The notes under the pieces: generated by a model
What the model was told of the DNA's origin: nothing
The model's input: only the letters and a program-made list of their open reading frames with translations
The model's database searches: none
Source: an uncultured Candidatus Saccharibacteria bacterium
Lineage (GTDB): Bacteria > Patescibacteriota > Minisyncoccia > Phycocordibacterales > UBA1006
Direction: 5' to 3'
Length of the DNA: 64,000 bases
Assembly (NCBI GenBank): GCA_964601935.1
Contig: CAZROP010000001.1
Span: forward strand, 185,867-249,866
Made by a program: the position numbers and the translations under genes
Shown here: in pieces, positions 1 to 64,000 of the stretch
How the letters are laid out: each line of letters begins with the position of its first letter
Numbering within the stretch: position 1 is the stretch's first letter

Positions 1-127
1 TATGACGAATGAATTAAAGCTATATTTTTATAATAAGTAGAATTATACCATACTGAATCGGGAAGAATGTTATTCCCGAACACATCGACTACCTGGATAA
101 TTAGGTAATCGATGAGTCAAATTCATA

Positions 128-1336
128 CTAATTCTCTTTGATAATAGGAATACCCTTTACTTTACTGCCAGCAGCACAGTTTGTGTTACCATTCAGTCCT
201 GCCTGCTCGCTCGGTGTACCTGGTAAATAGTTACCTGTCAGTACACAGCCGCTGTGACATGCATTATCTGCATGATCTGCCTTGGTATCTTCTGGGTCAG
301 TGTTGTCTATACTATCAGAACATTCAGTACAGCTAAACGTTCCCAGTGTTCGTGTAACAGGCGAGGTTTCTGCATCAGGGTTAGTACAGGTCATCGAGAG
401 CACTGTCGAAGAACTCGTAGGCGTAAAGGTGAATGTCCGACTCGTTTGCGCCAAGTTCACTGCCTGAGAAGGCTGCCCTGTCAAATTCCATGTACATGAA
501 GTTCCGGCCACAGGAGTCACAGTATAATTCACAGTAATTGTCTGAGAAACCGTGTTATAGGGAGGCGTTGACTGCCTACAAGCCCCATTCCAACCACTTG
601 TCGTCCCTGCAATCTCTACTTCAAAGGAATCACGCACAAGCACGGCCTTGAACAGGCTACCTGCAAAGTCGATAAATGACAAGCCGCCCCATCCTATGGG
701 TGTAGCACAGTCAGCAGGTGACGCAACGAGACCCGCAGCATTCCATGCATGCCCCTGACCTAGGTATGATCCTGGTACTCCTGCTATTTGCGGGAATCTC
801 ACTGCAAAACTGACTGGACACGCTGTCGTTGCTGATGATGCGGGCATACTTGCGTTATCAAAGTATATACAGCCATTCCAGTTCCCATGCGCAGTTACAT
901 TAGACCAGCCAAATGACGACTGCATCGGAGACAATGCGCGGGCGGTACCTGTAAGTTTATACCCTGTTCCATCCGTCACTAACCGTGAAGGAACAGCTGC
1001 ACTGACTGGTCCTTGGCAGGAAGGACCAATGATCAAATCTGCTTGGTTAAAACTGATCCACCCTATATTGGGCGACCAGGCATACCCAGAACCAAGCCCA
1101 GTCGTTGCATCAAACGTAACACCATAGAGAGAGGATCCTGGCTCCTCTACATCGGTTGGATATCCAGCAGAATCCATTTGTTTACTACTGAGTTTGATCC
1201 ATCCTGTAGTCCATGACCATGCCCAACCATGGAGCAACAAATTAGTAGAAGGAGTCTGCGCAAAGGCAAATGTTCCCCACGCCAGAGTAATAATGAGAGT
1301 AATTGCGAAAGTGAGCTTTTTCATAAAATAGTACAA
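128..1336 (-). CDS. secreted repeat protein of unknown function (signal peptide, aromatic G-x-A-W / G-W-I repeats, Cys-containing C-terminus)
   Basis: 402-aa ORF. It has an N-terminal MKKLTFAITLIITLAWGTFAFA-Q signal. Repeats are HGWAWSWTTGWIKLS, GYAWSPNIGWISFN, GHAWNAAG and IGWGGLSFIDF. Confidence 0.6.
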   Translation of the reverse strand: MYYFMKKLTFAITLIITLAWGTFAFAQTPSTNLLLHGWAWSWTTGWIKLSSKQMDSAGYPTDVEEPGSSLYGVTFDATTGLGSGYAWSPNIGWISFNQADLIIGPSCQGPVSAAVPSRLVTDGTGYKLTGTARALSPMQSSFGWSNVTAHGNWNGCIYFDNASMPASSATTACPVSFAVRFPQIAGVPGSYLGQGHAWNAAGLVASPADCATPIGWGGLSFIDFAGSLFKAVLVRDSFEVEIAGTTSGWNGACRQSTPPYNTVSQTITVNYTVTPVAGTSCTWNLTGQPSQAVNLAQTSRTFTFTPTSSSTVLSMTCTNPDAETSPVTRTLGTFSCTECSDSIDNTDPEDTKADHADNACHSGCVLTGNYLPGTPSEQAGLNGNTNCAAGSKVKGIPIIKEN

Positions 1337-1413
1337 TATCAGTATACTAAATATTTACTACTAACACCCAATATTAATCCACTTATTCCTACTGACACCA
1401 GACATAAACATAT

Positions 1414-1440
1414 AAAACAACCCCAAAGCGGGGTTGTTTT
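1414..1440. terminator. bidirectional hairpin terminator downstream of rplL
   Basis: aaaacaacccc / aaagc loop / ggggttgtttt forms a perfect 11-bp stem with A/T runs on both sides. Confidence 0.7.
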
Positions 1441-1460
1441 ATATTTACAACAGAAAAGGA

Positions 1461-1853
1461 TTACTTAATTTCAACCTTTCCTCCTGCCTCTTCGATCTGC
1501 TTTTTCAGAGACTCTGCCTCTTCTTTCTTGACTCCAGATTTTAGAACCGATGGGATACCATCTACCAAATCCTTTGCCTCCTTCAGACCCAGACCCAGAG
1601 CTTCTTTGACTACCTTCATAACAGCAATCTTTGCTCCACCGTCTGCTGTCAGATGTACGTCAAATTCGCTTTTCTCCTCTGCCTCTGCTGCTGGACCTGC
1701 TCCACCTACTGCAGCAACAGCCTGTGCTGATACTCCGAACTTCTGCTCAAAAATCTTTACCAACTGATGTAGTTCGAGAACTGACATTTTTTCGATTTTC
1801 TCCACGATATCTTTGAATTGTGAAGGGATTTCTACTTGTGTTTCTTCATTCAT
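1461..1853 (-). CDS. rplL: 50S ribosomal protein L7/L12
   Basis: 130 aa with an Ala/Glu-rich hinge ([18 protein letters not shown]) and the C-terminal domain [24 protein letters not shown]...AGGKVEIK. Confidence 0.97.
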
Positions 1854-1883
1854 ATATTTTTTGTAAATAAACTAACCTAATAA

Positions 1884-2378
1884 TTATGATTGCTTTTCTG
1901 CAATCTTCCACAACGCGGTAGCCAACTGCTGAATAGGAGTATTGATGATATTCACGAACATTCCACGAAGTGTGTGTTGGTCAGGAATATTAGCAACCTC
2001 TGTCATTGCGGTACTATCCATGTAACGGGATTCAAATATACCTCCGAGGATCTGAACTTTTGGTGCGCGATCTTTGGATGCTTTTCGCCAAGCGAATAAT
2101 TCGCGGGCCGAAGCAGTAGGATCAGTACTCCAGGTAATAGCAATATTACCCTCGAGTGCAGGCATGGTGCCAGCAACATCAGATCCTAGAGCACGAGATA
2201 ACAGGGTCTTTTTGACAACCTGATATTCTACCCCTTCACTGCGTAACTGACGGCGCAAATCACTGACCTCTGCCACAGTTAGCGCATTGAATGATAGGAA
2301 TGTCACTGATCCAGCCTGCGCCAAATCCTGTGATAATTCAGATACCACTTCTACCTTTTTTTGTTTTGATATAGCCAT
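1884..2378 (-). CDS. rplJ: 50S ribosomal protein L10
   Basis: 164 aa, immediately upstream of rplL. The N-terminus MAISKQKKVEVVSELSQDL...FLSFNALTVAEVSDLRRQLR is typical of L10. Confidence 0.93.
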   Translation of the reverse strand: MAISKQKKVEVVSELSQDLAQAGSVTFLSFNALTVAEVSDLRRQLRSEGVEYQVVKKTLLSRALGSDVAGTMPALEGNIAITWSTDPTASARELFAWRKASKDRAPKVQILGGIFESRYMDSTAMTEVANIPDQHTLRGMFVNIINTPIQQLATALWKIAEKQS

Positions 2379-2722
2379 GTAATTATGGTGATAAAACGAG
2401 TATATAATTCGACCTGTACCAAAGAATTACGAACTAGCCGAGAAGCTGTTCGAACAAGAATCTCGGAAGGTCTTGCGCCATGCCCACAAACGTGGAGATG
2501 ACCGCCCTCTGTCTCTGATTCTTTGAATACCCTGCAAATCTACCATTTTTTTAGAGAAAGACAAGGACTTTGTGATTTAACCAAAGATACGAAATGACAC
2601 CCTTCTGTCACCCTGAATTTATTTCAGGGTTCATAGAGATAGCTGTACAGATGCTGAAATAAATTTATCTTGCCCTGTAGGTACAGCATGACACATCAAA
2701 GTTTGTTTTTATATTTAAACTT

Positions 2723-2995
2723 TTAAAACAACTTCTTCCCGAACAGTGTTCCAATAGCATCCTCGAATGGTTTGTGCAGAGTATTATAAATAATGAGAGC
2801 CAAAACAACCAAAACGGTCAGGGGAAGGATCAGGACTAGGCGCGTTATATTGCTTTTCAGGTCGCCATTTTCCTTTATCCACTTTTCCCATATTGGATAC
2901 AAATAGGCCATAACCCACATTGCAGGCAATACAATAGGTCCTAGTATAATCAGTTTCGTATACTGTACCCATTTAGGAGACGTCGCGGCTGCCAT
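2723..2995 (-). CDS. small integral membrane protein, unknown function
   Basis: 90-aa ORF with two clear hydrophobic spans. Confidence 0.4.
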   Translation of the reverse strand: MAAATSPKWVQYTKLIILGPIVLPAMWVMAYLYPIWEKWIKENGDLKSNITRLVLILPLTVLVVLALIIYNTLHKPFEDAIGTLFGKKLF

Positions 2996-3015
2996 ATCGT
3001 ACTATACTACCAAAG

Positions 3016-3498
3016 TTATACGCAGTATCGCAAGTGATAAAGCGCAATGGCTCCTGCAACACTAACATTGAAAGACTCTTTTGTGCCCTGCTGCGGGATT
3101 TCGATAACTCCATGGGCACTCTGCAAGACCTGCGCTGACACTCCGTCAATTTCATTACCTACAACCAGTGCAATAAACTCACCCATCAATGAAGATTTAC
3201 GTACAGCAGGAAGATTGATTGAATCATCGCTCTGTTCGAGTGCATATACGGACATTCCCTTCTCCTGCAAACCTGATAATGCTGCTGATATGTCAGGGTA
3301 GTATCTCCAAGGTATGATATCTTCTGCCCCCAGAGAAACCTTTGCGAAATCTTGTCGTTTTCTGCCAAATCTATCTATCGGCGTCGGCGTAGTGCCTACT
3401 AAATATAATTCTGCTACACCCAAACATTCTGCCGTACGAAACAGTGACCCGGTATTATGCACACTGCGTATATTCTCCAGTACCAGTGTTATATTCAT
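3016..3498 (-). CDS. SpoU/TrmH-family RNA 2'-O-methyltransferase
   Basis: 160 aa. Motifs are LENIRSVHNTGSLFRTAECLGV, VVGNEIDGVS and IPQQGTKESFNVSVAGAIALY (the SPOUT knot). Confidence 0.85.
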   Translation of the reverse strand: MNITLVLENIRSVHNTGSLFRTAECLGVAELYLVGTTPTPIDRFGRKRQDFAKVSLGAEDIIPWRYYPDISAALSGLQEKGMSVYALEQSDDSINLPAVRKSSLMGEFIALVVGNEIDGVSAQVLQSAHGVIEIPQQGTKESFNVSVAGAIALYHLRYCV

Positions 3499-3505
3499 AT
3501 CAATG

Positions 3506-3578
3506 TCCCCCCGGTAGGGCTCGAACCTACGACCGTCTCCTTAAAAGGGAGCTGCTCTACCATCTGAGCTACAGGGGG
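3506..3578 (-). tRNA. tRNA-Lys (anticodon UUU)
   Basis: Hand-folded cloverleaf on the minus strand: acceptor ccccctg/cgggggg, D arm gctc..gagc, anticodon loop cTTTTaa, T arm gtagg-ttcgagc-cctac. No CCA is encoded. Confidence 0.9.
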
Positions 3579-3611
3579 ATTCTTGTTCCAAGCAGCAATA
3601 TAATACCAGCT

Positions 3612-4508
3612 TTAGCGGAAAAGTCTATACAAACCTTTTACAAACAAGCTCGGATATTCGTTCTGTACCCACAGTGTTGCACCATCTGTTACAACACTGA
3701 ATGTCCCCCTGTCACAGGTAGTATACACAGGGATATTTAGGTAATTATACCTATCAACTGCCTGCGTACTGGGGTGCCCATACGAGTTTTTGCACGCGAA
3801 CGATACAATACCCATTTCAGGGCGTACTACCTTTAGAAACTCAAGGCTGGATGAAAAACGTGAGCCATGATGCGGGATTTTCAGAACAGACACATCTAAA
3901 CTATCAGCGCCATATCTCTGTAGTAGTGACGACTCAACTGATGAATCCATATCACCAGTAAATAAATAAGAAATACTGCCGTAGGATAGCTTTAAAACCG
4001 TTGAATAATTATTCACCTCCTCCGATGTATAACCTACCGACGGGTGCAATACCTCGATAGTGACTCCTGATGGCAAATCCATGCGATCACCTGCATATAG
4101 AGCACGAACTTCTGCAACCTCGTCTTGTTCGTCTGCTCGCGCGCGTAACGCAGTATCAGTATCCTTGGCAACACGATTATCGGCAACCTGGTATACACGA
4201 TATACATCCAGAACAGATGATACACCTCCGATATGGTCAGCATCTGGGTGTGTGACGATCAGCATGTCCAAACTTTTGTCATACAGAGGAACAACTGATT
4301 CCAGAGCCTGCACAACCCCATCATCAGGTCCTGCGTCGATCAGTATCTGGAATCCATTTGGATCAGTGACCAGAATTGCATCGCCCTGCCCTACATTCAG
4401 CATAGATACCCGCAAATACTCGTTGTCGGCACAAGCACCCAGGTAATACACAGCACCGAGAAGAGCAAAAACGACACATCCGATCAAGAACTTATACTTT
4501 ACTGACAT
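3612..4508 (-). CDS. membrane-anchored metallo-beta-lactamase-fold protein, ComEC/Rec2 C-terminal-domain-like
   Basis: 298 aa with an N-terminal TM. Motifs are MLNVGQGDAILV, THPDADHIGG and KIPHHGS. Confidence 0.8.
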   Translation of the reverse strand: MSVKYKFLIGCVVFALLGAVYYLGACADNEYLRVSMLNVGQGDAILVTDPNGFQILIDAGPDDGVVQALESVVPLYDKSLDMLIVTHPDADHIGGVSSVLDVYRVYQVADNRVAKDTDTALRARADEQDEVAEVRALYAGDRMDLPSGVTIEVLHPSVGYTSEEVNNYSTVLKLSYGSISYLFTGDMDSSVESSLLQRYGADSLDVSVLKIPHHGSRFSSSLEFLKVVRPEMGIVSFACKNSYGHPSTQAVDRYNYLNIPVYTTCDRGTFSVVTDGATLWVQNEYPSLFVKGLYRLFR

Positions 4509-4530
4509 GGTTGTAGTATAATCAAATTAT

Positions 4531-5136
4531 ATGGAAATAACACCCAAAACATTTACTATCCCAGCGAAACTGATCGGCAGCATAACCCCAACAACCATTG
4601 CAGAACATTTAAAGCTGTATCAAGGCTATGTTGCCAATGCAAACACTGTACTGACTAAAAAACAGGAATATATGAAGGACCCTGCAATGAATACCTACGA
4701 GATCAGCGAGCTCAATCGCCGACTATCATTCGAATATAACGGTATCACTAACCACGAACTTTATTTCGAACAAATAGAAGGCGGACCATCTGCCATTGAC
4801 ACCTCGAGTGCTCTCTATGCAAAAATAGTGGATCAATGGGGTTCATGGGACGCCTGGATCGCCGACTTTGTACAAACCGCAAAAACACGTGGTATCGGCT
4901 GGGCTATGCTGTATTATGATTCAGAGCGTGACTTCTTTATTAATTCCTGGGTAGATGAACAGCATATCGGCCATCTGGGATCATTGCACTGTATTTACGC
5001 TCTCGATATGTGGGAACACTCGTATGTATTGGATTATTTACCATCCGGCAAAGCATCCTACATACAGGACTACATGAGTAACACTAACTGGAATATACCT
5101 CAGGAACGGTATAACGCGATAACACATCAGGGTTAA
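4531..5136 (+). CDS. Fe/Mn-family superoxide dismutase
   Basis: 201 aa. Motifs are EYNGITNHELYF, GIGWAMLYYD and DMWEHSYVLDY. The ligand His in AEHLKLYQGYV aligns to the canonical position. Confidence 0.8.
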   Translation: MEITPKTFTIPAKLIGSITPTTIAEHLKLYQGYVANANTVLTKKQEYMKDPAMNTYEISELNRRLSFEYNGITNHELYFEQIEGGPSAIDTSSALYAKIVDQWGSWDAWIADFVQTAKTRGIGWAMLYYDSERDFFINSWVDEQHIGHLGSLHCIYALDMWEHSYVLDYLPSGKASYIQDYMSNTNWNIPQERYNAITHQG

Positions 5137-5246
5137 GACTTTTCATGTCGCAGTTTGACTACAGGTTTTCACGAACGAGTGAGTTCGGGTTATACCCAAC
5201 ATTGCACTCTAAGATATTTTTAGTATGGTGAGAATTATTACCTACT

Positions 5247-6344
5247 ATGTGTAACCTTCTGCATCATATGAAAAAGCATATACTTCTCATGCCGGGACGT
5301 AGTTTTGCATTTGTCATATGCGGAGTCTTTGCATGTGTAGGATTCTTGTTCTCTGTTGTCTTTGTAGGAATGAATGTGGGTCTGTTCAATGTTCGTGGGG
5401 CCGCAGCAGAACGCAATATATCAATAGGTATTACTACTCAGGCAAACGATCAGCCACAGACGAGAAGTGCGCTCTCCTGTATGATACATGCGCTCGATGC
5501 CGAGGCTCCTGATACTGCCCAGGCAATTTCGCAAACTCTATCGGTTACGAATGATATACCGCTCGCCACCACCATGACCCAACGCGCACTGGGCACAACA
5601 AAAAGCCTCCAGGCACAGAATATTATCACAGCATGCTCCGAGGTAGGACAGTTTATACAAGACAACATTCAGCGACGTACCTCCTATGTATGGGCAAATA
5701 GCCCAGAGTGGGCAACATTATCCGCAGCGCTGATTCGAGACCGCGAGCACATACAGCGTGCCGCCGCCGACGCACAAATCAACCCACGACTTATCGTCAC
5801 AGGCGTAATCGGCGAACAGTTCCGATTCTTTGCTGGGCAGCGCGAATCATTCAAACGATATTTTGAACCTCTCAAAATATTCGGCAGACTATCAAAATTC
5901 TCCTACGGTATAGCAGGGCTCAAACCTGATACCGTGCGACAGGTCGAATCCCATATCATAAATCCTGATAGTATCTTTTATCTAGGACCTCAATATGAAT
6001 CTATTATTCATTATACTGAATCAGAATTGGAACAATACGATGATCCACAGCTGGCTCGTATCACTGATCCTCATAATAATTACTATTCGTATCTCTACGT
6101 AGGATTATTTATGCGCCAGGCCATGCAGCAATGGGAACGATCAGGATTTCCTATCAATAATCAACCTGGGGTACTGGCAACCCTGTACAACCTAGGATTT
6201 AACCGGTCTTTACCTAAAAGTAATCCCGGCATAGGCGGAGCCATCATCAAAATTGGCAATACTGAATACACATTCGGACAAATCGGCGAAGAATTTTACT
6301 ACTCAGGAGAATTAGTATCAGAGTTTCCGTATCCTACTGAATAA
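5247..6344 (+). CDS. membrane-anchored hypothetical protein
   Basis: 365-aa ORF with one N-terminal TM (FAFVICGVFACVGFLFSVVFVGM). The start is probably MKKHILL at 5268. No motif was recognised. Confidence 0.5.
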   Translation: MCNLLHHMKKHILLMPGRSFAFVICGVFACVGFLFSVVFVGMNVGLFNVRGAAAERNISIGITTQANDQPQTRSALSCMIHALDAEAPDTAQAISQTLSVTNDIPLATTMTQRALGTTKSLQAQNIITACSEVGQFIQDNIQRRTSYVWANSPEWATLSAALIRDREHIQRAAADAQINPRLIVTGVIGEQFRFFAGQRESFKRYFEPLKIFGRLSKFSYGIAGLKPDTVRQVESHIINPDSIFYLGPQYESIIHYTESELEQYDDPQLARITDPHNNYYSYLYVGLFMRQAMQQWERSGFPINNQPGVLATLYNLGFNRSLPKSNPGIGGAIIKIGNTEYTFGQIGEEFYYSGELVSEFPYPTE

Positions 6345-6444
6345 TGGAGAGAAGCCTATGGAAAGAATCCATATTATCTCGTATAAAAAACATGACGCAA
6401 AGCATCATGGTTTCTTTTACTACGAACTACTGATTGAATACCTA

Positions 6445-7464
6445 CTAGCCCCCAATTACGATATCTTCAAGCGACTGAAATGCATTCTGTGCATTTGATA
6501 TTTGCTGCTTCAGACTTGATCGGTATTGATCCAGGAATTCCACCAGAGTGATCCCTTCTACCTCTACCTGAGTGGCAGCATTCGGGCCTACGTAACGCCA
6601 GTGCCAGGGTTCTGCACGGAATCCTGTGATAGCTTCTTTGCCCTCTGGATAACTGTTTACAAAACCAAATTCAGCAGCATTTTTATACAACCACTCTATT
6701 TGCTTGCCAGCTGTTAATGGAACACGCTTTCCATCTTCTTCTGCTGCGAAATCTGCTGATGTTCCCAGATTATGTTCGGACCGCCCTGGCAATGCTACAA
6801 TACGATGAGCATACTCTCCTATACGACGCACCATGACCTGTAGCAAGTAATCCTGCGAGTCTTCACCACGGTAGGATGAGGTTACATACAGGTTAACACC
6901 GTCATCTGCTGCTGCCTGGTACATACGCTTTAGCGCATGATAAGTTTCTGCCTCCAGACATACAGGACCATTAGAAGGTATCGAATTATCTAGTTCAAGG
7001 ACCAAATTGTTGGGTACATATTCACTCGGCAAGACACGTGCTTTATTCACATTATCCAGTCGGAAATCTGCTACATCGCGACTGGTCTGACCTACGGGGC
7101 AGTACAAAAAGGCATACAGCGAATTAATATTTTTCTTGGTCTCAGGTGCGAGCCATGCCTTGCCTGGTCCCTGGTGAACATTCAGAGTATCCCGCGTAAT
7201 TTTATCCCACACCCCAGAAGCATTGAGATCATACCCTCGCGAGCTCAGATAATGTTGAATTATCAGAATCTGCTGACGAGTGAGTTTTGAAGCATCTGAT
7301 GGAAAAGAAAAAGATGAATCCGTAGCTCTCCACGCATCCACCAATGAATAAGGTATATTCAAATATAATCGAGGATCAGTCTCGGTGTTCGTCACAGCAA
7401 AAGATATTCCTGGAACAGCCAATACCAAACAACATACAATAGAACACATCCGACGATACAACAT
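6445..7464 (-). CDS. D-alanyl-D-alanine carboxypeptidase, VanY/M15B-like, with a peptidoglycan-binding domain
   Basis: 339 aa with a signal/anchor. It has a PG_binding-like stretch IIQHYLSSRGYDLNASGVWDKITRDTL and zinc motifs PGRSEHNLGTSADF and EPWHWRYVG. Confidence 0.8.
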   Translation of the reverse strand: MLYRRMCSIVCCLVLAVPGISFAVTNTETDPRLYLNIPYSLVDAWRATDSSFSFPSDASKLTRQQILIIQHYLSSRGYDLNASGVWDKITRDTLNVHQGPGKAWLAPETKKNINSLYAFLYCPVGQTSRDVADFRLDNVNKARVLPSEYVPNNLVLELDNSIPSNGPVCLEAETYHALKRMYQAAADDGVNLYVTSSYRGEDSQDYLLQVMVRRIGEYAHRIVALPGRSEHNLGTSADFAAEEDGKRVPLTAGKQIEWLYKNAAEFGFVNSYPEGKEAITGFRAEPWHWRYVGPNAATQVEVEGITLVEFLDQYRSSLKQQISNAQNAFQSLEDIVIGG

Positions 7465-7562
7465 AGTACCTGTCGATTCTACCGCAGAGCAGGAAAAATC
7501 ACAAACTTATTACGGGGAAAGCACTGCTATCTATAGCAACTGAACTCTATCAATGCGTGAAT

Positions 7563-8072
7563 TTATTCAGAGACCTGCGACTCTCTATATACATTATAAG
7601 CCTCTACTAGCATCTCCCTCTTCTGGACTTCGTCAGGCCCTGCCAGAGCCTGCTGTATCATGCCCCAGACACTATGCAGCACTACTAGGGCTTCTTTTAT
7701 TTCTATAGCTAATTGTTCCTCCGTATCACCAGAAGCTATATATTGTTCAAATTCGGATATCTTTTCTTGTACGTCTTCTATAAACAACTGCATTTTTAGA
7801 GCAACGAATGCATCTTCTTTGTTATCAAATGTAGTTCTTTCACTATGTTTCGCTGTTTGAAACTGAAAGCGCATAGGATGCAGGTCACGCACATCAATCG
7901 GGCGCCAGCTATCATCCTGAAAATCCAGCCGCCATATCAAACCATCTGCATCTCCAAAGAATGCCTGTGTATCCGAAAAATACAACAATGCGACTTCTCC
8001 ATCCAGTAAACTCTCACATAAAGATGTGTCAAAAGGCACTATTTCGTTACTACCAGGTGTAGATTCGGTCAT
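7563..8072 (-). CDS. hypothetical protein
   Basis: 169-aa acidic ORF with no recognised motif. Confidence 0.45.
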   Translation of the reverse strand: MTESTPGSNEIVPFDTSLCESLLDGEVALLYFSDTQAFFGDADGLIWRLDFQDDSWRPIDVRDLHPMRFQFQTAKHSERTTFDNKEDAFVALKMQLFIEDVQEKISEFEQYIASGDTEEQLAIEIKEALVVLHSVWGMIQQALAGPDEVQKREMLVEAYNVYRESQVSE

Positions 8073-8170
8073 AGCTAGTATTATATAGGTTACTACAGAC
8101 TCGGCAAATCAGGATAGATATACCAGGGCTGGTATATTGGTAGATTTTAGCAGCTTTGGCAGATAATTAC

Positions 8171-8923
8171 CTATCCGAGACTGTATAGAAATCCATTTCT
8201 ACTCCAAAACCACAGTGGCGGATGCATTTCGATAGGTGCAATTCCGCTGCCTTCGAGTAGTACTCGCCAGCGTTCCGATATCTGCTCTTTCGTCAACGTC
8301 AATGATTCGTCTTTTGTGATAACACCCAGAATAACTGAGCACTGTGTAATATGAGTATCGGGTGCGATATCAATATACTCTCTACTACTCAGCTGAATCT
8401 GACCATACTCACCTAATATGAACGACCAGTAGTTAAATATTTTCGGACCTGATAGATAGGGAAATTTCTTCTTGTGTGTACGCTGTACTATGTCTTTTAA
8501 TTTCAAGAAATCATACTCTGTTGCACGTATTAAATTAGTGAAGCTACCCCATTCCTGTTGTATAGTTGTCGCAATGGTCTTCCAGGTAGTAACATGTTTA
8601 TTTGGTTGTAATGCTAACTTGTATTTCATTAATTTCTGACGTAATTCATCTTCAGGCATGTGAGCAACAGAATGAACATCAAAAACATCTCGCGTCGCAC
8701 TATCATTCCATGTTTTGTGTGCAGCTTCCCATAATTTATAACTATCCCGTTGATAGTTCAGTGCCATAGGCAGCGTAAAATACGCCAGCCTCATTCCCTG
8801 CTCTGTGTCAGAGAATCCAGGATTGCTGTCTTCGGGCATTTTTGTCTGACCGAGCTGCCCCGCGCGGAACGCCTCCAATAGCAGCCGACAGTTTTGGTGT
8901 AATGTATTAGTCATAACGATCAT
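8171..8923 (-). CDS. hypothetical protein, possibly a helix-hairpin-helix DNA-glycosylase-like protein
   Basis: 250-aa ORF. FPYLSGPKIFNYWSFILG resembles an HhH-type loop, and the gene is adjacent to a UDG-family gene. The call is weak. Confidence 0.3.
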   Translation of the reverse strand: MIVMTNTLHQNCRLLLEAFRAGQLGQTKMPEDSNPGFSDTEQGMRLAYFTLPMALNYQRDSYKLWEAAHKTWNDSATRDVFDVHSVAHMPEDELRQKLMKYKLALQPNKHVTTWKTIATTIQQEWGSFTNLIRATEYDFLKLKDIVQRTHKKKFPYLSGPKIFNYWSFILGEYGQIQLSSREYIDIAPDTHITQCSVILGVITKDESLTLTKEQISERWRVLLEGSGIAPIEMHPPLWFWSRNGFLYSLG

Positions 8924-8971
8924 CTATAGGATAGCACGCTAGAAACAGTTACATAAATCTGCTGGTTGCGC

Positions 8972-9637
8972 TCATATATTCTGCATAATAGCTTGGATAT
9001 CCTCGATCGCTTTTGGCATATTACGCTGCCCCATACCGACAGGATAATAGGTTGGGTGCACAGCAAATACTTTCCCATCAATGGTCAGGTCATATCTGCG
9101 ACATCTAGATTCCGAAACCTTGATCGGCTGCTGTAACAAATTTGATGCAACCTGATTACCAAACGCAATGATTACCCGGGGAGAAACCAATGCAATCTCT
9201 GCCAGGGTCACGTCTCTGCTCTCTCGAAATACCAGATCGGAAACATGGCGAGCATCACACTGAGTACAGCGTGCTAAGTTCGTTAGATAGTATTTATTCT
9301 TTGCGACCTGCTGATACAGCTGCTGCGCAAATTCGGGAGTCCATTCATGTGTTTTGAGTGCTTGAATATATGCATACGTTTTATCGTCAATGACACCTAA
9401 TCGATACATCAATTTCCAGGTATTTTTCAATCCTATCCATGGCGCACGCAATCCAGTCCACTCCTTTATTACAGTGATATTCCTCGCCGTCGGATTCATG
9501 AACAAAAACATCACGTCTGGATTGCGAATACAGCCCGTCCCATATAGTGCGGTATAATTACTATCGCCATATTTTGTCTGCAAGGAGTCTATTTCTGGCT
9601 TGAGACTATCTAATTGAAGCATACTTCGATTATACAC
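8972..9637 (-). CDS. uracil-DNA glycosylase superfamily protein
   Basis: 221 aa. It has a VMFLFMNPTARN pocket-like motif, AFGNQVASNLL and a C-terminal HPTYYP motif. Confidence 0.6.
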   Translation of the reverse strand: MYNRSMLQLDSLKPEIDSLQTKYGDSNYTALYGTGCIRNPDVMFLFMNPTARNITVIKEWTGLRAPWIGLKNTWKLMYRLGVIDDKTYAYIQALKTHEWTPEFAQQLYQQVAKNKYYLTNLARCTQCDARHVSDLVFRESRDVTLAEIALVSPRVIIAFGNQVASNLLQQPIKVSESRCRRYDLTIDGKVFAVHPTYYPVGMGQRNMPKAIEDIQAIMQNI

Positions 9638-9694
9638 TAGTGACTACGTAGCTTACCCCCCTTCCCCTCCTCTATGTGATTAGGTCTTACTTTA

Positions 9695-10240
9695 CTACTT
9701 GTTTGTATCACTGATTCGGCCCAGTAGCAACTCAAGCGAATCGTTTGGCGTAAATATGATCGGATTCTCGCTCTCGGTGGGACGCTCAAACTTGTGAGTA
9801 TCAGTCTCCATCCATTCTGACGGCACATCGTGGCGAGTTTTGTTGAGTTTATTTTGCAATTTCCGCTCCCTTAACACCTCGAATGGAGTATCTACAAAAA
9901 TAAGTACCGTGTTCACTCCAGCCTTTGACGCAATACTCCTGAGCTCGTTACGTTGCTCCACATAAAAGCAATTATCATCAATAATGACCGAATCTCCTAA
10001 TAGGAGTTTATTTTTTACACCCTGAATCAGGAGTTGCCACAATGCACCTCTCCAAATAGCATCATCATCTTCATCAGGTGTAGATTCAAGTTCTAATGAT
10101 TGTTCGATCGCAAAATATATATCATCTCGACCAATTATTGGTATATTTAGAGTCTCAGCTAATTTCTTTGAAAGAGTCGATTTTCCAGAAAATGACTCTC
10201 CACAGAGAATAATCAATTTTTGTTTACTTGTAGAGTTCAT
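9695..10240 (-). CDS. P-loop ATP-binding protein (AAA_33 / small kinase-like)
   Basis: 181 aa with Walker A CGESFSGKST and Walker B-like VIIDDN. Confidence 0.65.
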   Translation of the reverse strand: MNSTSKQKLIILCGESFSGKSTLSKKLAETLNIPIIGRDDIYFAIEQSLELESTPDEDDDAIWRGALWQLLIQGVKNKLLLGDSVIIDDNCFYVEQRNELRSIASKAGVNTVLIFVDTPFEVLRERKLQNKLNKTRHDVPSEWMETDTHKFERPTESENPIIFTPNDSLELLLGRISDTNK

Positions 10241-10253
10241 AATATTTATAGTG

Positions 10254-10949
10254 TTAGCAAAAGGTTTCTAGTAATCTATTCCAAAGCTTTTCAATGTCTT
10301 TCTCTTCATTCCAAATGTCTTCAATTTGTTTTCTCAATTCTTGGTGCTGCGGATAACCGATATCAGGATTACGTCTGAACGTATCTGGAAACTCGATATT
10401 GAGCAGAACAGTCAGCGCTTCTTTGAGGTCATTGTATCTTTGTTTGCCCATAATCTTTTCATGGATGACGCCGAATTTGTACCACGTATAAAAATGCCAC
10501 AACTCGTGCATTATTATCCTATTTGGTATAGGCGAAGATATCGTCACAAAAAAGCTATTATTCTCGATATTGTATGGGCAACGATTATTTACCGTCAAAA
10601 ATACCGTAATATCCTTTGGTAAAATAACACCAAAAATACCCTCAGCTTTTGCCTGGTAGTTATCTCGTACAGACAACCAGTCGCTTTCACATTTCGCCAA
10701 TTTCTCATCGACATTGATTGCATTATCTTTCAGATATTCTACTACGAAATCATTGATCTGTTTTTCTGTTGGACTATCTCCATATTCTGTTACCAGTTTT
10801 TCGTATACCTGTGTGGGTGTTTTTGAATTATTCGAACTAGCCCCATAGTTTATGAGACACCAAACATCTCTATCCTTTTCATAGACAAAATTAAGTTTCA
10901 AAGGATTGCCCTCGAAACTCACTCCTGACACTGTTTCGAGAAATTCCAT
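10254..10949 (-). CDS. hypothetical protein with an HExxH motif (putative metallopeptidase-like)
   Basis: 231-aa ORF. MHELWHF is the only recognisable motif. Confidence 0.4.
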   Translation of the reverse strand: MEFLETVSGVSFEGNPLKLNFVYEKDRDVWCLINYGASSNNSKTPTQVYEKLVTEYGDSPTEKQINDFVVEYLKDNAINVDEKLAKCESDWLSVRDNYQAKAEGIFGVILPKDITVFLTVNNRCPYNIENNSFFVTISSPIPNRIIMHELWHFYTWYKFGVIHEKIMGKQRYNDLKEALTVLLNIEFPDTFRRNPDIGYPQHQELRKQIEDIWNEEKDIEKLWNRLLETFC

Positions 10950-10953
10950 AATG

Positions 10954-11026
10954 GGTGACCACAGGGAATCGAACCCTGATCAGAGGTACCACAAACCTCT
11001 GTGTTAACCGTTACACCATGGCCACC
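10954..11026 (-). tRNA. tRNA-His (anticodon GUG) with encoded G-1
   Basis: Minus-strand cloverleaf: g(-1)+gtggcca / tggtcac acceptor, anticodon loop ttGTGgt, T arm caggg-ttcgatt-ccctg, discriminator C. Confidence 0.9.
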
Positions 11027-11142
11027 ATGACTACCCATTACAGGCATCAACCAGCAATATACCATACCCCGTTAGGGATTACCATACATCTATCGGTCCA
11101 TACGACGCCTGCTATCGATAACGCCCAACCCAGGCTTGTTCT

Positions 11143-12363
11143 TTATTCTGAAGAATTACCTTTCGCTACAATACCCTCCTGGTATTCATAACAGTATTTC
11201 AGGACCATCACCCATGCAATAATAATTGCTACAAAAATCAATATAAATGGCGCACGTATCCCAAATAACGAGGTAATACCCAGTAACAATGGACAGGCTG
11301 CGGCAGCCAATGCTGTATAGGCAGAGTCTACTCCTGATATATATCCCAATCCGTACTTGGTACCATAACTACTAATCATACTGACGCGATTCGCCATAGT
11401 CAGCCCATTCCATAAACAAAACCAGGCTAATGCTATATACAGATACTCTCGTGGAACAAATGCTAGTAGTACCGCTGCTAACGCAAATAGCGGCATAACA
11501 TGCTGCAAAACACGCCTGGGACGGATAAACTGTGCAACATATCTGACCACCAACCCCTGAACAACAGCGATACATACACCAGTGAACACAAAGGTATATC
11601 CCACTTCACGAACAGTCATACCAAAGTTAGTGTACAGATACAGCGACCAGTAGGTAGTGAATACTCCGAAACCTGCCACATATAGTACGCTGACGAGAAT
11701 ATGCGGAATCAGTTCGCGCTCTAGTCTGGGCAGTAACTTTGGTTTTATAGATTTGGTTGTATCCAAATTGGTGTTGGTTTCCCGGAAGAACCCTATAGTG
11801 ACCACCACCGACAGGAACGATAGCATAGCTGCAAATACGAGCGTGGATGACTCCATGGATAGGCCAAAGAGGTTAATACCGGCTCCCCCTACCAATGGAC
11901 CAATGACCATTCCAATACCGAACAAGGCCCCGACAATACCCAGTGCCTGTGTGCGCTTTTCAGGCTCTGCAATATCCAGCAAGGCTGCGCGTGCCACTGC
12001 AATATTTCCCGCTGTTCCACCATCAATAATACGTCCTACCGCTAGCAATAGTAATGATGATGCCTGCAAACCTATAATACTAAGGCCGTATCCAAGCACT
12101 GATCCACAGAAGGCAACCACTAGTACCCACTTCCGCCCTAATCTATCTGACAAGGTACCTAGAAATGGCGCCGAGAAGAATGCGCCGATAGGATGAAAGC
12201 CAATGACCAGGCTATACCAGATAATGGTGTTAATTTGCGTGTTGGTGCTAATAACAGGCAGGGTCATGGACTGGAATATAGCGGGTAGTACCGGGATCAA
12301 AATACCCAGAGACATTACATCTAATAAGATAATACCCAACAATATGGCCTTGTTACGTGTCAT
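11143..12363 (-). CDS. MFS transporter
   Basis: 406 aa with ~12 hydrophobic spans and the MFS loop motif GTLSDRLGRKWVL. Confidence 0.85.
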   Translation of the reverse strand: MTRNKAILLGIILLDVMSLGILIPVLPAIFQSMTLPVISTNTQINTIIWYSLVIGFHPIGAFFSAPFLGTLSDRLGRKWVLVVAFCGSVLGYGLSIIGLQASSLLLLAVGRIIDGGTAGNIAVARAALLDIAEPEKRTQALGIVGALFGIGMVIGPLVGGAGINLFGLSMESSTLVFAAMLSFLSVVVTIGFFRETNTNLDTTKSIKPKLLPRLERELIPHILVSVLYVAGFGVFTTYWSLYLYTNFGMTVREVGYTFVFTGVCIAVVQGLVVRYVAQFIRPRRVLQHVMPLFALAAVLLAFVPREYLYIALAWFCLWNGLTMANRVSMISSYGTKYGLGYISGVDSAYTALAAAACPLLLGITSLFGIRAPFILIFVAIIIAWVMVLKYCYEYQEGIVAKGNSSE

Positions 12364-12451
12364 AAATTATGCGAATAGTATACCATATGAGTGGTTTTAA
12401 TAATATGAGTATTGCCTAAAATATTGCCAAATAGCAGGTCAAATACTACAA

Positions 12452-13147
12452 TTGAATATCTGCCCAAGACCCTTCTCTAGCTCTATGAAAAATCAAATCA
12501 CACAAGTTCTACCCCGTAGCGCATGGGAAAAGGTCATAATTCAAGAAAACAACGAACCGCTGGTTGAAATGAAAGAAATTGATCGTCTAAAAATAGGATT
12601 GGTTTCAAAGTCGTATACACCTTCATTTTTCGTCCGCCAAACTGTTGCGGAAAAACTATATAGGGTTTCTGAGACGCTGCCTCAAGAAATGCATCTCGTT
12701 CTAATCGAAGGATACCGAACTATGCAAGCTCAGCAATCAGAGTGGAATAGAGTCTTCCAAGAATTGCAGCAAGAAAACCCAACATGGACACACGATCAAA
12801 TTGAATTTCAAGTACGACAATATGTTGCCAAACCCGCACCACTTGCAAATCATCACTGTGGCGGTGCTATTGATGTGACTCTTTGCTATAGTAACGGCGT
12901 GCTGCTGGATATGGGATCCTCCTATATTTCCGAAGCCCCGATCACGGATAAGGTTAGATTTCCTATGTTCTCTAGCGAGATTACAAAAGAGCAGCATATG
13001 AATCGTAAGATACTGAGAGACGCCATGGAGTCCGAAGACTTTATCTGGTATCCAGGAGAATGGTGGCACTACTGCTGGGGCGATAGAATGTGGGCAGTCT
13101 ACTCTAATCAAATAGAGTGTTATTACGGCCCCGCCTATTTAGAATAG
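12452..13147 (+). CDS. D-Ala-D-Ala dipeptidase (VanX/DdpX, peptidase M15D)
   Basis: Motifs are LIEGYRTMQAQ, HHCGGAIDVTL and EWWHY. The ORF starts at TTG, so the true start may be the ATG at 12485 (MKNQ...). Confidence 0.8.
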   Translation: MNICPRPFSSSMKNQITQVLPRSAWEKVIIQENNEPLVEMKEIDRLKIGLVSKSYTPSFFVRQTVAEKLYRVSETLPQEMHLVLIEGYRTMQAQQSEWNRVFQELQQENPTWTHDQIEFQVRQYVAKPAPLANHHCGGAIDVTLCYSNGVLLDMGSSYISEAPITDKVRFPMFSSEITKEQHMNRKILRDAMESEDFIWYPGEWWHYCWGDRMWAVYSNQIECYYGPAYLE

Positions 13148-13202
13148 TAACGTATCTAAAAAACCGACAACTTATCAGTCATCGGTTTTTGTTTTGTCGA
13201 TG

Positions 13203-13286
13203 TGCGCAAGAGAGGACTTGAACCTCCAAGGGATTGCTCCCGCTACCACCTCAAGGTAGTGCGTCTACCAGTTTCGCCACCTGCGC
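13203..13286 (-). tRNA. tRNA-Leu (anticodon GAG), class II with long variable arm
   Basis: Minus-strand fold: acceptor gcgcagg/cttgcgc, anticodon stem ctacc/ggtag with loop ttGAGgt, long variable arm, T arm ggagg-ttcaagt-cctct. Confidence 0.9.
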
Positions 13287-13369
13287 AGGCGTGCACACTA
13301 TATCAGAAAGACAATCTCTATACAATAGAATACAAAAATACCCCCGATTTGGGAGTATTTTTCGAAGAA

Positions 13370-13801
13370 CTATTCTGCTGATTCTGCCAGAGCCAATTCT
13401 GCCTCTGCTGCTAATTCCTTTTTAGATTTGGTATCAGCAACAAATGATACGAAATTGCGCATTTTGCGACGAATTTCGCGAGCAACCTTGGTACGGATGT
13501 AGTACAGTTTGCTACGGCGTACTACAGAACGCTTTACGACAGTGAATGATTCAATAGTTGTAGAATAGAGAGGAAATACACGCTCTACTCCGACACCATG
13601 TGAAATCTTGCGAACCGTGATGGTTGCGCCTGCCTCGCGGCCATGTTTGCGAGCTATGATAATACCTTCGAACGCCTGAAGACGGAAATTACCTCCTTTT
13701 TCTGGTACTTTTACCTGTACGCGAACAGTATCGCCCACACGAATATCCAGAGAAGCGCGCGCCTGTACTGATTCTGGCAAGTGAGTAATACTCGATGTCA
13801 T
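13370..13801 (-). CDS. rplS: 50S ribosomal protein L19 with a C-terminal extension
   Basis: 143 aa with [59 protein letters not shown]. Confidence 0.95.
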
Positions 13802-14062
13802 ATAGGACCAAAACTACCACAGAACAGGCGGTAATGCAAGAAATCTACGATGAACCCTGGAACTAATCAAATACCCTCTTCGCAAGAAAAGTGAGAAGTT
13901 TTTATAGGAAAACTTGCATACTTTCGAGAAAAGCGGCTCGCTCCGGTGCAGGCGAGAATGTGTGGGTTTTGATTAGCTCCGGGGTTTAAATTCGTAATAA
14001 ACGAGAGTATTATCGACCAATACAATTCTATACTGTTACTGTCCTATGATATACTACGCATT

Positions 14063-14635
14063 ATGATAGGATTTATTGCTGGCACCGTCCATTTTGTGCA
14101 TCCACGGATCAAATTGATAACTATTCTGACTACTGCTGGTATCGGCTACAACGTGCATGTACCCAATCAGGAATTCTATACCATAGGTGACTATGTCGAG
14201 CTGTATACCATCACCATAGTCCGTGAGGACGTACTCGACCTATATGGATTCGCATCCACCGAGGAGCGCGAGTTATGCGAACTCCTGATGAGTGTCAGTG
14301 GTGTTGGGCCCAAAACAGCTCTGAATATTACCAATAGCACTACCCCATCCCTGCTGGTTGATGCATTACGGACCAAAAATAGCACATTTATAGCAACACT
14401 GCCCGGTATCGGCAAAAAAAGCGCAGAAAAAATGATTATAGAATTACATGACAAGGTAAAGAACCTATCGTTCGAAGCAACAACATCGACCGTTCATAAT
14501 GATTTAATAGAAACACTGCTAGCAATGGGATATCAGCCGCGCGTTATCACAGAAACCATATCAGCACATGTATTCACAACAGAAACCCTCCAGGATCGTA
14601 TTCGTGAAGCCTTGGGCCTACTACAGAGAAATTAG
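14063..14635 (+). CDS. ruvA: Holliday junction DNA helicase subunit RuvA
   Basis: 190 aa. It has an MIGFIAGTV... N-terminal OB domain and HhH motifs SVSGVGPKTALNI and LPGIGKKSAEKMIIEL. Confidence 0.9.
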   Translation: MIGFIAGTVHFVHPRIKLITILTTAGIGYNVHVPNQEFYTIGDYVELYTITIVREDVLDLYGFASTEERELCELLMSVSGVGPKTALNITNSTTPSLLVDALRTKNSTFIATLPGIGKKSAEKMIIELHDKVKNLSFEATTSTVHNDLIETLLAMGYQPRVITETISAHVFTTETLQDRIREALGLLQRN

Positions 14636-14677
14636 CGAGATATTGGGTGGAATATACACTCTAATCTGAATAGACTA

Positions 14678-14974
14678 TTATCTTTGGTCCCCAATGTATG
14701 TATATGCAACTCTTTCTTCCATATTTCTAGTAAAGACCGTGACCTCAATACGTTTATATGAATTACCTTCATATATATCAATACTCTCCAAGGTGTTATC
14801 ATCGACTTCAGCCAGATAGCCACATACAATATCATAAGGATTTCCAGTATGAACCAACGAGATATAATGATAGTTAGTTGTTGTTATAGGGCTTTTACGG
14901 ATAACACATTTCCATCCGCGGACAAAAACACTCTGAATGGGTGTAATTTTAATCTTTGAAGAATCCAAAATCAA
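14678..14974 (-). CDS. gamma-glutamylcyclotransferase (AIG2/GGACT)-like protein, N-terminally short or truncated
   Basis: 98 aa. GYLAEVDDNTLESIDIYEGNSYKRIEVTV matches the family core, but the usual N-terminal YGTL motif is absent. Confidence 0.4.
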   Translation of the reverse strand: MILDSSKIKITPIQSVFVRGWKCVIRKSPITTTNYHYISLVHTGNPYDIVCGYLAEVDDNTLESIDIYEGNSYKRIEVTVFTRNMEERVAYTYIGDQR

Positions 14975-15010
14975 ACTACCCTAGGTAAATAAGTACATAT
15001 AACCAAGAAG

Positions 15011-16270
15011 CTACTCCAACCATTTTAACGTACCAGCAATGTCGTGTACCACCTCTGTCAATTCGGTACGCATTTTACATGCATAACCACCAGATTCTAT
15101 AGATTTAGGACTTATCACAATACGATACGGCATACCCATCAAATCTGCATCAGCCAGCTTCTGCCCTGCTCCTGCGTCACGATCATCTAGAATATAATCG
15201 ATAGCCATACTACGAAGATTATCTGTCAAAAGAGCTGTGTATTCTAATACACTCTCGTCCTCTGACATAAGTGCAACAATATGCACTGTATAAGGCGCAA
15301 TAGCACGTGGCCATACTAGTCCTTTATCATCAGACAGCAGTTCAGCAATAGCGCCGACGAGGCGGCTGACACCGATACCGTAACAACCCGCTATTATTGA
15401 CTGTTTTTCACCTTTTTCATCCGTGTAGTAGACATTCAGAGCATCAGTAAATCTACTCTCCAAAGGAAAGATATTTCCCACCTCGATAGCACGCTCTTCG
15501 GTTAATTCATCTGCTTTCCATCCTAATTTTTCAAGTATCTCATCATTGTATACCTCTTTGTTGATAGCACGACCGCTCGGGTGTACATAGATAGTATCTT
15601 CTCCAACAGGAGATAGTGTTTGATATTCATCACTAAAGCGTGTAGTAAATATTCCACCATCTGCATAGGTACGAATAGTTTTATCACCAATACCCAGACG
15701 ATTATATACACGTGTATATGCTGCAGCGATTAATTCATACAATTCCTCGTGCTCTTCCTGAGTACGTGAGAATGAATACATGTCCTTCATAACAAACTCA
15801 CGTCCGCGCAAGATTCCACTTTTGGCACGTAATTCATTGCGAAACTTGTTTTGAATCTGATACACCGAAAATGGTAAATCACGGTACGATGATACGTAAC
15901 TACTGATTGCGTCTACAATAGGTTCTTCATGGGTCAGCCCCATTCCCAACTCTGTACCATTGTTCAGCGTTGTTTTGAACCAATTATCTACCTTTGTGTC
16001 GTCCCATCGATCGGTAAGCTCAAAGATATCCTTTGACAACAATGTCGTCATGAATAATTCCTGGCCACCCACAGCGTTCATCTCTTCGCGGATTATAGTT
16101 TTTATCTTTTCCAGCACACGAAATCCGAGCGGCAGAAAAGCATATACCCCAGCAAGAACCTTGTGAATATACCCAGCACGTATCAATAATTGAGCGTTTC
16201 TGGATTGTTCATCTGCGGGAACCTCTTTGCGGGTTTTTGTGAATAATTGGGACATGCGGATATGACTCAT
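15011..16270 (-). CDS. proS: prolyl-tRNA synthetase (short form without the INS editing domain)
   Basis: 419 aa. It has MSQLFTKTRKEVPADEQSRNAQLLIRAGYI..., class II motifs (FRNELRAKSGILRGREF, GCYGIGVSRL) and a C-terminal anticodon-binding domain. Confidence 0.92.
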   Translation of the reverse strand: MSHIRMSQLFTKTRKEVPADEQSRNAQLLIRAGYIHKVLAGVYAFLPLGFRVLEKIKTIIREEMNAVGGQELFMTTLLSKDIFELTDRWDDTKVDNWFKTTLNNGTELGMGLTHEEPIVDAISSYVSSYRDLPFSVYQIQNKFRNELRAKSGILRGREFVMKDMYSFSRTQEEHEELYELIAAAYTRVYNRLGIGDKTIRTYADGGIFTTRFSDEYQTLSPVGEDTIYVHPSGRAINKEVYNDEILEKLGWKADELTEERAIEVGNIFPLESRFTDALNVYYTDEKGEKQSIIAGCYGIGVSRLVGAIAELLSDDKGLVWPRAIAPYTVHIVALMSEDESVLEYTALLTDNLRSMAIDYILDDRDAGAGQKLADADLMGMPYRIVISPKSIESGGYACKMRTELTEVVHDIAGTLKWLE

Positions 16271-16323
16271 ATGCGTGCATTATAGCATATATATGAATTT
16301 CCCCCACTTTTACAAAAAAAGTA

Positions 16324-16932
16324 CTATCTGTTGTCTTTTATATGAGTACAGTATCCTTCCTGCTGTTTTTTGCCGATCTGTGACCCCATAATCATAACAA
16401 AACCTTTTTTGACCTGCTCCCAGCGGTATACTAAAATATCGCATCCATCAGCTGTATCGTACTGCACGATGGAATGATTTTCCTTATCAAGGAAATAATT
16501 TGCTGTTGAGCTCTTTGTAAGGGTTAGCACCGTGCTCTGCCCTACAGAATCCTCTAACTTCATATAGCGGCGAGCCTCTGTAATAGAGTTATTTTCTCCC
16601 TGCATGAACATAACAAACTGATCTTTGCGATCGGTAGCATATACCCCTTCTGGAACACCATCACCCGTAATATCGAATGTATGTACTGGAGTTAATTTGG
16701 ATAGCTTTATTTTTAACTCTTCTGCTCTGGTACCCACCTTATCTTTCTCCTTTTCTATAAAGAATGTATTTTCTGTTAGAGGAATAGGAAACTTTTCATT
16801 ATCACTAGGTCCATTAGTTTTTTTAGAAGAGAGGGCGTAAAATGCAGCAACACCCACTACAACAACCGCTACACATAGTAAAGCTATTTTTTTCATTTTA
16901 TCATCACTACTCCATTTCTTATTCTTCTTCAT
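16324..16932 (-). CDS. membrane-anchored hypothetical protein
   Basis: 202-aa ORF with an N-terminal TM (IALLCVAVVVVGVAAFYAL). Confidence 0.45.
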   Translation of the reverse strand: MKKNKKWSSDDKMKKIALLCVAVVVVGVAAFYALSSKKTNGPSDNEKFPIPLTENTFFIEKEKDKVGTRAEELKIKLSKLTPVHTFDITGDGVPEGVYATDRKDQFVMFMQGENNSITEARRYMKLEDSVGQSTVLTLTKSSTANYFLDKENHSIVQYDTADGCDILVYRWEQVKKGFVMIMGSQIGKKQQEGYCTHIKDNR

Positions 16933-17016
16933 ATATAATTCTATTGTATAGAGATTGATGCACTATTCAATCATGTCTGTGGATAGAGGTTCTAAGTTTC
17001 TTGGTTATACCAGAAT

Positions 17017-17047
17017 AAAAGCCTTACTGCATCGCAGTAAGGCTTTT
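17017..17047 (-). terminator. hairpin terminator downstream of the 17067..17927 gene
   Basis: aaaagccttactgc / atc / gcagtaaggctttt forms a perfect 14-bp stem. Confidence 0.7.
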
Positions 17048-17066
17048 CTTAAAGTATCTACATACA

Positions 17067-17927
17067 CTACAGCGTGCAGAGAACGTACAGATTGAATGCT
17101 TGTGGATCCAGTGTCCAGGTAGCGACTACCTTCAGATTCACCATATGAATCTTCCAATTACGCTGTATGCCTGCCTGGATCTTCCATATATTAGGACCTT
17201 CTTTTTGATAAAAGCATCCTACGTCGGCAAATATCCTGTAGTCTTTCAATCCCGGAGCTGGTGCAGATATGAACACTCCTACCTCGCTATTTTTCGCCGA
17301 AATAAGTGCGAAAAATCTCTTATCTTCATACTGCATCGCGTATCCCCAACCAATAACTGTATCAGGTCGTACCCAGCCTGCGAATGTAAACCGGTTCCAT
17401 ACTGATATGACGTTGCGACCGAACTGACCTGCAAGATGGTATTCGGGCTTGAAGTTACGCAAGTGTACTCCTCCTAACACCCTGCCCGCTGAGTATTGAT
17501 ATTGTGCTCGCAGACCGGGAGCTTTCCCGGTAATCCGACTTTGTGCGGTTACTTCGAATTGACCACTACCTGTTACAGGCAACGGTCGCAACAGTGCAGC
17601 CGCAGGTGATGGAATATCCCCCAGGCTAAATGTCCAATGTGCATTGGGTTTCCAGTTAATACCCAGACTCAACGCTGGTTGCACACCCGAATCCCAGTAA
17701 CCCCAACCAGCCAGCAACACGTTGCCACCTAGCGACACCTCAAATCCGATACCAATTCTAATATCCCCAACTGTGGAGTTTTTGGTAGTGTCGAGCCGGT
17801 ATTGGTTCCCACCCAGAATACCAGCATATATATCAAGCTTCTTCCCCAAGGTATCAATAACAGTCAGTTGCGCGATTGCTGTATACCCTAGGCATACGCA
17901 AAGAATAGAAGAAATGATACTTTTCAT
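17067..17927 (-). CDS. secreted beta-strand-rich protein (porin/OMP-like pattern), unknown function
   Basis: 286 aa with the signal MKSIISSILCVCLGYTAIA-Q. The body is rich in Gly and aromatics with alternating hydrophobicity. Confidence 0.5.
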   Translation of the reverse strand: MKSIISSILCVCLGYTAIAQLTVIDTLGKKLDIYAGILGGNQYRLDTTKNSTVGDIRIGIGFEVSLGGNVLLAGWGYWDSGVQPALSLGINWKPNAHWTFSLGDIPSPAAALLRPLPVTGSGQFEVTAQSRITGKAPGLRAQYQYSAGRVLGGVHLRNFKPEYHLAGQFGRNVISVWNRFTFAGWVRPDTVIGWGYAMQYEDKRFFALISAKNSEVGVFISAPAPGLKDYRIFADVGCFYQKEGPNIWKIQAGIQRNWKIHMVNLKVVATWTLDPQAFNLYVLCTL

Positions 17928-19008
17928 TACACATGGTTTTTAATATTGAACAATCTTGCTTAAAAAACAAAACCGAACAAAACCAAGGAATAGGATCTAG
18001 AGCGCGAACGAATCCGCACACTATCCTATCGATGTAATGAAAAAATATTTTTCCTCTCCTCTCTGTATAGCTATGTGCCTCATACGGAACAACAATGTAT
18101 ACGTCATTGTAACAGTCTGGTGGCGGATGATAGATATCCGCAACAATTATCGTAGTAATATCCATACTGATTACTGTACTCATTTGTGCCGAAACACGTA
18201 GCGAACACACAACCGATAGAGATACCAACATCCCATGTCGCAGTATATGTCCTTGATTCAGAAGCAATTGAAATCCTTGGAGAATACCTAACCGTTTGGT
18301 TGGTAACTCCCTTACCAACAATCTCTCAGTTTTCGTCAGAGTACCTGTCAGCGATTTTTTGGTTCGTCGGACAAGTGTTTCTGCTACTATGCTGAAGTAA
18401 TGATCCTCAAACTTTCGTTTCAGGACCAGCCACAAGAACAAGGGCCAGAGTAATGTAACAAACAGAAGCTTGATAGGACTACCTGCGAATCGCCGGAAGT
18501 ATGGGTTTTCGTACACCCACAAACAGAACAATAATCCAACGAACGGCAATCCAAACAAGTACTGACGAAGCAACCAACTCAAGAGAGCTAACCATGCTGC
18601 TTTCCAATTAATCGGCTCCGCATCATCCAATTCTGGAAAATACTTGCTGCGTGCAGCATCAATGCTTGCCCGAGACGGGTTCTGTCTTTCCATAACTCGC
18701 ATGACTTCATTCTGTAGCAGTATAAATGCTGGTAGATTATCGGATCCCGTAAGATCATACCAGATCTGTTTCGCCGTATACAAATCGGCGAAATAACAAT
18801 CAGGGGTGTAGCTGTAGTATGCTGGTTCTGTGGCAGTAATCTTATGCAGTCTGCCCTTCCAGAACCTTTGAAGAGAGTCTATTGCAAACTGTGCGGTACC
18901 TGACGGTATCTCGTTTGCAGGTATATTGTATGTGTGCCAAAAACTCGTTGGCATACCAGTGTTCCAGATTAGCATCAGAAACACGGCAAGTTTGATAAAC
19001 TTTTTCAT
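17854..19008 (-). CDS. hypothetical membrane protein
   Basis: 384-aa ORF with an N-terminal signal/anchor and central TM cluster (LALLSWLLRQYLFGLPFVGLLFCLWVY, LLFVTLLWPLFLWLVL). Its 3' end overlaps the next gene by 74 nt. Confidence 0.45.
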   Translation of the reverse strand: MKKFIKLAVFLMLIWNTGMPTSFWHTYNIPANEIPSGTAQFAIDSLQRFWKGRLHKITATEPAYYSYTPDCYFADLYTAKQIWYDLTGSDNLPAFILLQNEVMRVMERQNPSRASIDAARSKYFPELDDAEPINWKAAWLALLSWLLRQYLFGLPFVGLLFCLWVYENPYFRRFAGSPIKLLFVTLLWPLFLWLVLKRKFEDHYFSIVAETLVRRTKKSLTGTLTKTERLLVRELPTKRLGILQGFQLLLNQGHILRHGMLVSLSVVCSLRVSAQMSTVISMDITTIIVADIYHPPPDCYNDVYIVVPYEAHSYTERRGKIFFHYIDRIVCGFVRALDPIPWFCSVLFFKQDCSILKTMCNEKYHFFYSLRMPRVYSNRATDCY

Positions 19009-19127
19009 GTTTCTGATGTTTTGAATTAAGAAATGTAATAATTATTGGGTTCATACTACGTCAGTCTGGATATATGTCAATAACTATCCTTATGAGTTTC
19101 GAGACTGTTATTAACCCAGCTCATCAC

Positions 19128-19154
19128 AAAAAACACCCTATTCGGGTGGTTTTT
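19128..19154 (-). terminator. intrinsic terminator directly after rplK
   Basis: Minus strand caccc-gaata-gggtg followed by T6. Confidence 0.6.
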
Positions 19155-19174
19155 GTTGTATTTAGTACTGCGTA

Positions 19175-19600
19175 TTATTCCGCGATCTTTACTCCCATCG
19201 AACGACAGGTTCCTTCTATCATCTTTATCACAGCATCGATGTCATTTGCATTAGAATACTGCATTTTCTCCTGTGCAATTTCTTCCATCTGCTTGCGAGT
19301 GATCTTACCTACGAATGATGAAGCATTTTTACCACTGCCTTTTGCTATGCCCAGTTTTGCTTTTATTAGCGCTGACATAGGAGAAGACTTGATAACATAA
19401 TCAAAAGAACGATCATCGTATGCCTGGAGAATAACATTCATGAGCATACCGTTTTTATCAGCGGTTTCTGCATTGAATTGCTTGATAAATTCACCGATAT
19501 TGACTCCCGCACCGCCCAATACTGGTCCCAAGGGAACTCCTGGAGCAGCCTTGCCACCTGGTACTACTAATTTGATTGTTTTTGTTGCTTTTTTTGCCAT
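19175..19600 (-). CDS. rplK: 50S ribosomal protein L11
   Basis: 141 aa with MAKKATKTIKLVVPGGKAAPGVPLGPVLGGAGVNIGEFIKQFNAET. Confidence 0.96.
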   Translation of the reverse strand: MAKKATKTIKLVVPGGKAAPGVPLGPVLGGAGVNIGEFIKQFNAETADKNGMLMNVILQAYDDRSFDYVIKSSPMSALIKAKLGIAKGSGKNASSFVGKITRKQMEEIAQEKMQYSNANDIDAVIKMIEGTCRSMGVKIAE

Positions 19601-19779
19601 AACACTGCTATATAATTACCTCTTCGTTGATTCGGCAGGTGAGAAGCATGGACCCTAGAAGAGGTTGTAAGGTACCATTCCTGACGAACTAAGATATTCA
19701 CTATAATGCCATATATTTAAATAAATGCAATATTTTAAACCTGCAATTACCGATGAGTATTGAAAATATTTTGATTATA

Positions 19780-20325
19780 TTATTTTTCTCGCCCACCCTT
19801 AAGAACCTCTGCGTACCATACAAGCTCCTTAACCATTAAAGCAATCTTTTCCTTGTATGAAAGGTCGATGATTTGACCATCAACATCAAACAAATTTTGA
19901 GCCACAGGAAACGGTAAAGAAGGGGAAATGGGGACCATACCCAAAGTGATAAGTGTCGGCAGGATAGCCTCCGCCATTCTTGAACCACCCCATTTCCCAC
20001 TTGATACACCAACAATAGCAACAGGCTTCTTTATATACTCCTCATCAAGAGAATCAATAAGTATTTTAAGCTCCCCAGGTATACCACGATTATATTCTGG
20101 ACTAACGATAATAAGTCCATCTGCTCTAGCCATAATATCTTGCCACGGTTTTACCATTTCGGAATATCCTACAGTTTTTCCAAACAGAAAATCTCGCACA
20201 TCAACAAATTGAGTTTCAAACGCGTTTAGATCGGATATTTCTTTGAAGACGTACTGAGCAACCTTTTCAGAAACGCGACCCTCACGCGCAGTACCAAGTA
20301 TTATGGGTATAAAAAGTTTCTTCAT
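19780..20325 (-). CDS. NAD(P)H-dependent FMN reductase (flavodoxin-like fold)
   Basis: 181 aa with ILGTAREGRVSEKVA and LIIVSPEYNRGIPGELKILIDSL. Confidence 0.75.
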   Translation of the reverse strand: MKKLFIPIILGTAREGRVSEKVAQYVFKEISDLNAFETQFVDVRDFLFGKTVGYSEMVKPWQDIMARADGLIIVSPEYNRGIPGELKILIDSLDEEYIKKPVAIVGVSSGKWGGSRMAEAILPTLITLGMVPISPSLPFPVAQNLFDVDGQIIDLSYKEKIALMVKELVWYAEVLKGGREK

Positions 20326-20423
20326 AAATTAATAGGTATATTATAGCTTGGATGTAGAATTTAAGTAATAAGGTTACCCTACATTCGTAGACACTCGGGT
20401 TTGCTTTTAATTATCACTACTTT

Positions 20424-20443
20424 TGCGGAGATGGCGGGATTCG
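20424..20443 (-). repeat. exact 20-nt duplicate of the tRNA-Ser 3' end
   Basis: tgcggagatggcgggattcg at 20424-20443 is identical to 20594-20613, which runs from the T-loop to the 3' end of tRNA-Ser plus 2 nt. Confidence 0.9.
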
Positions 20444-20595
20444 GTCACGCCGCATAGTCGCTCGATGCTCTCCTTCGATTCCTCAGGATCATATTCGCTC
20501 CTTGCAGCTCGACCCCTAATTCGAATCTGCCGTTTCCGTTTATCAAATATACTACAAATGCTCCTATGGGTCGCATTCATAGCATTTTGCTAATG

Positions 20596-20680
20596 CGGAG
20601 ATGGCGGGATTCGAACCCGCGAGGGGTTGCCCCCTGCTACCTTTCCAAGGTAGTGCACTCGACCACTATGCGACATCTCC
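20596..20680 (-). tRNA. tRNA-Ser (anticodon GGA), class II
   Basis: Minus-strand fold: acceptor ggagatg/catctcc, anticodon stem ctacc/ggtag with loop ttGGAaa, long variable arm, T arm gcggg-ttcgaat-cccgc. Confidence 0.9.
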
Positions 20681-20727
20681 AATCAACCTAGAGATACTAG
20701 CATAGTGTTAACGGTGTAACAATGGAA

Positions 20728-23700
20728 TTACGCTGCTTCTTGTAATTCTTCTCTTCCTTGCTCATTCAATGGAACAACTTTTGTACCGCTAGTTCTTTTA
20801 CGAGATAAAAAGTCTTTGAAATCTCTACCATTTTTTATTCGATCGACATGACTCTTTATCTGTTCATTAGTAGTACTCATTGATTCTACAACTTCTGGAG
20901 TAGTACTATTCTCCCGACCACGAGCTCTTCTTGCCAGCTGAGCTTGTATTTGCTCTGTAGTAGGACTTTTATTTTCTCTTGGTTTAGCATTTTCTATCCT
21001 TCTGCTCTGCCAAGAAGCTGTGGCTCTTTTTAGTGCAGGAGTAACGAATGCAGTACTTTGAAGCTGACCCTCCTCTTCTTTAGGTTTATCAAACACGCCA
21101 TCCCAGAAACTATCCCATCTATGTTCCTGTGTAAGGGTTTGAGATTCTGCGACGGGGGCTACATTTGCTTCTATTACACTTGATGTAGCAGAGGTTTGAT
21201 TGGTTTCTTCACCTGCAATAGGGGTATCAAACCCAAAGAATGAGGAATCATAACTCTGATTAGTAGTATTATTAATCGTCTGAGAGTTATTATCTTCAGC
21301 TTGCAGCCTATTACCTTGATTAGTATTATTAAGCTGTTCTCTATTATTTTCACCATCTCGAGCAAGAGAACGATCTCTCTGTAGAGTCCGCCTCTCATCA
21401 TTATCAGGCGTACGGCCTGGTTCTTGGTCTGGGTGTTTTTCCTTGTAGTCATCTGTCGGCCCCATAAATCGCTGGGCATGTATAGGTTGCACATGTATAT
21501 CAGTATCATATACATTAGGTGCTTCGTAGTCTATATCAAGGATTGGTTGATTCGAAAAGTTCTCACCCTGTATACGAGCCAACGAGCGTACATTGTACGG
21601 CATAGTATCTGAACCATCTCCCTCTAATACTTCTACTGCCAGTATCTGCCCTTTCAATTCGAATTTTCCATCTTCAGTCACATGAAGGAATTCAGAGTTA
21701 ACACCAGTATTCGGAATAAATGCCTTACCATTTTTATCAAATTCTATAAATACAGCACCTTTGTTACCGATACTATCACTTGTTACTAATTTTTCGCTTC
21801 CCTCGTAGAGCATTAACTTTATTTTTCCTTTTCCTACCATTTCTTTTATTTGATCTCCTGTCAGTTTATTACTACCAAATGTTGACTCATCGTTAAACAT
21901 GTCTGCAATCGACATTTCGTATCCCTTCACATTTCCATCAGCATCCCATATTACACCTGATCCATTTGGTCCTCCCCATTTTAGATCCAATTCATTGCGC
22001 GCAAATTCTTTGGTATCATAATCATAATAATTGTCCATTCGAACAGATTTGAATTCAGCTGGACGCTCTGCTCCATTATAAGAATCAAAATATGAACCTG
22101 GGACAGGTGTCTCTGTTATCGTGAATCCTTTCCCTGCTAATGCTTTCTGTATATCGTCCTGACCTATTACACCATCACCTGCGGCATCTGGTATAGAAAT
22201 GTTTACGCCATTCGGTCCTGTTAGTGCAACACCATTTCCCTGCTGCTCCAGACAGAACCCATCCGGTAGACGCACATCTGCAGATACCTTGCCATCTATA
22301 CCCTGGATGATAGAACTGTGAGACATGGTAGTCGTGCCTCCGCCTGTTATCAGATTTTTTAACTGCATCAGGAGTGTTGCCTTTTTCTCGGAATCTCGTT
22401 CTGTGAACCAACTTTCTACCAAACCCATCGTAGAATCATCTATCAATGCCCATATTTCAGCAGTTGCAATACCGAATGCAAATGATAGTGCAAATACGGC
22501 TGAACCTGTTATCGCTGCCTCTTTTGCGAGCATTGATTTCACCCCCCTCTTATGTTTAGAAATACTTTCTATCAACTCCTTTCTAGTTTTTGAAATCTCA
22601 GGATTTTCACGTGCATTTTGTAGAGCATTATTAAATTCATTACCAAGTTCTTTTTTTAATCCTGCACGTAGACGTGCCATTAGAACAGCAATTTCACGAT
22701 GTTGTGCTTCTACCTGACCCGGATCATACTGAATTAATTCTACCTTTTTAATATTACCTGACTTTATAAGATCTTCATAACGGATCAATAATTCCAGTTT
22801 TGATTCTAGGGGATACTCCTGACCAGCACGTAATTCGCTGATAATAGATTGTGCTGGTTGCAAATCCATGCTAAATTTTTCAAACTTTGCAGCAACTTTA
22901 TCATTACTATAGGTTTCTCCTGCAGCAGTGTTCTGGTAATACTGCTGTGCCTCGGTGGTTCTACGATTATACTGCGCTGATCCTGCGAATGCTCCACCTA
23001 TAACTGAACCTACGACTGGCACAGCTAATGTTGCTTCTGCTGCCTTTTTCGAAACTATTTTTGCGACTGATGCCGCAGCACCCGCGAGGACAGCCAGCGT
23101 TGTTCCATTAAACACTCTTGTGACTTTTATTTTTTCACACCATCTACCAAATCTACCTTTGTATTTCGATGATAACGAATGTTCTGCAATCGCTATTTTC
23201 AGAGAAATATGAAGTTCGTTTATATATCTAGCTTTCTCATCAGCGCTCAAACCCTCAAATAGAGACTTGACTTCTCTGCAGACCACAAAGAAATTATGAG
23301 CAGTTATTGTTTCCTGACCACCTCCTTGGATTCTGCGTAGTGTATCGAGCTGCTGATTTACTAACTCCTGATACGTAATTGTTTGACCTGTGGGTACTTC
23401 TGATCTGAAACTATCGATATCTTCCTGAGATTTCAGAAATTCTATCAAAAATGTTCTGAGATTTTCTGATACCTGTGCCTGTCGAGTTTCATTATTATCT
23501 ACATTATAGACCTTTTCACCTGCGCTCAAGATACTATCGTCACCACTAATCACACGATCAGCTGCTGATTCGTACAGTGCACGTGTTCTTGCCTCGCCAT
23601 CATCCTCACCCAAAAACACATTACGCTGTTCTGCTGTTTCCCGTAGTGCAGCAACACGGTGTTTTGCCTGTCGATACTCATGAACTATTGCATTTTTAGC

Positions 23701-23871
23701 TCTTGTGAACTGTCGTGCGATCCAGTTCTTTTTTTCTGCTGACTGTTCCTGAGCCCCTAATCGTTCTGCTGCCAATTTACGAGCATACTGTCGTTGAATA
23801 TCAGTCACATCAGCAATACCTACATTAACTTCTGTAGGTATTTCTTCAAAACTTGTTTCTCTGAGCAACAT
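20728..23871 (-). CDS. giant membrane protein of unknown function (coiled-coil N-terminus, two Gly/Ala-rich TM anchors, extracytoplasmic domain, Q/N/T-rich tail)
   Basis: 1047-aa uninterrupted ORF. The TM segments are TLAVLAGAAASVAKIV...LAVPVVGSVIGGAFAGSA and ITGSAVFALSFAFGIATAEIWALI. Confidence 0.7.
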   Translation of the reverse strand: MLLRETSFEEIPTEVNVGIADVTDIQRQYARKLAAERLGAQEQSAEKKNWIARQFTRAKNAIVHEYRQAKHRVAALRETAEQRNVFLGEDDGEARTRALYESAADRVISGDDSILSAGEKVYNVDNNETRQAQVSENLRTFLIEFLKSQEDIDSFRSEVPTGQTITYQELVNQQLDTLRRIQGGGQETITAHNFFVVCREVKSLFEGLSADEKARYINELHISLKIAIAEHSLSSKYKGRFGRWCEKIKVTRVFNGTTLAVLAGAAASVAKIVSKKAAEATLAVPVVGSVIGGAFAGSAQYNRRTTEAQQYYQNTAAGETYSNDKVAAKFEKFSMDLQPAQSIISELRAGQEYPLESKLELLIRYEDLIKSGNIKKVELIQYDPGQVEAQHREIAVLMARLRAGLKKELGNEFNNALQNARENPEISKTRKELIESISKHKRGVKSMLAKEAAITGSAVFALSFAFGIATAEIWALIDDSTMGLVESWFTERDSEKKATLLMQLKNLITGGGTTTMSHSSIIQGIDGKVSADVRLPDGFCLEQQGNGVALTGPNGVNISIPDAAGDGVIGQDDIQKALAGKGFTITETPVPGSYFDSYNGAERPAEFKSVRMDNYYDYDTKEFARNELDLKWGGPNGSGVIWDADGNVKGYEMSIADMFNDESTFGSNKLTGDQIKEMVGKGKIKLMLYEGSEKLVTSDSIGNKGAVFIEFDKNGKAFIPNTGVNSEFLHVTEDGKFELKGQILAVEVLEGDGSDTMPYNVRSLARIQGENFSNQPILDIDYEAPNVYDTDIHVQPIHAQRFMGPTDDYKEKHPDQEPGRTPDNDERRTLQRDRSLARDGENNREQLNNTNQGNRLQAEDNNSQTINNTTNQSYDSSFFGFDTPIAGEETNQTSATSSVIEANVAPVAESQTLTQEHRWDSFWDGVFDKPKEEEGQLQSTAFVTPALKRATASWQSRRIENAKPRENKSPTTEQIQAQLARRARGRENSTTPEVVESMSTTNEQIKSHVDRIKNGRDFKDFLSRKRTSGTKVVPLNEQGREELQEAA

Positions 23872-23885
23872 ACCGATATAGAAAT

Positions 23886-24233
23886 CTATTGAGACACCTC
23901 TGTCGGGGACACAGGTTCTTGCGACGATGAATTATCTGGGATGTAGAGTCTTCTGAACTCTAACATTTCTTTCGTAAGAAGCTCTGCCATATTAGGAACA
24001 TGTGCTGCGCAGAATTCCTGAATTTCAGCATCTGATGCTGTTTCTGTCATAGCATCGAATGTATCTAGTTTGTCTTTCGGTAATGCTGTAAAAATAGCAA
24101 CCTGAATACGCGTTTCCAATTGCTGCATAAAATCAGCTTTCATTTCGGCATAAATTTCCGGCTCTAGATCGCCAAAATTTTTGTCGTGCAGTATCTCGTC
24201 TATAAAATTTCCTAAAATTTCATCAGTGTTCAT
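23886..24233 (-). CDS. small acidic helical protein, partner of the giant protein (DUF5663-like from memory)
   Basis: 115 aa, 14 nt upstream of the 1047-aa gene. It aligns by eye with the ORF at 55096..55419. Confidence 0.55.
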   Translation of the reverse strand: MNTDEILGNFIDEILHDKNFGDLEPEIYAEMKADFMQQLETRIQVAIFTALPKDKLDTFDAMTETASDAEIQEFCAAHVPNMAELLTKEMLEFRRLYIPDNSSSQEPVSPTEVSQ

Positions 24234-24370
24234 AAGTACTATAAGGTGGAATTATACAATAACACCATCAGTATACACTGAACATAGATTATTGTATTGT
24301 GTATAACATTATAGTATTTATCGAAGAAACATTTGAAGATTGTGAATATAACTAAGTATAAAAGTATAAA

Positions 24371-24400
24371 AAACAAAACACCCTTACGGGTGTTTTGTTT
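24371..24400 (-). terminator. hairpin terminator after the 73-aa gene
   Basis: aaacaaaacaccc / ttac / gggtgttttgttt forms a perfect 13-bp stem. Confidence 0.7.
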
Positions 24401-24419
24401 TAGGTATTCTCAGAGAGAA

Positions 24420-24641
24420 TTACTGAGCAGGTACAACAACGTCTGTTGATACTTCAACAGGCTGTACTGCTGGCGCAGGCTGGATGTCTGTAACTGGTGC
24501 TCCCTCTACTGGAACTTCTTCTACAGCCTTGTTCTTCTTTCCGGTTACGATGATAATGATGATTATCACGATTACTGCAACAGCGATAAGGCTAGTTACG
24601 ATTGTATTTCCTTTGATCATAATAAATATAGATTCTTTCAA
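24420..24641 (-). CDS. small single-pass membrane protein with a Pro/Val-rich tail
   Basis: 73 aa with the TM segment IVTSLIAVAVIVIIIIIIV. It has its own terminator. Confidence 0.5.
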   Translation of the reverse strand: MKESIFIMIKGNTIVTSLIAVAVIVIIIIIIVTGKKNKAVEEVPVEGAPVTDIQPAPAVQPVEVSTDVVVPAQ

Positions 24642-24792
24642 ATGTTTTTAATAAAGTTGACATACCCTTTCCCCACAACAGAAGGGTGGATACGTATCTA
24701 TCGTATATCTTTACCCCAAAAATGCAACGGTCGTACGTGGAAAACAATAATTCCCGAGAAATGTCTACTTCGAGACCTCTGAAAATCCTTAT

Positions 24793-26382
24793 TTATACAT
24801 CGACCAACGGAGGTTTTGGACGGTACTGCAACGCATCCAGTATATGCCGGTCTTCAATAGTAGGAGACGATTCCATATCTGCAATCGTACGACCAATACG
24901 TATTACGCGATGATAGGCACGCGGTGACAAGTGCAGTTTTTCCGCGCTTTTCATCAATAACGTTCGTGCGCTATCTGACAAACCTACGGAATTCATATCA
25001 CGCGCCTGAATCAATGCATTAGGTGATCGTAATCCTGCAGACCCTGCACGTGTACTACCAAACGCACGTGCCTGTATGATATTTTGCCTGATCTGTGCAC
25101 TAGTTTCTCCTATAGAACTGTTATCATGCAAAGTTTCGTAGGAAATATGCTCTACCGGAACCCAGAGATCAATACGATCAACCAGAGGTCCTGATAGCTT
25201 TTTCCTATATTTTCGTATCTGAATTTCGCTACAGGTACAGCGTTTGACCCGTGACCCTGCAAATCCACATGGACAAGGATTCATAGCTGCAACTAATATA
25301 AAATTAGCAGGAAATTCTATTGTTCCTCGGGCACGCGATACAGTTACCACCTTATCCTCCAGCGGTTGCCGTAAACTTTCTAATACTTTTAGGTCAAATT
25401 CAGGGAATTCATCCAAAAACAACACACCGCGGTGCGCGAGACTCACTTCGCCAGGGCGTGGCACCGTGCCCCCACCTACTAATGCCACATAACTACTAGT
25501 ATGGTGCGGACTACGAAATGGCGGGTAATTAATAAATGACCCTTGTAGTGTTCCTGCGACTGAATGAATCCCTGTTACCTCTATGGCATCATCCAGTGAT
25601 AACTGAGGTAATAACCCAGTAAACGCACGGGCGAGCATGGTTTTGCCCGTTCCGGGCGGTCCGAACAAGGCAATACTATGGCCGCCTGCGGCGGCTATTT
25701 CTAACGCCCGTTTTGCCGATTCCTGACCTCGCACTGTCGATATGTCAGGATACTGTGGTGATTGTCGTAATAATGACTCGTCGAACTGGGCTATGGTAAT
25801 ATTCTGTACCTCTGTAGGTAGTTTTTGTTCCCGCATCATGCGTTCGAAACCATTCGTATCAATATGCGCTACAATATCCCGCAGATGATGTACGCCATAT
25901 ACGGTGATACCTTCCACTACCGATGCCTCATTGGCGTTTTCTTGCGGCACATATATGTCGGTATATCCCTGGTTCCGAGCCTCGATAGTCAACGGTAACA
26001 CCCCGCGTACTGACTGAATATCTCCATTCAGTGATAACTCACCTAAAAACAAGGACTTGTCACACTCACCCTGTATCGATCCGCTCGCTATCAAATACCC
26101 TATAGCTATTGCAATATCGTAATATGACCCTTCTTTGCGTAATTCTGCGGGCGATAACGATACAATTGTTTTTTGATTAGCATGTTTTGGCGACGGAAAA
26201 CCGCTATTATGCAACGCGGTGCCCACGCGCCCTCGAGATTCATCCACTGATTTATCAGGTACACCAATAATATCGAATTTATTAAGAGTATTATGAACAA
26301 TATCTACCTCGACCGTAACAACACTACCCGTAATACCTCGTGGCTGCGCCGAATGTACCCGTGCAAATGACGGCTTTTTCAT
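24793..26382 (-). CDS. YifB/ComM-family Mg-chelatase-like AAA+ ATPase
   Basis: It has a Lon-like N-terminal domain, Walker A GPPGTGKTM, Walker B VLFLDEF and a Cys cluster NPCPCGF. The start is set at MKKPSF (26382) because a terminator hairpin (26421-26444) lies inside the longer ORF. Confidence 0.9.
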   Translation of the reverse strand: MKKPSFARVHSAQPRGITGSVVTVEVDIVHNTLNKFDIIGVPDKSVDESRGRVGTALHNSGFPSPKHANQKTIVSLSPAELRKEGSYYDIAIAIGYLIASGSIQGECDKSLFLGELSLNGDIQSVRGVLPLTIEARNQGYTDIYVPQENANEASVVEGITVYGVHHLRDIVAHIDTNGFERMMREQKLPTEVQNITIAQFDESLLRQSPQYPDISTVRGQESAKRALEIAAAGGHSIALFGPPGTGKTMLARAFTGLLPQLSLDDAIEVTGIHSVAGTLQGSFINYPPFRSPHHTSSYVALVGGGTVPRPGEVSLAHRGVLFLDEFPEFDLKVLESLRQPLEDKVVTVSRARGTIEFPANFILVAAMNPCPCGFAGSRVKRCTCSEIQIRKYRKKLSGPLVDRIDLWVPVEHISYETLHDNSSIGETSAQIRQNIIQARAFGSTRAGSAGLRSPNALIQARDMNSVGLSDSARTLLMKSAEKLHLSPRAYHRVIRIGRTIADMESSPTIEDRHILDALQYRPKPPLVDV

Positions 26383-26420
26383 AGATAGCCAGTACTGTAA
26401 CACAAATAATTGTAATATCA

Positions 26421-26444
26421 AAAACACCCTCTATAGGGTGTTTT
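26421..26444 (-). terminator. hairpin terminator after the Tyr/Asn/Cys-rich gene
   Basis: aaaacaccct / ctat / agggtgtttt forms a perfect 10-bp stem. Confidence 0.7.
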
Positions 26445-26461
26445 ATCAAATTAAACTAGTA

Positions 26462-26899
26462 TTACCACTCGTAATAATTATAGTCGTAGCTGGAATTATT
26501 GTAGTTATTATTATAATTACGCCCACAATAGTAACATCGGTTAGCACTTGAATTATTACGTCGCGCATTTCTCTGCTGATTACATGCGCGATTAGTACAG
26601 ACTACTTGATCATTGTATCCGCCGTAGTTGCGATAATTATTGGTATTACACGAATATCCACAATTTGATTGGTATCGTGTTGTAGGGCGATAGTTATTAC
26701 AGCCACTATAACCACAATTACCGTTATAATACCCATTATTATAGCTGTAATCTATACTAAAGTCGACGTAGCTATAGTTACTACCATAATAGTAATCATC
26801 GTAATAACAATTAGAGTAATAATCACATGCAAAGGTAAGGCTCGGTAGTACGAAGCCGCCTGCGAGAATGATCATGAATGTTGATATAATCTTTTTCAT
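26462..26899 (-). CDS. secreted low-complexity Tyr/Asn/Cys-rich protein
   Basis: The signal MKKIISTFMIILAGGFVLPSLTFA is followed by ~120 aa dominated by Y, N, C, G and S (CDYYSNCYYDDYYYGSNYSY...). Confidence 0.55.
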   Translation of the reverse strand: MKKIISTFMIILAGGFVLPSLTFACDYYSNCYYDDYYYGSNYSYVDFSIDYSYNNGYYNGNCGYSGCNNYRPTTRYQSNCGYSCNTNNYRNYGGYNDQVVCTNRACNQQRNARRNNSSANRCYYCGRNYNNNYNNSSYDYNYYEW

Positions 26900-27157
26900 A
26901 TGAGTTAAGTGTATAGCTATATTATAAAAATGCAATAGATATTGATGTTATCGCGTATTTATCAACCAGTGATAGGGCGACAAGTATATCCGAGAAGTAC
27001 TAAAAACCATACGTATTTTAGAATCGTTTCGTGACTTGTAAGTTCTAAAACTACAAATGCGCAACGATACTCTATTTACTAAACTTGATATATATGGCGA
27101 TATATTCATATCATAGTGAATAATACACTATATTATTAATATGTCAAATTATAAAAC

Positions 27158-27187
27158 AAAAAACTCCTTTTTAATAAGGAGTTTTTT
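27158..27187. terminator. bidirectional terminator downstream of nusG
   Basis: aaaaaactcctt / 6-nt loop / aaggagtttttt. Confidence 0.7.
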
Positions 27188-27205
27188 GTTTCTCTTGCAT
27201 AAGTA

Positions 27206-27751
27206 CTACAATGCCTTGATATGCGTAAAATCCAGATCTACAGGAGTTTCGCGACCAAACATCGAGATAATGACTCGTGCACGTCCTGTTTCTGGGGATA
27301 GCTCGCTAATAACCCCATACTGGTCCTTGAACGGTCCTTCGAGCACACGAACCTTGTCATGTACCGCAAAGTCCGATTGATAGGTCACAGCGGTGTTTTC
27401 TGCCCGCTGCATGATGCGATTGAGCTCGTCCTCGGTAATCGGCACAGGCTGCGTTCCTGACCCCACAAAGCCCGTCACACGCGGTGTATTACGCACAATG
27501 TACCAGGAATCGTCGTCTACGATCATTTCTACTAGAACATACCCTGGATAGACCTTTTCATCCACAGTCTGCTTCTTTGCGCCCTTTATTTTTACCGTTT
27601 TTTCATGAGGAACCAGTACACTGAATATTTTATCCTGATATCCCAGAGATTCCACACGCTGACGCAAATTACGCGCCACAGCATCCTCGTAACCAGAATA
27701 AGTGTGTACTACATACCATGCACGCTGCCCTGAACTTTGTTGGCGAGACAT
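27206..27751 (-). CDS. nusG: transcription termination/antitermination factor NusG
   Basis: 181 aa. It has WYVVHTYSGYEDAV (NGN domain) and a C-terminal KOW motif (DKVRVLEGPFKDQYGVISEL). Confidence 0.95.
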   Translation of the reverse strand: MSRQQSSGQRAWYVVHTYSGYEDAVARNLRQRVESLGYQDKIFSVLVPHEKTVKIKGAKKQTVDEKVYPGYVLVEMIVDDDSWYIVRNTPRVTGFVGSGTQPVPITEDELNRIMQRAENTAVTYQSDFAVHDKVRVLEGPFKDQYGVISELSPETGRARVIISMFGRETPVDLDFTHIKAL

Positions 27752-27754
27752 ATA

Positions 27755-28108
27755 TTATTGATTAGGGTTATCGGTTGTTGTAGTAATCGGGTTTGAAATC
27801 TGCTGCTGTATTAAGGAATTGATATCGATAGGATTACCGTTTTCATCAGTAACACTCGCTCCAGTTGGGAGGAATGACGGCTGCTCGGTAACAGTTTCTG
27901 TACCTACGAGTGTTCGCAAACCCTTCAAACCTGCCAAAAATCCTGCATCTACCAGGCTAATAAAATATGAAAACCCGATAACGCACAGAATAACCAACGC
28001 CGTGAATGCAGCTACTTTACGTGGACGAGGCCAGGTTACATTACGTAATTCTGCATATACCTCGCGGAAAAACGTGAATTTAGGTAGTGCCATAGATAGT
28101 TTTGCCAT
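27755..28108 (-). CDS. secE: preprotein translocase subunit SecE with a C-terminal extension
   Basis: FFREVYAELRNVTWPRPRKVAAFTALVILCVIGFSYFISLVD. It lies immediately upstream of nusG. Confidence 0.88.
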   Translation of the reverse strand: MAKLSMALPKFTFFREVYAELRNVTWPRPRKVAAFTALVILCVIGFSYFISLVDAGFLAGLKGLRTLVGTETVTEQPSFLPTGASVTDENGNPIDINSLIQQQISNPITTTTDNPNQ

Positions 28109-28376
28109 ATACGCGTTATAATACTATAGATAGCGCATTTTTCAAGTAGTCTCACTATTTTAAACCGACATTTTCAATGTTATACACTTTTTTAAGGGTT
28201 TTCCCCAGGTATATACACAGAAATGTCGTTTATTAGTCTTTTATTACCCCCGTCTATTCAAAATAAAGACACTTTCGCAAGAGAAATAGGTAGTTATGTT
28301 TATTGTATAAGATGGGTAGTTCTCGAAATTTCTATGAACTTATTACGTTTCAACCTGAATGCTACAATAGTAGTCT

Positions 28377-28868
28377 ATGAAAGTTAGAGCATTTATATGT
28401 GCAATTTATAACCAGGAAAGCGAAAATGAGCTCTCTAGGTTTATTCTAAATCTAGAGAAAAATGGATATTCTGTACTAAATACTTGGGATAACAACGTAT
28501 GGGAAGCTCCAAAAGAGTATATTCAAGAGACAGGGGATACGCTGGAAAACAGAATTTTAATTATAAATAGCTTGTCTCTATCTGAAATTAGTAAATTAAA
28601 GCTATTTCTAATGGAACAGGAAGTAGAGTTTACAAAAAATAACAGAAGAACTCTCAATCTCAACCCTGGATACTTGTCTCCGAAAGGTATGTTCTTGATA
28701 ACACATAAAGACAACCCATATCGCAAAAGAGAAGAAATTGCGAATAATCTCTGGCAAGAAAAACAGTATGCCTACAACGGTTCAACATTTGAGATACTTG
28801 ATAATACTTTTTCTGAATACAGGGATAACGAAAGAATTGCTAAATTTACTAAATTATTTGACGAATAG
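28377..28868 (+). CDS. DUF4416-like protein (call from memory of the family motif)
   Basis: 163 aa. RRTLNLNPGYLSPKGMFLITHKD resembles the INIDPGYL core of DUF4416. Confidence 0.45.
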   Translation: MKVRAFICAIYNQESENELSRFILNLEKNGYSVLNTWDNNVWEAPKEYIQETGDTLENRILIINSLSLSEISKLKLFLMEQEVEFTKNNRRTLNLNPGYLSPKGMFLITHKDNPYRKREEIANNLWQEKQYAYNGSTFEILDNTFSEYRDNERIAKFTKLFDE

Positions 28869-28953
28869 AGCTCATTACTGCACACTGATATTGCTACATA
28901 GTGAAAAACATCCATAGTTCGGGAGTTATCGTGGAAAACATGGTGCTTAAACT

Positions 28954-29226
28954 CTATCTAATAATCACATCATTGATACTAAACTCGTGGGGATTACTGT
29001 TAATATACTGAACCAATCCATCCATACTGCAACGCGTTTGGAGTACCGTTTGTTCCGCAAAGGTTAAGTGTTGCAGTAATACCACCGTCTGCCCTATAAC
29101 AACCTGACGATTATTCAACGACATGCCTGTGCTATGACCTATATATTCCAAAGCTAGATCCTTTAAAACCTGGTCTCGCGACACAGTTTGTGCAAACATA
29201 TTCACCATTTCACTGATATGCTTCAT
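28954..29226 (-). CDS. small protein downstream of dnaN, possibly DUF721/DciA-like
   Basis: 90-aa ORF. The call rests on position after dnaN, with only weak pattern similarity. Confidence 0.3.
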   Translation of the reverse strand: MKHISEMVNMFAQTVSRDQVLKDLALEYIGHSTGMSLNNRQVVIGQTVVLLQHLTFAEQTVLQTRCSMDGLVQYINSNPHEFSINDVIIR

Positions 29227-29247
29227 ATACTATTAGATTTTTTCTTA

Positions 29248-30354
29248 TTATCGGCCTACCGGCATTAATAATGCTCTAAAATAGATATCATCTGGCGAGG
29301 TAACCATGATAGGGCGCATTGGATCTATACAGGAAAATACCACCCTATCCACAGACAGTACGTTCATTATTTTCATAATATTATCAGCATTTACGCGTAT
29401 CATGAGGTTTTCCTCGATATCTCCGACTATCAACGCTCTAAATGATGATTTACCCCGTCCACGGTCGTTATAATCCGTTTCGCAGACACACATACTCTCG
29501 TCTGTATTGGGCTTTAGCATTATTTTAGGGAACTGAGGGTCGGCGAATGGCTGTACTGTACGTAGTGCAGTACGTACCTCGTCACGTGTGGTCTCTATGG
29601 TAATAGGAAATTCTTTGGGAATGATTTGTTCATACTGAGGATACGAACCTGTGATAGTGCGTATTATCAATGTGTAATTTCCTGACTGAAACTGACAACT
29701 GCCTTCTGTCGCCACACAATCGACCTTTCCACTATTTCCTAGGCAATGTAGCACATGAGGCGTGTATTTATTAGGTAACAACACTGTCCCCTCCTCTAGC
29801 TCACAAGGTACTCGAGTCTCAGCCAGGTAAAAACTATCTGTCGCAGCAGCTACTAAAAACCCTTGTTTTATTGACAAAAACACCGATGCAAGCTCCGGTC
29901 GTATATCAGAAACCGCACAGGCGAATGACACCCGTTTGATAACATCAGATAGTAATGTAGACGATCCTGTATACCAAGTATCTCCAACGAGTTCAGCGAA
30001 CTCCTGAACAGTTTCATGGGGATAGGTTTTAATGTCCGCCTCCGAATCCCCTGAAACGACATGTACCACACCTTCTACTATCTCCAATGTCACTTCGCCG
30101 AGGTTTTTGATAGTACTCAGAAACCCTATCAGGACATTCTGATCGATAGCGACACGTCCTGCATCATCAACAGATACAAACGGTATGATGACGCGTCCCG
30201 ATACCCCTAGACCATGCGCCAGCACCTCTACGTGATCTGTGGCAACAGTGAGACACGTGTACGCTAGGATAGGTTGCGCTGGATGGCGTGTTGGTAATTT
30301 TGATACTGATTGTAGCGCATCCAGTAGAGTTTTCCCCTGCAAGGTCAGTTTCAT
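29248..30354 (-). CDS. dnaN: DNA polymerase III beta subunit (sliding clamp)
   Basis: 368 aa. It has an MKLTLQGKTLLDALQSVSKL...PILAYTCL N-terminus, three-domain length and an ATDSFYLAE-type motif. Confidence 0.85.
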   Translation of the reverse strand: MKLTLQGKTLLDALQSVSKLPTRHPAQPILAYTCLTVATDHVEVLAHGLGVSGRVIIPFVSVDDAGRVAIDQNVLIGFLSTIKNLGEVTLEIVEGVVHVVSGDSEADIKTYPHETVQEFAELVGDTWYTGSSTLLSDVIKRVSFACAVSDIRPELASVFLSIKQGFLVAAATDSFYLAETRVPCELEEGTVLLPNKYTPHVLHCLGNSGKVDCVATEGSCQFQSGNYTLIIRTITGSYPQYEQIIPKEFPITIETTRDEVRTALRTVQPFADPQFPKIMLKPNTDESMCVCETDYNDRGRGKSSFRALIVGDIEENLMIRVNADNIMKIMNVLSVDRVVFSCIDPMRPIMVTSPDDIYFRALLMPVGR

Positions 30355-30590
30355 AGTAGGTATAGTTAACCATGAAAAAGAAAAAGTTATTATTATTAGG
30401 GGTGTGGGTTATGGGGATTGAGCACTACACCCTTATCAGTATAGAGATAATAGAGATGCTTCATACTGGATAACTATGGGTAGATTGCTCAATACTCGGG
30501 GAAAACCTCACTATATACCGATACTATCAGGTTGTTGTGGGTAACTGATAGGGTATATCCCCAGGAAGAGTACGGGTTATCACCAGGGTG

Positions 30591-33305
30591 CTAGGGTGCG
30601 CACAGGGTGTTCGCTCTATCACGAGTTAGGCTATCCCAAATACCAGGAGGCTCCTCTAGTCCGCGCGGCTGCATAATAGTGGTGTAGTTCTGTAGTTGGA
30701 AATCTTTTACTGCTTCTTCGGTTTTGGATTCAAAAGTGCCGGTGACTTCTATACTATAGCCTTGTTGTACTAGAAAGAGTTGTACTCGCTGGATCTCTGA
30801 AGTGTCAGTGCTATCACGGGTGAGTTCAGTGATAAATGGTGCCGAGCATGCCGATACGGACTGTTCGCCCAGGGCGACCTGTTCTATTGTCGATACGCGG
30901 GGTTCTGTATCGGGGATATCCAATTCCTGTAGCCCGGTACGCACTCGTACATCATTGAGGACTTTATTTGCTTTACCTCGACTGAATTTGAAGAAGTTGC
31001 CAGTAGCGTGACCTACTCCAGCCTGGATCAGAATATCGCTGTCGTTGTTCTGATAGGTGTTCACGGCCTGGGTAGTTTCAGGTCCGAAGTATCCATTCAC
31101 CTCGAGATCAGTGCCAAGATAGTAGTTGAGGAATTCTTGAATACGTTTTACTTCTTCAGGATAAGTTGGTCCGAGGTTCTGGTTCATGTCTTTGAGAAAT
31201 AGATACTCTTCCAGAGATTGTGGTAGCGGTTTGTTTGTGTTGAATGGGGATGTCTCTATCGTTTCTTTTGTTATAGAAGGCTGATTTTTTGATACCTCTT
31301 TGATACTTTCTTTTGTAGTTGTCGTTTTTATCGTGGTGTTCGTAGTCAGAGAAGGTACAGTAGTTGGTGTTTTTTCTGCTGTTGAACTTACCGCGGTGGT
31401 ACTTGATTTTGAAAGAGGATTGTAAGTATCTACGGAAGTAGCCAAAGCCAATCGAATCGAACCTCTGTCGAGAGCGGTACCTTGTGATAATGAATCGGAC
31501 AGAGTTCTGCTGTCTGTTATGAGTACACCGTCCATTGATCCGAGGATTGGTAGATTAAATGCATCAGAACTTTCCGGTATAAATCCTGTACTACCTGATG
31601 CTAATAATAGTAGGAGTGTAGCAATAGTCGCCTTTTTGACATGTTTTTTTGCTACCTGATGACGTACTTTTTTGTGAATCTGTTTATGTACCGGTATCGA
31701 TTTGTTTTCTGGTTTGCTACTGCTGAATAGTGCTTGTATGAGAGCTATTACAATAGTACTACCTAGTACTATTGCTCCTATGGATGCAAGGAGGAAGAGT
31801 AATTGGTTGATAGAGATATCAGTATACATATAGTAGGTCACTATTCGTGTATACATAACGTATCCACCGAGTGCGATACACCCTATCAGACCTATAAATA
31901 TAGTGAATAATAGGAAATTACTTGTAGGTTTTGTAGTATGTACCGATGTTGTGATTCGTTTCATACGCATAACGGTTGGTGTCCGCGTATCTTTGTGCTT
32001 CATAGATGCATACTGCCCCCATAATGTGCCCAGCATATAGAATAACCCTCCTATCATCAATGTGAATCCTATATCAGATAAAATATCTCCTGTTAGTGAC
32101 CAGGTATAGGGCAGCTTTTCGATTACATGTGCAGAAGAAGCACTGTACGCCTGAACATTTTGTACAAAGGGTACCACTAATGCTACAACAAATAAAACAT
32201 AGTTTGCGATATGGAGAGCCGCTGTTTCAGGGGATCGTGTGCTTCCTTTGTGTGCTTTATGATGGAGTAGTGTAGCAATACAGAGCACTGCCAAGAATCC
32301 TAGTGTTATAGGTAATAACTCATAAGTTTCTATAAATGTTCGTAGAGAGGTTTTCCAGTCTACGTTTTGCAGCGAACGTGTTTGTATAGCGTTTTCTTCT
32401 TCTGGTGTTGTTATGACTTTGGTGCCGAGTGCCAGACGTAATGGCTCTGTACTCTGTGTGTAATAATGATCGCCTGCTGGTGTGATAATAGTGGTAATGG
32501 ATGTTTCAGTATTAGGTAATAGAGATGCTAATACATCAGGAGTCAGTGATGCCATACGAAGCCTGTGCCCAGATAGGTTACTCGATTCAGAAATATATTG
32601 AACGGTTTCTCTATTTGCAGTAAAAGGAGTAATTTCTGATAGTGAAGGTAGCTCACCATTCTGTAGTGCATACGCGGAAGCAGGTATAAATACTAATGTA
32701 CATACTGCAACAGCAACTAATTTATACCAAGAGTTGGATAACTGCATTAATACTTGTGCAGTATTTTTGAATAGAGAGAAATCTTGTGAATACTTTAGGG
32801 GTCTACGTCTGTCAGGTTCTCCATCATCAAGACACAAGCCATCCTGTGGGCTCGATGAGCTGGAAACACATACTGCACGCTCTCCTGAATAGGAAGATGG
32901 TGTTGCAGATGTATTTCCGGTAGAAGCTATAAGGTATGGAGACTGGATATATGTTGATGTAGATACTGTGCGACCACTGCGTGTTGCAGTTTTTGGTGCT
33001 GTTGCATAAACATGACTGCGTTCCTGTCGGATACGACTAGAAAGAGTACGTGGAGATTTCGATGTGATAGTTGTACGAGAATCCATCAGAGAACTTTGTG
33101 TTTGCGCACGCTGCGATACTGCGCGCTTGAACTCACCAGAAATATCTTTCTTTTGTGCAGTAACCGTTGTGGCGCGATTCCATACCTGTACAATCGGTGA
33201 CGGAGTTGCAGCGTGTGTGAACTTCTGTGTCTTTGATCGTGCACGAGAAGTACGTACGGACGACTGGGTGTTCATATGAACATGAGAGAGAGTTGATGTG
33301 CTCAT
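30591..33305 (-). CDS. large polytopic membrane protein with two C-terminal peptidoglycan-binding (PG_binding_1-like) domains
   Basis: 904 aa with a Ser/Thr-rich N-terminus and ~8 TM spans. The C-terminal repeats are IQEFLNYYLGTDLEVNGYFGPETTQAVNTYQ and VQLFLVQQGYSIEVTGTFESKTEEAVKDFQ. Confidence 0.65.
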   Translation of the reverse strand: MSTSTLSHVHMNTQSSVRTSRARSKTQKFTHAATPSPIVQVWNRATTVTAQKKDISGEFKRAVSQRAQTQSSLMDSRTTITSKSPRTLSSRIRQERSHVYATAPKTATRSGRTVSTSTYIQSPYLIASTGNTSATPSSYSGERAVCVSSSSSPQDGLCLDDGEPDRRRPLKYSQDFSLFKNTAQVLMQLSNSWYKLVAVAVCTLVFIPASAYALQNGELPSLSEITPFTANRETVQYISESSNLSGHRLRMASLTPDVLASLLPNTETSITTIITPAGDHYYTQSTEPLRLALGTKVITTPEEENAIQTRSLQNVDWKTSLRTFIETYELLPITLGFLAVLCIATLLHHKAHKGSTRSPETAALHIANYVLFVVALVVPFVQNVQAYSASSAHVIEKLPYTWSLTGDILSDIGFTLMIGGLFYMLGTLWGQYASMKHKDTRTPTVMRMKRITTSVHTTKPTSNFLLFTIFIGLIGCIALGGYVMYTRIVTYYMYTDISINQLLFLLASIGAIVLGSTIVIALIQALFSSSKPENKSIPVHKQIHKKVRHQVAKKHVKKATIATLLLLLASGSTGFIPESSDAFNLPILGSMDGVLITDSRTLSDSLSQGTALDRGSIRLALATSVDTYNPLSKSSTTAVSSTAEKTPTTVPSLTTNTTIKTTTTKESIKEVSKNQPSITKETIETSPFNTNKPLPQSLEEYLFLKDMNQNLGPTYPEEVKRIQEFLNYYLGTDLEVNGYFGPETTQAVNTYQNNDSDILIQAGVGHATGNFFKFSRGKANKVLNDVRVRTGLQELDIPDTEPRVSTIEQVALGEQSVSACSAPFITELTRDSTDTSEIQRVQLFLVQQGYSIEVTGTFESKTEEAVKDFQLQNYTTIMQPRGLEEPPGIWDSLTRDRANTLCAP

Positions 33306-33887
33306 AATAGTTATTGATAAAGATGGATTGTTAATAATAAAGTATCACATCGAGTGTAGAGAATTATGTCCTATACACTTCGATAGTACGAGTATACATG
33401 TCTATTACTAAGTAACGCAAAACAACTGTGTGGATAAAAGACATATTAATGTGGTAAAACAGGTGGATAGACTGAGTATAGTGTCTTTTATAATGTGCAG
33501 ATACTAGTGCACTAGTGTGGAGAGAGCTAATCCAAAGTTACTAGAAATATATTCAACTAATACTTTGTTGTCTTGGATGCTTTTTGGTTATGTCTTTTAA
33601 TATTCTGTCTTCACAGGTCCCGACCTGGGGTTATAAAAACAAGGAGTATAACGACTATGTTTTTCTATGCAAGGCCCAGGAATTAGAAAGATAGCAGGAC
33701 TTCGTAAGCGTATACCTCCCAGAATAAGCTTAAAGTGATAATATAGTCTCTATAGGCCCTCAAATAAATTCAGGGTGACAGATCAAAGTGATTTTTCCTT
33801 AAAAATATGTATCCTGGGATGACAAAGTAAAACCCCTGCCGTATAGAGAGGGGTTTTTAGATGAGAGCACGGTACGACAGAGGAACC

Positions 33888-36074
33888 TTAAGCTGTACCA
33901 GACAATCTCTTCATAGAAAGACCGATACGATCTCGTTCTTTGTCTACAGAAACAATGATTGCTTCTACGGATTGTCCTTGCGATAGCTTATCGCTTACAC
34001 GTGAAACGCGATCTTTGGATATTTCAGAGATATGAATCATACCTGAAGTATTCCCCCACTCTACAATGGCGCCTGTTTCGTCAATAATTTTAACTACCAC
34101 TGCTGTTACACGCTCACCTACAACCCATTCATGAGTCATGTCCTCTATAATTTTGCGTGCCGCAGAAGGTCCTGAAAAAGATTGGCTTGTTTCAGCTAGT
34201 CCTTTTTCTGGGTGACCAGTAATAAATATTCTTCCGTCGTCCTCAATGCTGATAGTGGTTTTTGTGTCCTTTTGAATCTTTTGGATAGTCTTACCTCCGC
34301 CACCTATAACCAAACCTATCTTTTCTGGATCAATTTGTAGTATTTCAATACGCGGTGCGTATGGTGATAATATAGGTCGAGGTACAGAAATAGCATCAGT
34401 AATCGTCTTTAAAAGCGTTTCATGTGCAACACGGGCCGCTCGAACTGCCTCGCGACACACAGAAACAGGGATACTCGCTAATTTTATATCCATCTGGATG
34501 GCAGTGATACCTGCACTTGTTCCTGCAACTTTGAAATCCATATCTCCATGATGATCCTCGGGGCCCTGAATATCGGTCAATAAAGCATATTTGCTAGTAA
34601 CTGCATCCATCATGAGTCCTATAGAAATTCCAACTACCGGTCGGGTAATAGGTACTCCAGCATCCATTAGAGCCAGAGTTGCAGCACAAACACTGGCCTG
34701 ACTGGTTGATCCGTTAGATGAAAGACATTCTGATACTACACGGATAGTATAGGGAAATAGGTCTACATTAGGGATAACTGGCTCGAGAGCCTTCTGAGCC
34801 AGAGCTCCATGGCCCAATTCGCGTCTGCCAGTTGATCCTATACGACCAGTTTCTCCTGTGCTGTAGGGAGGAAAGTTGTAGTGATGCCAAAATCGCTCCT
34901 CTCCGGCACTATCCATAGATTCATGCATCAAATTACTATCGGGTCCAGCCAGTGTTGCAACTGACAGTACATGTGTTTCACCGCGGTAGAATATGCCACT
35001 ACCATGTAATCTGTCGGATATACCTCCTGCCTGGGCATATAATGGACGTACTTCATCCATTTTTCGACCATCAGCACGTTTTTTGTCTTGTAGTGCTGCA
35101 GTGTGGAGGACTTCATCAATCTTGTGATCCAAAAAGTCACTAGAATTGTGAAAGGGATCAGATTCTTTTTCTATTTGTGGGTTTTCTTCAGTAACTTTTT
35201 TATATTCTTTTCGTTCTTCCTCGATTATCTCCTTCCAGGTAGTGAATATCTGTCCTATACGAGATTTACTGTCAGTACCAAACAGATCGCGTTCTATAAT
35301 CAGTCGCATACGTGTCTCGTATATGTCTGATAATTTTTGAGAAAATACCGGGAATTCGATTACTTTTTTTGTTTTTCCTACTGTAGTACGTAATTCAGTT
35401 ATCCAGGATGTCCATTGTGCTGTAATAGACACAGTCGTGTCTAATAATTGATCAAATAGCTCAGGAGATACCTCAGCAGAGCCCATTTCTATCATGTTTA
35501 CTGCTGTACCATTGCCACATACCAGTAGATCTGCAGATAGAAAAGGCGTAATCGACATATTAGGTTGATAGGGGTTAATAGATATTTCTTGAGAATTTGA
35601 ATTCAATAATACACCACTACGAGCACAGCCAATAGGTCCATTCCACGGAATGTCTGATATGTGTAACGCCATAGATGCTGCGTTTGTAGCCAAGACAACA
35701 GGATCGTAATCTCCAACAGAAAGTACGGTTACGATGATTTGTACGGAGTTTTTGATACGGCTATCGAATAAAGGACGTAATGTTCTGTCTATAATACGTG
35801 ATGCTAACGTTGCATTCAGGCTGGGACGTCCCTCGCGACGCTGGTAAGGACCGCCAGCTATTTTGCCAGATGCATAGAATCGCTCGGTATATTCGACAGT
35901 CAAATTGAAATATCCAGGATTCTTGTGTGTATCATCACCCATAGTGATCGCAGCCAGCACTACTGTTCCGTTTGCTGATAGCATTATTGACCCGTTTGCC
36001 TGTCCTGCTAAATCGGTGAGGTGCGCCGTAACTGTGGTTCCTGATATGTCCTTTATATAGGTTGTGTGTTTCAT
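33888..36074 (-). CDS. pnp: polynucleotide phosphorylase
   Basis: Two RNase PH domains, a KH domain (IGLVIGGGGKTIQKIQ) and a C-terminal S1 domain. The start is taken at MKHTTY (36074); the ORF is open to 36137. Confidence 0.95.
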   Translation of the reverse strand: MKHTTYIKDISGTTVTAHLTDLAGQANGSIMLSANGTVVLAAITMGDDTHKNPGYFNLTVEYTERFYASGKIAGGPYQRREGRPSLNATLASRIIDRTLRPLFDSRIKNSVQIIVTVLSVGDYDPVVLATNAASMALHISDIPWNGPIGCARSGVLLNSNSQEISINPYQPNMSITPFLSADLLVCGNGTAVNMIEMGSAEVSPELFDQLLDTTVSITAQWTSWITELRTTVGKTKKVIEFPVFSQKLSDIYETRMRLIIERDLFGTDSKSRIGQIFTTWKEIIEEERKEYKKVTEENPQIEKESDPFHNSSDFLDHKIDEVLHTAALQDKKRADGRKMDEVRPLYAQAGGISDRLHGSGIFYRGETHVLSVATLAGPDSNLMHESMDSAGEERFWHHYNFPPYSTGETGRIGSTGRRELGHGALAQKALEPVIPNVDLFPYTIRVVSECLSSNGSTSQASVCAATLALMDAGVPITRPVVGISIGLMMDAVTSKYALLTDIQGPEDHHGDMDFKVAGTSAGITAIQMDIKLASIPVSVCREAVRAARVAHETLLKTITDAISVPRPILSPYAPRIEILQIDPEKIGLVIGGGGKTIQKIQKDTKTTISIEDDGRIFITGHPEKGLAETSQSFSGPSAARKIIEDMTHEWVVGERVTAVVVKIIDETGAIVEWGNTSGMIHISEISKDRVSRVSDKLSQGQSVEAIIVSVDKERDRIGLSMKRLSGTA

Positions 36075-36359
36075 AGATGGTTCTGTTATGTCGAGTAATA
36101 AAGTATTGATTAGATTAATCAATAGATCTGTAACCAATCGCCAGTATTCATAAGGGTATTCATACTAATAGCATAACCAGAATGCCAGAGTAGTGTATTT
36201 CACGACTCTGATAGTGATTATGTGAATTAATATTCAGAGTATGAAGAGCCTGAGAATACGAGCAGGTTGGTGGATCAAGTACGAGTATAGCATATAGACG
36301 AGTGACTACCTAATCAGTGGATACAGAGAGGTTTTTCGGGTAATCGGCTGTTGAATAAA

Positions 36360-36400
36360 CAAAAACATCTCGTTTCCATAATGGAAACGAGATGTTTTTG
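36360..36400. terminator. strong bidirectional hairpin separating the pilin cluster from pnp
   Basis: caaaaacatctcgtttcca / taa / tggaaacgagatgtttttg forms a perfect 19-bp stem. Confidence 0.8.
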
Positions 36401-36511
36401 TTATTAGATAAAGTATACGCATACTTTTCACTCCTGCGAGTAGTTTCTCCACAAACAAAAAACCACTGTCATGACGCAGTGGTTTTTGTAGATACTAACT
36501 AGATAAACCTA

Positions 36512-37012
36512 TTATGGACATTTCACAGTCGCAGGTGTTCCAGCAGCAGCAGCAATAGTTACTACACTGGATGAAGCAGCAATCTGTTTGTTGGATCCTG
36601 CTGAGTCAGCACACCATGCAGTACTACCTGCACCACTCTTCAATAATGTGACCGCAGCCCAAGAAACTGAGTTACTAGAACATGCAGTTGCCACTGTTGT
36701 TGATGTTGAAACGGCAGCACCTGCTGTACTTGCAGCTACTGTTGTCGCAGGTAAGTAGGCCTGTCCTGCTGCCAACACTCCATCATATGTCTTACTTGTA
36801 GTAGCACATACAGTTTGATAACCTGTTGTTGTTTCATCGTAAATAACTTCTGCCGAAGCTCTCACATTAGATATATTACCCTTGATCGCAGCATCAGCAC
36901 CTTTCACACGCGCACTGTTTACTGAACCAATCACTACTGTTGCAAGAACACCAATGATGGCAATAACCACGAGAAGCTCTATCAGAGTAAAACCTCGTAA
37001 TTTTATACTCAT
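36512..37012 (-). CDS. type IV pilin / pseudopilin-like protein (paralog 1)
   Basis: 166 aa with the class III signal MSIKLRG|FTLIELLVVIAIIGVLA. The C-terminal IAAAAGTPATVKCP is shared by all three paralogs. Confidence 0.9.
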   Translation of the reverse strand: MSIKLRGFTLIELLVVIAIIGVLATVVIGSVNSARVKGADAAIKGNISNVRASAEVIYDETTTGYQTVCATTSKTYDGVLAAGQAYLPATTVAASTAGAAVSTSTTVATACSSNSVSWAAVTLLKSGAGSTAWCADSAGSNKQIAASSSVVTIAAAAGTPATVKCP

Positions 37013-37069
37013 AGTATATTAAATTGTTAAGTTGATAATATGATAGAGAATTTACGTATTATTCTCTAT
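36783..37069. repeat. 287-bp perfect direct repeat (copy A) covering the pilin 5' coding region plus 57 nt upstream
   Basis: It is base-for-base identical to 37531-37817 by manual alignment. Confidence 0.9.
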
Positions 37070-37070
37070 C
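37042..37070 (-). promoter_or_regulatory. conserved palindrome upstream of each pilin gene (also at 37790-37817 and 38471-38497)
   Basis: (g)atagagaat-ttacgtatt-attctctat(c) lies 30-58 nt upstream of each pilin start codon. Confidence 0.5.
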
Positions 37071-37253
37071 ATGTAACAATCATATCAGTCATTACTAAGT
37101 TTTCATTATGAATAATTGGGTAAACTGTGGAGATCTAGTATGGGTATACGCACCAATTTAGTATGTGTGACATAGTGAGTACACTAGCTCTGGAAAATAC
37201 AAAGACCACTGTCGATTGACAGTGGTCTCGGTAAATACTAGTTATGTAACACA

Positions 37254-37760
37254 CTATGGACATTTCACAGTAGCTGGCGTCCCAGCTGCCGCGGCAATAG
37301 ATACTGTATAAGCTGTGGTCAGTGTAATCTGCTCATTAGACCCCGATGAATCAGCGCACCATGCTGTTAACCCTGCTGTTCCTCGTAGTGGTACCGCTGC
37401 AACCCAAGAAATCCCATTACTAACACATACACCCAGTGTTGTTGGTGCGCCAGTATTAGTTGCAGTACCGCTTGTATTGGCGGTTACTGTCGCGTCAGAT
37501 CTGTGTACCTTTGCTGCCGCTAATACCCCTTCATATGTCTTACTTGTAGTAGCACATACAGTTTGATAACCTGTTGTTGTTTCATCGTAAATAACTTCTG
37601 CCGAAGCTCTCACATTAGATATATTACCCTTGATCGCAGCATCAGCACCTTTCACACGCGCACTGTTTACTGAACCAATCACTACTGTTGCAAGAACACC
37701 AATGATGGCAATAACCACGAGAAGCTCTATCAGAGTAAAACCTCGTAATTTTATACTCAT
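37254..37760 (-). CDS. type IV pilin / pseudopilin-like protein (paralog 2)
   Basis: 168 aa. The first 76 residues are identical to paralog 1. Confidence 0.9.
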   Translation of the reverse strand: MSIKLRGFTLIELLVVIAIIGVLATVVIGSVNSARVKGADAAIKGNISNVRASAEVIYDETTTGYQTVCATTSKTYEGVLAAAKVHRSDATVTANTSGTATNTGAPTTLGVCVSNGISWVAAVPLRGTAGLTAWCADSSGSNEQITLTTAYTVSIAAAAGTPATVKCP

Positions 37761-37817
37761 AGTATATTAAATTGTTAAGTTGATAATATGATAGAGAATT
37801 TACGTATTATTCTCTAT
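37531..37817. repeat. 287-bp perfect direct repeat (copy B)
   Basis: It is identical to 36783-37069. Confidence 0.9.
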
Positions 37818-37933
37818 ATAGCTGTATAATAACAGACTTAATAACTGTTTATATTTAATTTTCTCGAACCCTGTGGAGATCTAGAACAATATAAAAACTA
37901 CTATCTGTCGATAGTAGTTTTTATTATTCATAC

Positions 37934-38431
37934 TTATGGACATTTCACGGTAGGAGGCGTCCCAGCTGCGGCGGCGATGGTTACACTACCAACAACGGCA
38001 GGTACTGATTTGTTAGACCCCGATGAATCAGCGCACCATGCAGTCGAATAGTTTGCTCCTTTGAGAGGAGAAACAGCAGCCCATGATACTCCATTACTAA
38101 CGCAAACAGCTAATATCCCTGATGCCGTATTTGCTGCTGCACCAGTTGTGTTGGATGCTACGGTTATAGTAGATCCGTGTACTTTCGCTGCGGCGAGAAC
38201 ACCTTCGTATCCTTTGCTGGTAGTAGCACATACACTCGTGTAATTACCTGTTTCATCATAAATAGTTTCTGCTGTAGTGCGTACATTCGATATATTCCCC
38301 TTGATAGCTGCGTCTGCTGCTTTTACTCTTGCACTGTTTACTGAACCAATCACTACTGTTGCAAGAACACCAATGATGGCAATAACCACGAGAAGCTCTA
38401 TCAGAGTAAAACCTCGTAATTTTATAATCAT
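37934..38431 (-). CDS. type IV pilin / pseudopilin-like protein (paralog 3)
   Basis: 165 aa with MIIKLRG|FTLIELLVVIAIIGVLATVVIGSVNSARVK. Confidence 0.9.
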   Translation of the reverse strand: MIIKLRGFTLIELLVVIAIIGVLATVVIGSVNSARVKAADAAIKGNISNVRTTAETIYDETGNYTSVCATTSKGYEGVLAAAKVHGSTITVASNTTGAAANTASGILAVCVSNGVSWAAVSPLKGANYSTAWCADSSGSNKSVPAVVGSVTIAAAAGTPPTVKCP

Positions 38432-38640
38432 ACGTTTCTAATATTACCATTGTTAAGTTTATAAAATCTGATAGAGAATTTACGTATTATTCTCTATATA
38501 TCTATGGTATCAGAATAATTCTGTGAAAGGCTGGATAGTATCTGTTAATTGTGGAGAATGTGAAATCTAGTTGTGAGTAGATTTATTGATACCTTACAAG
38601 AATTAATCTATTTTAGATTCTTGATTTGCTGATTAACTAT

Positions 38641-38676
38641 AACAAACCCCTGAACAGTTGTTCAGGGGTTTGTTTG
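38641..38676 (-). terminator. hairpin terminator after rpsO
   Basis: aacaaacccctgaaca / gt / tgttcaggggtttgtt forms a 16-bp stem. Confidence 0.75.
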
Positions 38677-38688
38677 GAAGAGGTAGTA

Positions 38689-38973
38689 CTATTTTCGCAG
38701 TTCCAGTTTTTCGATCAGAGCAGTGTAGGCTGCGACATCATGCTTTTTTATGTAGTTTAGCATACGGCGGCGAGTTGAAACGAGTTTCACTAATCCCATT
38801 CTACTCGACAGATCTTTCTTGTGGATCTTGAGGTGCTCGGTGAGCTCCTTTATGCGAGCAGTCAGGAGAGCAACCTGTACGGGAGCAGATCCTGTATCGT
38901 TCGTCGATTTCTGATGAGGCTTGATAATTCTGGTTTTTGTTTTTGAAGTCATCATAGATGGTTCGCGAGACAA
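38689..38973 (-). CDS. rpsO: 30S ribosomal protein S15
   Basis: [50 protein letters not shown]. Confidence 0.95.
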
Positions 38974-39011
38974 CTAGTTGTGTAACCGATTGTTCGTATT
39001 AGTTTGTAACA

Positions 39012-39992
39012 ATGCTATACTATAGCCATATTATAGTTATGTCAAGTCATGCTGCTTTGCGCCAATTCTTGGAACATTTAGAAATCGAACGTGGTCGATC
39101 CTCGCTCACTCTGCGTAACTATGAACATTATTTGACCACACTGTTCAATGTGATGAAGATCGAGTCTGTGGCTCAGATCGATGCAGATGTTATTCGCGAG
39201 TTTCGGTTGTGGTTGAATCGTCAGCCAGGCGCACGAGCACGAGGTCAGACAGATTCTCTGATGAAACGACGCACTCAAAATTACTACCTCATCGCTCTGC
39301 GATCATTCCTACGGTATGCGATGAAACGGGGTTGGACGCAGTTTGCTCCTGACAATATCGAACTCGCCCGTGTCGGTGATCGTCACATTGATATGATATC
39401 TGCTGATGAGCTTTCCAGAATAATGTCATCATTTGATACGACTACTCGTTCAGGTGTTCGGGACCGAGCTATACTCGAACTCCTCTACTCGACCGGATTG
39501 CGTGTATCAGAATTGGTGTCACTAAACTGTGACCTGGATCTATCCCGCGATGAACTGTCGATTCGCGGTAAGGGTGACAAGGTGCGACTCGTATTCGTTT
39601 CACCAGATGCTCGCATATGGTTGAAAAAATACCTCGGACTTCGTGCCGATGCACAGGATGCTCTGTTCGTCGATGAGCGTGCCAGCGCCGCAGAGTCATC
39701 GGATCGCGAGGCACGCCTAACGCCTCGATCTGTGGAACGTATTGTCGCCGCCGCCGCGGTACGTGCTGGTATCGGAAAGAAGGTGACCCCACATATCATT
39801 CGTCATTCGTTCGCGACAGGTCTATTGGAAAATGGCGCGGACATTCGTTCGGTGCAGACACTGCTCGGTCATGCGCATATCGGGACAACGCAGATCTACA
39901 CGCATGTCACTGACAAACATCTAAAAGATGTATTCAAAAAATTTCACAAACCGACAGATACCTCGGTTACAGAAAAAACCTCTGACACGTAG
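39012..39992 (+). CDS. xerC: tyrosine site-specific recombinase, XerC/XerD family
   Basis: It has an SSLTLRNYEHYL core-binding domain and catalytic motifs LLYSTGLRVSEL, HIIRHSFAT and LLGHAHIGTTQIYTHV. The start may be 39039 (MSSHAAL). Confidence 0.9.
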   Translation: MLYYSHIIVMSSHAALRQFLEHLEIERGRSSLTLRNYEHYLTTLFNVMKIESVAQIDADVIREFRLWLNRQPGARARGQTDSLMKRRTQNYYLIALRSFLRYAMKRGWTQFAPDNIELARVGDRHIDMISADELSRIMSSFDTTTRSGVRDRAILELLYSTGLRVSELVSLNCDLDLSRDELSIRGKGDKVRLVFVSPDARIWLKKYLGLRADAQDALFVDERASAAESSDREARLTPRSVERIVAAAAVRAGIGKKVTPHIIRHSFATGLLENGADIRSVQTLLGHAHIGTTQIYTHVTDKHLKDVFKKFHKPTDTSVTEKTSDT

Positions 39993-40300
39993 TCGGAGGT
40001 TTTTTGTTTCATTATCCCTTCTCTTTCCGTCATTCTGAGTTTATCTTAGAATCCACAAACTCTCACTCCCAGATTAAACTTATGTAATACTGCAACCTCT
40101 CTGGACCCTGAAATGAATTTATCATGCCCTATGGGTACAGGGTGACAGAGAGTGTAGTGATGAGCTATTCCAGTACACGTGTGTAACCCAATAAAACAAG
40201 CGTTACACTCGCCTATATAATCAGTGCAAATAAATAAGCCAACTACCCGAGGAGTAGTTGGCCGTAATAGTTATACTGGTTTTTCATTAGATTCTATTCC

Positions 40301-41716
40301 TTAGCTGGTCTTCAGTCGTTGTGAGAGACCTAGAACAATCGCAAGTATTCCTGTTAGCAGAGCGACAGTAGTTGGTTGCCAGTCATAGTGTTTTATCGCT
40401 AACATAATACTGAGCGATATCAGGAGTCCTGCCAGTGCAACCCTTGTTTCATAAATCGACAACATGGTCGTTCCATATTGTCGGCGTAGCTTGTTCGGTA
40501 TGCTGCCGGCTATAGATCCTGCATGCACTCGTCCAAATATGCCTGCAGTAGTAAAGATGCTCAGTATTATTCCGGCAACTAAAAGCCCATCTATAAATTT
40601 TGTGCAGATCATAAGAACTCCGATCAGTACGATTGATGACTTCAGTACAAGAAACTCCATTCTTGTTTGTCCTTCATCGTTGCGACGTTTGTAGTTGTTC
40701 GTTTTTTCAAACATAACAACAAACATGCCGCCAATAACACTGAATAGAATTGTCGCTGCTGTCACAACCCAAATGGGTATATGATGGATCAACGCGATTG
40801 GTTCTGTTATGGGTACCCAGATCAATTTCACTACCTGGGCAATTGTTGCGAATGATAAACCAATGAGAACAAATGATCTCACTGATTTTTCTTTGCGTAA
40901 TGTTACCCAGCTTGCAACTAGTATTTCCTTCCAGGGAAGCTTACTCTGCACCTGGATGGGTATCGTCTGATGATACATATGCCACCACACGTATCCAACG
41001 AGTAGAGCACAAATCCCTGCTCCGACTAGCCATACCCCAGCAGGATTCCAGCTAGTTGCTAGGAATCCTCCGGCAGTCCCAGTTGCAAACATAAATACCG
41101 ATATGAAACCAAATACTTCTTTTGCTGATTTGCGACAAAAGTTATTTGATTCCAACTCTATAAGGGCTGTATCGATTCCTTCTTTGTTCCGGTTCTGAAG
41201 CTTCGCCTTGAGGTGGTAGGTGTTTTCGATAATATTGCGGTACCATACACCGAGTACGCCAGACACGCACGCGCCTGCGATACCGAATGTGATTTCAGCC
41301 AATACTGATGTAGTCCATGTACCTATTCCATACAATAAGTATGAGAATAGGAACATCGTCGTTCCGAACAAATATACTTTCCTTCGCCCAAGTCTACTAT
41401 CCGCCAAAATTCCAAAAGGAATGTTTAATAGAAAATAGGTAGCGTGGTAGATTGCCTGTAGCGTTGCTGCACCCTGAAATCCAAATGTCTGCTGTACGAA
41501 TACTGCATACATACCGGCTTTCAGTCCGACCGCAATCGCTAGTATTATTTGCGAGTTCCGGAAAAATACCGATACTCGTCGTCTATGACCTTTGAGGTCT
41601 TTCTGTAGTCGCTGGATTTCCAGCTCGCTCAAATCTTCGCCCTCAACAAAATCAAATTCCTCTGTTTTCTTAAAGGTGAAGATTTTGCTGTACTCATGCA
41701 AGAGATACTTCTTCAC
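40301..41716 (-). CDS. MFS-like polytopic membrane transporter with an N-terminal cytoplasmic extension
   Basis: 471 aa with ~12 TM spans and the motif LADSRLGRRKVYL. Confidence 0.6.
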   Translation of the reverse strand: MKKYLLHEYSKIFTFKKTEEFDFVEGEDLSELEIQRLQKDLKGHRRRVSVFFRNSQIILAIAVGLKAGMYAVFVQQTFGFQGAATLQAIYHATYFLLNIPFGILADSRLGRRKVYLFGTTMFLFSYLLYGIGTWTTSVLAEITFGIAGACVSGVLGVWYRNIIENTYHLKAKLQNRNKEGIDTALIELESNNFCRKSAKEVFGFISVFMFATGTAGGFLATSWNPAGVWLVGAGICALLVGYVWWHMYHQTIPIQVQSKLPWKEILVASWVTLRKEKSVRSFVLIGLSFATIAQVVKLIWVPITEPIALIHHIPIWVVTAATILFSVIGGMFVVMFEKTNNYKRRNDEGQTRMEFLVLKSSIVLIGVLMICTKFIDGLLVAGIILSIFTTAGIFGRVHAGSIAGSIPNKLRRQYGTTMLSIYETRVALAGLLISLSIMLAIKHYDWQPTTVALLTGILAIVLGLSQRLKTS

Positions 41717-41839
41717 GTGACGTTAGTGCTTTATGTGTGAATCAAATTTGTTTAGATATGAGTTTCACCATACCTTATTTATAGATTATGTCAAATTATT
41801 GAACCAGGATATATGGCTATCATGCTATACTGCATCCAT

Positions 41840-42742
41840 ATGAAATTTGTATCATGGAATGTGAACGGTCTGCGTGCCGTGACGAAAAAAGGATTCTTCC
41901 CCACCTACGTCGCGAGTGGAGAATATGATGTGATATTTCTAATGGAGACAAAATCAGAAATCGGTCAGCTATCTGATGAGGTAATATCGATTTCGGGATA
42001 CTCGTTCATGTTGCAGCCGAGTACCTACAAAAAAGGATACGCAGGTGTCGGCATGTATGTCCGCGATGGATTGTCGGCTGTGATCGAGACCGGATTTTCT
42101 CATGACTGTGCATTGCATGACGAGGAGCGCATTATGACTGTATCACTCGTACATCCTATTCACGGACGGATTGCGATCACAGGAGCATACTTCCCGAACG
42201 GTGCGCGCGGCAGTGTAAAGAGGGGTGGAGATGTAGAGACTAATAATCGAGTTTCTGATGAGTCAAACCCCCTCCCGACCTCCCCCTTTTCTAGTGGGAG
42301 GAGCTTGAAAACAGCTGCAGACTTCGGATCGAACCTGGAATACAAGCTGGCATTTTTTACCGAGTTTCAGAATCACATGGAGCACCTGGAGAAATCCCAT
42401 GATCATGTACTAGTTTGTGGTGACATCAATATTGCACACCACCCTATTGATCTGGCACGACCCGAGTCGAACAAAAATTCTGTAGGATTCTTGCCGGTCG
42501 AGCGTGCGCGACTAGATGCATGGCATAGCGATGGGTGGAGAGATATATGGCGAGAACTGCATAGCGATGAAGTGGTATACAGTTGGTGGGATGTTATCAG
42601 TGGTGCGCGTGCACGCAATGTTGGATGGCGTATTGATGCATGGTGGATGCGGCAGTCATCACTACCGATCATCGACGAGATCAGATACGATACAGAACAA
42701 ATGGGTTCGGATCATTGTCCTGTGGTGGTAATTCTGAAATAA
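41840..42742 (+). CDS. xth: exodeoxyribonuclease III (Xth/ExoA family) carrying a ~40-codon internal insertion
   Basis: It has an MKFVSWNVNGLRA start, LMETK, GDINIAH and GSDHCPVVV. The insertion lies between FPNG and LEYKL (nt 42212-42331). Confidence 0.9.
   Translation: MKFVSWNVNGLRAVTKKGFFPTYVASGEYDVIFLMETKSEIGQLSDEVISISGYSFMLQPSTYKKGYAGVGMYVRDGLSAVIETGFSHDCALHDEERIMTVSLVHPIHGRIAITGAYFPNGARGSVKRGGDVETNNRVSDESNPLPTSPFSSGRSLKTAADFGSNLEYKLAFFTEFQNHMEHLEKSHDHVLVCGDINIAHHPIDLARPESNKNSVGFLPVERARLDAWHSDGWRDIWRELHSDEVVYSWWDVISGARARNVGWRIDAWWMRQSSLPIIDEIRYDTEQMGSDHCPVVVILK
42264..42303 (+). repeat. solo copy of the DUF559-cassette terminal repeat inside the xth coding sequence
   Basis: caaaccccctcccgacctcccccttttctagtgggaggag matches caaaccccacctcaatcctcccctttgctaggggaggaa (57236-57275) at roughly three quarters of positions by eye. 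Confidence 0.6.
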
Positions 42743-42762
42743 CGGAGATTCATTTCAGCAGA

Positions 42763-42799
42763 AAAACCACCCGCACTGCGTAGCAATGCGGGTGGTTTT
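42763..42799 (+). terminator. intrinsic terminator after xth
   Basis: aaaaccacccgca / 11-nt loop / tgcgggtggtttt followed by gtttt. Confidence 0.75.
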
Positions 42800-42901
42800 G
42801 TTTTAGCCATTAAAGTCTTCATTATCTAACCCAAAATGAAATCCGCCAGCATCAGAATGATGTGGCGGATCCGAACGGACTAGTATGAAAAAAATCTTTC
42901 G

Positions 42902-43120
42902 TTAGTTCGATTCCGGAAGATCTGGAATCTTTTTGTTTTTGAAGCCATCAATCTTTTCTAGGGAATCTTGTCTCTGATCCAGCTCTTTTTGGTGAAGAGC
43001 TTTTTCGATGGCGTTCTTCTCCTCCGTTGTCTTTTTGATCTGCTGGTCATAATAAGGGTCGCAGCTTCCGAGGACTAAGATACAAACTGCCAGAAATACA
43101 ACAGTAGTAAGTTACTTCAT
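42902..43120 (-). pseudogene. small lipoprotein gene interrupted by an in-frame TAA at codon 3
   Basis: The minus-strand frame reads atg aag TAA ctt act... = MK*LTTVVFLAVCILVLGSCDPYYDQQ...PESN*. 69 codons remain open after the stop, and there is a lipobox-like LGSC. Confidence 0.55.
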
Positions 43121-43286
43121 GATGTTTATGTTTTGTATTAAACTAGCATTCATCTGAGTATTTGTCAAATACTATAGTTGCTGTATATGTTCGTGGGTCC
43201 TAGGGTCTATCACAAGAAAAAATCCGTGAACAGTCAAATTGACTGTTCACGGACTTTCAAGGATTTACTGTATCAGGCTTGCTTAA

Positions 43287-44021
43287 TCAGAAAGGATACT
43301 CTTGCAAGAGGCTATCCGGGTTACTCACTAATAAGGCCGTTTGCTCTGCCGACAACTGTGTCAGAGTATACCAGGCTACTTTTTCCTGCCAGGTGCTTCC
43401 TTTCGCCTTATCCTGTATTGCAAACTTTATGCGGTAGTAGTTATCGGCTTCTGGTTGTGTGTCCGAGTCGCCGAGTGCTGCAATCAGAAATTCATCAAGA
43501 GTAGAAAAATATTCCATGCTTTGAGTTGATATAACCCAGGTGAAAGATTCACATGGGTTTTTTGTCAACCCATTGAGTGGTGTAAAGTGCGGCATATAGA
43601 GCGCCTCTTCACTGGTCTGTAATAAGTACCAGGTGTTGTAGTATAAGTAATTCTCGAAAGAATCCACGTACACCCTACCTGTTAATGCGATTTCTGTAAA
43701 AGGTACTTCAGGTGTTTCAACATCGTTCCAGTCCTTAACATATAACGGTGTCGTTGGTGTACCTATATACACGGGTACATTACTGTATCGTACATAGTAT
43801 ACCGCCCCTGTATCTTCTATCGTTGTATTCAGCGAGTCTCGTAATGAGAGCGCAACGCTATCCATCATTTCTGCAAAGCCTTTGACTGTTGATGATTGAT
43901 ATTGATAGTCGGTGGGTTTTGCGATACTTCCTAATCCAAGAAAGATGAAAAATAGAAGTAAACAAATACCCGAGAACTGTACAAACCCGGATGGGTCTGC
44001 GATGTTAAAGAGCTTACTCAT
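43287..44021 (-). CDS. membrane-anchored hypothetical protein
   Basis: 244-aa ORF with an N-terminal TM (GICLLLFFIFLGLGSI). Confidence 0.5.
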   Translation of the reverse strand: MSKLFNIADPSGFVQFSGICLLLFFIFLGLGSIAKPTDYQYQSSTVKGFAEMMDSVALSLRDSLNTTIEDTGAVYYVRYSNVPVYIGTPTTPLYVKDWNDVETPEVPFTEIALTGRVYVDSFENYLYYNTWYLLQTSEEALYMPHFTPLNGLTKNPCESFTWVISTQSMEYFSTLDEFLIAALGDSDTQPEADNYYRIKFAIQDKAKGSTWQEKVAWYTLTQLSAEQTALLVSNPDSLLQEYPF

Positions 44022-44170
44022 TGTTTTTCGATTTTTATATATGAATGATTATATACTACTCTCCATATAAAAATGTTGTTGTCAATTGTGTATTCCTACC
44101 CGAAAGCTCGTATATTGACTATTCCCTACTATCATAGTAGTGTTTGCGCAAACAAATAAAATATTTTGCC

Positions 44171-44680
44171 ATGAAGAAGAATATCTTGTATACCGTTGCG
44201 ATGGTGCTCGGGTTGAGTACATTCACAGTGCCGCTGGCGGCACAAACTGAAATGATTTCCGTTAATGGATTGGAGCCCACTCCATCCTATGTAGCCGCGG
44301 GCTACATGATGCAGGGTGTTGGTAACCCGCTGGTTCCCCGGATTTACCACACAACCCAGGGAGATACTGAATTTATCGCCAATATTCGCTGGAACTCTGA
44401 GGCTCAAGAGTGGAGCCTTGTACTGTATCAAAGCTGCCTCGGGAACCTGCGCCTGGACAAGGGTGAAAGCCCAGCAGATGGGTGCTGGTCTATCCCGTTG
44501 GCGGCGTTCTACATGTCGCAGCGAGCGGATGGCGGGCTGCATTATGCCGCTCAATCGGGAGCGGTACCCTGGAACTCCGTAGAGATAACCGCGCTAGTTC
44601 TCCAGTTCTGGATCGAGCTTTCCCAGTACCAGTGGAACGGTAGCCCATCAGTTATACACGCACCATTCGCGGGTGGTTAG
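44171..44680 (+). CDS. secreted hypothetical protein
   Basis: It has the signal MKKNILYTVAMVLGLSTFTVPLAA-Q. The ORF is open from 44144. Confidence 0.5.
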   Translation: MKKNILYTVAMVLGLSTFTVPLAAQTEMISVNGLEPTPSYVAAGYMMQGVGNPLVPRIYHTTQGDTEFIANIRWNSEAQEWSLVLYQSCLGNLRLDKGESPADGCWSIPLAAFYMSQRADGGLHYAAQSGAVPWNSVEITALVLQFWIELSQYQWNGSPSVIHAPFAGG

Positions 44681-44868
44681 CGGGTAGATGCAATTATGGG
44701 TTATCTCTAAAACCTTTGTTGAAGTATTGGTTATTGTACGATATGTACACAAACCAGGAATCAACAAGGGTTTTTTGATTTGTCAGGGTAGATAGGGAAA
44801 TTAAGTACATATACTTGACCTAATAGACATTATATGTTAATATAGATTCAAACAAAAAAACTAAATCA

Positions 44869-45312
44869 ATGAAGAAAGTAAATTTTGTTCTTGCGATCGT
44901 TGCATTTGTAACTCTGGCTAATCCACTTGCTGGGCAAATGGACCAGTATAATTTTTTAACCACTGCTGCGTTGGCCACGGTTACTTTGGCTGATACTGCA
45001 GAAACAGGAATGAATATTGTGAAAGTATGGCCCTACAACAACCCGTTTCAGGTTGAGAAAACCACTATCCGTCATGAGATGGGGACAGAAGTTTGGTACG
45101 AAGTCCAATGTTACTTCTGGCTGTTCTACCGCGGAAAAGTTCGCGTGGAGTGGAACGTCAGTGTAGCAATCCTACCTTGGAATGCTAACAGCGACGGAGG
45201 CAGGTTATTCAGTACCAATCTGGATGCCGGAGTTGGGAGAAAACTCACTAATAAAGAGAAGAAGCTAATCTCGCAAGGTATCCTGTATCTCCTTATCGAA
45301 AGCAAGATGTAA
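44869..45312 (+). CDS. secreted hypothetical protein
   Basis: 147 aa with the signal MKKVNFVLAIVAFVTLANPLAG-Q. Confidence 0.5.
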   Translation: MKKVNFVLAIVAFVTLANPLAGQMDQYNFLTTAALATVTLADTAETGMNIVKVWPYNNPFQVEKTTIRHEMGTEVWYEVQCYFWLFYRGKVRVEWNVSVAILPWNANSDGGRLFSTNLDAGVGRKLTNKEKKLISQGILYLLIESKM

Positions 45313-45468
45313 TGGTCCTGTAATTTTGATAAACTGTTAATCCTATACACCGCATGTATGCGTGTCACTGGGATTAACAGTTTTCATTTTGTTGGGACTT
45401 CCCTGTTTGATATGTTCTGTCTTCTGTATGTAGTATAAAACCCCTGATTAATCAGGGGTTGTTCGTTA

Positions 45469-45918
45469 TTATTGTTGAAAGGTTTGGATATTCTTGCCTA
45501 TGCTTGCCTGATCCTCGTTGTGTAACTGTATTGTCTGGACGAGCTGTTCCAGGGCATCAATACGTTCAATAAAACCAGGAATAACCTCACGGACTTCGGA
45601 CAGGTGTCCTAACCTGTCTGCCTCGCTGAGAGCATCCAGGTCCACTGATAACTGAACCAGTATATTCTGCCAGTCTTGCAGTGATCCATTGAGTTGTTGT
45701 GCTCTGCGTTCATAGTTTCCTGGATGAGAGAAGAAATCCAGTACCAGACCCATGCGCTGAGACATGTTCTGTTCATAGTTTGCTGACTTATACGTGGCAG
45801 ACTCGTCCAGTCGTTGGAGGATGTTCGCCATACGCTGTCGGCATTTTGTTACAGATTCTGCAAATTGTGCCATTGCTTGGTCAAATAAAGATATCTCGCT
45901 CGGTTGTGATTCGGTCAT
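45469..45918 (-). CDS. hypothetical helical protein
   Basis: 149-aa ORF flanked by terminator hairpins (45438-45460). Confidence 0.45.
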   Translation of the reverse strand: MTESQPSEISLFDQAMAQFAESVTKCRQRMANILQRLDESATYKSANYEQNMSQRMGLVLDFFSHPGNYERRAQQLNGSLQDWQNILVQLSVDLDALSEADRLGHLSEVREVIPGFIERIDALEQLVQTIQLHNEDQASIGKNIQTFQQ

Positions 45919-46047
45919 ATACCAGTATTGTTACATGATGATTATACAGGTGCAAGCAGTCTGGATTGTGGGTGATTATTCGGCCGATCTGGTCCAAAAC
46001 AAAACCACCCCTTGCGGAGTGGTCTGTTTGATTTCATCGATAAATGG

Positions 46048-46443
46048 TTAGTAACCACCACCGAATCCACCACTGTTCTGGTCGTTACCATAGTCACGGC
46101 GAGGAGCACGCTGGCCACCACCGAATCCACCACGGTCACCTCCACCAAAGCCTCCTGAACGTCCACCTCCACCGTTAAAATCACGGCGCTGTGGGCGATC
46201 GGTCATAGGACGAGCCTCGTTGACCATAATATTGCGTCCCATGAATTCTGTATTATTCAAGGCAGCTATTGCAGCGTTTGCTTCTGCATCAGGCATTTCC
46301 ACGAATGCGATACCGCGTGAACGGGTTGGATTATCGCGCTCCATGATGATGGTTGCTGTTTCTACAGTACCGAATGCGCTGAATAATTCGCGAAGATCTT
46401 CTTCACGAGACTGCCAAGAAAGGTTGCCTACGTATATTTTCAT
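46048..46443 (-). CDS. RRM-type RNA-binding protein with a Gly/Arg-rich tail
   Basis: RNP2 MKIYVGNL, RNP1 RGIAFVEM and a C-terminal GGGGRSGGFGGGDRGGFGGG. Confidence 0.92.
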   Translation of the reverse strand: MKIYVGNLSWQSREEDLRELFSAFGTVETATIIMERDNPTRSRGIAFVEMPDAEANAAIAALNNTEFMGRNIMVNEARPMTDRPQRRDFNGGGGRSGGFGGGDRGGFGGGQRAPRRDYGNDQNSGGFGGGY

Positions 46444-46948
46444 AGAAAATGAGGGAAATTAGGTTATATAGTTCAGAGAGCTATAGTTCCTAGATTCCAA
46501 GGGTTGTACTGACTGTTTCATGCGAAACGAGTCGATTTGTTTTTATAATCGACATGTTGTCTCGCGTTACTTGTTACCTGTCTCTTTACCCAGTACTGAC
46601 GTCATGACTCGCCTGTACCAATAAACTCACATTCTCAAAAACCAGCCAGAGATACTATGTCGCGCATAGTGTATCATGCGTGGGGTGTAAAAGCAAAGTT
46701 ATTGACCTTTTTTCTTCCGTCTTCCCAGGCGTAGCGATAGCGGAGATCTGGGATACAGGATTAGAAAAACTCACTGGAGTGTTGTAAGTATGCTGAATCC
46801 TGGATCCCGGGTTGACTATTCATATAGTCGGACCTTGTCCTTCCTTATGAATATGTCCCCCGGGAAGACAGGAAGATTTACGCAAAGCCTTGCGCATTCG
46901 TATAATATGGGTTATTGTGAATTAAATTTCATTAAAATCCACACGGTT

Positions 46949-47263
46949 ATGAGAAAGTTATACATTTTTTTCTGTACCAAATTTGTTAGTTTGACTACGT
47001 GGGCGATGTGCTGGCATTATATTTATTCAGGAGCTGCCCTTCCTGTGAAGAAGGTGGTCAAGACACACTCCTATCACAAAAGGTTAAAGCGTTGGTGGCA
47101 TTGTCGAAAGCTACGATTGCGTATTTGGGTCGACAAAGTGATCTGGGGTAAGGAAGAGGAGATTATACTTGGTGCCGACAGTTCGGTACATCAGGTGCGT
47201 CCTCCAGATGGTTATACTCAAATAAATAAGGATAATTTCCCCCGCCCCGCATTACCTGATTGA
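46949..47263 (+). CDS. doubtful small basic protein
   Basis: The ORF has an MRKLYIFFCTKFVSL start and is followed by a hairpin plus T-run (47289-47350). Its W/C/H/K-rich composition is atypical. Confidence 0.25.
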   Translation: MRKLYIFFCTKFVSLTTWAMCWHYIYSGAALPVKKVVKTHSYHKRLKRWWHCRKLRLRIWVDKVIWGKEEEIILGADSSVHQVRPPDGYTQINKDNFPRPALPD

Positions 47264-47574
47264 AGGACGCTAGTGTTAGAACTAAAAGACCTGATTTTAC
47301 CGAACATATCGATATATTCGATTGTTGCAGTAAGATCAGGTTTTTCTTTTGTTGGATATAAAAATACCCGATAATCTTTATGATTACGGGTGGTTTTATG
47401 ACTAAAGCTAGTTTCTAAAAAAGTGCAGGGTCTTTCCTGGAGGTATGAGGAGAGGACCAGGAGACCCTGCGCGAGTATAGCTTGTTATTCAGTAGTGTAC
47501 TCCGTATAGATAATTATGCAAGGGAGTATTAAAAAACTGCTATGTCCTTTCAGATCAGATATAGCAGTAGTTGG

Positions 47575-47648
47575 TCCAGAGGGTCCTCCCCGAATTCCCC
47601 TAATCTGTAACTTGTGAGGGAGGCCCTTGTTCCCTCTGGATTTTTTTT
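47575..47648 (+). terminator. nested hairpin followed by T8 (plus-strand terminator-like)
   Basis: tccagaggg(47575-83)/ccctctgga(47632-40) encloses cctccc/gggagg, then tttttttt follows. Confidence 0.55.
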
Positions 47649-47909
47649 GAAAAGTCGGCACCCAGCGCCACAGCGACCCCTGTACCACGTTGTTGTTCTG
47701 GGTCAGGGCACTAGGTGCTCAACTTTTCTATTTGTTCATAGTGTTGAGCCCTACACTACTAGTATTTATTGCAAAGTCAACAGTAACCAGTCATCCTGAT
47801 CATTTTGGAATAATAAAAAACTGCTGTCATCTCGGAGAGAAACAGCAGCTTGTTGCGGCGATCATTCATCATGACCCCCTAATATAACCCCAAAAAACCA
47901 AATGAAAAC

Positions 47910-47950
47910 TTCTTTCGGTGCTGTAACTAAACGCTACGGCACTGAAAGAA
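47910..47950 (-). terminator. 16-bp hairpin plus T-rich tail on the minus strand
   Basis: ttctttcggtgctgta pairs with tacggcactgaaagaa (2 G-U pairs). The minus strand continues gttttcatttggtttttt. Confidence 0.6.
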
Positions 47951-47990
47951 TGATTTTCTATAAAAAATATGCTCTCTGGAATTTACACCT

Positions 47991-48018
47991 AGTATATACC
48001 CTCTTGATTCATTGTCAA
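47991..48018 (-). promoter_or_regulatory. sigma70-like promoter on the minus strand
   Basis: TTGACA (48018-48013), 16-nt spacer, TATACT (47996-47991). It sits ~35 nt upstream of the 47950-47910 hairpin. Confidence 0.45.
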
Positions 48019-48502
48019 GAACGCCTGTTCATATTCAGGGTATCTTTGTAAGTATTGTCAAAATAAAAAGTCCCAGAATGGTTACAACGGGCGCTGTGTC
48101 ATCCTCTCTCACGGAGATACAAAAAACCGCTCGCAGATTTTGTACCGAAGGAAAACTGTCCTAGGGGCTAAAAATGGAGCGGCTTCACATGAAACAAATT
48201 TACGTCTTGAGGGTTTCGGTATTAAAGAGAGGTCGACCACTGCTGCCAGTATCGACCTCCCGAAAAACACCTAAAACCCTATTTTTTTCTGTATCATTCG
48301 GTTCGAACGGATTAGCATAATTATATGCTTATAATCCTACATCGTCAATATAATTCAAATAAAAAGGCTGACTCGAAAACATAAAAAGAATTCGGGTCAG
48401 ACTGTGTATGAGAGGATAATCAACGAATGAAATAATAAAAAATCCCCCTTTTGCTGGCCCACTCTACACCCGATTGCGGATTTGTCCAATAGGTATTAAA
48501 AA

Positions 48503-48534
48503 ACGGGAGCCACTGGTGATCTTTGTGGCCCCGT
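48503..48534 (-). terminator. intrinsic terminator on the minus strand
   Basis: acgggagccac pairs with gtggccccgt. On the minus strand T6 follows (plus-strand A6 at 48498-48503). Confidence 0.6.
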
Positions 48535-48673
48535 TCAGGGTTGTTGCGCCTCTGGTAGAGTCCGCAACGGGTATATGTGGAGTGAGCTCGTTTTCTTTGA
48601 ATTAGGTCGGGACCTGAATACTGTCCCGACCAGTATATTCAAAAAACAGCAGGTATAGGGTCAATTGAGTAAT

Positions 48674-48701
48674 AGTATAGAGACATGTTCCGGTTTGTCA
48701 A
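48674..48701 (-). promoter_or_regulatory. sigma70-like promoter on the minus strand
   Basis: TTGACA (48701-48696), 16-nt spacer, TATACT (48679-48674). Confidence 0.45.
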
Positions 48702-48852
48702 CCCTAGACGGTAATAAAAACCCCTGCAAGGTCACCCATGGGGTAACTACTGCAAGGATCGAGGTTTCGCCTTCTGAAGCTATAAAAGTGTAGTCAGATT
48801 TCCAGTATACTGAAAATATAATGCGTGACTATTGTGGTGGGGTTATAAAAAA

Positions 48853-48897
48853 CCGCTTCATCGGGAGTCTCGGTCGCTAAAACGAGTGATGAAGCGG
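48853..48897 (-). terminator. intrinsic terminator on the minus strand
   Basis: ccgcttcatc pairs with gatgaagcgg (10 bp). On the minus strand T6 follows (plus-strand A6 at 48847-48852). Confidence 0.6.
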
Positions 48898-49064
48898 AGT
48901 AATATCTGGGCGCATGGCATTAGGTGGGGCGCCCAGAACAAAAAACGTATGACGATCTAATAGTGAGGCGTAGCCTACAGGAATTATCGGGCATTGTCAA
49001 GAATTGCAGATGTTAATCGGGTACACATTGTCCTATAACGTCGTATTGTCAAACACCGTGTCTC

Positions 49065-50576
49065 TTAGGAGACACGGTGTTTTTGTCGTAACAGGGCTAT
49101 TTCTTCTGCCTCGCGAATTTCGCGCTCTCGTTTCCCTGCTTCACCGAGGTTTTTCAGTTCGCTGTCGGATAGATTTTGTAGTTCCGTCACACGTGTACCC
49201 AGATATTCACGTGTATTACGAGTATCGTCATCCAAGACCTCTTCTAGGAGCGTGTTCAGTATCCATCCCAGACGTGGCCCTGGGTTCACATGAAACTCGT
49301 TCATCAGATCGTTGCCGTTCAGCGCCAGCATGGTGACCGACAGTGGACTGCGCAGTGCCTCCTCTATCATTGCCTCATATTTACGTAGTCGATAGGGTTC
49401 TGCGTCCTTTTTGCCCATTCCTATGCGATCGCTGCGCCGTACACGCATGAGATCCCATATCAAATCCTCACCTACGTTGACTATCATACGGCGTACGGCA
49501 GATAGTGTGATAGTTTCTGTATCCGAAAAGAACATATGATATCGGACAAGCTTCTCTACTTTGTCCGATAGATCTCGAGGATATTTCATGCGCTCCATTA
49601 TTTTGCGTACCATTTTGGCGCCAATAACCTCGTGTCCATAAAATGTCCATATTCCAGCCTGTTCATCGCGTCTACGGCTGCGTGGTTTTCCTATATCGTG
49701 GAATAGCGCAGCCAGGCACACGTGCAGCGGCCATTCCTGCCATACCGCATTCTGACAGGCATTCAAATTATGAGTAAATACATCATAGATATGGCTTCGG
49801 GATTGCTCGCAACCATGGCCTTCTAGCAATTCAGGGAGAATAATGGCGAGCAATCCAGTTTCATGTGCAACCTCTATCCCCTTTTTGGGCTCCGCAGACA
49901 TAACCATTTTGGTGAATTCATCACGAATACGTTCTATAGAGACGGTCTTTGTTTCGTCCATGAGTTGTTTCATAGCGTATGCGGTCTCTGGTTCAATGGT
50001 AAATCCGAGCTGGGCTGAAAATCGTATCGCTCGCATAATTCGTAATGGGTCTTCTGAAAAACGCTCAAACGGACTGCCTATGGTGCGAATAGTCTTGGAT
50101 AATATGTCAGAAACTCCGCCTGTATTGTCGTGTAACAGATGTTTCACTGTGTCATACACTAATGCATTCATCGTAAAGTCTCGCCGAGAGAGATCATCCA
50201 TCAGATTGGTACTAAAAGACACATTATCAGGATGACGTTTATCGCTATACTCTGACTCTGTCCTGTATGGAGTTGCATGAATTTCGCGTAGTCCGGACGA
50301 CTGTTCGTTATCAGGGAATATAAAAGACACAGTACCAAAGGGGTTTTCGTATACGACACGAATACTAGAAGATTCTGCTACAGCTATCATCTGATCGGGT
50401 GTGGCAGAGGTGGTGATATCCCAGTCGTGAGGATCACGATTCATCAGCAGGTCGCGCACGCAGCCACCAACGAGAAATGCCTCGTGTCCATTAGATTGTA
50501 GTAATTCTATAACACGTGCTGGTTCTGTAGGGATATCGAATTGAATTGCAACCGAATTGGTATCAGGAGTAGTCAT
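49065..50576 (-). CDS. cca: CCA-adding enzyme / tRNA nucleotidyltransferase with an HD domain
   Basis: 503 aa with LVGGCVRDLLMNRDPHDWDITT, RRDFTMNAL and the HD motif LFHDIGK. A hairpin (49053-49080) overlaps the stop codon. Confidence 0.9.
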   Translation of the reverse strand: MTTPDTNSVAIQFDIPTEPARVIELLQSNGHEAFLVGGCVRDLLMNRDPHDWDITTSATPDQMIAVAESSSIRVVYENPFGTVSFIFPDNEQSSGLREIHATPYRTESEYSDKRHPDNVSFSTNLMDDLSRRDFTMNALVYDTVKHLLHDNTGGVSDILSKTIRTIGSPFERFSEDPLRIMRAIRFSAQLGFTIEPETAYAMKQLMDETKTVSIERIRDEFTKMVMSAEPKKGIEVAHETGLLAIILPELLEGHGCEQSRSHIYDVFTHNLNACQNAVWQEWPLHVCLAALFHDIGKPRSRRRDEQAGIWTFYGHEVIGAKMVRKIMERMKYPRDLSDKVEKLVRYHMFFSDTETITLSAVRRMIVNVGEDLIWDLMRVRRSDRIGMGKKDAEPYRLRKYEAMIEEALRSPLSVTMLALNGNDLMNEFHVNPGPRLGWILNTLLEEVLDDDTRNTREYLGTRVTELQNLSDSELKNLGEAGKREREIREAEEIALLRQKHRVS

Positions 50577-50732
50577 AATGTCCTTTTAGTATAGGTGAAT
50601 TATATCATGGGTAGAGTAGGTTGTCAGGAAGGTGTGCAGGGCATGACTATTGTTGTAGTCTGCACATGGATTGGTGTCATTGTGTGGATACAATCACCAG
50701 GAATATGGACAACTAGAGTAAAATAGTGGTAT

Positions 50733-52802
50733 ATGAGTGAACGCACGCCCGGAGAAGAAATCCTAGAAAACGCCGAGAATACTCCAGAAAGATTAATAAA
50801 TGCTCATATATTGAACGATATAGAGTTACAGTATGCATTACAGTTATTCCCTGTAGAAACTCTAGAATCTGTGCAAGAGAAAAGTCACGAAAAGATAGTA
50901 GATGAGCGAGTAACAATGCTGAACCGTTCGTGCATGTATGACGAGGTCAAGCCAGGAGAGGAGGGTATGCATCGACCAGAGCGTGCATATACTCCATTTT
51001 CGAAACTACGGTTCATAGCACCTCCTACTGAAGAGGTTGCAAATGAACTGCGATCACTGGGGGTGGTTCATGTGAAACAGTCTCTCGAGGCAACGAGACA
51101 GGCCCAAGATCTAGCACAATTTACCGAAATGGTCGAATGGTACGAAACACAAGAGCAGGCAAAACAGGAATGTTTAGAAGTTCTTCGTTCTTTACAAGAG
51201 AGCGCACAAGATGATTTACATGAGCTGGCTTTGCTCTTTCAGAAGATAGAGACTTCTTCTTCGGAGGCTGGTCACATGAATTACGAGCACGCGCAGAAAT
51301 GGGCGTACCAACTACTGATGGGAGGGCCTCTCACGAACAGTGTACAGTCGAGCGGAGGAGGACTGCGCGATACCTTCGAGGCATACATTTCTAATGTAGA
51401 GAACCTAAGGCAGCCGGCATACTACACCGATTTGTTGGTTGAAATACAAAATCACCAACGTGCTATAGAAATACTGAAGAGTTTGCCAGCGGCTACAGAC
51501 CCAGGATTGCAGGAGAAGTATAGAATCTGGCGGCAGATGAATACTCTTTTCAGAGGAGATGTAGAGGATAAGGTCTATACGTTCATGACCGAACAGGTAG
51601 GATATAATCAGACAAAACAGGGTATCCACATCCACAATCGTGTACCCAAAAGCTATCAACCTACACGTGGTCAGTATTCTCCTAAATACGGGTACAATGA
51701 TGCAAAGAATAAGCAACAAGAACTAATGCCTCGGGTGGAGCTTGCTCTGGAGAGCGCAACTCGATTCGTCGATACGACAGTCGCTCGTGCGCAGATGGAG
51801 TACGAAGTACTGCATCTGCCCGCGACAGAAACAAAATACGTTTCACCTGATGACGCGGCGAAGTATCTGAAACACGAGAAAGACAAGCGAGTAATAGAAG
51901 CACGAAAAGCAGCTGAGTTATTAGGTCGTAGACCAGAGACGTTTGCGCGGACTGTGGTTGATGCGGGGAACTTTACAGGAGAAGTCAGCTTTACTCTGAG
52001 GCCAAGAGATATGTTACCTGATATACATGCTGAGATACAAGAGCTAGAGAGACAAATCGTGGATTTGGGGATCGAGATAGGTAAATTGACGAAATCGGCT
52101 GATTCCATGAAAGATTCATTGGAAAAGGGTAGGGCGTATGATAGTTCGTCTAAACTTTATAAATTGGTTGTGTCACCTCCTATTGTTAACACAACCTGGA
52201 CTGAGCATGGCAACAAGCTTGATGATATAAAAAACTTAACATCAAAAAAGACAGACATAGAGCAAAATCTCGAGGTATTGCAAGCAGAATTAGAAACACA
52301 ATCACGACACCAATCTAATATATCGTTTGACTGGGAAAATGAGTGTATAAATATGATTACTAGAGGTGAATACCTGGGTTATGATATGAAACAGGGCGAA
52401 GTATCGGATATAGGGGCAGATTTTGATGTGGTGGCGTTCAAAAGATCACTATATAATCGTCTGTCTGGTGGTAGTAAGTCTATTTCAGAATTAGAACTGC
52501 GTAATTTGCAGAATGATATTGTTACATTCCTAGGCTTGGTATCCCGATGGGGGTTGTCGCCTGCAGAACAAACAGCATTAGACCATTATGATTCTGTGTT
52601 GCAGCGAGTCAGTAAAGGCGAATCGCGTACTCCAGAATGGTTACAGGGCGTGCCATTTGATGCGAAACAGGTGTACGAACATGCACTCGATGTTGTAATG
52701 CCTGCACAGGAAGCAGCTTTGGGTGTTGTAGATGGAAATGTATCTGTTGAAGTAGTGGCTGACGCGTATATGCGGTTGTACGGCGATAATAATGAAAAGT
52801 AA
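50733..52802 (+). CDS. large soluble hypothetical protein (coiled-coil-rich ORFan)
   Basis: 689-aa uninterrupted ORF with no TM segment and no recognised motif. It has its own terminator at 52825-52861. Confidence 0.55.
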   Translation: MSERTPGEEILENAENTPERLINAHILNDIELQYALQLFPVETLESVQEKSHEKIVDERVTMLNRSCMYDEVKPGEEGMHRPERAYTPFSKLRFIAPPTEEVANELRSLGVVHVKQSLEATRQAQDLAQFTEMVEWYETQEQAKQECLEVLRSLQESAQDDLHELALLFQKIETSSSEAGHMNYEHAQKWAYQLLMGGPLTNSVQSSGGGLRDTFEAYISNVENLRQPAYYTDLLVEIQNHQRAIEILKSLPAATDPGLQEKYRIWRQMNTLFRGDVEDKVYTFMTEQVGYNQTKQGIHIHNRVPKSYQPTRGQYSPKYGYNDAKNKQQELMPRVELALESATRFVDTTVARAQMEYEVLHLPATETKYVSPDDAAKYLKHEKDKRVIEARKAAELLGRRPETFARTVVDAGNFTGEVSFTLRPRDMLPDIHAEIQELERQIVDLGIEIGKLTKSADSMKDSLEKGRAYDSSSKLYKLVVSPPIVNTTWTEHGNKLDDIKNLTSKKTDIEQNLEVLQAELETQSRHQSNISFDWENECINMITRGEYLGYDMKQGEVSDIGADFDVVAFKRSLYNRLSGGSKSISELELRNLQNDIVTFLGLVSRWGLSPAEQTALDHYDSVLQRVSKGESRTPEWLQGVPFDAKQVYEHALDVVMPAQEAALGVVDGNVSVEVVADAYMRLYGDNNEK

Positions 52803-52824
52803 GTTTGCAGTCTTTAGCAAGACA

Positions 52825-52861
52825 GAACAAAACCCGCTGCCAAGGGCAGCGGGTTTTGTTC
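52825..52861 (+). terminator. intrinsic terminator after the 689-aa gene
   Basis: gaacaaaacccgctgcc / aag / ggcagcgggttttgttc forms a perfect 17-bp stem. Confidence 0.8.
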
Positions 52862-52968
52862 TACGTGAAACCTGTATCGGTGTCATAGTACAGTGGATAA
52901 TGCCTGAAATTACAAGCAATTGATTGATATACTGGGTTAGACATCGGTATGCGCCGATCTTGTAGTGT

Positions 52969-55047
52969 ATGACATCACCAGAAAATACTGTTCCACAAAG
53001 AGATCCGATTCCAGGTGTAGGACATCCGGACGGGCTTTTGCCTGAGGAACAGGATTGGTGGAACGCACTACAGCGAGAAAAAGCGTCTCTAGCGCAAAAT
53101 GAGGGTATGGTATTGTCGCCTGTGATAGCACAATCTTCGCGTAGTTGGGATTCAGTTCAGATCCCGAAAGGTCGTAGAGAAGGCGGGCGATCTGCATCTA
53201 CTCTCGAAACATTGCGAACCAAAGGGGTTCATTCAGGCTCTGCGCTGGAACAAAAGATCTTAAATTCAGTTAGCGCTCCTACGAGTCCTATTACCTGGGA
53301 AGCAGTTGTTGCGACAAGAGCTCGATTAACTCCTCGATTAGAACAGGCTTTGGCAGCAGCAGATCCGCACCTGGCGTATGTATACGAGAGGTCACTGTCT
53401 CGTTCAGCCGCGAATATTACCTCGAACGATACATCAGCACGAACTGCAAAAATCATACCAATAGGCCAACCTCTAGGGGTAAGTTTGCGTGAGGCGGCGC
53501 TTGTAGATGACCAGGATGGTATCGAGATGCCTCAGATGCAGATTGCTTCGGTAGCAGCATCTGCCGATGTACCCGATGTAGAAACAGTCGGCGAGCCTGT
53601 TGCACCAGCGGCAGTAGCACCAGAGGTACATTCTGATGAGCCTATTTCTCTGCAGGAATTGGTTGATAGGGTAAACAGAAATGTATCAACTGTACAGGAG
53701 TCTCTGGATCTTGCAATAGAGCCTGTTGCACCAGCAATAGAAGAAGACCATAACTGGGCAGAACAGGTGCATCTATCAACTGAACGGTATTCTAGTACAC
53801 TAGAATCTGCGTACAATGAAGCATATTTGAATCTTCATAGAGGGGCGCATTGCAGTTGGTTATCGAATTCTACACATAGAGAAACATTACTCAATCAGGA
53901 GTGTCAGATAGCGCGTCGTGAATTGGTACTGGCTCTCGTGAATCAACGCCGGCAGCAGAATAACGGCGTACTCAGTCGTGCTGACCTGATTCAGATAGAA
54001 CAGAGCGTGGTACAGCAAGAGCGTATCACATTGGATACTCTTGGACAGCAGTATGCGCAACACGCAGACATGCGCATGGTTCGTAATGTTCCAGAATTGG
54101 CAAATATTGCGCGTGCTCGCGGTGCAGCAGTGATGGAACGAGGCAGACAAGGTGTCACACGTGTAACAGGTATGTTGTCGAGATTATGGACTAGAACTGC
54201 AGGGCAGAGTGATACCGTACAGAGAGCACAAGAATCCATGACGGCACACAGTCGTCGCGTGCGCGGTTGGGTGGATAGGCGATTGGGATCAGAGCGAGTT
54301 GCACAGATGCAGCATGTAGCGGTGCGTATTGCTGTACCTACTGTATTTACCATTGCTACGGGTGGAGCACTGCTGCCGGTGATAGCAGGTGCAACAGTGG
54401 CTACGGCTACGGGTGCTGGTATTGATGCCGGATATCGTGCAGTCACTAGGTCGCAGAATCGTGCCGACCAGAGCATACCCATTGCTCCTGAAAATGTAGA
54501 CGCAATGTTAGTTGATGCGCAACAGGAAGCGGCAATTAGGAATCGGGAGCGACGTATTGCGCGCTGGGTGTCTACCATTACATCCTCTCTCGTGGGAATA
54601 GTAACAGGGCATTGGACAGCAGATGCGATGCAGGCTCACACTAATACGCCAACATCTGGGCCTGCACCGAAACCAACGCAGCCTATTATCGAAAAACCAC
54701 CCATCCCATTTATAGAACACACTGTTGCTATTCAAAATGGGTCAGGCGAAGGGTTTACTCAGGCGGTTAATCGCTTATTATCAGTGACGCCAACAGATCA
54801 AGTGCCAGCATTGATTACTGACTTCGCACGAGTACATAATGTACCTATCGTTAACGGTCATTATCAGATGACTCCAGAACAGGCGCGAGCGTTTGCCGAA
54901 CAGGTACGTGCAATCGATACATTCGGTCGTTCAATCATTATGCAGCCGGGTGATACAGTAGGATTCGATGCGGAAGGACAGCTGGTACATACACATGCAG
55001 GAGTGAGCCGCGCAGTAACAGGCGCATTACGCGGGAAATGGATGTAG
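52969..55047 (+). CDS. large membrane protein of unknown function (same architecture as the 1047-aa protein)
   Basis: 692 aa. It has RRVRGWVDRRL, a Gly/Ala-rich TM hairpin (IAVPTVFTIATGGALLPVIAGATVATATGAGIDAG), a second TM (WVSTITSSLVGIVTGHW) and a C-terminal domain. Confidence 0.65.
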   Translation: MTSPENTVPQRDPIPGVGHPDGLLPEEQDWWNALQREKASLAQNEGMVLSPVIAQSSRSWDSVQIPKGRREGGRSASTLETLRTKGVHSGSALEQKILNSVSAPTSPITWEAVVATRARLTPRLEQALAAADPHLAYVYERSLSRSAANITSNDTSARTAKIIPIGQPLGVSLREAALVDDQDGIEMPQMQIASVAASADVPDVETVGEPVAPAAVAPEVHSDEPISLQELVDRVNRNVSTVQESLDLAIEPVAPAIEEDHNWAEQVHLSTERYSSTLESAYNEAYLNLHRGAHCSWLSNSTHRETLLNQECQIARRELVLALVNQRRQQNNGVLSRADLIQIEQSVVQQERITLDTLGQQYAQHADMRMVRNVPELANIARARGAAVMERGRQGVTRVTGMLSRLWTRTAGQSDTVQRAQESMTAHSRRVRGWVDRRLGSERVAQMQHVAVRIAVPTVFTIATGGALLPVIAGATVATATGAGIDAGYRAVTRSQNRADQSIPIAPENVDAMLVDAQQEAAIRNRERRIARWVSTITSSLVGIVTGHWTADAMQAHTNTPTSGPAPKPTQPIIEKPPIPFIEHTVAIQNGSGEGFTQAVNRLLSVTPTDQVPALITDFARVHNVPIVNGHYQMTPEQARAFAEQVRAIDTFGRSIIMQPGDTVGFDAEGQLVHTHAGVSRAVTGALRGKWM

Positions 55048-55095
55048 GGTGTAATTCTTGCTCTTGAATCTAGTTGGGTATGATATACTAATTCT

Positions 55096-55419
55096 ATGAC
55101 AAATTTGCATGACATTACTAGTGCGTTCGCGCAGGTGTACGGATTCGATCCTGTCGATACCAGTGATAACGGTGCAGGATTGACAGGACAGCTGCTGGTG
55201 ACGTTGATGGAGCGTTTAGTAGCACGATCATACAGCTATCTAGGTGTTGACGATCAACGCATACTGGATGATATGCTGGACGCTGATGCAGAACCGGATG
55301 CTGTGATTGGATTTTTGTCGCAGCGTATTCCTGTATTTGCACAAGTAGTAATGGAGATTATCACAGAGATGAAGAACTCTATAGATGAAGTAGAGAAGAT
55401 TGCAGAGAGTGTAGTATAA
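55096..55419 (+). CDS. small acidic helical protein, partner of the 692-aa protein (DUF5663-like from memory)
   Basis: 107 aa. LMERLVARSYSYLGVDDQRILDDMLDADAEPDAVIGFLSQRIPVFAQVVMEIITEM aligns by eye with 23886..24233. Confidence 0.55.
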   Translation: MTNLHDITSAFAQVYGFDPVDTSDNGAGLTGQLLVTLMERLVARSYSYLGVDDQRILDDMLDADAEPDAVIGFLSQRIPVFAQVVMEIITEMKNSIDEVEKIAESVV

Positions 55420-55442
55420 TTCTTTGAATAGTGTGAGTATGC

Positions 55443-55472
55443 AAAAACCACCTGTAGCATCAGGTGGTTTTT
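55443..55472. terminator. bidirectional terminator between the 107-aa gene and cmk
   Basis: aaaaaccacctg / tagcat / caggtggttttt. Confidence 0.8.
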
Positions 55473-55548
55473 TGTAATGATGTTATTGGTAAAAAATAAC
55501 GCCTATCTGGAAAAATTCCAGATAGGCGGCATATACTGTCCTGTACTC

Positions 55549-56403
55549 TTATATAGATACAACCAACTGCTCAGGCTTTGGCAGTTGAGCGATCAGCTGC
55601 TGCACTGTTGCTTCCATTGGTCCATCATTCATGACCGTGGTCATATCAACAGTTTTTACGAGAGGGTGTATTTCTCTAGAGCCATCGAGTTGATCACGCC
55701 GGGTCAGCTTTAGATGGAGTTCGTTATACTCATCTGGTTTGTTTTCCCAGTCAGGAAGTATTCGCATGATCCTTATGTGTAAGCTACATGTAAGAAAAAA
55801 CTTTGCATAGGCGTTAGGAAACAATGCAGATCCGATATGACGACCTTCCACAACCAATACTTTATTGCCGTACACGAACACCTGTTCAATACAGGCTTGT
55901 AGTAGTATCAAGTCTGCGAGGAGTCTTACCTCCAGATCCTGTGCATACTCCGCGACACTGTTTGTCACGAATTTGCTCTGTAGTTCTGCTTCATGTTGCC
56001 CTAACTCTTTGGGGCTCGGGTAGTATATATCGTCTGTAGCCACTCCTCTGAGCCTGTGTAGTGTAATCCACCGGAAATAGTCCCCGGTAGACAGTGCGAC
56101 CCCGCCCAGTTGTCGAGCTGCTTCGGTGCTGACGGCACCTTTACCGCTTTTCCCTGGGCCGTCCAAGGTAATAATCTGGACACCCATAAGTTGCAGTAAG
56201 TGGGCTGTTACCAAACCCGCAAAATCAGCTAGCTGAGGTTTATCGGGGCACTCGAAATCTTCTGGGAACCCCTCGTTTCTTTTTTGGTTAAAAATCGCAA
56301 GATCTCCCCATACATGTTGGAGCAGTAGTAACTGCTGCTCACAAACTTGTTTGGGACCATTAATCCACGCCCATATAGGTGTTGTTTTTTGCATGATTCG
56401 CAA
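55549..56403 (-). CDS. cmk: cytidylate kinase with an ~85-aa N-terminal extension
   Basis: ITLDGPGKSGKGAVSTEAARQLGGVALSTGDYFR and C-terminal RRDQLDGSREIHPL. Confidence 0.75.
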   Translation of the reverse strand: MRIMQKTTPIWAWINGPKQVCEQQLLLLQHVWGDLAIFNQKRNEGFPEDFECPDKPQLADFAGLVTAHLLQLMGVQIITLDGPGKSGKGAVSTEAARQLGGVALSTGDYFRWITLHRLRGVATDDIYYPSPKELGQHEAELQSKFVTNSVAEYAQDLEVRLLADLILLQACIEQVFVYGNKVLVVEGRHIGSALFPNAYAKFFLTCSLHIRIMRILPDWENKPDEYNELHLKLTRRDQLDGSREIHPLVKTVDMTTVMNDGPMEATVQQLIAQLPKPEQLVVSI

Positions 56404-56568
56404 AAATTAAATGAAAAAATATTGTTCTAATACTAAAATCCCATTCTAGTGTGTTGTGGCGCAAAGTCAATCTTATGGATGTCGGGCAGATGGGTGTTAA
56501 TGCGGTCAGGGTTATTTGCGTTTGGGGCTGGTTTCGGTATACTAGAATCTGTAGGTAATTAGTCTATT

Positions 56569-56639
56569 GCGGTCATAGTTTATTGGTAAAACACGTCCTT
56601 GCCAAGGATGAGAGCGGAGTTCGATTCTCCGTGGCCGCA
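56569..56639 (+). tRNA. tRNA-Gly (anticodon GCC)
   Basis: Acceptor gcggtca/tggccgc, D stem gttt/aaac, anticodon stem cgtcc/ggatg with loop ttGCCaa, T arm cggag-ttcgatt-ctccg. A terminator hairpin follows at 56646-56685. Confidence 0.9.
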
Positions 56640-56796
56640 CAAATAACAAGAAAAAACGCGACCTCAGAAGCGTTTTTTCTTGTATATTTTGCGGAAACCA
56701 CCACGGAGAATTGAACCGGGGTCGCGAAATACTCTGCGAATATGGGCGTAAGCGAATACCGAGTATAGATATTTTGTTGGCCGCACACTGGTTCTG

Positions 56797-56836
56797 TTCC
56801 CTCCCCTCGCAAAGGGGAGAGTTAGGGTGGGGTTTG
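56797..56836. repeat. left terminal inverted repeat of the DUF559 cassette
   Basis: ttccctcccctcgcaaaggggagagttagggtggggtttg. Its reverse complement matches 57236-57275 at ~33 of 40 positions. It contains the internal hairpin ctcccct/aggggag. Confidence 0.75.
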
Positions 56837-56876
56837 ATTACTCACGAGCATTATATTAGAGTAGCAAGTATATTGT

Positions 56877-57302
56877 ATGGCTATTTTTACGAAACAGAAC
56901 TCTGCCTATTTGGAAAAACGCAGGCACTTGCGAATCAATATGACTCCAGAAGAGCGTACACTTTGGTACTATCTAAAGCATCAGCAAACAGGATATAAAT
57001 GGCGCAGGCAATACAGTGTTGATAATTATATTGTTGACTTTGCTTGTATACAGCAACGTCTAATTATAGAGATTGACGGCGGGGATCATTTGATGAAGCA
57101 AGAATACGATGCAGTCCGCCAAGAGTATATTCAATCTTTAGGGTGGTGTGTACTCAGGTTTGGAAACAATGAAGTGCGAGAACAACTAGAAAGTGTTGTT
57201 AGTAGGATATACGAGTTATTGTATCAACTGTACGACCAAACCCCACCTCAATCCTCCCCTTTGCTAGGGGAGGAACCCCGAACACCGAAACCAGAAATAT
57301 AG
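56877..57302 (+). CDS. DUF559 (Vsr-like / PD-(D/E)xK) endonuclease-domain protein
   Basis: 141 aa with MTPEERTLWYYLK...YKWRRQYSVDNYIVDFACIQQRLIIEIDGGDH...GWCVLRFGNNEV. Confidence 0.85.
   Translation: MAIFTKQNSAYLEKRRHLRINMTPEERTLWYYLKHQQTGYKWRRQYSVDNYIVDFACIQQRLIIEIDGGDHLMKQEYDAVRQEYIQSLGWCVLRFGNNEVREQLESVVSRIYELLYQLYDQTPPQSSPLLGEEPRTPKPEI
57236..57275. repeat. right terminal inverted repeat of the DUF559 cassette (inside the ORF 3' end)
   Basis: ccaaaccccacctcaatcctcccctttgctaggggaggaa. Confidence 0.75.
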
Positions 57303-57395
57303 TTTTTGCATACGTGGTGATGGACAATAAACAACCTTTGTGGCAGTATGGACATAAAATTCTGAAACCAATTTTTTAAAATAAAAGCAGAGGCT

Positions 57396-57944
57396 ATGCG
57401 TCATTATGAGGATTACTTAATCATCGGGAGCCTTTTAGTTATTCTCCTATTGATTATCAGATGTTTAAAGCGTCGTCATGCGCGCTTGGCTGATCTTGTG
57501 CGGGTTTACCAGCAGGATAATGGTAGGGGAAATCAGATCGCCGCAGGCACGGAGCTATTCAACGGATACCAGGTTCTTCGTGAAATGGATGGACAATTGG
57601 TTATGCAGTATACTGATCCATCCTCGGGCAAAATCACAGTACTGATCCGGTGTTATCAGCTTTGGCAGCTGACATCTGGTCGGAACGAGATCCTGGTTGT
57701 CGGCTACGATCTAGAGGGGTGCATCGTGGATGTTTTACAGGTACAGGCTCGAGAAGATGATTTTGGCGAAATCGCCCTGGTTTCTATAGACTTCTCGACG
57801 AAAGAACCAATCGACTATATTTATATACTCGATGGCGGGGGTTTGTGCGTTTGCGAGAAAGGTAGTGAAGAACAGGTGCTGTGGCCAGAAGGTCGGATAC
57901 AGGATGCTTTTGGCGAGCACCAGTTGAGAATGTCGGAAGGGTAG
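57396..57944 (+). CDS. membrane-anchored hypothetical protein
   Basis: 182 aa with an N-terminal TM (YLIIGSLLVILLLII). A terminator hairpin follows at 57961-57996. Confidence 0.5.
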   Translation: MRHYEDYLIIGSLLVILLLIIRCLKRRHARLADLVRVYQQDNGRGNQIAAGTELFNGYQVLREMDGQLVMQYTDPSSGKITVLIRCYQLWQLTSGRNEILVVGYDLEGCIVDVLQVQAREDDFGEIALVSIDFSTKEPIDYIYILDGGGLCVCEKGSEEQVLWPEGRIQDAFGEHQLRMSEG

Positions 57945-58235
57945 AATCCTACCAATTGCAACACCTTGTGAGCTTTATTGTAAGCTCACAAGGTGTTTTG
58001 TCTACATTGTTCCAATGGTATCTAGTGCCACGTGAAACGGAGGGATAGTGAGGAGGGTTCGGGTAGGGTGAATGGGTAATTGGGCAGAAATGTACACTTG
58101 ACATATATACACTCAAATGCGATAATATTTGGTAATTTGTACGGATCGTTTCTATCTGTAGGACAGTCCAAACAAGGCTTGAAAATATTTCCAAAACCGT
58201 ATCAGGTGATGAGCCTGGTCACAATACTGATCGCC

Positions 58236-58955
58236 ATGAACGCGAAAAAAATCATTCTTATCGCTGGAATTTGTATTTTCGCAGTAGCTGCAACCCTGTT
58301 GGCTACCAATATCGCCCCGAACAGTTTCCTGGGCGACATCCGCGAGGATGTCTTTGGTAAGCGAACAGGACTGTTCGCTGCCACTACAGCGCCCAACACG
58401 GGCCCTCAAAGCTTTTTGGAAGCAGAGCAGACTCGGTATATTACAGAGCGCGCTGCCCTCGGCGATCACACGGTTACCGTTGGCGACAATTCCATCGGGA
58501 ATGCGGCTACTACCACCCGCGATCCCGAGGTTGTGGAGGTTGAAGGGGATGCCGCGGCAGACCCCAGGGATCGGCGACCCGAGGAGGCAAGAGAATTAAC
58601 CGACGCCGATTTGGCAGCAGGAGTGGGTGACCGCACCCATGAAGGGGAGAAAATGCTGGAAGATATGACGGTAGGAACTAAGATTACCCGGATCTCCGAT
58701 GGTAAAAGCCTAAAGGTTGTTGGCCTGAGCGCTAATGGCCGGGTCGTGGAAGTGACATTCCGAGATGGGTACGGCGGGGAGCCTGTATTCCAGCTGACTC
58801 TTAAGGGCACTGTCTATACTGGCCCTGGCTTGTCCGACAAGGGGATGACGGATATCAACCTCTCCGAGACAGAAGAGGGTGTGCTCATCCTGTCGTGGAC
58901 GAATAGTCTGGGTGGAGACTCGGAGGTTCGGTTCCCGCTCGCCGACGTTCGCTGA
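58236..58955 (+). CDS. membrane-anchored hypothetical protein
   Basis: It has an MNAKKIILIAGICIFAVAATLLA anchor, and the ORF is open from 58080. By eye it is more GC-rich than its surroundings. Confidence 0.5.
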   Translation: MNAKKIILIAGICIFAVAATLLATNIAPNSFLGDIREDVFGKRTGLFAATTAPNTGPQSFLEAEQTRYITERAALGDHTVTVGDNSIGNAATTTRDPEVVEVEGDAAADPRDRRPEEARELTDADLAAGVGDRTHEGEKMLEDMTVGTKITRISDGKSLKVVGLSANGRVVEVTFRDGYGGEPVFQLTLKGTVYTGPGLSDKGMTDINLSETEEGVLILSWTNSLGGDSEVRFPLADVR

Positions 58956-59258
58956 AAGAGTATCAAGAGTTTTCTCAAAAACGCATTAGTAATTGTACAC
59001 GAGCAGTATACATCACCCTCTGGGGTTGGTGGCACTACGTTCTGTATCAATTGCTGATGCGTTTTTACTTTTTCTTCGTCTTACCAGCCTTCGAATTGGG
59101 ATGTGTAAAGGAGAGGGCGGGTACCCCCTTGACAATCGTCGAATAATCTGTAGCTTGGTGATTAGTATCAATCTGGGTTAATGCTCAGAAAGAACATAAA
59201 ATAAACTATTTTTTTCACTGCTGGCGCATATACACGCTGGCTAAAATATGACAAAGCC

Positions 59259-60419
59259 ATGAGGGCATTTCTCTATTCATTATTTTTGTTGTTTGCTACT
59301 ACTCTGACAACAACAAGTACGAACGCACAGACGACCGCTACTACAATTTTTGAATCTTTGACTGCGCAAGGGCTGGACCAGCTCACTGAATATCGCAAGG
59401 GGTTAAATCCTCGTATCTGGCTCTTGCAGAAAGGTGGCATCGAGAAGACCAAAGAAGTCTCCGAAGGTGGAAACTTTACTGCAACCTATCTTTACCTGGG
59501 AGAAAAAAAGAAATTCACTGGCACATGGCTTTGGGGAGTGAAAGCGAACGGACGCGAAGTTGCCGCAAGCCTGAACCCGGAAGCCTACACTGCAACAAAA
59601 AGTAGCACTGGGTTTATGCCGGTCAAGAAACCGAAAGCTGCAACTCCGTCTAAAGAGGACAACCTGAGCCCTCTCGAAACTGAGATAGACGTTCAGGCTG
59701 CACTGTTTACAGCAGCGCTCTCTATTACTGCGCTGAGCGAACAGAATGCGGATCAGCAACTCCGGATTGAGGACTTGGAAGAAGAAAATCGGGGGCAGGC
59801 GGAAGATATCTTATTCCTGGAGACCTTGCTACTCGATCATGACAGCTTGATCTATTTGTTGCTACGGCAGCAGGCTCAGGCTGCCCAAGGAAAAACTTCA
59901 GCCCAGCCTAAAACTTTCTGTTCCAGGGCTCCTCGCAGCGGTTTCATTGGAGCACAGTATAGCCAAGGGATGGTTAAAGGAATGGAGGGGCTGGGTCTGG
60001 CTGAAAGCGCTGACTTTGAGACCTATGGAATCAATGTAGGTGGGGCATTTCCAATCCAAGGACGCGTGTCGGTATCGGCAGGTCTCAGTGGTACTGTAGG
60101 GAAAATGGTTCCTCGGGGCGCTGAACTCCAGCCGGGTGAAAAACTTACAGCACAAGTAATAGGCGCAACGCTGGGATTCAACTATGAAGTCGCAGGCAGG
60201 CTGTATGTAGGTGCAGGGGGAGAGGTCAGGATCGCTCACTGGAAGTATCAGTACTCTGATTTCAATGCTCTCAATCTCACAGGAAGTGTAGTGTCAGTTG
60301 CACCATATGCCCAACTGGGCTACTGGGGTCGAGGATTTGGTATCTGGGGTCGCTACGACAGTGACAAAACACTGAGCGCAGGGATCGCTTACCATGTCCC
60401 GTACAAAATAAAAAATTAA
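59259..60419 (+). CDS. secreted protein with a coiled-coil middle and a C-terminal beta-barrel-like (OMP-like) domain
   Basis: 386 aa with the signal MRAFLYSLFLLFATTLTTTSTNA-Q. The C-terminal ~170 aa is Gly/aromatic-rich with alternating strands (GATLGFNYEVAGRLYVGAGGEVRIAHWKY...LSAGIAYHVPYKIKN). Confidence 0.5.
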   Translation: MRAFLYSLFLLFATTLTTTSTNAQTTATTIFESLTAQGLDQLTEYRKGLNPRIWLLQKGGIEKTKEVSEGGNFTATYLYLGEKKKFTGTWLWGVKANGREVAASLNPEAYTATKSSTGFMPVKKPKAATPSKEDNLSPLETEIDVQAALFTAALSITALSEQNADQQLRIEDLEEENRGQAEDILFLETLLLDHDSLIYLLLRQQAQAAQGKTSAQPKTFCSRAPRSGFIGAQYSQGMVKGMEGLGLAESADFETYGINVGGAFPIQGRVSVSAGLSGTVGKMVPRGAELQPGEKLTAQVIGATLGFNYEVAGRLYVGAGGEVRIAHWKYQYSDFNALNLTGSVVSVAPYAQLGYWGRGFGIWGRYDSDKTLSAGIAYHVPYKIKN

Positions 60420-60451
60420 GGCAAAAGGATAGTCCTATTGCTACAATTCAT

Positions 60452-60509
60452 AAACGCGTTGGCGAGATCAGGTGTGCAGTTGCATGCAGGATCATTCGCC
60501 AACGCGTTT
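60452..60509 (+). terminator. long hairpin terminator after the 386-aa gene
   Basis: aaacgcgttggcga (60452-65) pairs with tcgccaacgcgttt (60496-509), followed by ttttt. Confidence 0.75.
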
Positions 60510-60603
60510 TTTTATTCTTCCTATTTATGATTTCAATAGTACGCGCGAGCAGTCATAATAATTCATTTTTCTTCCTCAGGTTATATGATATACTCGTGTT
60601 TCT

Positions 60604-61119
60604 ATGTCACTACTCCACAAATATTTACCCGAGGTGGTCTACGGATCCATTGATGGAACGGTAACTACATTCGCTATTATTGCGGGCGCTGCGGGCGCGG
60701 GATTCCCACCAGCGGTGATGTTGGTGTTGGGGGTATCCAACGTTCTGGCGGACGCATGGTCTATGGCGTCATCCAATTATCTATCCGCCAAATCAGAATC
60801 TCAGCGTGATGGCGATGATCATTCGCATCATAACGCGCTGTCATCTGCTGCGGCAACATTCGCATCATTCGTCCTGGTAGGATGTATTCCGCTGCTATCA
60901 TATATTGCATCATTCGCGTTCGGTATCGGGCAGGGGCATGAATTCGTATCATCAATCATACTTACGGGTGCTGCATTCATATTCATTGGTACTATGCGTG
61001 GTCGTGTTGCAGGCGTGTCAGTGGTGCGCGCTGCTGTGGAGACATTAGTGATTGGTGCAGTTGCCGCCAGTGTTGCCTATTTCGTAGGATCATGGATAGA
61101 AGTGCTGATACGCGGATAG
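60604..61119 (+). CDS. VIT1/CCC1-family iron/manganese transporter (short form)
   Basis: 171 aa with VYGSIDGTVTTFAIIAGAAGAG and NVLADAWSMASSNYLSAKSE. Confidence 0.75.
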   Translation: MSLLHKYLPEVVYGSIDGTVTTFAIIAGAAGAGFPPAVMLVLGVSNVLADAWSMASSNYLSAKSESQRDGDDHSHHNALSSAAATFASFVLVGCIPLLSYIASFAFGIGQGHEFVSSIILTGAAFIFIGTMRGRVAGVSVVRAAVETLVIGAVAASVAYFVGSWIEVLIRG

Positions 61120-61150
61120 TCTCTCTGCAATAAACTGTACATCACAAAAA

Positions 61151-61182
61151 ACAGCCTCGTCGAGAACTCTCGACGAGGCTGT
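61151..61182. terminator. bidirectional terminator between the VIT1 gene and the 742-aa gene
   Basis: acagcctcgtcgag / aact / ctcgacgaggctgt forms a perfect 14-bp stem. Confidence 0.8.
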
Positions 61183-61209
61183 TGTATAATAGGGTTCTTC
61201 CTTTGTAGA

Positions 61210-63438
61210 CTATTGGCGGACCTTGGTCTTATCGTTAGAACTCCTGCCTATTTCATGGATCCAATTGAGCATCCGTTGGCGGCGTGTGAGAGGTGCTTCT
61301 GCTAGTGTGTCAGGATTCTGGATCCGTTCTTGGATCCGTCGTTTCAGTGTTGTTAATGCAGCATTGTAGTCTTCTCCCTCATTCAACATTCGGAAGAATT
61401 CGATAAAATCATTCGGTTGTGCGTACTGAATGCCGTAACGGTCTCCTGCATCACGCTCGCTGTCCGTCGAGTTCTCCTGGGTCTGCTCTTTTATATTCTC
61501 GTAACCTCGGTTGGTTAGAATAGGTGCTAGTTCTTGTAGCACGAGCACTGACCACAGTTTTCTGTCAGAGAATGTCCGGTGCCAGGTTGTAATAGATAGA
61601 ACATAATTCAGCAGAGCACCCAAGAGCGCTTCTAATTGTTCAGCGGCCTTTGCTCTTGTCCAAAAGGAATTGTTGCAGGTAGTTGCAGGTAGGACCGTGA
61701 TACTCCTACTAGCTTCCAACTTTTCCGCAATATACTCCTCAATTCGGAATACCCACTGCTCGTGTTCCCAGAACCGATACTCTTTGAGCAACAGTATGAG
61801 CGTAGAGAGACTGGTAATTATAGAAATGATTCCTATCGTCATGCAGAAGTACATATACCAGGCAGGAACTTCTGTGTCAGACAGAACCCTCATCGCATAC
61901 TGAGTCACTAGGATGCTTCCAATGAATCCAATAAACACTATTCTTCTTACTTCATATACAAAATAGCGTCTTCCCATTCGGTGACTTTTGATCATAATCT
62001 GAGTAACCCATAATGTGGCGGCAGCCAGAATGATAATGATTGTTCCACTGGGAGACAGTATAAATCCGTGGACCAGTGCTATCGCCATGGTTGCTGCACA
62101 GGGAATGAATATGGTGACCAGTGCAATCATCGGGTCCTTCTTCCAGTTCACTAGTTTGTCTACACCCCGTGCTAGCATATAGGCAATGATTGTAGCAATG
62201 GTGAAGCTGATAACCCCAGGGATGCCAACGTCCATAGTCAGAACCAGACCTGTCCATACTGCAGGTGCTCCTACCAGCACCACTGTCAGGAGCATGATGC
62301 CGAGTACTGCGAAAGTGGCGCTAGCTAGGGCCCAGGCATGCGCCTTGGCCACTGTCCGTGCTGCTTTGCGTTCCTCATGCAGGTTGTAGTTCAATTCTGC
62401 AACTTCTATTAAGCAGGCTGCTGCACTTTCTGCTACAATTTCCCCGATATCATTTCTATTGAGCAATAGTTCTACCCACGCCGATAAATCAGCGCACTCT
62501 ATATACTGCAGTGTGTGAGAGCACTCATGCGAACTCAAAGCTGTCGCGATCTCCTCCAGTTTCTGGATTTCCTCGGTCGTGATAGTAGGCGCATACTTCT
62601 TCGTCAGGACTAATGCCCAATGGTTCCGTCCTTGGAAACGTTCATCGCAAGTTGCTATTCGGTAGAGGACTTGTGCAAGTTGCTTTACCGTTTCAACAGG
62701 TACGGTGCTCATCCTGTTCGTGTTCAGCCTGATTCTGTAGTGCGGCATAGTTAATGCCTCTGCCAGTTCGTACTTCATCTTGAGCATCCTTCGCCCTGGG
62801 AAAAACCCATGCTGGTTCAGCAGTCTTGTGGTTGCCCAGAGCGATGCTGCGCCAGCGAGATGCGCTAGGATTAGAATCCATATACCTATGCCACTCCCCT
62901 GGATACTACTGATCAATATAGCACCTGCAGATATCATGAGCATTAACATAGTGCATGCTACTATAAACCAATAGTAGTATTCCCCCAATCCGTAACGTTG
63001 TTTGCCATAGCGATGGATCGCTATGGCTGCAACGTAGGTCGCGATACCCATACCTGTTACAATCAGTCCTGCTCCAATCCAGGGCATAGTGTGCATCATG
63101 AACGTCAAGTCATGCATCCAGCCAGACTGGTAGGTATTCAGTAACGGTAGTACTATCCAGTGCCAGAGCAGGCTCAGGGCTGCGGTTACGTAGATCAGTT
63201 CTTGTACGTCCGTGACCCAGAATGGATCTTGGAATTTTACTTTGCGCTTCAGTCCGGCATAGCCGATACTGGCAATTGTTGCAGTAGTAATCGCAGCAGA
63301 TGCTGCGGACAGTCCTAATAGTCCCCATAGGAAAACTCCTATGATTGTCGCAATAATACCTGCGACAATTGCCAGTGCGATTGCAAACGCGCTGGCTGGA
63401 CTAGGACTGTCAATCATGGAGTCCATCAACTTCTTCAT
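61210..63438 (-). CDS. large polytopic membrane protein built from an internal duplication (TM bundle plus soluble domain, twice)
   Basis: 742-aa ORF. RNHWALVLTKKYAPTIT (aa ~271-287) matches RKLWSVLVLQELAPILT (aa ~626-642). QYIECADLSAWVELLLNRND matches QYAQPNDFIEFFRMLNEGED. Confidence 0.6.
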   Translation of the reverse strand: MKKLMDSMIDSPSPASAFAIALAIVAGIIATIIGVFLWGLLGLSAASAAITTATIASIGYAGLKRKVKFQDPFWVTDVQELIYVTAALSLLWHWIVLPLLNTYQSGWMHDLTFMMHTMPWIGAGLIVTGMGIATYVAAIAIHRYGKQRYGLGEYYYWFIVACTMLMLMISAGAILISSIQGSGIGIWILILAHLAGAASLWATTRLLNQHGFFPGRRMLKMKYELAEALTMPHYRIRLNTNRMSTVPVETVKQLAQVLYRIATCDERFQGRNHWALVLTKKYAPTITTEEIQKLEEIATALSSHECSHTLQYIECADLSAWVELLLNRNDIGEIVAESAAACLIEVAELNYNLHEERKAARTVAKAHAWALASATFAVLGIMLLTVVLVGAPAVWTGLVLTMDVGIPGVISFTIATIIAYMLARGVDKLVNWKKDPMIALVTIFIPCAATMAIALVHGFILSPSGTIIIILAAATLWVTQIMIKSHRMGRRYFVYEVRRIVFIGFIGSILVTQYAMRVLSDTEVPAWYMYFCMTIGIISIITSLSTLILLLKEYRFWEHEQWVFRIEEYIAEKLEASRSITVLPATTCNNSFWTRAKAAEQLEALLGALLNYVLSITTWHRTFSDRKLWSVLVLQELAPILTNRGYENIKEQTQENSTDSERDAGDRYGIQYAQPNDFIEFFRMLNEGEDYNAALTTLKRRIQERIQNPDTLAEAPLTRRQRMLNWIHEIGRSSNDKTKVRQ

Positions 63439-63582
63439 TACTCGTATATTTTTTATGTGTAAAAGATGAATTTAAATTTCCCTCAAACTACCACGTATGA
63501 ATATCCCGGTCAAGAAAAAACCTCCCAAAACACACACGTGTGTTCCAGGAGGCTTGTACAAAACATACTATGAAAACTAGTC

Positions 63583-63918
63583 TTAATTGCGCAGATACAG
63601 CTTTCTTGCTCCTACGAGCAGTAATACTGCTGCAACCAATCCAGATAATACCCAGATCCTCACCCCTGTGTCTACGGGATAAAAGGCATGGAAGGTTTCA
63701 ATCATGGAATAGATCAGGAGCATTATTGCTATGATCACAATACGCTCTTTGCGATCCGTTGGCGCGACCCGTTCAGCAGTTATTGCCGCGCCTATATAGG
63801 TGGCAGCTCCTCCAGCGGCAAAGGCATCGATACTAGAATAACCTAACCACAAGACAGTTGTAATACCACCTCTCCCGACAGTACAGGCACCACATACCAG
63901 AACGTGCTTCGCATCCAT
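63583..63918 (-). CDS. small integral membrane protein
   Basis: 111 aa with 3-4 hydrophobic spans. Confidence 0.45.
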   Translation of the reverse strand: MDAKHVLVCGACTVGRGGITTVLWLGYSSIDAFAAGGAATYIGAAITAERVAPTDRKERIVIIAIMLLIYSMIETFHAFYPVDTGVRIWVLSGLVAAVLLLVGARKLYLRN

Positions 63919-64000
63919 TCTGTTTTGCTCTGTCGCTTGAGTAATTGGTCATGTCGTGTCTGTGCTTGCTTCAGGATCTCCTTTACAGGAAGCATGACTT

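Follow-up and report, generated by a model that had tools for sequence, protein, structure and literature searches.

Downstream of rplK in the 64-kb window (the whole stretch of DNA that was analysed), two adjacent genes probably encode a Sec-exported, porin-type channel and a partner protein; the channel protein has a confidently predicted barrel fold and belongs to an undescribed, vertically inherited family of CPR bacteria. The barrel protein would be exported by Sec and cut by signal peptidase I before an invariant Gln, and its mature chain of 266 residues would then form a porin-type barrel of minimal size, with 16 strands, very short loops, a lipid-facing exterior and a polar lumen. We infer that it most likely lets solutes pass passively through some lipid bilayer that lies outside the cytoplasm.

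All features described here lie on the minus strand. The barrel ORF (17067..17927, 286 aa) and the partner ORF (17854..19008, 384 aa) both start with ATG. Their upstream neighbour, rplK (19175..19600), which is context outside the two-gene unit, was identified as ribosomal protein L11 by Pfam (L11 domains, E 6e-23 and 1e-21) and by TIGR01632 (score above cut-off). An intrinsic terminator hairpin 3' of rplK (19134..19148, CACCCGAATAGGGTG and then a T-run) splits it from the partner-barrel unit. Between this terminator and the partner start codon we found a sigma-70-like promoter candidate, TTGACA-16-TAGTAT (19053..19080), the top match of the region by consensus alone (10/12 positions). A second intrinsic terminator, with a perfect 14-bp stem, a 3-nt loop and a U-run, lies 3' of the barrel gene (17017..17047); the segment 16995..17070 folds at -26.2 kcal/mol (z -4.81), a value equalled by 0/200 shuffles. 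Read from these signals, the candidate promoter, partner, barrel and terminator make up a self-contained two-gene unit. The same DNA was present in the independent Logan assembly SRR13208906, with 100% identity across 14,596 nt and an identical arrangement, and the barrel gene has CPR housekeeping genes on either side on a 377-kb contig. No second copy of the barrel family was found within the window. The public gene call for the barrel protein, P0001, is 260 aa long, starts at an internal TTG and leaves out the signal peptide. The preliminary description of two ORFs downstream of rplK and its terminator was reproduced in coordinates and terminator, and both peptides that it quoted are present in the barrel translation.

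That description had also placed the pair in the slot where rplA is expected, which did not hold. The rplA gene directly follows rplK at 28/28 non-CPR loci and at 0/16 CPR loci, it was not found within the 64-kb window, and loss of L1 has been published for a subgroup of Parcubacteria. The CPR loci and the published loss rule out displacement of rplA by the partner-barrel pair.

The barrel protein begins with a Sec signal peptide (aa 1-19, MKSIISSILCVCLGYTAIA; 17871..17927) with a predicted SPase I cleavage at A-I-A|Q20, and AF2 modelled this peptide as an N-terminal helix. Among 65 family members, the signal peptide had a median length of 20, position -1 was Ala, Ser or Gly in 64, and position +1 was Gln in all 65. 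Most members also carried a small residue at -3 of the cleavage site, and a lipobox was absent. The barrel homologue at locus L046 was alignable from residue 4, i.e. across the signal peptide. The cleavable signal ending in A-Q that had been noted earlier is therefore conserved through the family.

The mature protein (aa 20-286 plus the stop codon, 17067..17870) was predicted to form a minimal 16-stranded porin-type transmembrane beta-barrel. AF2 with the 65-sequence alignment gave a 16-stranded model with a pLDDT of 92.2 and a pTM of 0.84, the five models spanning 89.3-92.2, and the best 50 Foldseek matches in the PDB were all 16-stranded general porins (probability 1.00). In this model all 16 strands come from one chain, whose mature part is barrel throughout; the first strand starts ~10 residues past the cleavage site, and nearly all loops have 2-7 residues. 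The strand periodicity across the 65 sequences showed a hydrophobic face (KD +1.49) and an opposite face of -0.59 (z 5.8). Aromatic residues amounted to 29% at the lipid-facing strand ends, 17% mid-strand and 11% on the lumen face, and charged residues to 3.9% on the lipid-facing side versus 20.6% on the lumen side. An outer-membrane-type beta-barrel in a CPR genome, as had been suspected, is thus strongly supported by a confidently predicted porin fold, a wall with membrane-type chemistry and the CPR identity of both the organism and the family.

Between strands 5 and 6, the model contains an L3-like insert of 28 residues (aa 107-134, 17526..17609) with short helices, a candidate constriction loop. 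The insert carries RPxPxTxxGQFE, the best-conserved motif in the family, in which R114, P115, P117, G122, F124 and E125 are each conserved in at least 90% of members. Its position between these strands is that of L3 in classical porins, and it probably narrows the lumen. The C-terminal strand 16, here FNLYVLCTL (17070..17096), represents a family motif, [VIL]-[NKR]-[GA]-Y-[LV]-[FM]-[IVL]-x-[LIF]-COOH, and is a candidate beta-signal. The motif is hydrophobic at -1, -3, -5 and -9, has Tyr at -6 in 55/65 members and lies at the extreme C-terminus in 52/65. The chain ends in Leu or Ile in 55/65 members and in Phe in 8/65; such a terminal Leu/Ile in place of the usual Phe/Trp counts against the main reading.

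A scan of the barrel protein against Pfam and NCBIfam at E <= 0.1 returned zero matches, and the family profile searched against PDB sequences returned noise only and no porin. When all 65 members were scanned against Pfam, one weak match to OprB (6e-4) and one to OMP_b-brl (9e-4) were obtained. The proposed HMM search for outer-membrane protein families therefore gave nothing for the window protein itself and a faint signal in two of its relatives. The lack of sequence similarity to any porin family is a point against the main reading.

The conserved part of the partner (aa 1-342, 17983..19008) is a polytopic membrane protein with homologues upstream of other barrel genes. Hydropathy indicated four TM segments. 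It begins with an N-terminal anchor, a loop domain of ~120 aa and a TM2-TM3 hairpin with an SWLL..Y...LP core; these are followed by a basic loop of ~55 aa, the fourth hydrophobic segment and a variable region, and the conserved part closes with G[FY].R...P[IV]P[WL]. At loci L046 (38% identity, E 7e-92), L052 (E 6e-14), L056 (E 5.6e-11) and L073 (profile E 2e-22), a homologue is encoded immediately upstream of the barrel. The partner is thus a conserved four-TM cytoplasmic-membrane protein, in agreement with the initial view of the 384-aa ORF as a membrane protein, and it is found beside the barrel at five loci. Searches of the partner against Pfam, NCBIfam, PHROGs and the PDB gave no match (noise only in the profile search of PDB sequences), and a metagenome scan with a two-sequence partner alignment gave zero matches. 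The partner may help to target, anchor or assemble the barrel, a role that is uncertain because it was directly upstream of the barrel in only 5/22 distinct loci, with no adjacent partner in the other 17. That the partner-linked barrels form one clade was rejected, as they are scattered on the (poorly resolved) barrel tree.

The partner C-terminal tail (17854..17982, 42 unconserved residues plus the stop codon) continues across the spacer and enters the barrel gene. Partner homologues at L046 and L052 end 2-3 residues past the conserved P-I/V-P-W/L motif; the one at L056 also extends past it, but with an unrelated tail. The GC content of the tail was 0.325, versus 0.42-0.44 in the remainder of the ORF. 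The 74-nt overlap that had been pointed out does exist (17854..17927, in different frames, the start offset of 1081 being 1 mod 3), but it is not a conserved feature because it is created by this unconserved tail. The homologue ends and the tail GC rule out a conserved dual-coding region.

The full-HMMER scan, which started from a single-sequence query and so gives a lower bound, retrieved at least 74 cluster representatives at E <= 1e-3; word-index homology searches recovered no more than the barrel protein, three members of its family and a single homologue of the partner. Nearly all members have 270-300 aa, with a uniform length of ~280 aa. All taxonomically labelled members were Paceibacterota or 'Patescibacteria group', none came from a diderm phylum, and most members were unlabelled metagenome proteins. 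The CPR contigs that carry members range in size from 132 kb to 1.1 Mb, with one barrel copy per locus, and four member loci use genetic code 25 (UGA = Gly). Among these contigs are a code-25 contig of 1.1 Mb with P0014, Ga0265297_10000007 (882 kb), a Paceibacterota contig of 668 kb with P0020 and Ga0194052_1000001 (566 kb). In one clade, a fixed atpAGDC / uppP-mazG / barrel / groES-groEL block was shared by five loci with GC of 0.39-0.46. The window L11 was 76% identical to that of a 'Nomurabacteria' MAG and 52-58% identical to those of Saccharibacteria MAGs. The CPR assignment of the organism made earlier is consistent with this and with the labelled relatives; we encountered neither CPR homologues with another known fold nor signs that the contig comes from a diderm lineage. 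Within the window, the two genes had ordinary composition (GC z +0.8 and -0.6; codon-usage z -0.5 and -0.1; tetranucleotide distance at the 48th percentile), and local GC was 0.45, slightly higher than in the immediate neighbours (0.39-0.40). This ordinary composition argues against recent transfer or misassembly, and the suggestion of horizontal acquisition was not upheld, since the k-mer and GC tests showed no anomaly and the gene elsewhere sits in conserved core-genome synteny. A phage or plasmid origin was rejected, as tblastn found no phage or plasmid relatives, the PHROG scan was negative, and the BFVD fold matches were only porins annotated on viral metagenome contigs. The barrel family is vertically inherited and, as far as its sequences were seen, appears to be previously undescribed and confined to CPR/Patescibacteria. 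It seems rare relative to CPR diversity, again as a lower bound from a single-sequence search.

CPR bacteria have been described as monoderms that lost porins, and are considered to have neither an outer membrane nor BAM; porins and SLH domains are stated to have been lost in the Chloroflexi/CPR/Dormibacteraeota clade. No BamA/Omp85-type gene was seen in the ~64 kb of the window, which is part of the 377-kb contig, or in the ~200 kb of flanking DNA examined, which reached about +/-10 kb round other members. With CPR described as monoderm and no BamA-like assembly factor known in them, the barrel has no known membrane or insertase, a point against the main reading. We tentatively place it in an outer layer that belongs to the CPR cell and either contains lipid or consists of a barrel lattice; the outer membrane of a presumed Gram-negative host is a close second as a possible site, and the remaining probability goes to locations other than these two. 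Old, inherited porins in CPR might mean, on a cautious estimate, either that some CPR lineages are not strictly monoderm or that epibiotic CPR implant a porin of their own in the host outer membrane as a feeding conduit, with the partner as a new barrel-handling factor in both cases. In the non-monoderm version, a lipid/protein outer layer would have been kept or rebuilt and assembled without a recognisable BAM machine.

The strongest competitor to a channel in the CPR cell's own envelope, although less likely, is a feeding pore: after Sec export, possibly by surface contact or vesicles, the epibiont would insert the barrel into the outer membrane of its presumed Gram-negative host as a conduit for nutrients toward the attached CPR cell. 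According to the literature, CPR are obligate epibionts whose route of nutrient uptake is an open question, the cultivated relatives of the four code-25 lineages all prey on Gram-negative Gammaproteobacteria, and ~20 nm vesicles surround one such cultivated epibiont. Export by Sec in a monoderm would free the protein at the cell surface, and the minimal loops and the absence of SLH or other anchoring domains in the family fit this reading. At locus L057, the barrel gene is also close to genes for patatin and SLT, which have been proposed to serve in attack on the host. Neisseria PorB offers a precedent for porin transfer into target-cell membranes. However, the genomic contexts of the family are housekeeping ones (atp, groESL, uppP, rplK, proS) rather than secretion or attack loci, and the strongly conserved C-terminal motif suggests a cognate assembly machine. 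Spontaneous insertion of a 16-stranded barrel from outside through an LPS leaflet is biophysically difficult.

It is improbable that the protein is instead a secreted, cell-surface or lipid-binding beta protein whose amphipathic, beta-rich sequence the porin model over-reads. This explanation would fit a structure known from prediction alone, an uninformative single-sequence AF2 model (pLDDT 33), the missing porin-family match and an organism without a known outer membrane. Opposed to it are the confidence of all five alignment-based models together with their pTM, and sequence statistics that fit a membrane barrel independently of the model, namely the periodicity, the aromatic girdles and the five-fold charge depletion of one face. 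The uniform family length also argues for a barrel, as does the fact that the two weak Pfam matches were to OprB and OMP_b-brl.

We consider it still less probable that the barrel is a pore-forming toxin secreted against competitors or hosts and that the four-TM partner is its immunity protein, as in colicin systems. The tight linkage of an exported pore-former to a polytopic inner-membrane protein, under a candidate promoter and a terminator of their own, resembles such a system, and the immunity proteins of pore-forming colicins are inner-membrane proteins with 3-4 TM segments. Yet 17/22 barrel loci lack an adjacent partner, and the family occupies core-genome syntenic contexts as a single copy per locus, with no toxin-locus polymorphism or mobility. 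Known beta pore-forming toxins build their barrels from many protomers, whereas a single chain forms the porin fold here, and no PADLOC or PHROG-type association was seen. Foreign DNA, whether acquired recently from a diderm such as Bacteroidota or contributed by a chimeric or misbinned contig, is the least credible explanation: A|Q signal peptides with an invariant +1 Gln do resemble the Bacteroidota 'Q-rule', local GC slightly exceeds that of the neighbours and most members are unlabelled, but composition is ordinary, the arrangement recurs in an independent assembly with CPR housekeeping genes on both flanks, other members lie on long CPR contigs, in four code-25 loci and in synteny across diverged genomes, and neither labelled members from diderm phyla nor plasmid or phage relatives were found.

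The CPR/Patescibacteria account for a large part of the diversity of bacteria and are treated as monoderms that lost porins along with the outer membrane. A conserved, inherited family with every computational hallmark of a porin would give a molecular handle on nutrient uptake by CPR from their hosts, and it raises the questions of which membrane holds the barrel, which insertase places it there and which solutes pass. It also bears on the diderm-to-monoderm transition in Terrabacteria, as the barrel could be either a porin left over from a diderm ancestor or one invented anew; assembly without BamA, if it occurs, would point to a previously unknown way of inserting beta-barrels into membranes. 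In practical terms, neither the barrel family nor its partner is annotated in Pfam or NCBIfam, and the public gene call drops the signal peptide.

Among known systems, beta pore-forming toxins assemble hairpins from several protomers and have a soluble monomer form, unlike the CPR barrel with its 16 strands from one chain. The Thermotoga toga and Deinococcus SlpA are described (PMC10160955) as beta-barrel arrays with little or patchy lipid that form the outermost layer. By analogy, a cell that looks monoderm could accommodate its barrel in such a lattice. Thermotoga and Deinococcus, in contrast to what is known of CPR, encode BamA and are classed as diderm, and the CPR barrel shows no domain for lattice formation or anchoring; the analogy is a functional one only. 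OmpM (Veillonella OmpM1, PDB 8bym/8byt) is the porin and outer-membrane tether of diderm Terrabacteria, the clade that houses CPR; because CPR are placed there, OmpM would be the natural choice of ancestor should the CPR barrel be a relic. In contrast to OmpM, the CPR protein has no SLH domain or periplasmic stalk, its mature form opens directly with the barrel, and it is more similar to proteobacterial porins than to OmpM.

The closest systems are the 16-stranded porins of diderms (OmpF/OmpC/OmpU, Omp32, PorB and the Rhodobacter and Rh. blastica porins) and the specific porins OprP and OprB. The CPR barrel differs from general porins in having no detectable homology to them, falling outside Porin_1, Porin_4, OprB, Porin_O_P and the NCBIfam families, and in its shorter mature chain (266 residues, versus 289-411 aa for the porin chains matched in fold searches), with nearly all loops cut down to 2-7 residues. 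It also ends in Leu/Ile rather than Phe/Trp, bears an invariant N-terminal Gln, is encoded by bacteria considered to have no outer membrane, and has in the model an L2-type latching loop of only 2 residues; part of the family is paired with a four-TM protein that lacks a counterpart in porin operons. Like general porins, it has a Sec signal peptide with an SPase I-type site and is predicted to form a single-chain barrel of 16 antiparallel strands with a hydrophobic lipid-facing belt, aromatic girdles and a polar lumen. Its longest and most conserved insert likewise lies between strands 5 and 6, at the L3 position, and its C-terminal strand shows the same alternation of hydrophobic residues.

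The barrel gene and its partner lie as a two-gene unit on the reverse strand, downstream of rplK (19175..19600, -). A hairpin terminator directly follows rplK (19148..19134, -), and the best-scoring sigma-70-like site in the region, TTGACA-16-TAGTAT (19080..19053, -), is a candidate promoter. Downstream of this site are the 384-aa partner ORF (19008..17854, -) and the 286-aa barrel ORF (17927..17067, -), which share 74 nt read in different frames, and a perfect 14-bp terminator hairpin with a U-run lies 3' of the barrel ORF (17047..17017, -; folding z -4.8). The ORF pair, its overlap and both peptides quoted in the preliminary description were present as stated, and the locus was confirmed by an independent Logan assembly, which was 100% identical to the window DNA across 14.6 kb. 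The public call for the barrel protein, P0001, begins at an internal TTG, apparently chosen to sidestep the overlap, and gives a product of 260 aa from which the conserved signal peptide is missing. Of the two starts within 17849..17927, the family alignment favours the ATG at 17927.

The barrel protein matched no Pfam, NCBIfam or PHROG model, and a word-index homology search returned only the protein itself (P0001). When 1.84 billion representatives were scanned with full HMMER, at least 74 were recognized as relatives at E <= 1e-3, almost all of them 270-300 aa long; the query was a single sequence, so this number is a lower bound. We aligned 65 of the 74 and found that a signal peptide precedes an invariant Gln, that the motif RPxPxTxxGQFE is nearly invariant and that the C-terminus is conserved. 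A small residue occupies position -1 of the cleavage site in 64/65 members and Gln position +1 in 65/65; this first mature residue is Q20 in the window protein (17868..17870). The invariant Gln is reminiscent of the Bacteroidota 'Q-rule', which concerns an N-terminal pyroglutamate. The partner protein also has a hydrophobic segment ending in ...RVSAQ, both in the window and in L046, the locus with the closest relative of the pair. The motif [VIL]-[NKR]-[GA]-Y-[LV]-[FM]-[IVL]-x-[LIF]-COOH forms the extreme end of 52 of the 65 members.

The structure model from the lone sequence was poor (pLDDT 33), and the model built with the alignment reached a pLDDT of 92.2 and a pTM of 0.84. In the latter, a signal helix precedes 16 antiparallel strands that succeed one another through very short connections; the one insert, 28 residues long and containing short helices, falls between strands 5 and 6. 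The best 50 Foldseek matches in the PDB were general porins in 50/50 cases. Across the family, hydrophobic and polar faces alternated in every strand (KD +1.49 vs -0.59; z 5.8 against within-strand shuffles), aromatics made up 29% of lipid-facing strand ends compared with 17% mid-strand and 11% of the lumen face, and charged residues were depleted five-fold on the lipid-facing side. These independent sequence statistics fit a transmembrane OMP-type barrel rather than a soluble beta protein, and a non-membrane protein is unlikely. Together with the predicted fold and the porin matches, they bear out the OMP-like barrel first proposed from its residue pattern. We predict with confidence that the protein is Sec-exported and processed by SPase I, that its single chain folds into a 16-stranded barrel whose exterior faces lipid and whose lumen is polar, and that its conserved insert lies at the L3 position. 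Such a barrel would form a passive solute channel, and R57, R114, E125 and D235, nearly invariant residues of the insert and the predicted lumen side, may help to form its constriction.

The partner has four TM-like segments, a loop domain of ~120 aa, a basic loop of ~55 aa and a conserved G[FY].R...P[IV]P[WL] end, and it matched nothing in Pfam or the PDB. Immediately 5' of the barrel gene, homologues of the partner occur in L046 (38% identity, E 7e-92), L052 (E 6e-14), the Paceibacterota locus L056 (E 5.6e-11) and L073 (profile E 2e-22). L046 itself (JAHZTO010238513.1, GCA_020049755.1) is a 2.3-kb contig from an assembly of >238,000 contigs. The L046 and L052 homologues terminate 2-3 residues past the end motif; the additional 42 residues in the window are unconserved and AT-rich (GC 0.325), and the L056 partner likewise runs into the barrel gene with a tail unrelated to that of the window. 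The overlap is therefore read-through of a spacer, and a conserved coding feature was ruled out. No partner was found within the flanks of the barrel in 17/22 distinct loci, and in the barrel tree, which is poorly resolved, the barrels linked to a partner are dispersed. The partner may be ancestral, with its gene at another site in the genomes of partnerless loci. We propose that it would target, anchor or assemble the barrel; a toxin-immunity relationship between the two proteins is unlikely.

The preliminary description placed the pair in a slot expected for rplA. With a profile built from L1 proteins, rplA was found directly after rplK in 28/28 non-CPR loci and within +/-6 kb of it in 0/16 CPR loci, Saccharibacteria included. 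This profile found no rplA in the window but did detect the CPR L1 in L047. In L002, the closest relative, rplK is followed by other genes. Loss of L1 has been published for a Parcubacteria subgroup that overlaps lineages without an anti-SD motif, and the near-absence of Shine-Dalgarno cores in the window (upstream of 2/44 ATG-start genes, below the random background of 0.108) fits this overlap. Nothing in the window takes the place of rplA. TGA is a rare stop in the window (3/44 genes). The nusG-rplK cluster (region 19600..27751) is interrupted by ~7 kb carrying a ChlI/ComM-like ATPase, DUF5663, a 1047-aa orphan, a tRNA and an FMN reductase.

We then considered the origin of the barrel gene, for which horizontal acquisition had been suggested. 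The pair was ordinary for the window in GC (z +0.8 and -0.6), codon usage (z -0.5 and -0.1) and tetranucleotide distance (48th percentile). Five loci (L061, L062, L066, L068 and L070; GC 0.39 to 0.46, contigs <=882 kb) share a fixed block of atpA-atpG-atpD-atpC, a 273-aa gene without a Pfam match, uppP/mazG on the opposite strand, the barrel, groES-groEL and mltG. The barrel gene occurs once per locus, with no paralogue in the window, and no plasmid or phage relatives were found. Where family members are labelled to phylum, the label is Paceibacterota or 'Patescibacteria group' in every case. UGA is a sense codon in four distinct member loci, L053, L055 (1.1-Mb contig), L058 (566-kb contig) and L063, called in the last two from ORF coverage only; L059 was listed with L058, and L065 with L063. 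In-frame TGA codons number 128 in L055 and 42 in L053, and TGA terminates no gene in either. In L055, TGA stands opposite Gly at 10/15 positions of an alignment with a non-recoded UvrA paralogue and falls inside the DnaK motifs DLGGGTFD and GDTHLGG, which shows that UGA is read there as glycine, the code 25 of Gracilibacteria/Absconditabacteria. Taken together, the ordinary composition, conserved block, single copy, CPR labels, code 25 and lack of plasmid or phage relatives indicate that the barrel is endogenous and vertically inherited in CPR, and horizontal transfer or an artefact is unlikely. An XerC/D-type tyrosine recombinase (39012..39992; Phage_integrase, E 5e-41) lies ~20 kb from the locus. 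TrmB-family regulators are divergent from or near the barrel in code-25 loci (L053 7065..7808, L055 9050..9817, L063 4742..5494) and may hint at sugar-responsive regulation; a UvrA paralogue recurs near the barrel in L053, L055 and L057.

CPR bacteria have been described as monoderm, with porins lost, and we found no literature reports of porin-like proteins in them. The gene content of the window is one of small-genome housekeeping functions, peptidoglycan enzymes and numerous orphan ORFs, and no outer-membrane biogenesis genes were seen in the part scanned. Its L11 is 76% identical to that of a 'Nomurabacteria' MAG and 52-58% to those of Saccharibacteria MAGs. Five orphans are large (20728..23871, 1047 aa; 50733..52802, 689 aa; 52969..55047, 692 aa; 61210..63438, 742 aa; 128..1336, 402 aa), with 0/5 PHROG matches and, for all but the 742-aa ORF, 0/4 Pfam matches; the two neighbouring ~690-aa ORFs show no kinship to each other. 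On the strength of its housekeeping synteny and its conserved, beta-signal-like C-terminus, which would suit a structural part of the envelope, we tentatively place the barrel, at somewhat below even probability, in the CPR cell itself, in an outer layer made of lipid or of a barrel lattice. Insertion into the outer membrane of a Gram-negative host is a possible and only slightly less likely location; it is favoured by the epibiotic CPR lifestyle, by the code-25 members, which have cultivated relatives preying on Gammaproteobacteria, and by vesicles observed around one such relative. Other locations share the remainder.

By its predicted fold, the barrel would work like the general porins. By sequence, it falls outside all curated porin families in Pfam, NCBIfam and PDB-sequence profile searches. 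OmpM is defined by an SLH domain, which the CPR barrel lacks, and the porin chains matched by fold searches are longer. The C-terminal residue is Leu or Ile, whereas that of porins is usually Phe or Trp, and, unlike porins, the barrel comes from a phylum to which no outer membrane is attributed. The barrel represents a new porin-fold family, apparently restricted to CPR and accompanied by a new partner.

Follow-up and report, generated by a model that had tools for sequence, protein, structure and literature searches.

In the Neisseria pilE/pilS system, one expressed pilin locus is accompanied by promoterless, 5′-truncated silent cassettes and an upstream G4 initiator. It is through its signal peptide and α1 helix that a pilin makes contact with the prepilin peptidase, the assembly platform and the filament core. 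Heteropolymeric type IV pili can be built from two major pilins whose N-termini are identical (PMC6497953), as with PilE1 and PilE2 in the monoderm Streptococcus sanguinis (PMC6497953, PMC10628169). Tandem bacterial paralogs are furthermore known to undergo RecA-dependent gene conversion and concerted evolution (PMC6053082), and examples of 5′ stem-loops that stabilize an mRNA, cited in PMC3997798, include the Escherichia coli ompA 5′ UTR and the Bacillus subtilis aprE leader. CPR/Patescibacteria have few conserved surface organelles, type IV pili among them; in Saccharibacteria, these pili mediate binding to the host, fitness in competition and twitching motility (PMC11623550).

The locus described here lies in a window of 64 kb, part of a 377-kb contig from the genome of an uncultured, ultra-small member of the Paceibacteria (Parcubacteria/CPR), and carries three major-pilin-like genes—pil1, pil2 and pil3—in tandem. 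Taken as a whole, it is probably explained by triplication of a pilin unit, gene conversion of its 5′ part and a palindrome that acts as a hairpin at the 5′ end of the mRNA. Like PilE1 and PilE2 of S. sanguinis, the genes are complete major-pilin-like genes whose products share identical N-termini and differ in their globular parts; the monoderm-type envelope is also alike, and by analogy mixed filaments from one machine are plausible. Unlike in S. sanguinis, there are three copies, situated between rpsO and pnp and away from pil machinery genes, and each has its own promoter-like element, leader hairpin and terminator. The array departs only modestly from known pilin biology and is not a cassette-switching system, and neither the triplication nor the hairpin overturns current understanding.

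Three type IV pilin genes between rpsO and pnp

As originally predicted, three prepilin ORFs lie between rpsO and pnp, all on the minus strand like every other feature below unless stated otherwise: pil1 (36512..37012, 166 aa), pil2 (37254..37760, 168 aa) and pil3 (37934..38431, 165 aa). Each of them is recognised by models of the prepilin N-terminal methylation motif (Pfam PF07963, 1e-7; TIGR02532, 5e-8), and all three share MSIKLRG|FTLIELLVVIAIIG, which has the features of a class III signal peptide, i.e. a short basic leader, Gly-1, Phe+1, Glu+5 and a hydrophobic α1-N. The AF2 model of pil2 (pLDDT 87.5) shows pilin topology, with a long N-terminal helix (residues 10-60) packed against an antiparallel β-sheet of five strands. 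A Foldseek search of this model against the PDB gave no significant match; a profile of 73 homologues matches solved T4a pilins. The domain matches, the profile and the model together bear out the assignment of the three genes as tandem type IV pilin paralogs, of a type IVa kind that is probably major-pilin-like.

Two further properties are in keeping with this assignment. Pil1 has four conserved cysteines, and Cys134/135 and Cys165/167 are invariant in the 73 homologues within the pattern WC.DS.G...C, as in a D-region, so the C-terminus is predicted to be disulfide-bonded. In addition, Gly, Ala, Ser and Thr make up 49-54% of the pilins (53.5% in pil1) versus 29-32% of PNPase and Xer. Enrichment of these residues is a pilin property that is strongest in predicted major pilins (PMC11623550), with which the composition of pil1-3 is in line.

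Each gene is followed by a terminator-like hairpin, as had been claimed: 36458..36487 for pil1, 37202..37229 for pil2 and 37891..37924 for pil3, with folding z-scores of -2.8, -5.0 and -6.1, respectively. Besides pil1-3, no GFTLIE-type prepilin is present in the 64-kb window. A scan of the 20 large window ORFs other than the pilins, rpsO and pnp detected no T4P machinery domain, in agreement with the absence of pil machinery noted in the original prediction. Pilin homologues in other genomes adjoin pilB/T/C/D, and in Paceibacteria the T4P cluster has the order pilB-RR-pilT-pilC-pilA (one to three copies)-pilD-minor pilins (L081, L083, L084, L193, L194). The pilA genes of these clusters belong to the same pilin family (~45-50% identity) and likewise occur as two or three co-oriented tandem copies, but they lie inside the machinery operon and their 5′ DNA is only 72-82% identical.

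The upstream boundary of the locus is formed by rpsO (38689..38955; S15 match at 6e-32), whose start, MMTS..., agrees with the orthologue in the relative L192 and which is followed by its own terminator hairpin (38641..38674). The downstream boundary is pnp (33888..36074; polynucleotide phosphorylase, NCBIfam PRK11824 at 2e-203), whose ATG at 36074 fits the aligned N-termini of 80 homologues. Between the pil1 terminator and pnp lies a perfect hairpin of 22 bp with a U-rich run behind it (36358..36402; -29.4 kcal/mol, z = -10.7), which is unique in the window and outside the repeated pilin unit; it may act as another terminator, or the pnp leader may be processed there. On the other side of rpsO, and divergent from it, is a gene for a XerC/XerD-like tyrosine recombinase (39012..39992, plus strand), a conserved syntenic neighbour outside the pilin unit.

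Comparison with related genomes revises the view that rpsO and pnp are normally adjacent and that pilin genes were inserted between them. In about 73 of 80 related Paceibacteria, a conserved NYN-domain gene separates the two, and xer-rpsO-NYN-pnp is the usual order in related loci of the phylum. In the closest relatives found (L192, L195/L196, L197 and L198), the NYN gene is followed directly downstream by one pilin. The contigs of L192 and L198 span both ends of the interval and read rpsO-NYN-one pilin-X-pnp, while the shorter ones show NYN-pilin (L195/L196 and L197) and, in L195/L196, X as well. Identity between L192 and the window amounts to 78% for rpsO, 66% for xer and 62% for the pnp N-terminus. 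Neither NYN nor X is detectable in the window. Because the closest relatives carry NYN and one pilin in the same slot, the pilin is ancestral and inherited there and not a recent insertion. A signature of horizontal transfer was sought in base composition and rejected, the GC content of the pilin region (0.39-0.43) being the same as that of its flanks.

Rather than the same three genes, then, the closest relatives have a single pilin at this position. The C-terminal domains of pil1-3 share 59-65% identity with one another, and with no other homologue in the comparison does identity exceed 45%. These two observations argue for a triplication within the lineage of the window, whereby a single ancestral pilin transcription unit in the rpsO-NYN-[pilA]-X-pnp slot would have been copied in tandem.

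Gene conversion in the 5′ part of the pilin genes

The 287-bp perfect repeat of the original prediction is exact: 36783..37069 equals 37531..37817 with no extension at either end, and it covers the leader hairpin of pil1 and all that follows up to codon 76. Nested within it is a 96-nt tract that is identical in all three paralogs (36912..37007 in pil1, 37660-37755 and 38331-38426). Between pil1 and pil2, dS is 0 across codons 1-76 and 1.16 immediately 3′ of them; between either gene and pil3, it is 0 across codons 1-33 and 2.08 for codons 34-76, where the protein is conserved despite this divergence. Overall, dS next to the tracts is 1.2-2.1. When the 158 differences between the two units that share the long repeat were permuted in 20,000 trials, the longest identical run was at most 55 nt as against the observed 287; for the 96-nt run, the permuted maximum was 42. 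The 5′ identity of the pilin genes is thus real gene conversion, seen as sharp-bordered identity tracts inside paralogs with saturated synonymous divergence. This resembles the concerted evolution described for other tandem paralogs (PMC6053082), except that only the promoter-proximal third to half has been homogenised and that the borders, at 287 and 96 nt, are nested.

The 3′ end tells a different story. Invariant ends around a variable core had been proposed, and a shared stretch of last codons in all three paralogs; the 5′ end is indeed invariant in DNA (dS = 0), but the 3′ identity exists in protein and not in DNA, since the last 15 codons have a dN of 0.03-0.07 and a dS of 0.5-1.7. Cassette exchange would therefore find no 3′ anchor, and the shared C-terminus reflects purifying selection on the end that is predicted to be disulfide-bonded. 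In the 3′ half, pil2 and pil3 share a block of 31/32 nt.

Could the array nevertheless serve programmed variation, with variable cores shuffled at high frequency between invariant ends as among the pilE/pilS cassettes of Neisseria? Gene conversion did occur between the copies, it is non-reciprocal in both systems, variation falls mostly in the exposed globular domain, and the 31/32-nt block could be a micro-conversion tract. Yet the window holds full-length genes, each with promoter-like, leader and terminator elements, and neither promoterless or 5′-truncated silent cassettes nor DNA-level conserved flanks on both sides nor a G4 (no G3+N1-7 x4 on either strand of 35900-39100). The conserved tract is 5′ here and not 3′, and conversion homogenises the conserved region instead of moving variable segments and thereby diversifying them. 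No dedicated recombinase is apparent either, as xer-rpsO synteny is kept also where the interval has no pilin. Among 5.8 billion proteins, there were no strain variants, the next best match being 52% identical. We consider programmed variation very improbable; of the earlier suggestion of gene conversion or recombinational pilin variation, the conversion is upheld by the nested dS = 0 tracts, while the cassette-like layout is not. A role for Xer as a pilin recombinase, or an integron-like array, was likewise discarded, given that xer adjoins rpsO in most of the 80 related loci without a pilin in the rpsO-pnp interval; the recombinase scores 243 bits as XerC/D versus 120 bits with the integron-integrase model (cut-off 265). 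Nor does the locus look like an invertible or site-specific switch of the Moraxella Piv or shufflon type or an integron array, the pilin copies being direct repeats. Mis-assembly is a separate concern, in that the 287-bp repeat or the third copy might stem from strain variants or from repeat collapse or expansion. The locus lies on a MAG contig, bubble-popping by the assembler could slightly overstate the 287-bp identity, and the contig of the relative L001 breaks exactly within a pilin N-terminus, indicating that such repeats trouble assemblers. Against this, the three units are distinct in the 3′ half, in the spacer upstream and in the terminator; a tandem-repeat graph with unique variable segments fixes their order and leaves doubt only about how often the pil2 loop occurs, and the nesting of the two tracts (287 and 96 nt), with borders that are clean at the codon level, looks biological. 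The chance that the repeat or the third copy is an artefact is, in our estimate, slight indeed. Import of foreign 3′ halves by recombination, in place of divergence in situ followed by conversion, would be expected to leave a similar mosaic. A literature search on pilin concerted evolution returned nothing specific.

The course of events that we favour, triplication followed by conversion, would run as follows. The three globular domains would have diverged long ago (dS exceeds 1), and RecA-type gene conversion between the direct repeats would later have re-homogenised the 5′ part, over 287 bp in pil1 and pil2 and over the nested 96 bp in all three. As a consequence, the three proteins have an identical signal peptide and α1 helix and different surface-exposed domains. 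A single assembly machine, with its genes in another part of the genome, would then serve all three pilins, and the cell could build pili with three surfaces, either as heteropolymers or alternately. Three self-contained, putative major-pilin genes with an identical, presumably assembly-competent N-terminal half and different exposed domains are hence candidates for heteropolymeric or alternative pili, and by extension for a source of variation by which an uncultured epibiont could shift its host range or evade immunity or phages.

A conserved stem-loop in the pilin leaders

A 9-N9-9 palindrome, ATAGAGAAT-N9-ATTCTCTAT, precedes each pilin gene, at 37043, 37791 and 38471, just as the original prediction had it. 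It occurs exactly three times in the 64 kb even with 3 mismatches allowed, versus a chance expectation of 0.09. In the pil1 leader it corresponds to a stem-loop, GATAGAGAAT-AATACGTAA-ATTCTCTATC (37042..37070), with a predicted RNA folding energy of -9.9 kcal/mol; its counterparts lie at 37790..37818 (pil2) and 38470..38498 (pil3), the latter being an island of perfect identity within diverged flanks. In each of the four relatives, the single-copy pilin is preceded by the stem-loop too, and the loop, (A/C)ATACGTAA, hardly varies. The pilA genes of the T4P clusters lack it. Occurrence in front of single-copy genes counts against a recombination site.

Across five independent lineages, the inner stem triplets read AAT/ATT, GAG/CTC, AAC/GTC, CAG/CTG and GGG/CCC, and 92.8% of stem cells are paired, versus 33-54% when the partner column is slid. 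The model has ten pairs, nine in the stem and a closing G-C, and three of these show double changes that preserve pairing; none of 500 shuffles matched the covariation score of the stem. At one position, column 42/62, three of the five lineages have a mispair. A covariance model matched these leader copies only in 1.14 Mb of related loci, and Rfam gave no match at gathering score in 33500-40500. In metagenome contigs, 105 single exact matches to the palindrome were at chance level and none lay upstream of a pilin; one is within a CDS, and two fall in a LAGLIDADG-like ORF, with no pilin closer than 1 kb.

Just upstream of the stem-loop is an extended -10-like element: TGATATGAT in pil1 (37079..37087, 9 nt upstream of the 9-nt stem), TGTTATTAT in pil2 (37826..37834) and the weaker TGATACCAT in pil3 (38504..38512). 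The hexamers of the seven copies from window and relatives (TATGAT, TATTAT, TACCAT, TATAAT, TACAAT, TATACT and TATACT) all lie 6-9 nt upstream of the stem, five of them in exactly the same register; the promoter scan gave no enrichment over shuffles (16 sites vs 11.2 ± 3.0). Downstream of the stem-loop, the leaders share the motif AACTTAACA (37025..37033 in pil1, 37773-37781 and 38451-38459), which L192 and L197 have as well, 7-39 nt ahead of the ATG; L198 has AACTTTACA, and L195 is without the motif. Each unit would thus consist of an extended -10 promoter, a 5′-terminal stem-loop, the leader motif, a type IVa major-pilin CDS and an intrinsic terminator, which makes each copy complete and, by prediction, independently transcribed.

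The palindrome had been regarded as a DNA site for a binding factor. Because compensatory changes keep its pairing and a -10 hexamer lies just upstream, it is most likely a 5′-terminal mRNA stem-loop at the putative start of the pilin transcript. Several other roles were considered and set aside: a terminator or attenuator, as no U-tract follows; a promoter within the palindrome (TAGAGA-17-TATCAT), as TATCAT is not kept and the orthologues have TATCCA, TATCGC and TATCAA; and complementarity of the loop to the pilin start region, judged by eye, which is not conserved in L192.

Two regulatory readings compete with a simple 5′ stabiliser. One sees in the palindrome the operator through which a dimeric transcription factor would control all three pilin promoters together, by repression at or near +1. 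A perfect 9-N9-9 inverted repeat right downstream of a -10-like hexamer is in the classic operator position, its centre ATACGTAA and the outer GATA.AG/CT.TATC are kept across five lineages, and the near-invariant 9-nt loop contains TACGTA, which is itself palindromic and would suit a DNA-binding dimer. However, the inner three arm positions differ in every lineage and yet stay complementary, as a hairpin needs and a protein-DNA contact does not; L192 has one G·U pair, possible on the sense strand only, and the TACGTA core sits half a base off-centre relative to the arms. An operator is therefore unlikely in our view. The other makes the hairpin with its AAUACGUAA loop the recognition site of a dedicated post-transcriptional pilin regulator in the Paceibacteria clade, with the NYN-domain RNase as a candidate and the array under one RNA switch. 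The NYN gene is immediately upstream of the pilin in all closest relatives and, as noted above, not detectable in the window; we hold this reading to be quite unlikely. Were it true, three antigenically or adhesively distinct pilins would be under one RNA switch, and an obligate epibiont could thereby alter the surface of its pili and perhaps the range of its hosts.

A stabilising role for the 5′ stem-loop remains the preferred reading, in which the hairpin most likely shields an abundant pilin mRNA from 5′-dependent decay. As in the ompA and aprE leaders, this would be a short stable hairpin, predicted to lie within a few nucleotides of the 5′ end, with pairing kept in evolution and, by analogy, on an mRNA for a very highly expressed surface or secreted protein. 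It differs in belonging to no Rfam family and in its loop, whose sequence hardly changes even between deeply diverged lineages, which hints at a further, sequence-specific partner; AAUACGUAA may thus double as a protein-binding handle. The stem-loop is a small, previously uncatalogued cis-element that marks the orthologous pilin locus across a Paceibacteria clade. It provides a handle for finding this locus and for studying post-transcriptional control where genes seem to lack a Shine-Dalgarno sequence.

Finally, an upstream motif CTGTGGAGATCTAG had been proposed to be shared by pil1 and pil2. It is present at 37125 and 37871 only, as the CTAGATCTCCACAG copies 1 and 2 (37125..37138 and 37871..37884), and its significance is weak, with 8 of 100 shuffles giving at least two matches at no more than two mismatches. 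The CCACAG core of the motif recurs upstream of the L192 and L198 pilins.

Three pilin genes in an ancestral pilin slot

The region between rpsO (38689–38955) and pnp (33888–36074) holds three minus-strand ORFs within 36440–38600: pil1 (36512–37012, 166 aa), pil2 (37254–37760, 168 aa) and pil3 (37934–38431, 165 aa). Their N-termini read M(S/I)IKLRG|FTLIELLVVIAIIG, and all three match Pfam N_methyl and TIGR02532, which confirms the three pilin genes of the original prediction; a terminator-like hairpin follows each of them (3/3), also as predicted. A profile of 73 homologues matched solved type IVa pilins (Geobacter PilA, Thermus PilA4 and the Myxococcus, Neisseria and Pseudomonas pilins), and the AlphaFold2 model is confident (pLDDT 87.5), comprising a helix at residues 10–60, a second, short helix and a sheet of five strands. 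Four cysteines are conserved. Gly, Ala, Ser and Thr make up 49–54% of the pilins versus 29–32% of PNPase and the Xer recombinase, an enrichment typical of pilins and most marked in predicted major pilins (PMC11623550). The three proteins are new members of a known pilin family. The window showed no further prepilin motif, and the 20 other large ORFs that were scanned yielded no T4P machinery domain, in line with the predicted absence of pilB/C/D/M. The interval from the pil1 terminator to pnp contains a perfect 22-bp hairpin with a U-rich run after it (36358–36402, minus strand; −29.4 kcal/mol, z = −10.7). This hairpin occurs only once in the window and might act as a further terminator or, within the pnp leader, as an RNase III-type processing site.

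By its PNPase relatives, the window belongs to the Paceibacteria/Parcubacteria of the CPR (best species-representative match 58% identical). The pilins had been taken for an insertion between two normally adjacent genes, yet a NYN-domain gene (PF01936, 166–200 aa) lies directly upstream of pnp in ~73 of 80 related pnp loci and between rpsO and pnp wherever a related locus has rpsO on the contig, while a XerC/D-like recombinase gene (xer) diverges from rpsO in most of them. Thus, this lineage does not normally have rpsO and pnp side by side, and the recombinase belongs to the locus as a housekeeping neighbour. Among the related genomes (L003–L080), NYN is 68–98% identical at the amino acid level, PNPase only ~45%; no NYN homologue is detectable across the 64-kb window.

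The closest relatives found came to light through the gene neighbourhoods of those pilin homologues whose N-termini are most similar. Two of these loci, L192 (rpsO 78%, xer 66% and pnp N-terminus 62% identical to the window) and L198, have the divergent xer followed by rpsO–NYN–one pilin–X–pnp, X encoding 395–409 aa; the shorter contigs L195/L196 and L197 carry NYN and one pilin, and in L195/L196 an X of 460 aa comes next. A pilin in the rpsO–pnp slot is therefore ancestral to a clade, and what sets the window lineage apart is the presence of three copies, with NYN and X undetected in the window. L198 and the window also both have an Exo_endo_phos gene beyond xer, with a ~470–500-aa ORF in between. 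The one or two post-pilin ORFs of the relatives (395–460 aa; L192 5675–8397, L195 4708–6090, L198 6966–8153) have no Pfam match and no detectable homologue in the window, and may be pilus-associated.

In the more distant relative L001, a ParE-like toxin/antitoxin pair separates two pilins that lie upstream of pnp (1–2200); the contig begins exactly within the N-terminal helix of a pilin, an assembly break caused by repeats. Other Paceibacteria encode homologous pilins (~45–50% identity) in one to three tandem copies within a pilB-RR-pilT-pilC-...-pilD cluster. In L082, a metagenome variant whose T4P cluster is otherwise identical to that of L081, an IS200/IS605 Y1 transposase gene (1670–2359) lies between the tandem pilins.

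A conserved hairpin in the probable pilin leader

The palindrome predicted before each pilin, a 9-N9-9 inverted repeat, indeed has three copies in 64 kb and none elsewhere with up to three mismatches (chance expectation 0.09), and it also precedes the single-copy pilin in four of four relatives. Left arm, loop and right arm are GATAGAGAAT, AATACGTAA and ATTCTCTATC in the window; GGTAGAGGAG and CTCCTGTATC (L192), GATAGAGAAC and GTCCTCTATC (L195) and GATAAAGCAG and CTGCTGTATC (L197) enclose the same loop, and L198 has GATAAAGGGG, CATACGTAA and CCCCTGTATC. The loop is hence nearly invariant and the outer stem kept, while the inner three pairs vary with compensation. In the alignment of seven sequences, the paired share of cells is 92.8%, versus 33–54% with the 3′ partner slid; three pairs have changed on both sides, giving a covariation score reached by 0 of 500 shuffles. 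A DNA operator is less likely and would leave these compensatory changes unexplained. As RNA, the hairpins have predicted energies of −7.3 to −10.3 kcal/mol. In 1.14 Mb of related loci, a covariance model matched these copies only, with none before cluster-encoded pilins or in L001, and Rfam gave no match to the hairpin.

An exact palindrome scan of metagenome contigs returned chance-level matches only, unconnected with pilins. For ATAGAGAAT-N9-ATTCTCTAT there were 105 (L086–L190), 21 of them with the spacer ACAGTTTGT or ACAAACTGT and thereby 12-bp arms; these 21 are an unrelated recurrent hairpin element of other organisms. L192 has a perfect palindrome with 30-bp arms, repeated around the pilin and X (4670–4733, 6986–7049, 5511–5561) and REP- or MITE-like in appearance.

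With the copies aligned on the hairpin without gaps, five of seven have a −10-like hexamer (TATGAT, TATAAT, TACAAT, TATACT, TATACT) whose end lies 9 nt ahead of the 9-nt stem; for pil2 and pil3, the distance is 6–8 nt. The TGn extension is present in each of the three window copies. A promoter inside the palindrome was rejected, as it is not conserved in the orthologues. From this conserved register and the unconserved internal promoter we infer a pilin transcription start at the base of the hairpin, which would make the palindrome a 5′-terminal mRNA stem-loop, reminiscent of the ompA and aprE stabilisers as cited in PMC3997798. The conserved loop is a possible binding site for a factor.

The leaders have another conserved motif, AACTTAACA, 7–39 nt before the ATG. 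No Shine-Dalgarno-like sequence precedes the window start codons inspected (e.g. 39012, 30354, 41813, 50576); the regions upstream are A/T-rich, often with ...AYT just before ATG. An identical 13-nt GAACCATCTATGA spans the starts of pnp (36071–36083) and rpsO (38952–38964) and may serve both genes as a signal for translation initiation or autoregulation; the L192 starts have only ACATTATGA in common.

Gene conversion among the paralogs

The predicted 287-bp perfect repeat is exact, and identity ends there on both sides. Codon-wise Nei–Gojobori estimates for pil1 versus pil2 are dS 0 and dN 0 over codons 1–76 (58 synonymous sites), and dS 1.16 and dN 0.49 over codons 77–153. Either gene against pil3 gives dS 0 and dN 0.014 over codons 1–33, then dS 2.08 and dN 0.185 over codons 34–76, where the protein is still conserved despite saturated dS. 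Permuting the variable sites gave longest identical runs of 55 and 42 nt (observed: 287 and 96). Because dS = 0 lies next to high dS, and given this permutation result, leader and N-terminal helix carry two nested gene-conversion tracts. The last 15 codons (dS 0.5–1.7, dN 0.03–0.07 in all pairs) are kept by selection at the protein level rather than by exchange, so that the proposed origin of both invariant ends in exchange stands for the 5′ end and fails for the C-terminus.

The C-terminal domains are 59–65% identical to each other versus 45% or less to the other homologues in the comparison, and each has the other two as nearest relatives. Together with the single copy of the relatives, this points to a tandem triplication within the lineage, followed by divergence and then 5′ re-homogenisation. 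Tandem pilins of other Paceibacteria are only 72–82% identical in their 5′ DNA, so perfect tracts are no general property of the family.

Programmed cassette variation, suggested by the layout, is unlikely, there being no silent copies, 3′ anchor, G4 motif or dedicated recombinase. An assembly artefact is very improbable: the copy number of the pil2 unit, and of that unit only, is ambiguous, but misassembly is unlikely to yield three distinct units. Concerted evolution at the 5′ end of tandem paralogs is already known. Three points are new, if modest: pilins in the rpsO–pnp slot throughout a clade, a complete pilin unit in triplicate and the uncatalogued, conserved leader hairpin.

Under the proposed conversion model, each unit would be autonomous (promoter, hairpin, CDS and terminator), and conversion would hold the signal peptide and α1 helix identical, so that a single peptidase and assembly machine could still handle all three pilins, which could pack in the same filament core with different exposed domains. 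A precedent is the pair PilE1 and PilE2 of S. sanguinis, whose N-termini are identical and which form heteropolymeric pili in a 4:3 ratio (PMC6497953). A 31/32-nt block common to pil2 and pil3 in their otherwise diverged 3′ half (37336–37367 versus 38013–38044), surrounding the WCADSSGSN coding segment, may be a short extra conversion tract.

What the first reader, a model, noticed from the sequence alone, without database searches (positions are those of the whole stretch)
42212..42331. In-frame 40-codon insertion in exonuclease III that contains a solo copy of the DUF559-cassette repeat
Xth/ExoA-family enzymes normally have only ~8-12 residues between the (Y/F)xPN(G/S) strand and the LxYKL/YRL helix. 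Here 45 residues intervene: GARGSVKRGGDVETNNRVSDESNPLPTSPFSSGRSLKTAADFGSN.

The extra ~120 nt (42212-42331) includes caaaccccctcccgacctcccccttttctagtgggaggag (42264-42303). This resembles the right arm of the DUF559 cassette at about three quarters of positions, in the same orientation. The reading frame is preserved with no stop codon, and all catalytic motifs either side are intact.

This looks like a repeat-element insertion into an essential-type repair gene that is tolerated as a surface loop.
Basis: partly seen in the sequence, partly recalled or inferred. Interest (0 to 1): 0.55.

Follow-up and report, generated by a model that had tools for sequence, protein, structure and literature searches.

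The report
Palindromic repeat remnant inside exonuclease III
A DNA-repair gene of an uncultured Patescibacteria bacterium carries, in frame, the decayed half of a small hairpin-forming repeat; the same repeat flanks a DUF559 nuclease gene 15 kb away and sits in frame inside core genes in several bacterial phyla.

Summary
Window 42212-42331 is a 40-codon, stop-free extra segment in an otherwise intact Xth/ExoIII gene. Positions 42264-42303 match the right arm of the DUF559 cassette (57237-57276) at 32 of 42 aligned columns. One of 5000 shuffles scores as well, and a profile built without this copy gives E = 3e-6.

It is not a fresh solo insertion. Every close Xth relative (61-80% identity) has extra sequence at this site. 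Two of them (L001, L002) still hold both arms of a long hairpin element in frame. In the window the left arm has been deleted.

AlphaFold2 predicts an intact nuclease core, with residues 125-147 of the insert disordered. The site is the loop that follows the equivalent of APE1 Arg177.

The arm motif occurs in many bacterial phyla and is enriched next to DUF559 genes. It lies in frame inside recognisable MutS, UvrB, Mfd, AcrB, CusA, CusB, NuoG, AroA and HsdR genes, and inside XerC of a relative.

The closest known phenomenon is the Rickettsia palindromic elements. I found no description of this repeat family or of its link to DUF559. Mobilisation by DUF559 is inferred, not shown.

The parts
41840..42742 (+). 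Xth/ExoIII-family AP endonuclease gene. ATG at 41840 gives MKF...; an upstream ATG at 41813 is also open.
   Evidence: PF03372. 39 invariant columns are kept. AF2 pLDDT 89.9 and pTM 0.87. Foldseek TM 0.92 to Mth212.
42212..42331 (+). 40-codon in-frame extra segment, residues S125-S164, absent from ordinary Xth proteins.
   Evidence: Residues 125-147 have pLDDT below 50.
42248..42263 (+). Pre-arm segment CGAGTTTCTGATGAGT ('RVS..'). It is shared with L001, L002 and L006 upstream of their left arm. The left arm itself is missing here.
   Evidence: Alignment A5; insert DNAs.
42264..42303 (+). Right arm of the palindromic element: CAAACCCC + CTCCCGA + small hairpin (CCTCCC 42279-42284 / GGGAGG 42296-42301).
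   Evidence: It is 88% identical to the L001 right arm, 82% to a typical Gallionella arm and 76% to the cassette arm.
42304..42318 (+). Post-arm segment CTTGAAAACAGCTGC. It corresponds to CCCGAA(A/C)(G)ACC, which follows the right arm in L001, L002 and the window's DUF559 cassette.
   Evidence: Alignment A4.
56800..56836 (+). Left arm of the DUF559 cassette.
56877..57302 (+). DUF559 (Vsr/EDxHD-like nuclease) gene. Its 3' end runs through the right arm.
   Evidence: PF04480, E 5.5e-35. A DUF559 profile hits 3HRL, and I-Bth0305I (3R3P) at E 0.0037.
57237..57276 (+). Right arm of the DUF559 cassette.

Best explanation
The extra 120 nt is the in-frame, partly decayed remnant of a small two-armed palindromic element. 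The element's layout is: outer GTTTC.. segment, left hairpin arm ending in GGGGTTTG, a spacer of about 45 nt, right arm starting CAAACCCC with its own hairpin, then an outer ..GAAAC segment. It belongs to the same repeat family whose arms flank the DUF559 nuclease gene at 56.8-57.3 kb.

An element of this kind occupied the loop after the PNGARG strand of Xth in an ancestor of this Patescibacteria lineage, or it re-entered that site repeatedly. Five of the six reading frames of a typical arm are free of stop codons. Copies whose length is a multiple of three therefore survive selection on the host gene.

In the window's lineage the left arm was deleted. This destroyed the long hairpin and left a 'solo' right arm. 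The segment is translated as a largely disordered excursion next to the DNA-binding face, and the nuclease stays intact.

Shown: the homology of the insert to the arms, its position, frame preservation, the intact catalytic core and the predicted disorder.

Inferred: translation in vivo, retained enzyme activity, and the process that keeps the arms close to the family consensus. That process could be gene conversion, re-insertion or homing, possibly driven by DUF559.
For: 1. Arm similarity is significant.
2. L001 has both arms plus a 45-nt spacer in frame. It folds at -73 kcal/mol, z = -8.1. L002 has abutting arms, z = -4.5. The window insert is not significantly structured, z = -1.6.
3. The alignments show a clean loss of the left arm in the window. 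They also show similarity to the cassette extending about 12 nt past the right arm.
4. The outgroup L007 has only a 16-aa loop without arms.
5. The AF2 core is confident, residues 125-147 have pLDDT below 50, and TM to Mth212 is 0.92.
6. The same behaviour is seen elsewhere. Arms or doublets lie in frame in recognisable HsdR, AcrB, CusA, CusB, Mfd, AroA, UvrB, NuoG and MutS genes.
7. There is a clean presence/absence case. XerC of L003 has a 38-codon palindromic insert that the window and L005 orthologues lack.
8. Four-fold degenerate sites between Xth orthologues are saturated (identity 0.22-0.46). The window arm is nevertheless 88% identical to the L001 arm and 82% to a typical Gallionella arm.
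Against: - No transcript or protein data exist.
- No target-site duplication could be defined.
- Only three arms occur in the 64 kb, so mobility in this genome is not demonstrated.
- The conserved flanks SxKRGGD and (R/K)T(A/S)(A/S)DF may be an older host loop rather than element sequence.
- P0002 (80% identical) has a 31-aa insert with no recognisable arm.
- Arm loop variants differ between loci but agree within each locus: TTTTCTA in L001, TTGCCAA in L002, TATTAG in L003. Simple vertical decay of one ancient copy does not explain this.
Confidence: 0.8

Rival explanations
1. Recurrent, site-specific re-colonisation. Each lineage acquired, or re-converted, its Xth copy from its own resident DUF559-type element. 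The site would be a hotspot or homing site, not a single ancient relic.
For: - The two arms agree within each locus but differ between loci, including the inner-end subfamily. L002 has GGGGAT/ATCCCC, as in the DUF559 cassettes L155 and L176. The window and L001 have GGGGTTTG/CAAACCCC.
- The arms are far better conserved than saturated synonymous sites.
- DUF559 is related to the EDxHD homing endonuclease I-Bth0305I.
Against: - The same boundaries and shared pre- and post-arm segments in all lineages fit one ancestral event followed by conversion.
- The resident elements of the relatives' genomes could not be examined.
- No cleavage or target data exist.
Confidence: 0.4
2. Exaptation. The enlarged loop is now functional, for example by modulating DNA binding or partner interaction of the AP endonuclease, and is retained for that reason.
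For: - The insert follows the Arg177-equivalent residue of the major-groove loop. Query L166 aligns with APE1 L182.
- The flanks SxKRGGD and (R/K)T(A/S)(A/S)DF are conserved at protein level although synonymous sites are saturated.
- The C-terminal flank is modelled with pLDDT 80-94.
Against: - The centre of the loop varies in length from 16 to 76 residues and in sequence. It is read in different frames and is predicted disordered.
- P0002 lacks the arm altogether.
Confidence: 0.2
3. An ordinary lineage-specific loop whose resemblance to the cassette arm is a compositional accident.
For: The segment is C-rich and of low complexity, and all close relatives have a long loop here.
Against: - Shuffle and profile statistics.
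- Relatives carry both arms as a near-perfect hairpin at the same place.
- The similarity is at DNA level, in different reading frames.
Confidence: 0.02
4. The gene is a pseudogene or the insert is an assembly artefact.
For: None found.
Against: - The frame is open and all invariant residues are kept.
- An identical protein comes from an independent assembly.
- The gene order XerC-MFS-Xth is the same in relatives.
Confidence: 0.03

Closest known systems
Rickettsia palindromic elements (RPEs; Ogata et al. 2000, 2002, as summarised in PMC10969869)
   Same: Both are short palindromic repeats inserted in frame into unrelated housekeeping genes. Both encode a peptide that is compatible with the host protein's fold. 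Both are found in many genes.
   Different: - The sequence is unrelated to RPE families; I saw no similarity, and a formal comparison was not run.
- The arms are about 40 nt, against RPEs of about 100-150 bp.
- This family is not confined to one genus. It occurs in Patescibacteria, Proteobacteria, Omnitrophota, Chloroflexi and others.
- It is linked to a nuclease gene (DUF559).
REPIN / RAYT systems (PMC3116915, PMC3337134)
   Same: Hairpin repeats occur as inverted doublets. A small gene is flanked by the repeats in inverted orientation. Most copies lack a gene.
   Different: - The associated protein is a Vsr/PD-(D/E)xK-like DUF559 nuclease, not an IS200/IS605-type tyrosine (HUH) transposase.
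- Copies are often intragenic.
- The repeat consensus is nearly the same across phyla instead of lineage-specific.
Bacterial MITEs (review PMC10969869)
   Same: Small size, inverted-repeat ends, no transposase of their own, and occasional in-frame fusions with host ORFs.
   Different: No target-site duplication could be identified, and no cognate IS or transposase is known.
EDxHD homing endonucleases (I-Bth0305I, PDB 3R3P; PMC3239194)
   Same: The DUF559 profile matches the I-Bth0305I catalytic domain over nearly its full length (E 0.0037), and both share the Vsr-like fold family. Free-standing members exist.
   Different: - DUF559 proteins here are single-domain (about 120 aa) without NUMOD/HTH DNA-binding modules.
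- They are not inside introns or inteins.
- Homing has not been shown.
Mth212 / ExoIII / APE1 AP endonucleases
   Same: The host protein has the same fold and the same catalytic residues.
   Different: It has 41 residues where Mth212 has 3, directly after the Arg177-equivalent residue of the major-groove loop.

Membership tests
Xth/ExoIII (EEP superfamily, PF03372) - host gene | Pfam Exo_endo_phos match above the gathering score | tested here: met
   68.7 bits against a cut-off of 24.5.
Xth/ExoIII (EEP superfamily, PF03372) - host gene | Conserved catalytic and metal-binding residues (N, E, D-x-N, D, D-H) | tested here: met
   All 39 invariant columns of 50 homologues are present, including N7, N9, E36, N120, D195, N197, D266, D291 and H292.
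Xth/ExoIII (EEP superfamily, PF03372) - host gene | Four-layer alpha/beta sandwich fold | tested here: met
   AF2 pTM 0.87. Foldseek gives TM 0.92 (normalised to the target) with Mth212 and ExoA.
Xth/ExoIII (EEP superfamily, PF03372) - host gene | AP-endonuclease / 3'-exonuclease activity | not testable with these tools
   Needs an enzyme assay.
RPE-like protein-coding palindromic elements | Repeated palindromic DNA present at many loci | tested here: met
The window holds only 3 arms.
RPE-like protein-coding palindromic elements | Inserted in frame in otherwise intact genes of unrelated function | tested here: met
   Xth, XerC, MutS, UvrB, Mfd, AcrB, CusA, CusB, NuoG, AroA and HsdR.
RPE-like protein-coding palindromic elements | The insert lies in a loop and leaves the fold intact | tested here: met
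   Tested for Xth only. The core is confident and the insert has pLDDT below 50. This is a prediction, not a structure.
RPE-like protein-coding palindromic elements | Sequence membership in a described RPE family | not tested
   No RPE sequences were available for comparison. The motif looks unrelated, so I claim 'works like' only.
RPE-like protein-coding palindromic elements | The insert is retained in the mRNA and translated | not testable with these tools
   No expression data.
MITE | Terminal inverted repeats and small size | tested here: met
   Left and right arms in L001, L002 and the cassette.
MITE | Target-site duplication | tested here: inconclusive
   The filled and empty XerC sites show no clear duplication.
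MITE | Related autonomous element that encodes a transposase | tested here: not met
   The only associated gene is DUF559, a nuclease fold.
REPIN/RAYT | Associated IS200/IS605-like tyrosine transposase flanked by the repeats | tested here: not met
   The flanked gene is DUF559.
REPIN/RAYT | Inverted doublets of a hairpin repeat | tested here: met
   Right-to-left and left-spacer-right doublets are common.
EDxHD/Vsr-like homing endonuclease (for the DUF559 partner) | Sequence relationship to the I-Bth0305I catalytic domain | tested here: met
   Weak but full-length: profile A3 against 3R3P, E 0.0037.
EDxHD/Vsr-like homing endonuclease (for the DUF559 partner) | Cleaves the empty allele and is copied into it | not testable with these tools
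   Needs biochemistry or genetics.

The most novel reading that the evidence does not exclude
The Xth insert is one trace of an undescribed mobile-element system found across bacterial phyla. In this system the single-domain DUF559 (Vsr/EDxHD-like) nucleases play the part that RAYTs play for REPINs. They would maintain and spread hairpin or T-shaped palindromic repeats that colonise protein-coding genes in frame. They would also keep those repeats close to one cross-phylum consensus by nuclease-driven conversion (homing). This would give the large DUF559 family a function.
Probability: 0.35. Interest if true: 0.8.

Novelty: new variant of a known kind. Interest (0 to 1): 0.62.

Why it matters
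[quoted passage not shown] Here the same behaviour appears in a Patescibacteria lineage and, for the same repeat motif, in repair, efflux and respiratory genes of several other phyla.

The repeat is enriched next to DUF559 genes. DUF559 is a very large family with no assigned role, so this gives a concrete, testable hypothesis for what it does.

For annotation, the arms explain many odd Pro/Gly/Ser-rich loops and spurious small ORFs.

For enzymology, the insert sits in the DNA-intercalating loop region of an AP endonuclease. That is a natural experiment on how much that loop can tolerate.

Tried and rejected
- Rfam. The doublets, L001 and the whole window gave only sub-threshold hairpin-like hits to miRNA and snoRNA families, plus the tRNAs. 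No family fits.
- Literature. 25 papers in the library mention DUF559 and none concerns repeats. The motif string gave no hit. Searches on in-frame palindromes returned only the RPE work.
- Exact look-ups of the window's Xth (P0001) and DUF559 proteins found no record, so no assembly accession was obtained.
- A plasmid search with a Gallionella doublet found 7 records, all unannotated.
- A covariation test of the arm hairpin was dropped. The arms had been collected with a sequence profile and the stem is nearly invariant (CCTCCCC/GGGGAGG), so the test would have been biased and uninformative.
- Target-site duplication or a target motif could not be resolved from the XerC filled and empty sites or from the flanks.
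- Intron or intein reading: rejected. The insert is 120 nt, has no splicing motifs, and relatives vary in length.
- Chance similarity and assembly artefact: rejected.

Full report
**1. What is at the coordinates**

The ORF 41813/41840-42742 (+) is an Exo_endo_phos protein (PF03372). Between the strand ending YFPNGARG and the helix starting NLEYKL there are 40 codons, 42212-42331, with no stop. Typical Xth proteins of about 255 aa have only a few residues there. For Mth212, the best solved relative, HMMER splits the match into residues 1-123 and 165-296, and Mth212 has three residues in the gap. All 39 invariant columns of a 50-sequence alignment are present. An independent Logan assembly encodes the identical 309-aa product.

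**2. Is the similarity to the DUF559 cassette real?**

The cassette consists of a left arm at 56800-56836, a DUF559 ORF at 56877-57302 (PF04480) and a right arm at 57237-57273.

- The Xth 40-mer 42264-42303 aligns with the right arm in the same orientation at 32 of 42 columns.
- Its local score of 34 is the best in the window outside the cassette; the next unrelated block scores 23-24.
- One of 5000 dinucleotide-preserving shuffles reaches that score.
- An nhmmer profile built from six other arms, without this copy, finds 42264-42304 at E 3.2e-6. Its only other hits in the window are on the two cassette arms.

**3. Relatives settle the origin**

Only seven close relatives exist among 5.8 billion proteins, and all are longer than normal Xth. 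I fetched their DNA and cut out the inserts.

- L001 (P0003) has, in frame, a left arm (CTTCCTCCCCTAGAAAAGGGGAGGATTGAGGAGGGGTTTG), a 45-nt spacer and a right arm (CAAACCCCTCCCTGCCCTCCCCTTTTCTAGGGGAGGAG). Together they form a hairpin of -73 kcal/mol, z = -8.1.
- L002 (P0004) has two abutting arms, z = -4.5.
- L003 and L006 have decayed arms.
- L005 (80% identical) and the outgroup L007 have no recognisable arms. L007 has only a 16-aa loop.
- The alignments show that the window lacks the left arm through a clean deletion after the shared CGAGTTTC ('RVS') segment.
- Similarity to the window's cassette continues about 12 nt past the right arm, as CCCGAAC(A/G)ACC.

The window's insert no longer folds significantly (z = -1.6). 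The 'solo' arm is therefore what remains of a two-armed element.

**4. Age and maintenance**

PNPase places the genome in Patescibacteria. The best named hits are Nomurabacteria and Paceibacteria at about 51% identity. The relatives' PNPases are 67-69% identical.

Four-fold degenerate sites between Xth orthologues are saturated, with identity 0.22-0.46. Yet the window arm is 88% identical to the L001 right arm and 82% to a typical Gallionella arm. The L001 left arm is 93% identical to the window's cassette arm.

Arm loop variants agree within a locus and differ between loci: TTTTCTA in L001, TTGCCAA in L002, TATTAG in L003. L002 belongs to the GGGGAT/ATCCCC subfamily that is also seen in the unrelated DUF559 cassettes L155 and L176.

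Passive decay of one ancient copy does not explain these patterns. Some active process must operate: conversion from other copies, re-insertion, quasipalindrome correction, or DNA-level selection. Which one cannot be decided here.

**5. Effect on the protein**

AlphaFold2 gives mean pLDDT 89.9 and pTM 0.87. Residues 125-147 fall below 50, and the C-terminal flank of the insert reaches 80-94. Foldseek gives TM 0.92, normalised to the target, with Mth212 and ExoA.

Query L166 aligns with APE1 L182. From my own knowledge of the APE1 sequence (YVPNAGRGLVRLEY), window N120 and R123 then correspond to APE1 N174 and R177. R177 sits on the loop that enters the DNA major groove opposite M270 (PMC7367167). 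The insert therefore follows directly after the Arg177-equivalent residue, at the edge of the DNA-binding face.

The flanks SxKRGGD and (R/K)T(A/S)(A/S)DF are conserved across the lineage. Part of the enlarged loop may thus be under selection.

**6. The repeat family**

The pattern CAAACCCC-N6-9-CTCCCC-N5-9-GGGGAGG gave 21 viral contigs. The hits include Gallionella, Sideroxydans, Zoogloeaceae, Omnitrophota, Patescibacteria, Anaerolineae, Geobacter, Cellvibrio, Leptospiraceae and Bacteroidota.

The commonest layout is a right-to-left doublet, with an outer stem and two inner hairpins. Left-spacer-right doublets, as in L001, also occur.

No Rfam family fits. No paper in the library links DUF559 to repeats.

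**7. Link to DUF559**

- Six of the 120 loci contain a DUF559 gene. In all six it lies within about 220 nt of an arm, and in four it directly abuts arms. In L131 it is flanked by doublets on both sides.
- I also sampled 80 DUF559 loci from metagenomes, ascertained by protein motif alone. Arm hits occur at 0.82 per kb within 200 nt of the gene and 0.09 per kb elsewhere. 22 of the 80 genes have an arm nearby. Several show the same left-gene-right layout as the window.
- A DUF559 profile matches PDB 3HRL. Next best is 3R3P, the catalytic domain of the EDxHD homing endonuclease I-Bth0305I, at E 0.0037.

A nuclease-repeat partnership is thus plausible, either REPIN/RAYT-like or homing of the gene into left-right doublets. 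It is not demonstrated.

**8. Other coding copies**

- 28 of 127 arms lie in ORFs that extend at least 60 codons on both sides.
- Pfam confirmed nine of these as recognisable genes with the arm or doublet in frame: HsdR, AcrB, a CusA-type transporter (with a full doublet), CusB, Mfd, AroA-Cmk, UvrB, NuoG and MutS.
- Five of the six frames of a typical arm are stop-free, as read directly from the sequence. This explains the tolerance.
- In the same lineage, XerC of L003 has a 38-codon palindromic insert that the window and L005 orthologues lack. This is a clean presence/absence case.

**9. Comparison with known systems**

The phenomenon matches the Rickettsia palindromic elements, which are in-frame palindromes in housekeeping genes (PMC10969869). 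I claim that it works like an RPE, not that it belongs to an RPE family.

It shares the doublets and the flanked gene with REPIN/RAYT systems, but the gene is not a tyrosine transposase. It shares inverted-repeat ends with MITEs, but no target-site duplication or transposase was found.

**10. Verdict**

- Observation: confirmed.
The insert is inherited and two-armed in origin. The left arm was deleted. The site is next to the DNA-binding loop. The arms are kept near a consensus shared across phyla.
- The Xth case on its own is a new example of a known kind of event.
- The repeat family and its DUF559 link look undescribed and are the more interesting lead.

Noticed in passing
L030-L149 (genome-contig hits), e.g. 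L135:4831-4915, L148, L131:4869-5417: The arm motif is found in many bacterial phyla. It usually occurs as an 80-90 nt right-to-left doublet with an outer stem and two inner hairpins (T-shaped). Some MAGs (Gallionella, Sideroxydans, Omnitrophota) hold many copies. The consensus is more than 80% identical between Patescibacteria and Betaproteobacteria, and I have no explanation for that.
   Followed up: partly
L131:4984-5352, L108:230-550, L133:3926-4285, L155, L176, L178, L216, L166: DUF559 genes from unrelated organisms sit between a left and a right arm, or between doublets. Arm density is about 9-fold higher within 200 nt of DUF559 genes than elsewhere in the same loci.
   Followed up: partly
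L003:3946-4059 (within XerC-like gene 3283-4314): A 38-codon in-frame palindromic insert (left-spacer-right type, stem CCCTCTCC/GGAGAGGG) is present in the XerC-like recombinase. The orthologues at window 39012-39992 and L005 5080-5997 lack it.
   Followed up: yes
L110:5151-7946 (MutS), L149:6304-7998 (UvrB): Besides the arm, these genes carry further odd in-frame segments, such as SPPLPNPLPRGEREL and RPELVEGRAISPSPVHPSTSPLVLSGVEGSGRTEN in MutS and GRARPLSGSLLCEGERDVEPSPPQRRGQGEV in UvrB. They look like other repeat families.
   Followed up: no
L003:13561-14007, 16380-16976, 20218-20601: Other small ORFs are bracketed by inverted repeats. Two are GIY-YIG genes of about 95 aa, and one 85-aa ORF lies between 48-nt arms that are 98% complementary. 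Small genes bracketed by inverted repeats (two of them GIY-YIG nuclease genes) seem common in this lineage.
   Followed up: no
window 56569-56800: The DUF559 cassette lies just downstream of tRNA-Gly (56569-56640) and a terminator-like hairpin (56635-56694). The stretch 56693-56770 looks to me like a degraded tRNA-like fragment on the minus strand; this is my own reading of the sequence and no tool called it.
   Followed up: no
window 36460-38540: Three tandem units of about 745 nt (67-92% identical in the 300-nt core) lie downstream of the PNPase gene. They are probably tandem paralogous genes.
   Followed up: no
window 2599-2647, 33747-33782, 40088-40136: A different repeated hairpin (ACCCTGAAATAAATTCAGGGT core) occurs at three places. 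It is unrelated to the DUF559 arms and may be a terminator or another small repeat family.
   Followed up: no
window 20424-20450 vs 20594-20620: There is a 27-nt copy (89% identical) of the 3' end of tRNA-Ser (20595-20680, minus strand) 170 nt away. It may be an integration scar.
   Followed up: no
window 15011-16270; 20728-23871; 50733-55047; 61210-63438: The genome context looks typical of Patescibacteria. ProRS is short (419 aa), and several very large ORFs (689-1047 aa) match no NCBIfam family.
   Followed up: partly

Follow-up and report, generated by a model that had tools for sequence, protein, structure and literature searches.

A cluster of candidate small RNA genes between cca and an RRM protein gene in a CPR bacterium, including one with a conserved seed

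The minus strand of positions 47264-49064 of the window (the whole stretch of 64,000 nucleotides analysed here, from an uncultured Candidatus Saccharibacteria bacterium) holds a gene-free stretch of about 1.7 kb in which some eight promoter-hairpin-terminator units stand back to back. Judged from its sequence, this island probably consists of clustered small non-coding RNA genes, each transcribed independently, of which one (unit 6) would be a conserved antisense regulator and the others would be lineage-specific. The island is genuine DNA; positions 45001-51000 are 100% identical in two independent Logan assemblies. A sequence-only reading had proposed a dense array of independent, structured minus-strand units, and this interpretation is partly supported: signal enrichment, alternation, folding z-scores and non-coding character all bear it out, but comparative support extends to only one of the roughly eight units, and several unit boundaries and two hairpin assignments proved wrong.

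The enrichment was assessed through comparison with 200 dinucleotide shuffles. Nine hairpins followed by T5 lie on the minus strand of 47264-49064, as against 0.79 +/- 0.85 (maximum 3) in the shuffles, in agreement with the terminator geometry earlier read for minus-strand transcripts; these nine show the GC-rich stem-loop, then a U-run on the transcribed strand, of an intrinsic (Rho-independent) terminator. Under a stricter cut (T6, dG <= -9) six terminators remain, compared to 0.23, and T-runs of at least five number 18 on this strand where 5.9 are expected. The loops of the island terminators, at 9-44 nt, are larger than those of gene terminators elsewhere in the window.

Scored against the sigma70 consensus TTGACA-16/18-TATAAT, three island promoters match at 11/12 positions and two at 9/12, while three more of the eight, read by hand at 7-9/12, miss the per-hexamer rule of the scan. 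Only six matches of the 11/12 class occur on both strands of the 64 kb, three of them on the island minus strand; outside the island the class is found upstream of genes, for example cca (50627-50599). Four near-consensus promoters had been listed previously. Two of these, both TTGACA-16-TATACT (48018-47991 and 48701-48674), stand at 11/12, whereas TTGGAC-17-TAGAGT reads 9/12 and TTGACA-17-TAGGCT, with just 3/6 in its -10, falls below the scan criteria. Promoters and terminators alternate along the strand. Packing is head to tail, and therefore at four junctions, each leading into a scan-supported promoter, the next -35 begins 8-15 nt past the preceding terminator U-run.

Each unit folds better than its own shuffles (z -2.7 to -7.6), and in five of them the minus-strand fold is clearly better than that of the plus strand. 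Ten of the stem-loops listed earlier were recovered by the hairpin scan with dG values of -9 to -26 kcal/mol (47425-70, 47537-67, 47575-640, 47821-48, 48127-82, 48210-80, 48367-402, 48504-33, 48853-97 and 49054-79), another three (47910-50, 48906-36 and 48605-31) appear in the folds of predicted units, and the scan added 47290-340, 47366-91 and 48722-57. A repeat search confirmed the recurring -35 contexts, and TTGACAAT is present in four copies within the island out of five in the entire 64-kb window. The shared motifs span only 11-12 nt, so that paralogy of the promoter regions was rejected. As had been claimed, the array is not of CRISPR-like or tandem-repeat type: only short promoter and terminator motifs are shared, and their spacing is irregular.

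On the minus strand the upstream edge of the island is a perfect 14-bp palindrome (49053-49080) that overlaps the cca stop codon, with T5 on just the plus strand; this palindrome had been counted as an array element and is really the terminator region of cca. Unit 1 (48846-49000) follows, with its -35 TTGACA at 49000-48995 and the weak -10 TAGGCT at 48977-48972. Its predicted RNA of about 120 nt (~48965-48847) would start with a 5' hairpin (48936-48906) and end at a terminator (stem 48897-48853, dG -17.5, then T6 at 48852-48847); the fold (dG -34.8, z -3.9) contains no plausible ORF, and no homologue of the unit was found. The -35 of unit 2 (48716-48831; promoter TAGTCA-16-TATACT, 48831-48804, 9/12) begins 15 nt past the T-run of unit 1. 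The predicted RNA, of some 80 nt (~48797-48716), ends with the terminator 48757-48722 followed by T5 (dG -19.1), and the folding z is -2.8 on the minus strand and -1.2 on the plus. Unit 3 (48498-48701) has the 11/12 promoter at 48701-48674 and predicts an RNA of about 170 nt (~48667-48498) with three hairpins and an unpaired CUCACUCCACAUAUACCC segment, terminated at 48533-48504 by a scan-detected hairpin and T6; z is -5.9 on the minus strand against -2.3 on the plus, and the unpaired 18-mer has no IMG/VR matches. The -35 of unit 4 (48361-48489; promoter TGGACA-16-TAGAGT, 48488-48461, 9/12) begins only 8 nt past the T-run of unit 3, and its predicted RNA of about 95 nt (~48454-48361; z -2.7) has an unpaired U-rich, CU-rich region upstream of the terminator 48400-48368 and T5. 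A 19-mer from this region likewise gave no IMG/VR matches.

Unit 5 (48121-48348) has an 11/12 promoter, TTGACG-17-TATAAT (48348-48320), that was absent from the earlier list, and a predicted RNA of about 190 nt (~48313-48121) ending at the terminator 48182-48127 and T6. It also holds the hairpin 48280-48210, behind which lies T7 on the plus strand; the minus-strand fold (dG -69.7, z -5.3) includes 10 G-U pairs, compared to two in that of the plus strand (dG -53.8). Downstream of unit 6, the weak, hand-read promoter of unit 7 (47531-47780; TTGACT-16-TAGTGT, 47780-47753, 8/12) lies below the scan threshold. The predicted RNA (~47746-47531, about 215 nt) folds into three hairpins with dG -80.4 (z -6.5 minus, -3.7 plus), of which 47640-47575 has T8 behind it on the plus strand and 47567-47537, followed by T6, is the terminator. 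Unit 8 (47417-47521), again with a weak hand-read promoter (TTGCAT-16-TACACT, 47521-47494, 7/12), predicts an RNA of about 70 nt (~47487-47417; z -4.6) consisting of one 14-bp hairpin (47470-47425, dG -23.3) and T6. Its 16-nt loop is CU-rich, UCCUCUCCUCAUACCU, and the loop-spanning 18-mer TCCTCTCCTCATACCTCC had no IMG/VR matches. Beyond it, a hairpin with T5 and no promoter of its own (unit 9, 47360-47416; hairpin 47391-47366, dG -10.6, z -4.7) is either a second, back-up terminator of unit 8 or a promoterless remnant. Several units outside unit 6 have stretches of UUUCAU or CU-rich sequence that are unpaired.

The interval between cca and the RRM gene is hypervariable. In the closer relative L136 it is occupied by 9 kb of ORFans, two GIY-YIG genes and a MazE/PIN pair, and in the distant L135 and L001 it is absent, cca directly adjoining Exo_endo_phos. 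None of the units besides unit 6 has a match in L136 or in a second relative, L137, and for seven of the eight no homologue was detectable in anything searched. No comparable gap follows cca in 47 GTDB loci at <=60% identity; homologues of cca with 80% and 74% identity lie on contigs shorter than 2.3 kb that end at the island; exact-protein look-ups for close relatives returned the same strain only, and a metagenome scan with the RRM protein only matches at <=60% identity. Since the interval is a hypervariable hot spot, some units could be evolutionary debris. The alternative that unit 6 alone is functional, the rest being orphan promoters and terminators left in the hot spot by deleted small cassettes resembling the relative's ORFans, GIY-YIG and toxin-antitoxin genes, draws on the contents of the interval in L136 and its absence in L135 and L001, on the seven units without a homologue, and on a TAA at codon 3 of the neighbouring lipoprotein-like ORF, which suggests ongoing decay. 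Neutral remnants, however, would not have kept nine intact terminators, three 11/12 promoters and strict alternation, nor the 8-15-nt junctions and a z of -3 to -7 in every unit of 60-215 nt. The units are, moreover, too short to be former genes and retain no protein similarity: 73 stop-to-stop segments compared by tblastn with about 0.8 Mb (fetched loci, mostly from CPR relatives, and the remainder of the window) yielded no match under E 0.01, and pseudogenes, raised earlier as a possible refutation, were rejected. We consider this alternative unlikely, though worth keeping in mind, and favour the small RNA cluster, in which the units other than unit 6 would be putative lineage-specific sRNAs of like general design.

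The exception to this lack of conservation is unit 6 (47815-48018). Its promoter at 48018-47991 had been assigned a 90-nt unit; the predicted RNA is really about 170 nt long (~47984-47815) and comprises a 5' hairpin (47950-47910), an invariant 24-mer core (47909-47886, GUUUUCAUUUGGUUUUUUGGGGUU) and a terminator found by the hairpin scan (47848-47821, then T6 at 47820-47815). The 24-mer recurs with 24/24 identity in L136 (7788-7811) and L137 (1-24), in DNA that is otherwise unalignable, and the hairpins on both sides of it differ in sequence among the three genomes. For the L136 copy the promoter, TTGACA-16-TATAAT, matches perfectly at 12/12. In IMG/VR, 38 contigs contain the 24-mer exactly, and a 20-base single-stranded core is identical in the two related bacteria and about 60 uncultured phage contigs. 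This core stays the same in CPR chromosomes and in phage contigs whose GC content ranges over 38-59%, and such constancy implies that its target or protein partner is just as invariant. All 51 distinct copies have a hairpin of differing sequence downstream of the core; in 45 of these a hairpin (dG -11 to -23) with a T-run begins 1-11 nt past the core, and in the remaining six the T-run is missing. Double changes are seen at 8/8 consensus pairs, and with a covariance model, R1, the window copy is recovered at 41.6 bits (E 9e-9). The kind of conservation that the sequence-only reading had called for is thus present for unit 6, in relatives and in phages, as an invariant core between hairpins whose structure is kept while their sequence varies.

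The unit 6 family is an undescribed small-RNA family, absent from Rfam 15. Across the whole window at gathering score, Rfam 15 returned only five tRNAs, all outside the island; within the island at E<=10 there were chance matches only, far below gathering score, and eleven loci carrying the family gave no matches at E<=0.1. The 24-mer was not found in INPHARED cultured phages, PLSDB plasmids or the searchable literature. Further members may be sought with the core string TCATTTGGTTTTTTGGGGT or, alternatively, with model R1. The Bacteroidota -7 box TAnnTTTG is present within 150 nt upstream of the core in 29 of the 51 copies, compared to about three expected. In eight copies it lies within 14 nt, at 4-11 nt from the conserved core UCAUUUGG, and the seed would therefore form the 5' end of an RNA of about 60 nt. 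CPR copies have an additional 5' hairpin. The window copy also has a 38-nt insert between seed and terminator that is window-specific and atypical for the family.

Could the 24-mer and its inverted repeat be a DNA site (a phage att core, oriT/nic or packaging signal) and the island an integration hot spot? The 24-mer does lie beside tRNA genes in two loci (L150 and L151) and beside terminase genes in 11, the interval is hypervariable, and a tyrosine recombinase is encoded 8 kb from the island. However, 45 of the 51 copies have a T-run behind the inverted repeat on just one strand; host-type promoters lie upstream (sigma70 in CPR genomes, TAnnTTTG in phage contigs); the adjoining tRNAs are full-length genes, where an att site would be expected to show 3' fragments; and relatives share the recombinase with its neighbours as conserved genes of the chromosome. 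We regard a DNA site as very improbable.

Slightly less probable again is a coding role, the units specifying very small proteins or leader peptides instead of non-coding RNAs. The insert in unit 6 carries a Shine-Dalgarno-like AGGGGG and, behind AGGGGG-N4-ATG, a 31-codon ORF (47872-47777), and in L136 a hand-read GGGG-N3-ATG opens 22 codons. These two ORFs, though, cross the terminator and are unrelated in sequence, and in most family members the core is not followed by an ATG. Unit 3 lacks an ATG altogether, confirming an earlier remark on 48667-48497, and the ORFs of the other units are just 1-20 codons long, with no Shine-Dalgarno sequence. The earlier statement that no convincing ORF of at least 60 aa is present also holds good, three mechanical ORFs of 61-67 aa being without any support. 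An antisense ORF called by the gene finder (47902-48051, 49 aa) is not conserved; a reverse-strand gene starting at the ATG within the 24-mer was rejected, as only ORFs of random length (median 17.5 aa) begin there. No small transmembrane-like ORF with a ribosome-binding site, as sought for a type I toxin-antitoxin system, was seen.

As a non-coding RNA, unit 6 is best modelled as a trans-acting sRNA with a variable 5' hairpin, an invariant single-stranded seed, UCAUUUGGUUUUUUGGGGU, and a variable intrinsic terminator. The closest parallel is FopS of Bacteroides thetaiotaomicron, an RNA of about 65 nt made up of a 5' single-stranded seed and a terminator, which binds susC translation initiation regions, has the RRM protein RbpB as a binding partner and is found in a phage too (PMC11697453). 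FopS seeds pair around the start codons of Shine-Dalgarno-less mRNAs (PMC11697453). By analogy with FopS, the most likely pairing partner of the unit 6 seed is a translation initiation region that is A-rich and has no Shine-Dalgarno sequence, ...CCCCAAAAAACCAAAUGA..., and pairing would there stop ribosome loading; seed conservation breaks off precisely at the complement of AUGA. Searches for a target site found none in the 64-kb window and nothing convincing in about 1.9 Mb of fetched loci. Both families, FopS/GibS and that of unit 6, place a conserved single-stranded seed directly 5' of a sequence-variable Rho-independent terminator, and have phage copies and a short form of about 60-70 nt with its own canonical TAnnTTTG promoter, the CPR copies adding the 5' hairpin. 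Membership of FopS was nevertheless rejected: its universal 5' seed R1', GUAUUAGAUUUAAGGUUAACAAA, deduced by reverse-complementing the published northern probe AWO-590 (TTTGTTAACCTTAAATCTAATAC), is unrelated to UCAUUUGGUUUUUUGGGGU, and the motif strings of the present family were not found in the supplements of PMC11697453. The present family differs further in its distribution: it is found behind sigma70-type promoters in CPR genomes and also on uncultured phage contigs, and as far as could be searched it is not multicopy on chromosomes.

The single-RRM protein encoded next to the island is a plausible partner of the unit 6 sRNA. In place of the RRM-protein partner of FopS there is here only synteny, among three close relatives, the RRM gene lying 1.2-2.2 kb downstream of unit 6 in the window, L136 and L137; no seed copies occur near 80 more distant RRM genes and no RRM genes in the phage loci. 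The family would carry to environmental phages and another phylum a design of seed, terminator and RRM protein so far shown in gut Bacteroides (PMC11697453). A bolder extension, which we rate as highly improbable, would make the seed RNA a horizontally mobile module of Bacteroidota phages and CPR episymbionts that serves both to silence one and the same conserved initiation region without a Shine-Dalgarno sequence, ...CCCCAAAAAACCAAAUGA..., in a Bacteroidota host, the CPR sRNA arsenal and its RRM chaperone acting on the host cell and not on the episymbiont itself.

To our knowledge the CPR/Patescibacteria lineage lacks Hfq as a rule, and full-text literature searches returned no report of small RNAs in it. 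The island yields about eight concrete sRNA candidates with predicted ends, in a fast-turnover interval of a Paceibacteria-like genome of this lineage, and unit 6 equals a classic seed sRNA in how strongly it is conserved. Phages and prophages elsewhere carry seed sRNAs, and tRNA 3' trailers give rise to others, DicF and 3'ETS-leuZ being examples. Like these, the present family combines a short predicted RNA, a conserved region for pairing and carriage by mobile elements, and its copies in L150 and L151 lie directly behind a tRNA gene with a common terminator; it differs in lacking any sequence similarity to them and in spanning phage contigs with Bacteroidota-type promoters as well as CPR chromosomes. 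Chromosomal sRNA clusters are also familiar (LhrC1-5, Qrr, pathogenicity-island sRNAs), the known tandem ones consisting mostly of paralogues. The island resembles these clusters in its adjoining small predicted transcription units, each with promoter and terminator, but its units share only these signals and belong to a reduced CPR genome. CRISPR, TIGR and ToxI loci are similarly dense non-coding arrays beside genes of unknown function, whereas the island has no repeated unit or periodicity and a promoter and terminator for each unit; these identities were rejected. TIGR-Tas systems do occur in this lineage (PMC12045711).

Further identities were rejected. There is no tRNA or tmRNA signal in the island; an oriC is contradicted by the lack of any TTATCCACA (DnaA box) at <=1 mismatch between 38558 and 50683; no blastn match to phages or plasmids was obtained, and the neighbouring genes have no PHROG matches that would mark a prophage. 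An apparent terminator cluster in another locus, L044, lies within coding DNA and proved spurious.

That the whole island is a single long regulated leader or insulator running from cca to the RRM gene, with serial attenuators and conditional read-through, is hardly credible: every terminator does face the RRM gene downstream on the same strand, and the RRM leader is conserved, with a hairpin bearing a U-run in L137, but near-consensus promoters would restart transcription past almost every terminator, relatives without the array still keep the leader with its own upstream unit, and unit 6 is found alone in phages. The leader itself (46444-46700, minus strand, 5' of the gene at 46048-46443) marks the downstream edge of the island. 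Its conservation was established by alignment with L136 and L137 (blastn matches) and comprises the hairpin and the blocks UCUCUGGCU(A/G)GUUUUUG and CAAGUAACGCGAGACA..AUGUCGAUUA, which recur in L212.

Outside the array, on the plus strand, an ORF that had been called doubtful (46949-47263; 104 aa, a gene-finder call with no Pfam or PHROG match) is probably a real gene because it has its own promoter, TTTACG-18-TATAAT at 46877-46906. It is followed by a terminator at 47290-47340 (dG -21.5) and T5, the whole unit extending over 46877-47345.

The density of hairpins and promoters that a sequence-only reading had described on the minus strand between cca and the RRM gene (46048-46443, minus strand; a single-RRM RNA-binding protein) is upheld by quantitative comparison. 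When hairpins were required to end no more than 2 nt from a run of five or more Ts, minus-strand terminators were located in 47264-49064 at 47366-91, 47425-70, 47537-67, 47821-48, 48127-82, 48367-402, 48504-33, 48722-57 and 48853-97. These nine compare with 0.79 ± 0.85 (at most 3) when the same DNA is shuffled 200 times with dinucleotides preserved, and a stricter cut (T6, dG <= -9) leaves six against 0.23; T-runs on this strand number 18, with 5.9 expected. The loose scan gives false positives, reporting an equally dense 'cluster' in comparison locus L044, which is coding DNA antisense to purine-rich genes, so that the shuffle control is the relevant one. Matches at 11 of 12 positions to TTGACA-N16-18-TATAAT occur six times on both strands of the 64 kb, half of them on the island minus strand (48701, 48348 and 48018); among the others, at least one (50627) directly precedes a gene, cca.

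Promoters and terminators alternate along the minus strand, the gap from the preceding T-run to the next promoter being 8-15 nt for four scan-supported promoters. Each inferred unit (60-215 nt) folds much better than its own shuffles (z -2.7 to -7.6), and the minus-strand RNA fold is clearly superior in five. A credible ORF is absent from every island unit examined and unit 3 (48667-48497) contains no ATG, as had been claimed. The only enriched words in the island, TTGACAA (5 copies) and GTTTTTT[AG] (8 copies), are the promoter and terminator signals. Recurrence of -35 contexts was also correctly perceived: the pair TTTGACAATAC ... TTCTTGACAATG, ~40-50 nt apart, is found twice, at 48993-49052 and 48011-48061 (minus strand), upstream of units 1 and 6. 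Its upstream member has no usable -10, and the pair may act as a tandem promoter or as a binding site for a regulator of both units. As for the proposal that some structures terminate plus-strand transcripts, the hairpins at 47575-47648 (unit 7) and 48210-48288 (unit 5) are indeed followed by T8 and T7, respectively, on the plus strand only, and no plus-strand promoter was found upstream of them; they may halt antisense read-through from the plus-strand gene 46949-47263.

The stretch 45001-51000 is present with zero differences in two Logan assemblies, and the island is therefore not an assembly artefact. It belongs to a genome of the Paceibacteria/Nomurabacteria type within the Patescibacteria (CPR). 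Among species representatives, the best match to the CCA-adding enzyme encoded by cca (49065-50576, minus strand) comes from a Candidatus Nomurabacteria MAG, with 60% identity. DnaA boxes are lacking from the island, even though dnaN is located at 29248-30354 and the GC skew changes direction near 30 kb. A tandem-repeat array, already discounted from the sequence, is excluded by the lack of both repeat unit and periodicity. Protein remnants, the pseudogene alternative, find no support either: 73 six-frame segments have zero protein-level similarity in ~0.8 Mb of mostly related loci. Similarity of the island to cultured phages and plasmids was absent in blastn searches, and the flanking ORFans have neither Pfam nor PHROG matches. 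At gathering score, Rfam 15 detects five tRNAs in the window, all outside the island and in agreement with ARAGORN; at E <= 10 its matches within the island are meaningless.

A closer relative, L136, was reached through its RRM protein, which is 66% identical and encoded on a 423-kb JGI contig. When the window is compared with L136 by sensitive blastn, the island has a sole match, 24 nt at 100% identity (window 47909-47886, minus strand; L136 7788-7811). In both genomes a near-perfect sigma70 promoter (12/12 in L136) is followed by a hairpin, GUUUUCAUUUGGUUUUUUGGGGUU and a terminator hairpin with U6. Since the 24-mer thus lies within one promoter-hairpin-seed-terminator unit in each, the unit of 90 nt originally proposed from the promoter at 48018 really measures ~170 nt, its two apparent pieces together making up unit 6. 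The hairpins on either side of the 24-mer differ completely in sequence between L136 and the window. In another relative, L137, whose RRM protein is 85% identical over the aligned part, the 24-mer and terminator lie 1.2 kb upstream of the RRM gene.

Exact scanning of IMG/VR retrieved 38 contigs with the 24-mer and 73 with its 17-nt core, ~60 of the latter being true members; three 18-19-mers from other island units had zero matches there. The part that never varies among 51 distinct copies is UCAUUUGGUUUUUUGGGGU, preceded by four variable bases. All 51 have a hairpin 3' of the core and, in 45, this hairpin (dG -11 to -23) begins 1-11 nt past the core and is succeeded by a T-run. The terminator stems of these 45 are widely divergent, and double changes occur at 8/8 consensus pairs in a structure-blind MAFFT alignment. 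A covariance model built from L136, L137 and 39 IMG/VR copies, with the window copy left out, gives that copy 41.6 bits (E 9e-9), with 65 bits for L136 and 60 bits for L137. The model likewise detects a diverged copy (21.9 bits, E 0.003) adjoining the cca gene of L035, a distant CPR genome; this copy is placed at 4679-4744 (minus strand) in a 748-nt ORF-free gap directly after cca, on the opposite strand, and bears a diverged seed (UUUGGUUUUUUGGGGU, 16/16 identical). The 10-mer GUUUCAUGUG, also contained there, is present in window unit 5 too. Promoter, seed and terminator are conserved, and the hairpins retain structure while varying in sequence.

On the opposite strand of the seed, ATGA falls exactly at the conservation boundary. 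A reverse-strand gene was considered and rejected, the ORFs from this ATGA being random in length (median 17.5 aa); the 49-aa gene called antisense to the seed in the window is spurious. In our estimate, unit 6 is very probably a genuine, conserved sRNA gene.

Among the wider set of copies, a terminase large subunit adjoins the element in 11 loci; for one such terminase the top full-length matches are from Bacteroides and Phocaeicola phages, at ~30% identity. In two phage contigs (L150 and L151) the element starts 1-2 nt past a full-length tRNA gene. TAnnTTTG, which the housekeeping sigma factor of Bacteroidota recognises as its -7 box, is found within 150 nt upstream of 29 of the 51 copies, against ~3 expected. 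In eight it lies no more than 14 nt upstream, placing the seed at the extreme 5' end of a ~60-nt RNA; other copies, as in the CPR genomes, have a 5' hairpin domain and a linker AAGAUU ahead of the seed. The family would be a new one within the seed-plus-terminator sRNAs, unusually distributed in that it occurs both on CPR chromosomes and on phage contigs whose promoters are of Bacteroidota type.

A like design is seen in the FopS sRNAs of Bacteroides thetaiotaomicron, ~65-70 nt in length, which combine a single-stranded 5' seed with a Rho-independent terminator and have canonical promoters (PMC11697453). There are 14 FopS paralogues, one phage also carries FopS, pairing occurs around the start codons of susC-like mRNAs, the seed region is bound by the single-RRM protein RbpB, and promoters of TAnnTTTG type are named sigma-ABfr (PMC11697453). 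The unit 6 seed is unrelated to that of FopS, as deduced from the published probe; its motif strings are absent from the FopS paper supplements and from searchable literature, and Rfam models have zero matches in loci carrying the family. With this shared design and unrelated seed, the unit 6 family would be FopS-like in its working and lies outside FopS. The RNA would be made and would act via its seed. The seed complement, ACCCCAAAAAACCAAAUGA, resembles a translation initiation region that is A-rich and has no Shine-Dalgarno sequence. Conservation ends just beyond the start-codon complement; from these two features, the seed would most likely occlude such a site. No target was found in the window or fetched loci. 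Synteny in three close relatives suggests the RRM protein as a partner, a suggestion to which larger distances lend no support.

The interpretation of the island as a small-RNA array is partly supported: strongly, by conservation, for unit 6, and by nothing beyond architecture and statistics for the remainder. The other units share these signals and are strongly structured, but homologues of them were not found, and L136 and L137 contain only two to three comparable orphan units near RRM; we therefore rate them lower than unit 6, with about even chances that most of them work as sRNA genes and are not recent, perhaps short-lived, products of a locus with fast turnover. Such tandem packing of unrelated units is unusual. 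A second orphan unit, comprising TTGACA-16-TAGTAT, a long hairpin and a terminator, is common to L136 (9456-9690) and L212 (134-340), a further relative, and absent from the window; its hairpins have compensatory differences, and the unit immediately precedes the RRM leader. That ~200-nt 5' leader is itself conserved (window 46444-46700, minus strand; L136 9690-10000; L137 1000-1212; L212 ~360-660), with near-invariant blocks UCUCUGGCU(A/G)GUUUUUG and CAAGUAACGCGAGACA..AUGUCGAUUA, a hairpin succeeded by a U-run in L137, and no Rfam match. Its role may be autoregulation or attenuation.

The junction between cca and Exo_endo_phos is hypervariable and an insertion hot spot, spanning 31 nt in L135 (11509-11540), ~6.3 kb in the window and ~10.5 kb in L136 (1075-11543). 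L135, with a cca of 61% identity, has the order dnaA, UPF0102, cca, Exo_endo_phos, XerC-like recombinase, S15. The window retains this frame (Exo_endo_phos 41813-42742, recombinase 39012-39992, then S15, as in the gene calls of L048), and its extra 6.3 kb (42743-49064) holds four ORFans, the RRM gene, a 104-aa ORF and the island. The RRM gene thus lies inside the inserted block. L136, with 74% nucleotide identity to the window in cca, has the same frame, its 9-kb cca-RRM interval containing ORFans, two GIY-YIG genes and a MazE/PIN pair. Its cca (1-1075) is called as two ORFs (331 and 174 aa), which suggests a frameshift or sequencing error.

An 18-20-nt element containing GGATCC/CCCGGG (AACCCGGGATCCAGGATTCA; 46794-46813, minus strand) falls in a doubtful extension at the N-terminus of ORF 46790-47263. 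The element is 100% identical in relatives (L136 19841-19860; L137 883-900), with similar copies in L212 (~90-110) and L213 (~270-320); positions and orientations differ, and a mobile or a regulatory role could be imagined for so small an element. A small lipoprotein-like ORF at 42904-43120 (minus strand; MK*LTTVVFLAVCILVLGSCDPYYDQQ...ESN), with a lipobox and its own downstream terminator (42795-42767), has an in-frame TAA at codon 3 and is either a fresh pseudogene or has an unusual start. Divergent from cca are two adjoining ~690-aa acidic, coiled-coil-like ORFans (50733-55047, plus strand), with neither above-threshold Pfam nor any PHROG match. Three tandem ~165-aa genes with a prepilin N-terminal methylation motif (36512-38431, minus strand) are each set apart by a bidirectional terminator (36366-94, 37898-917).
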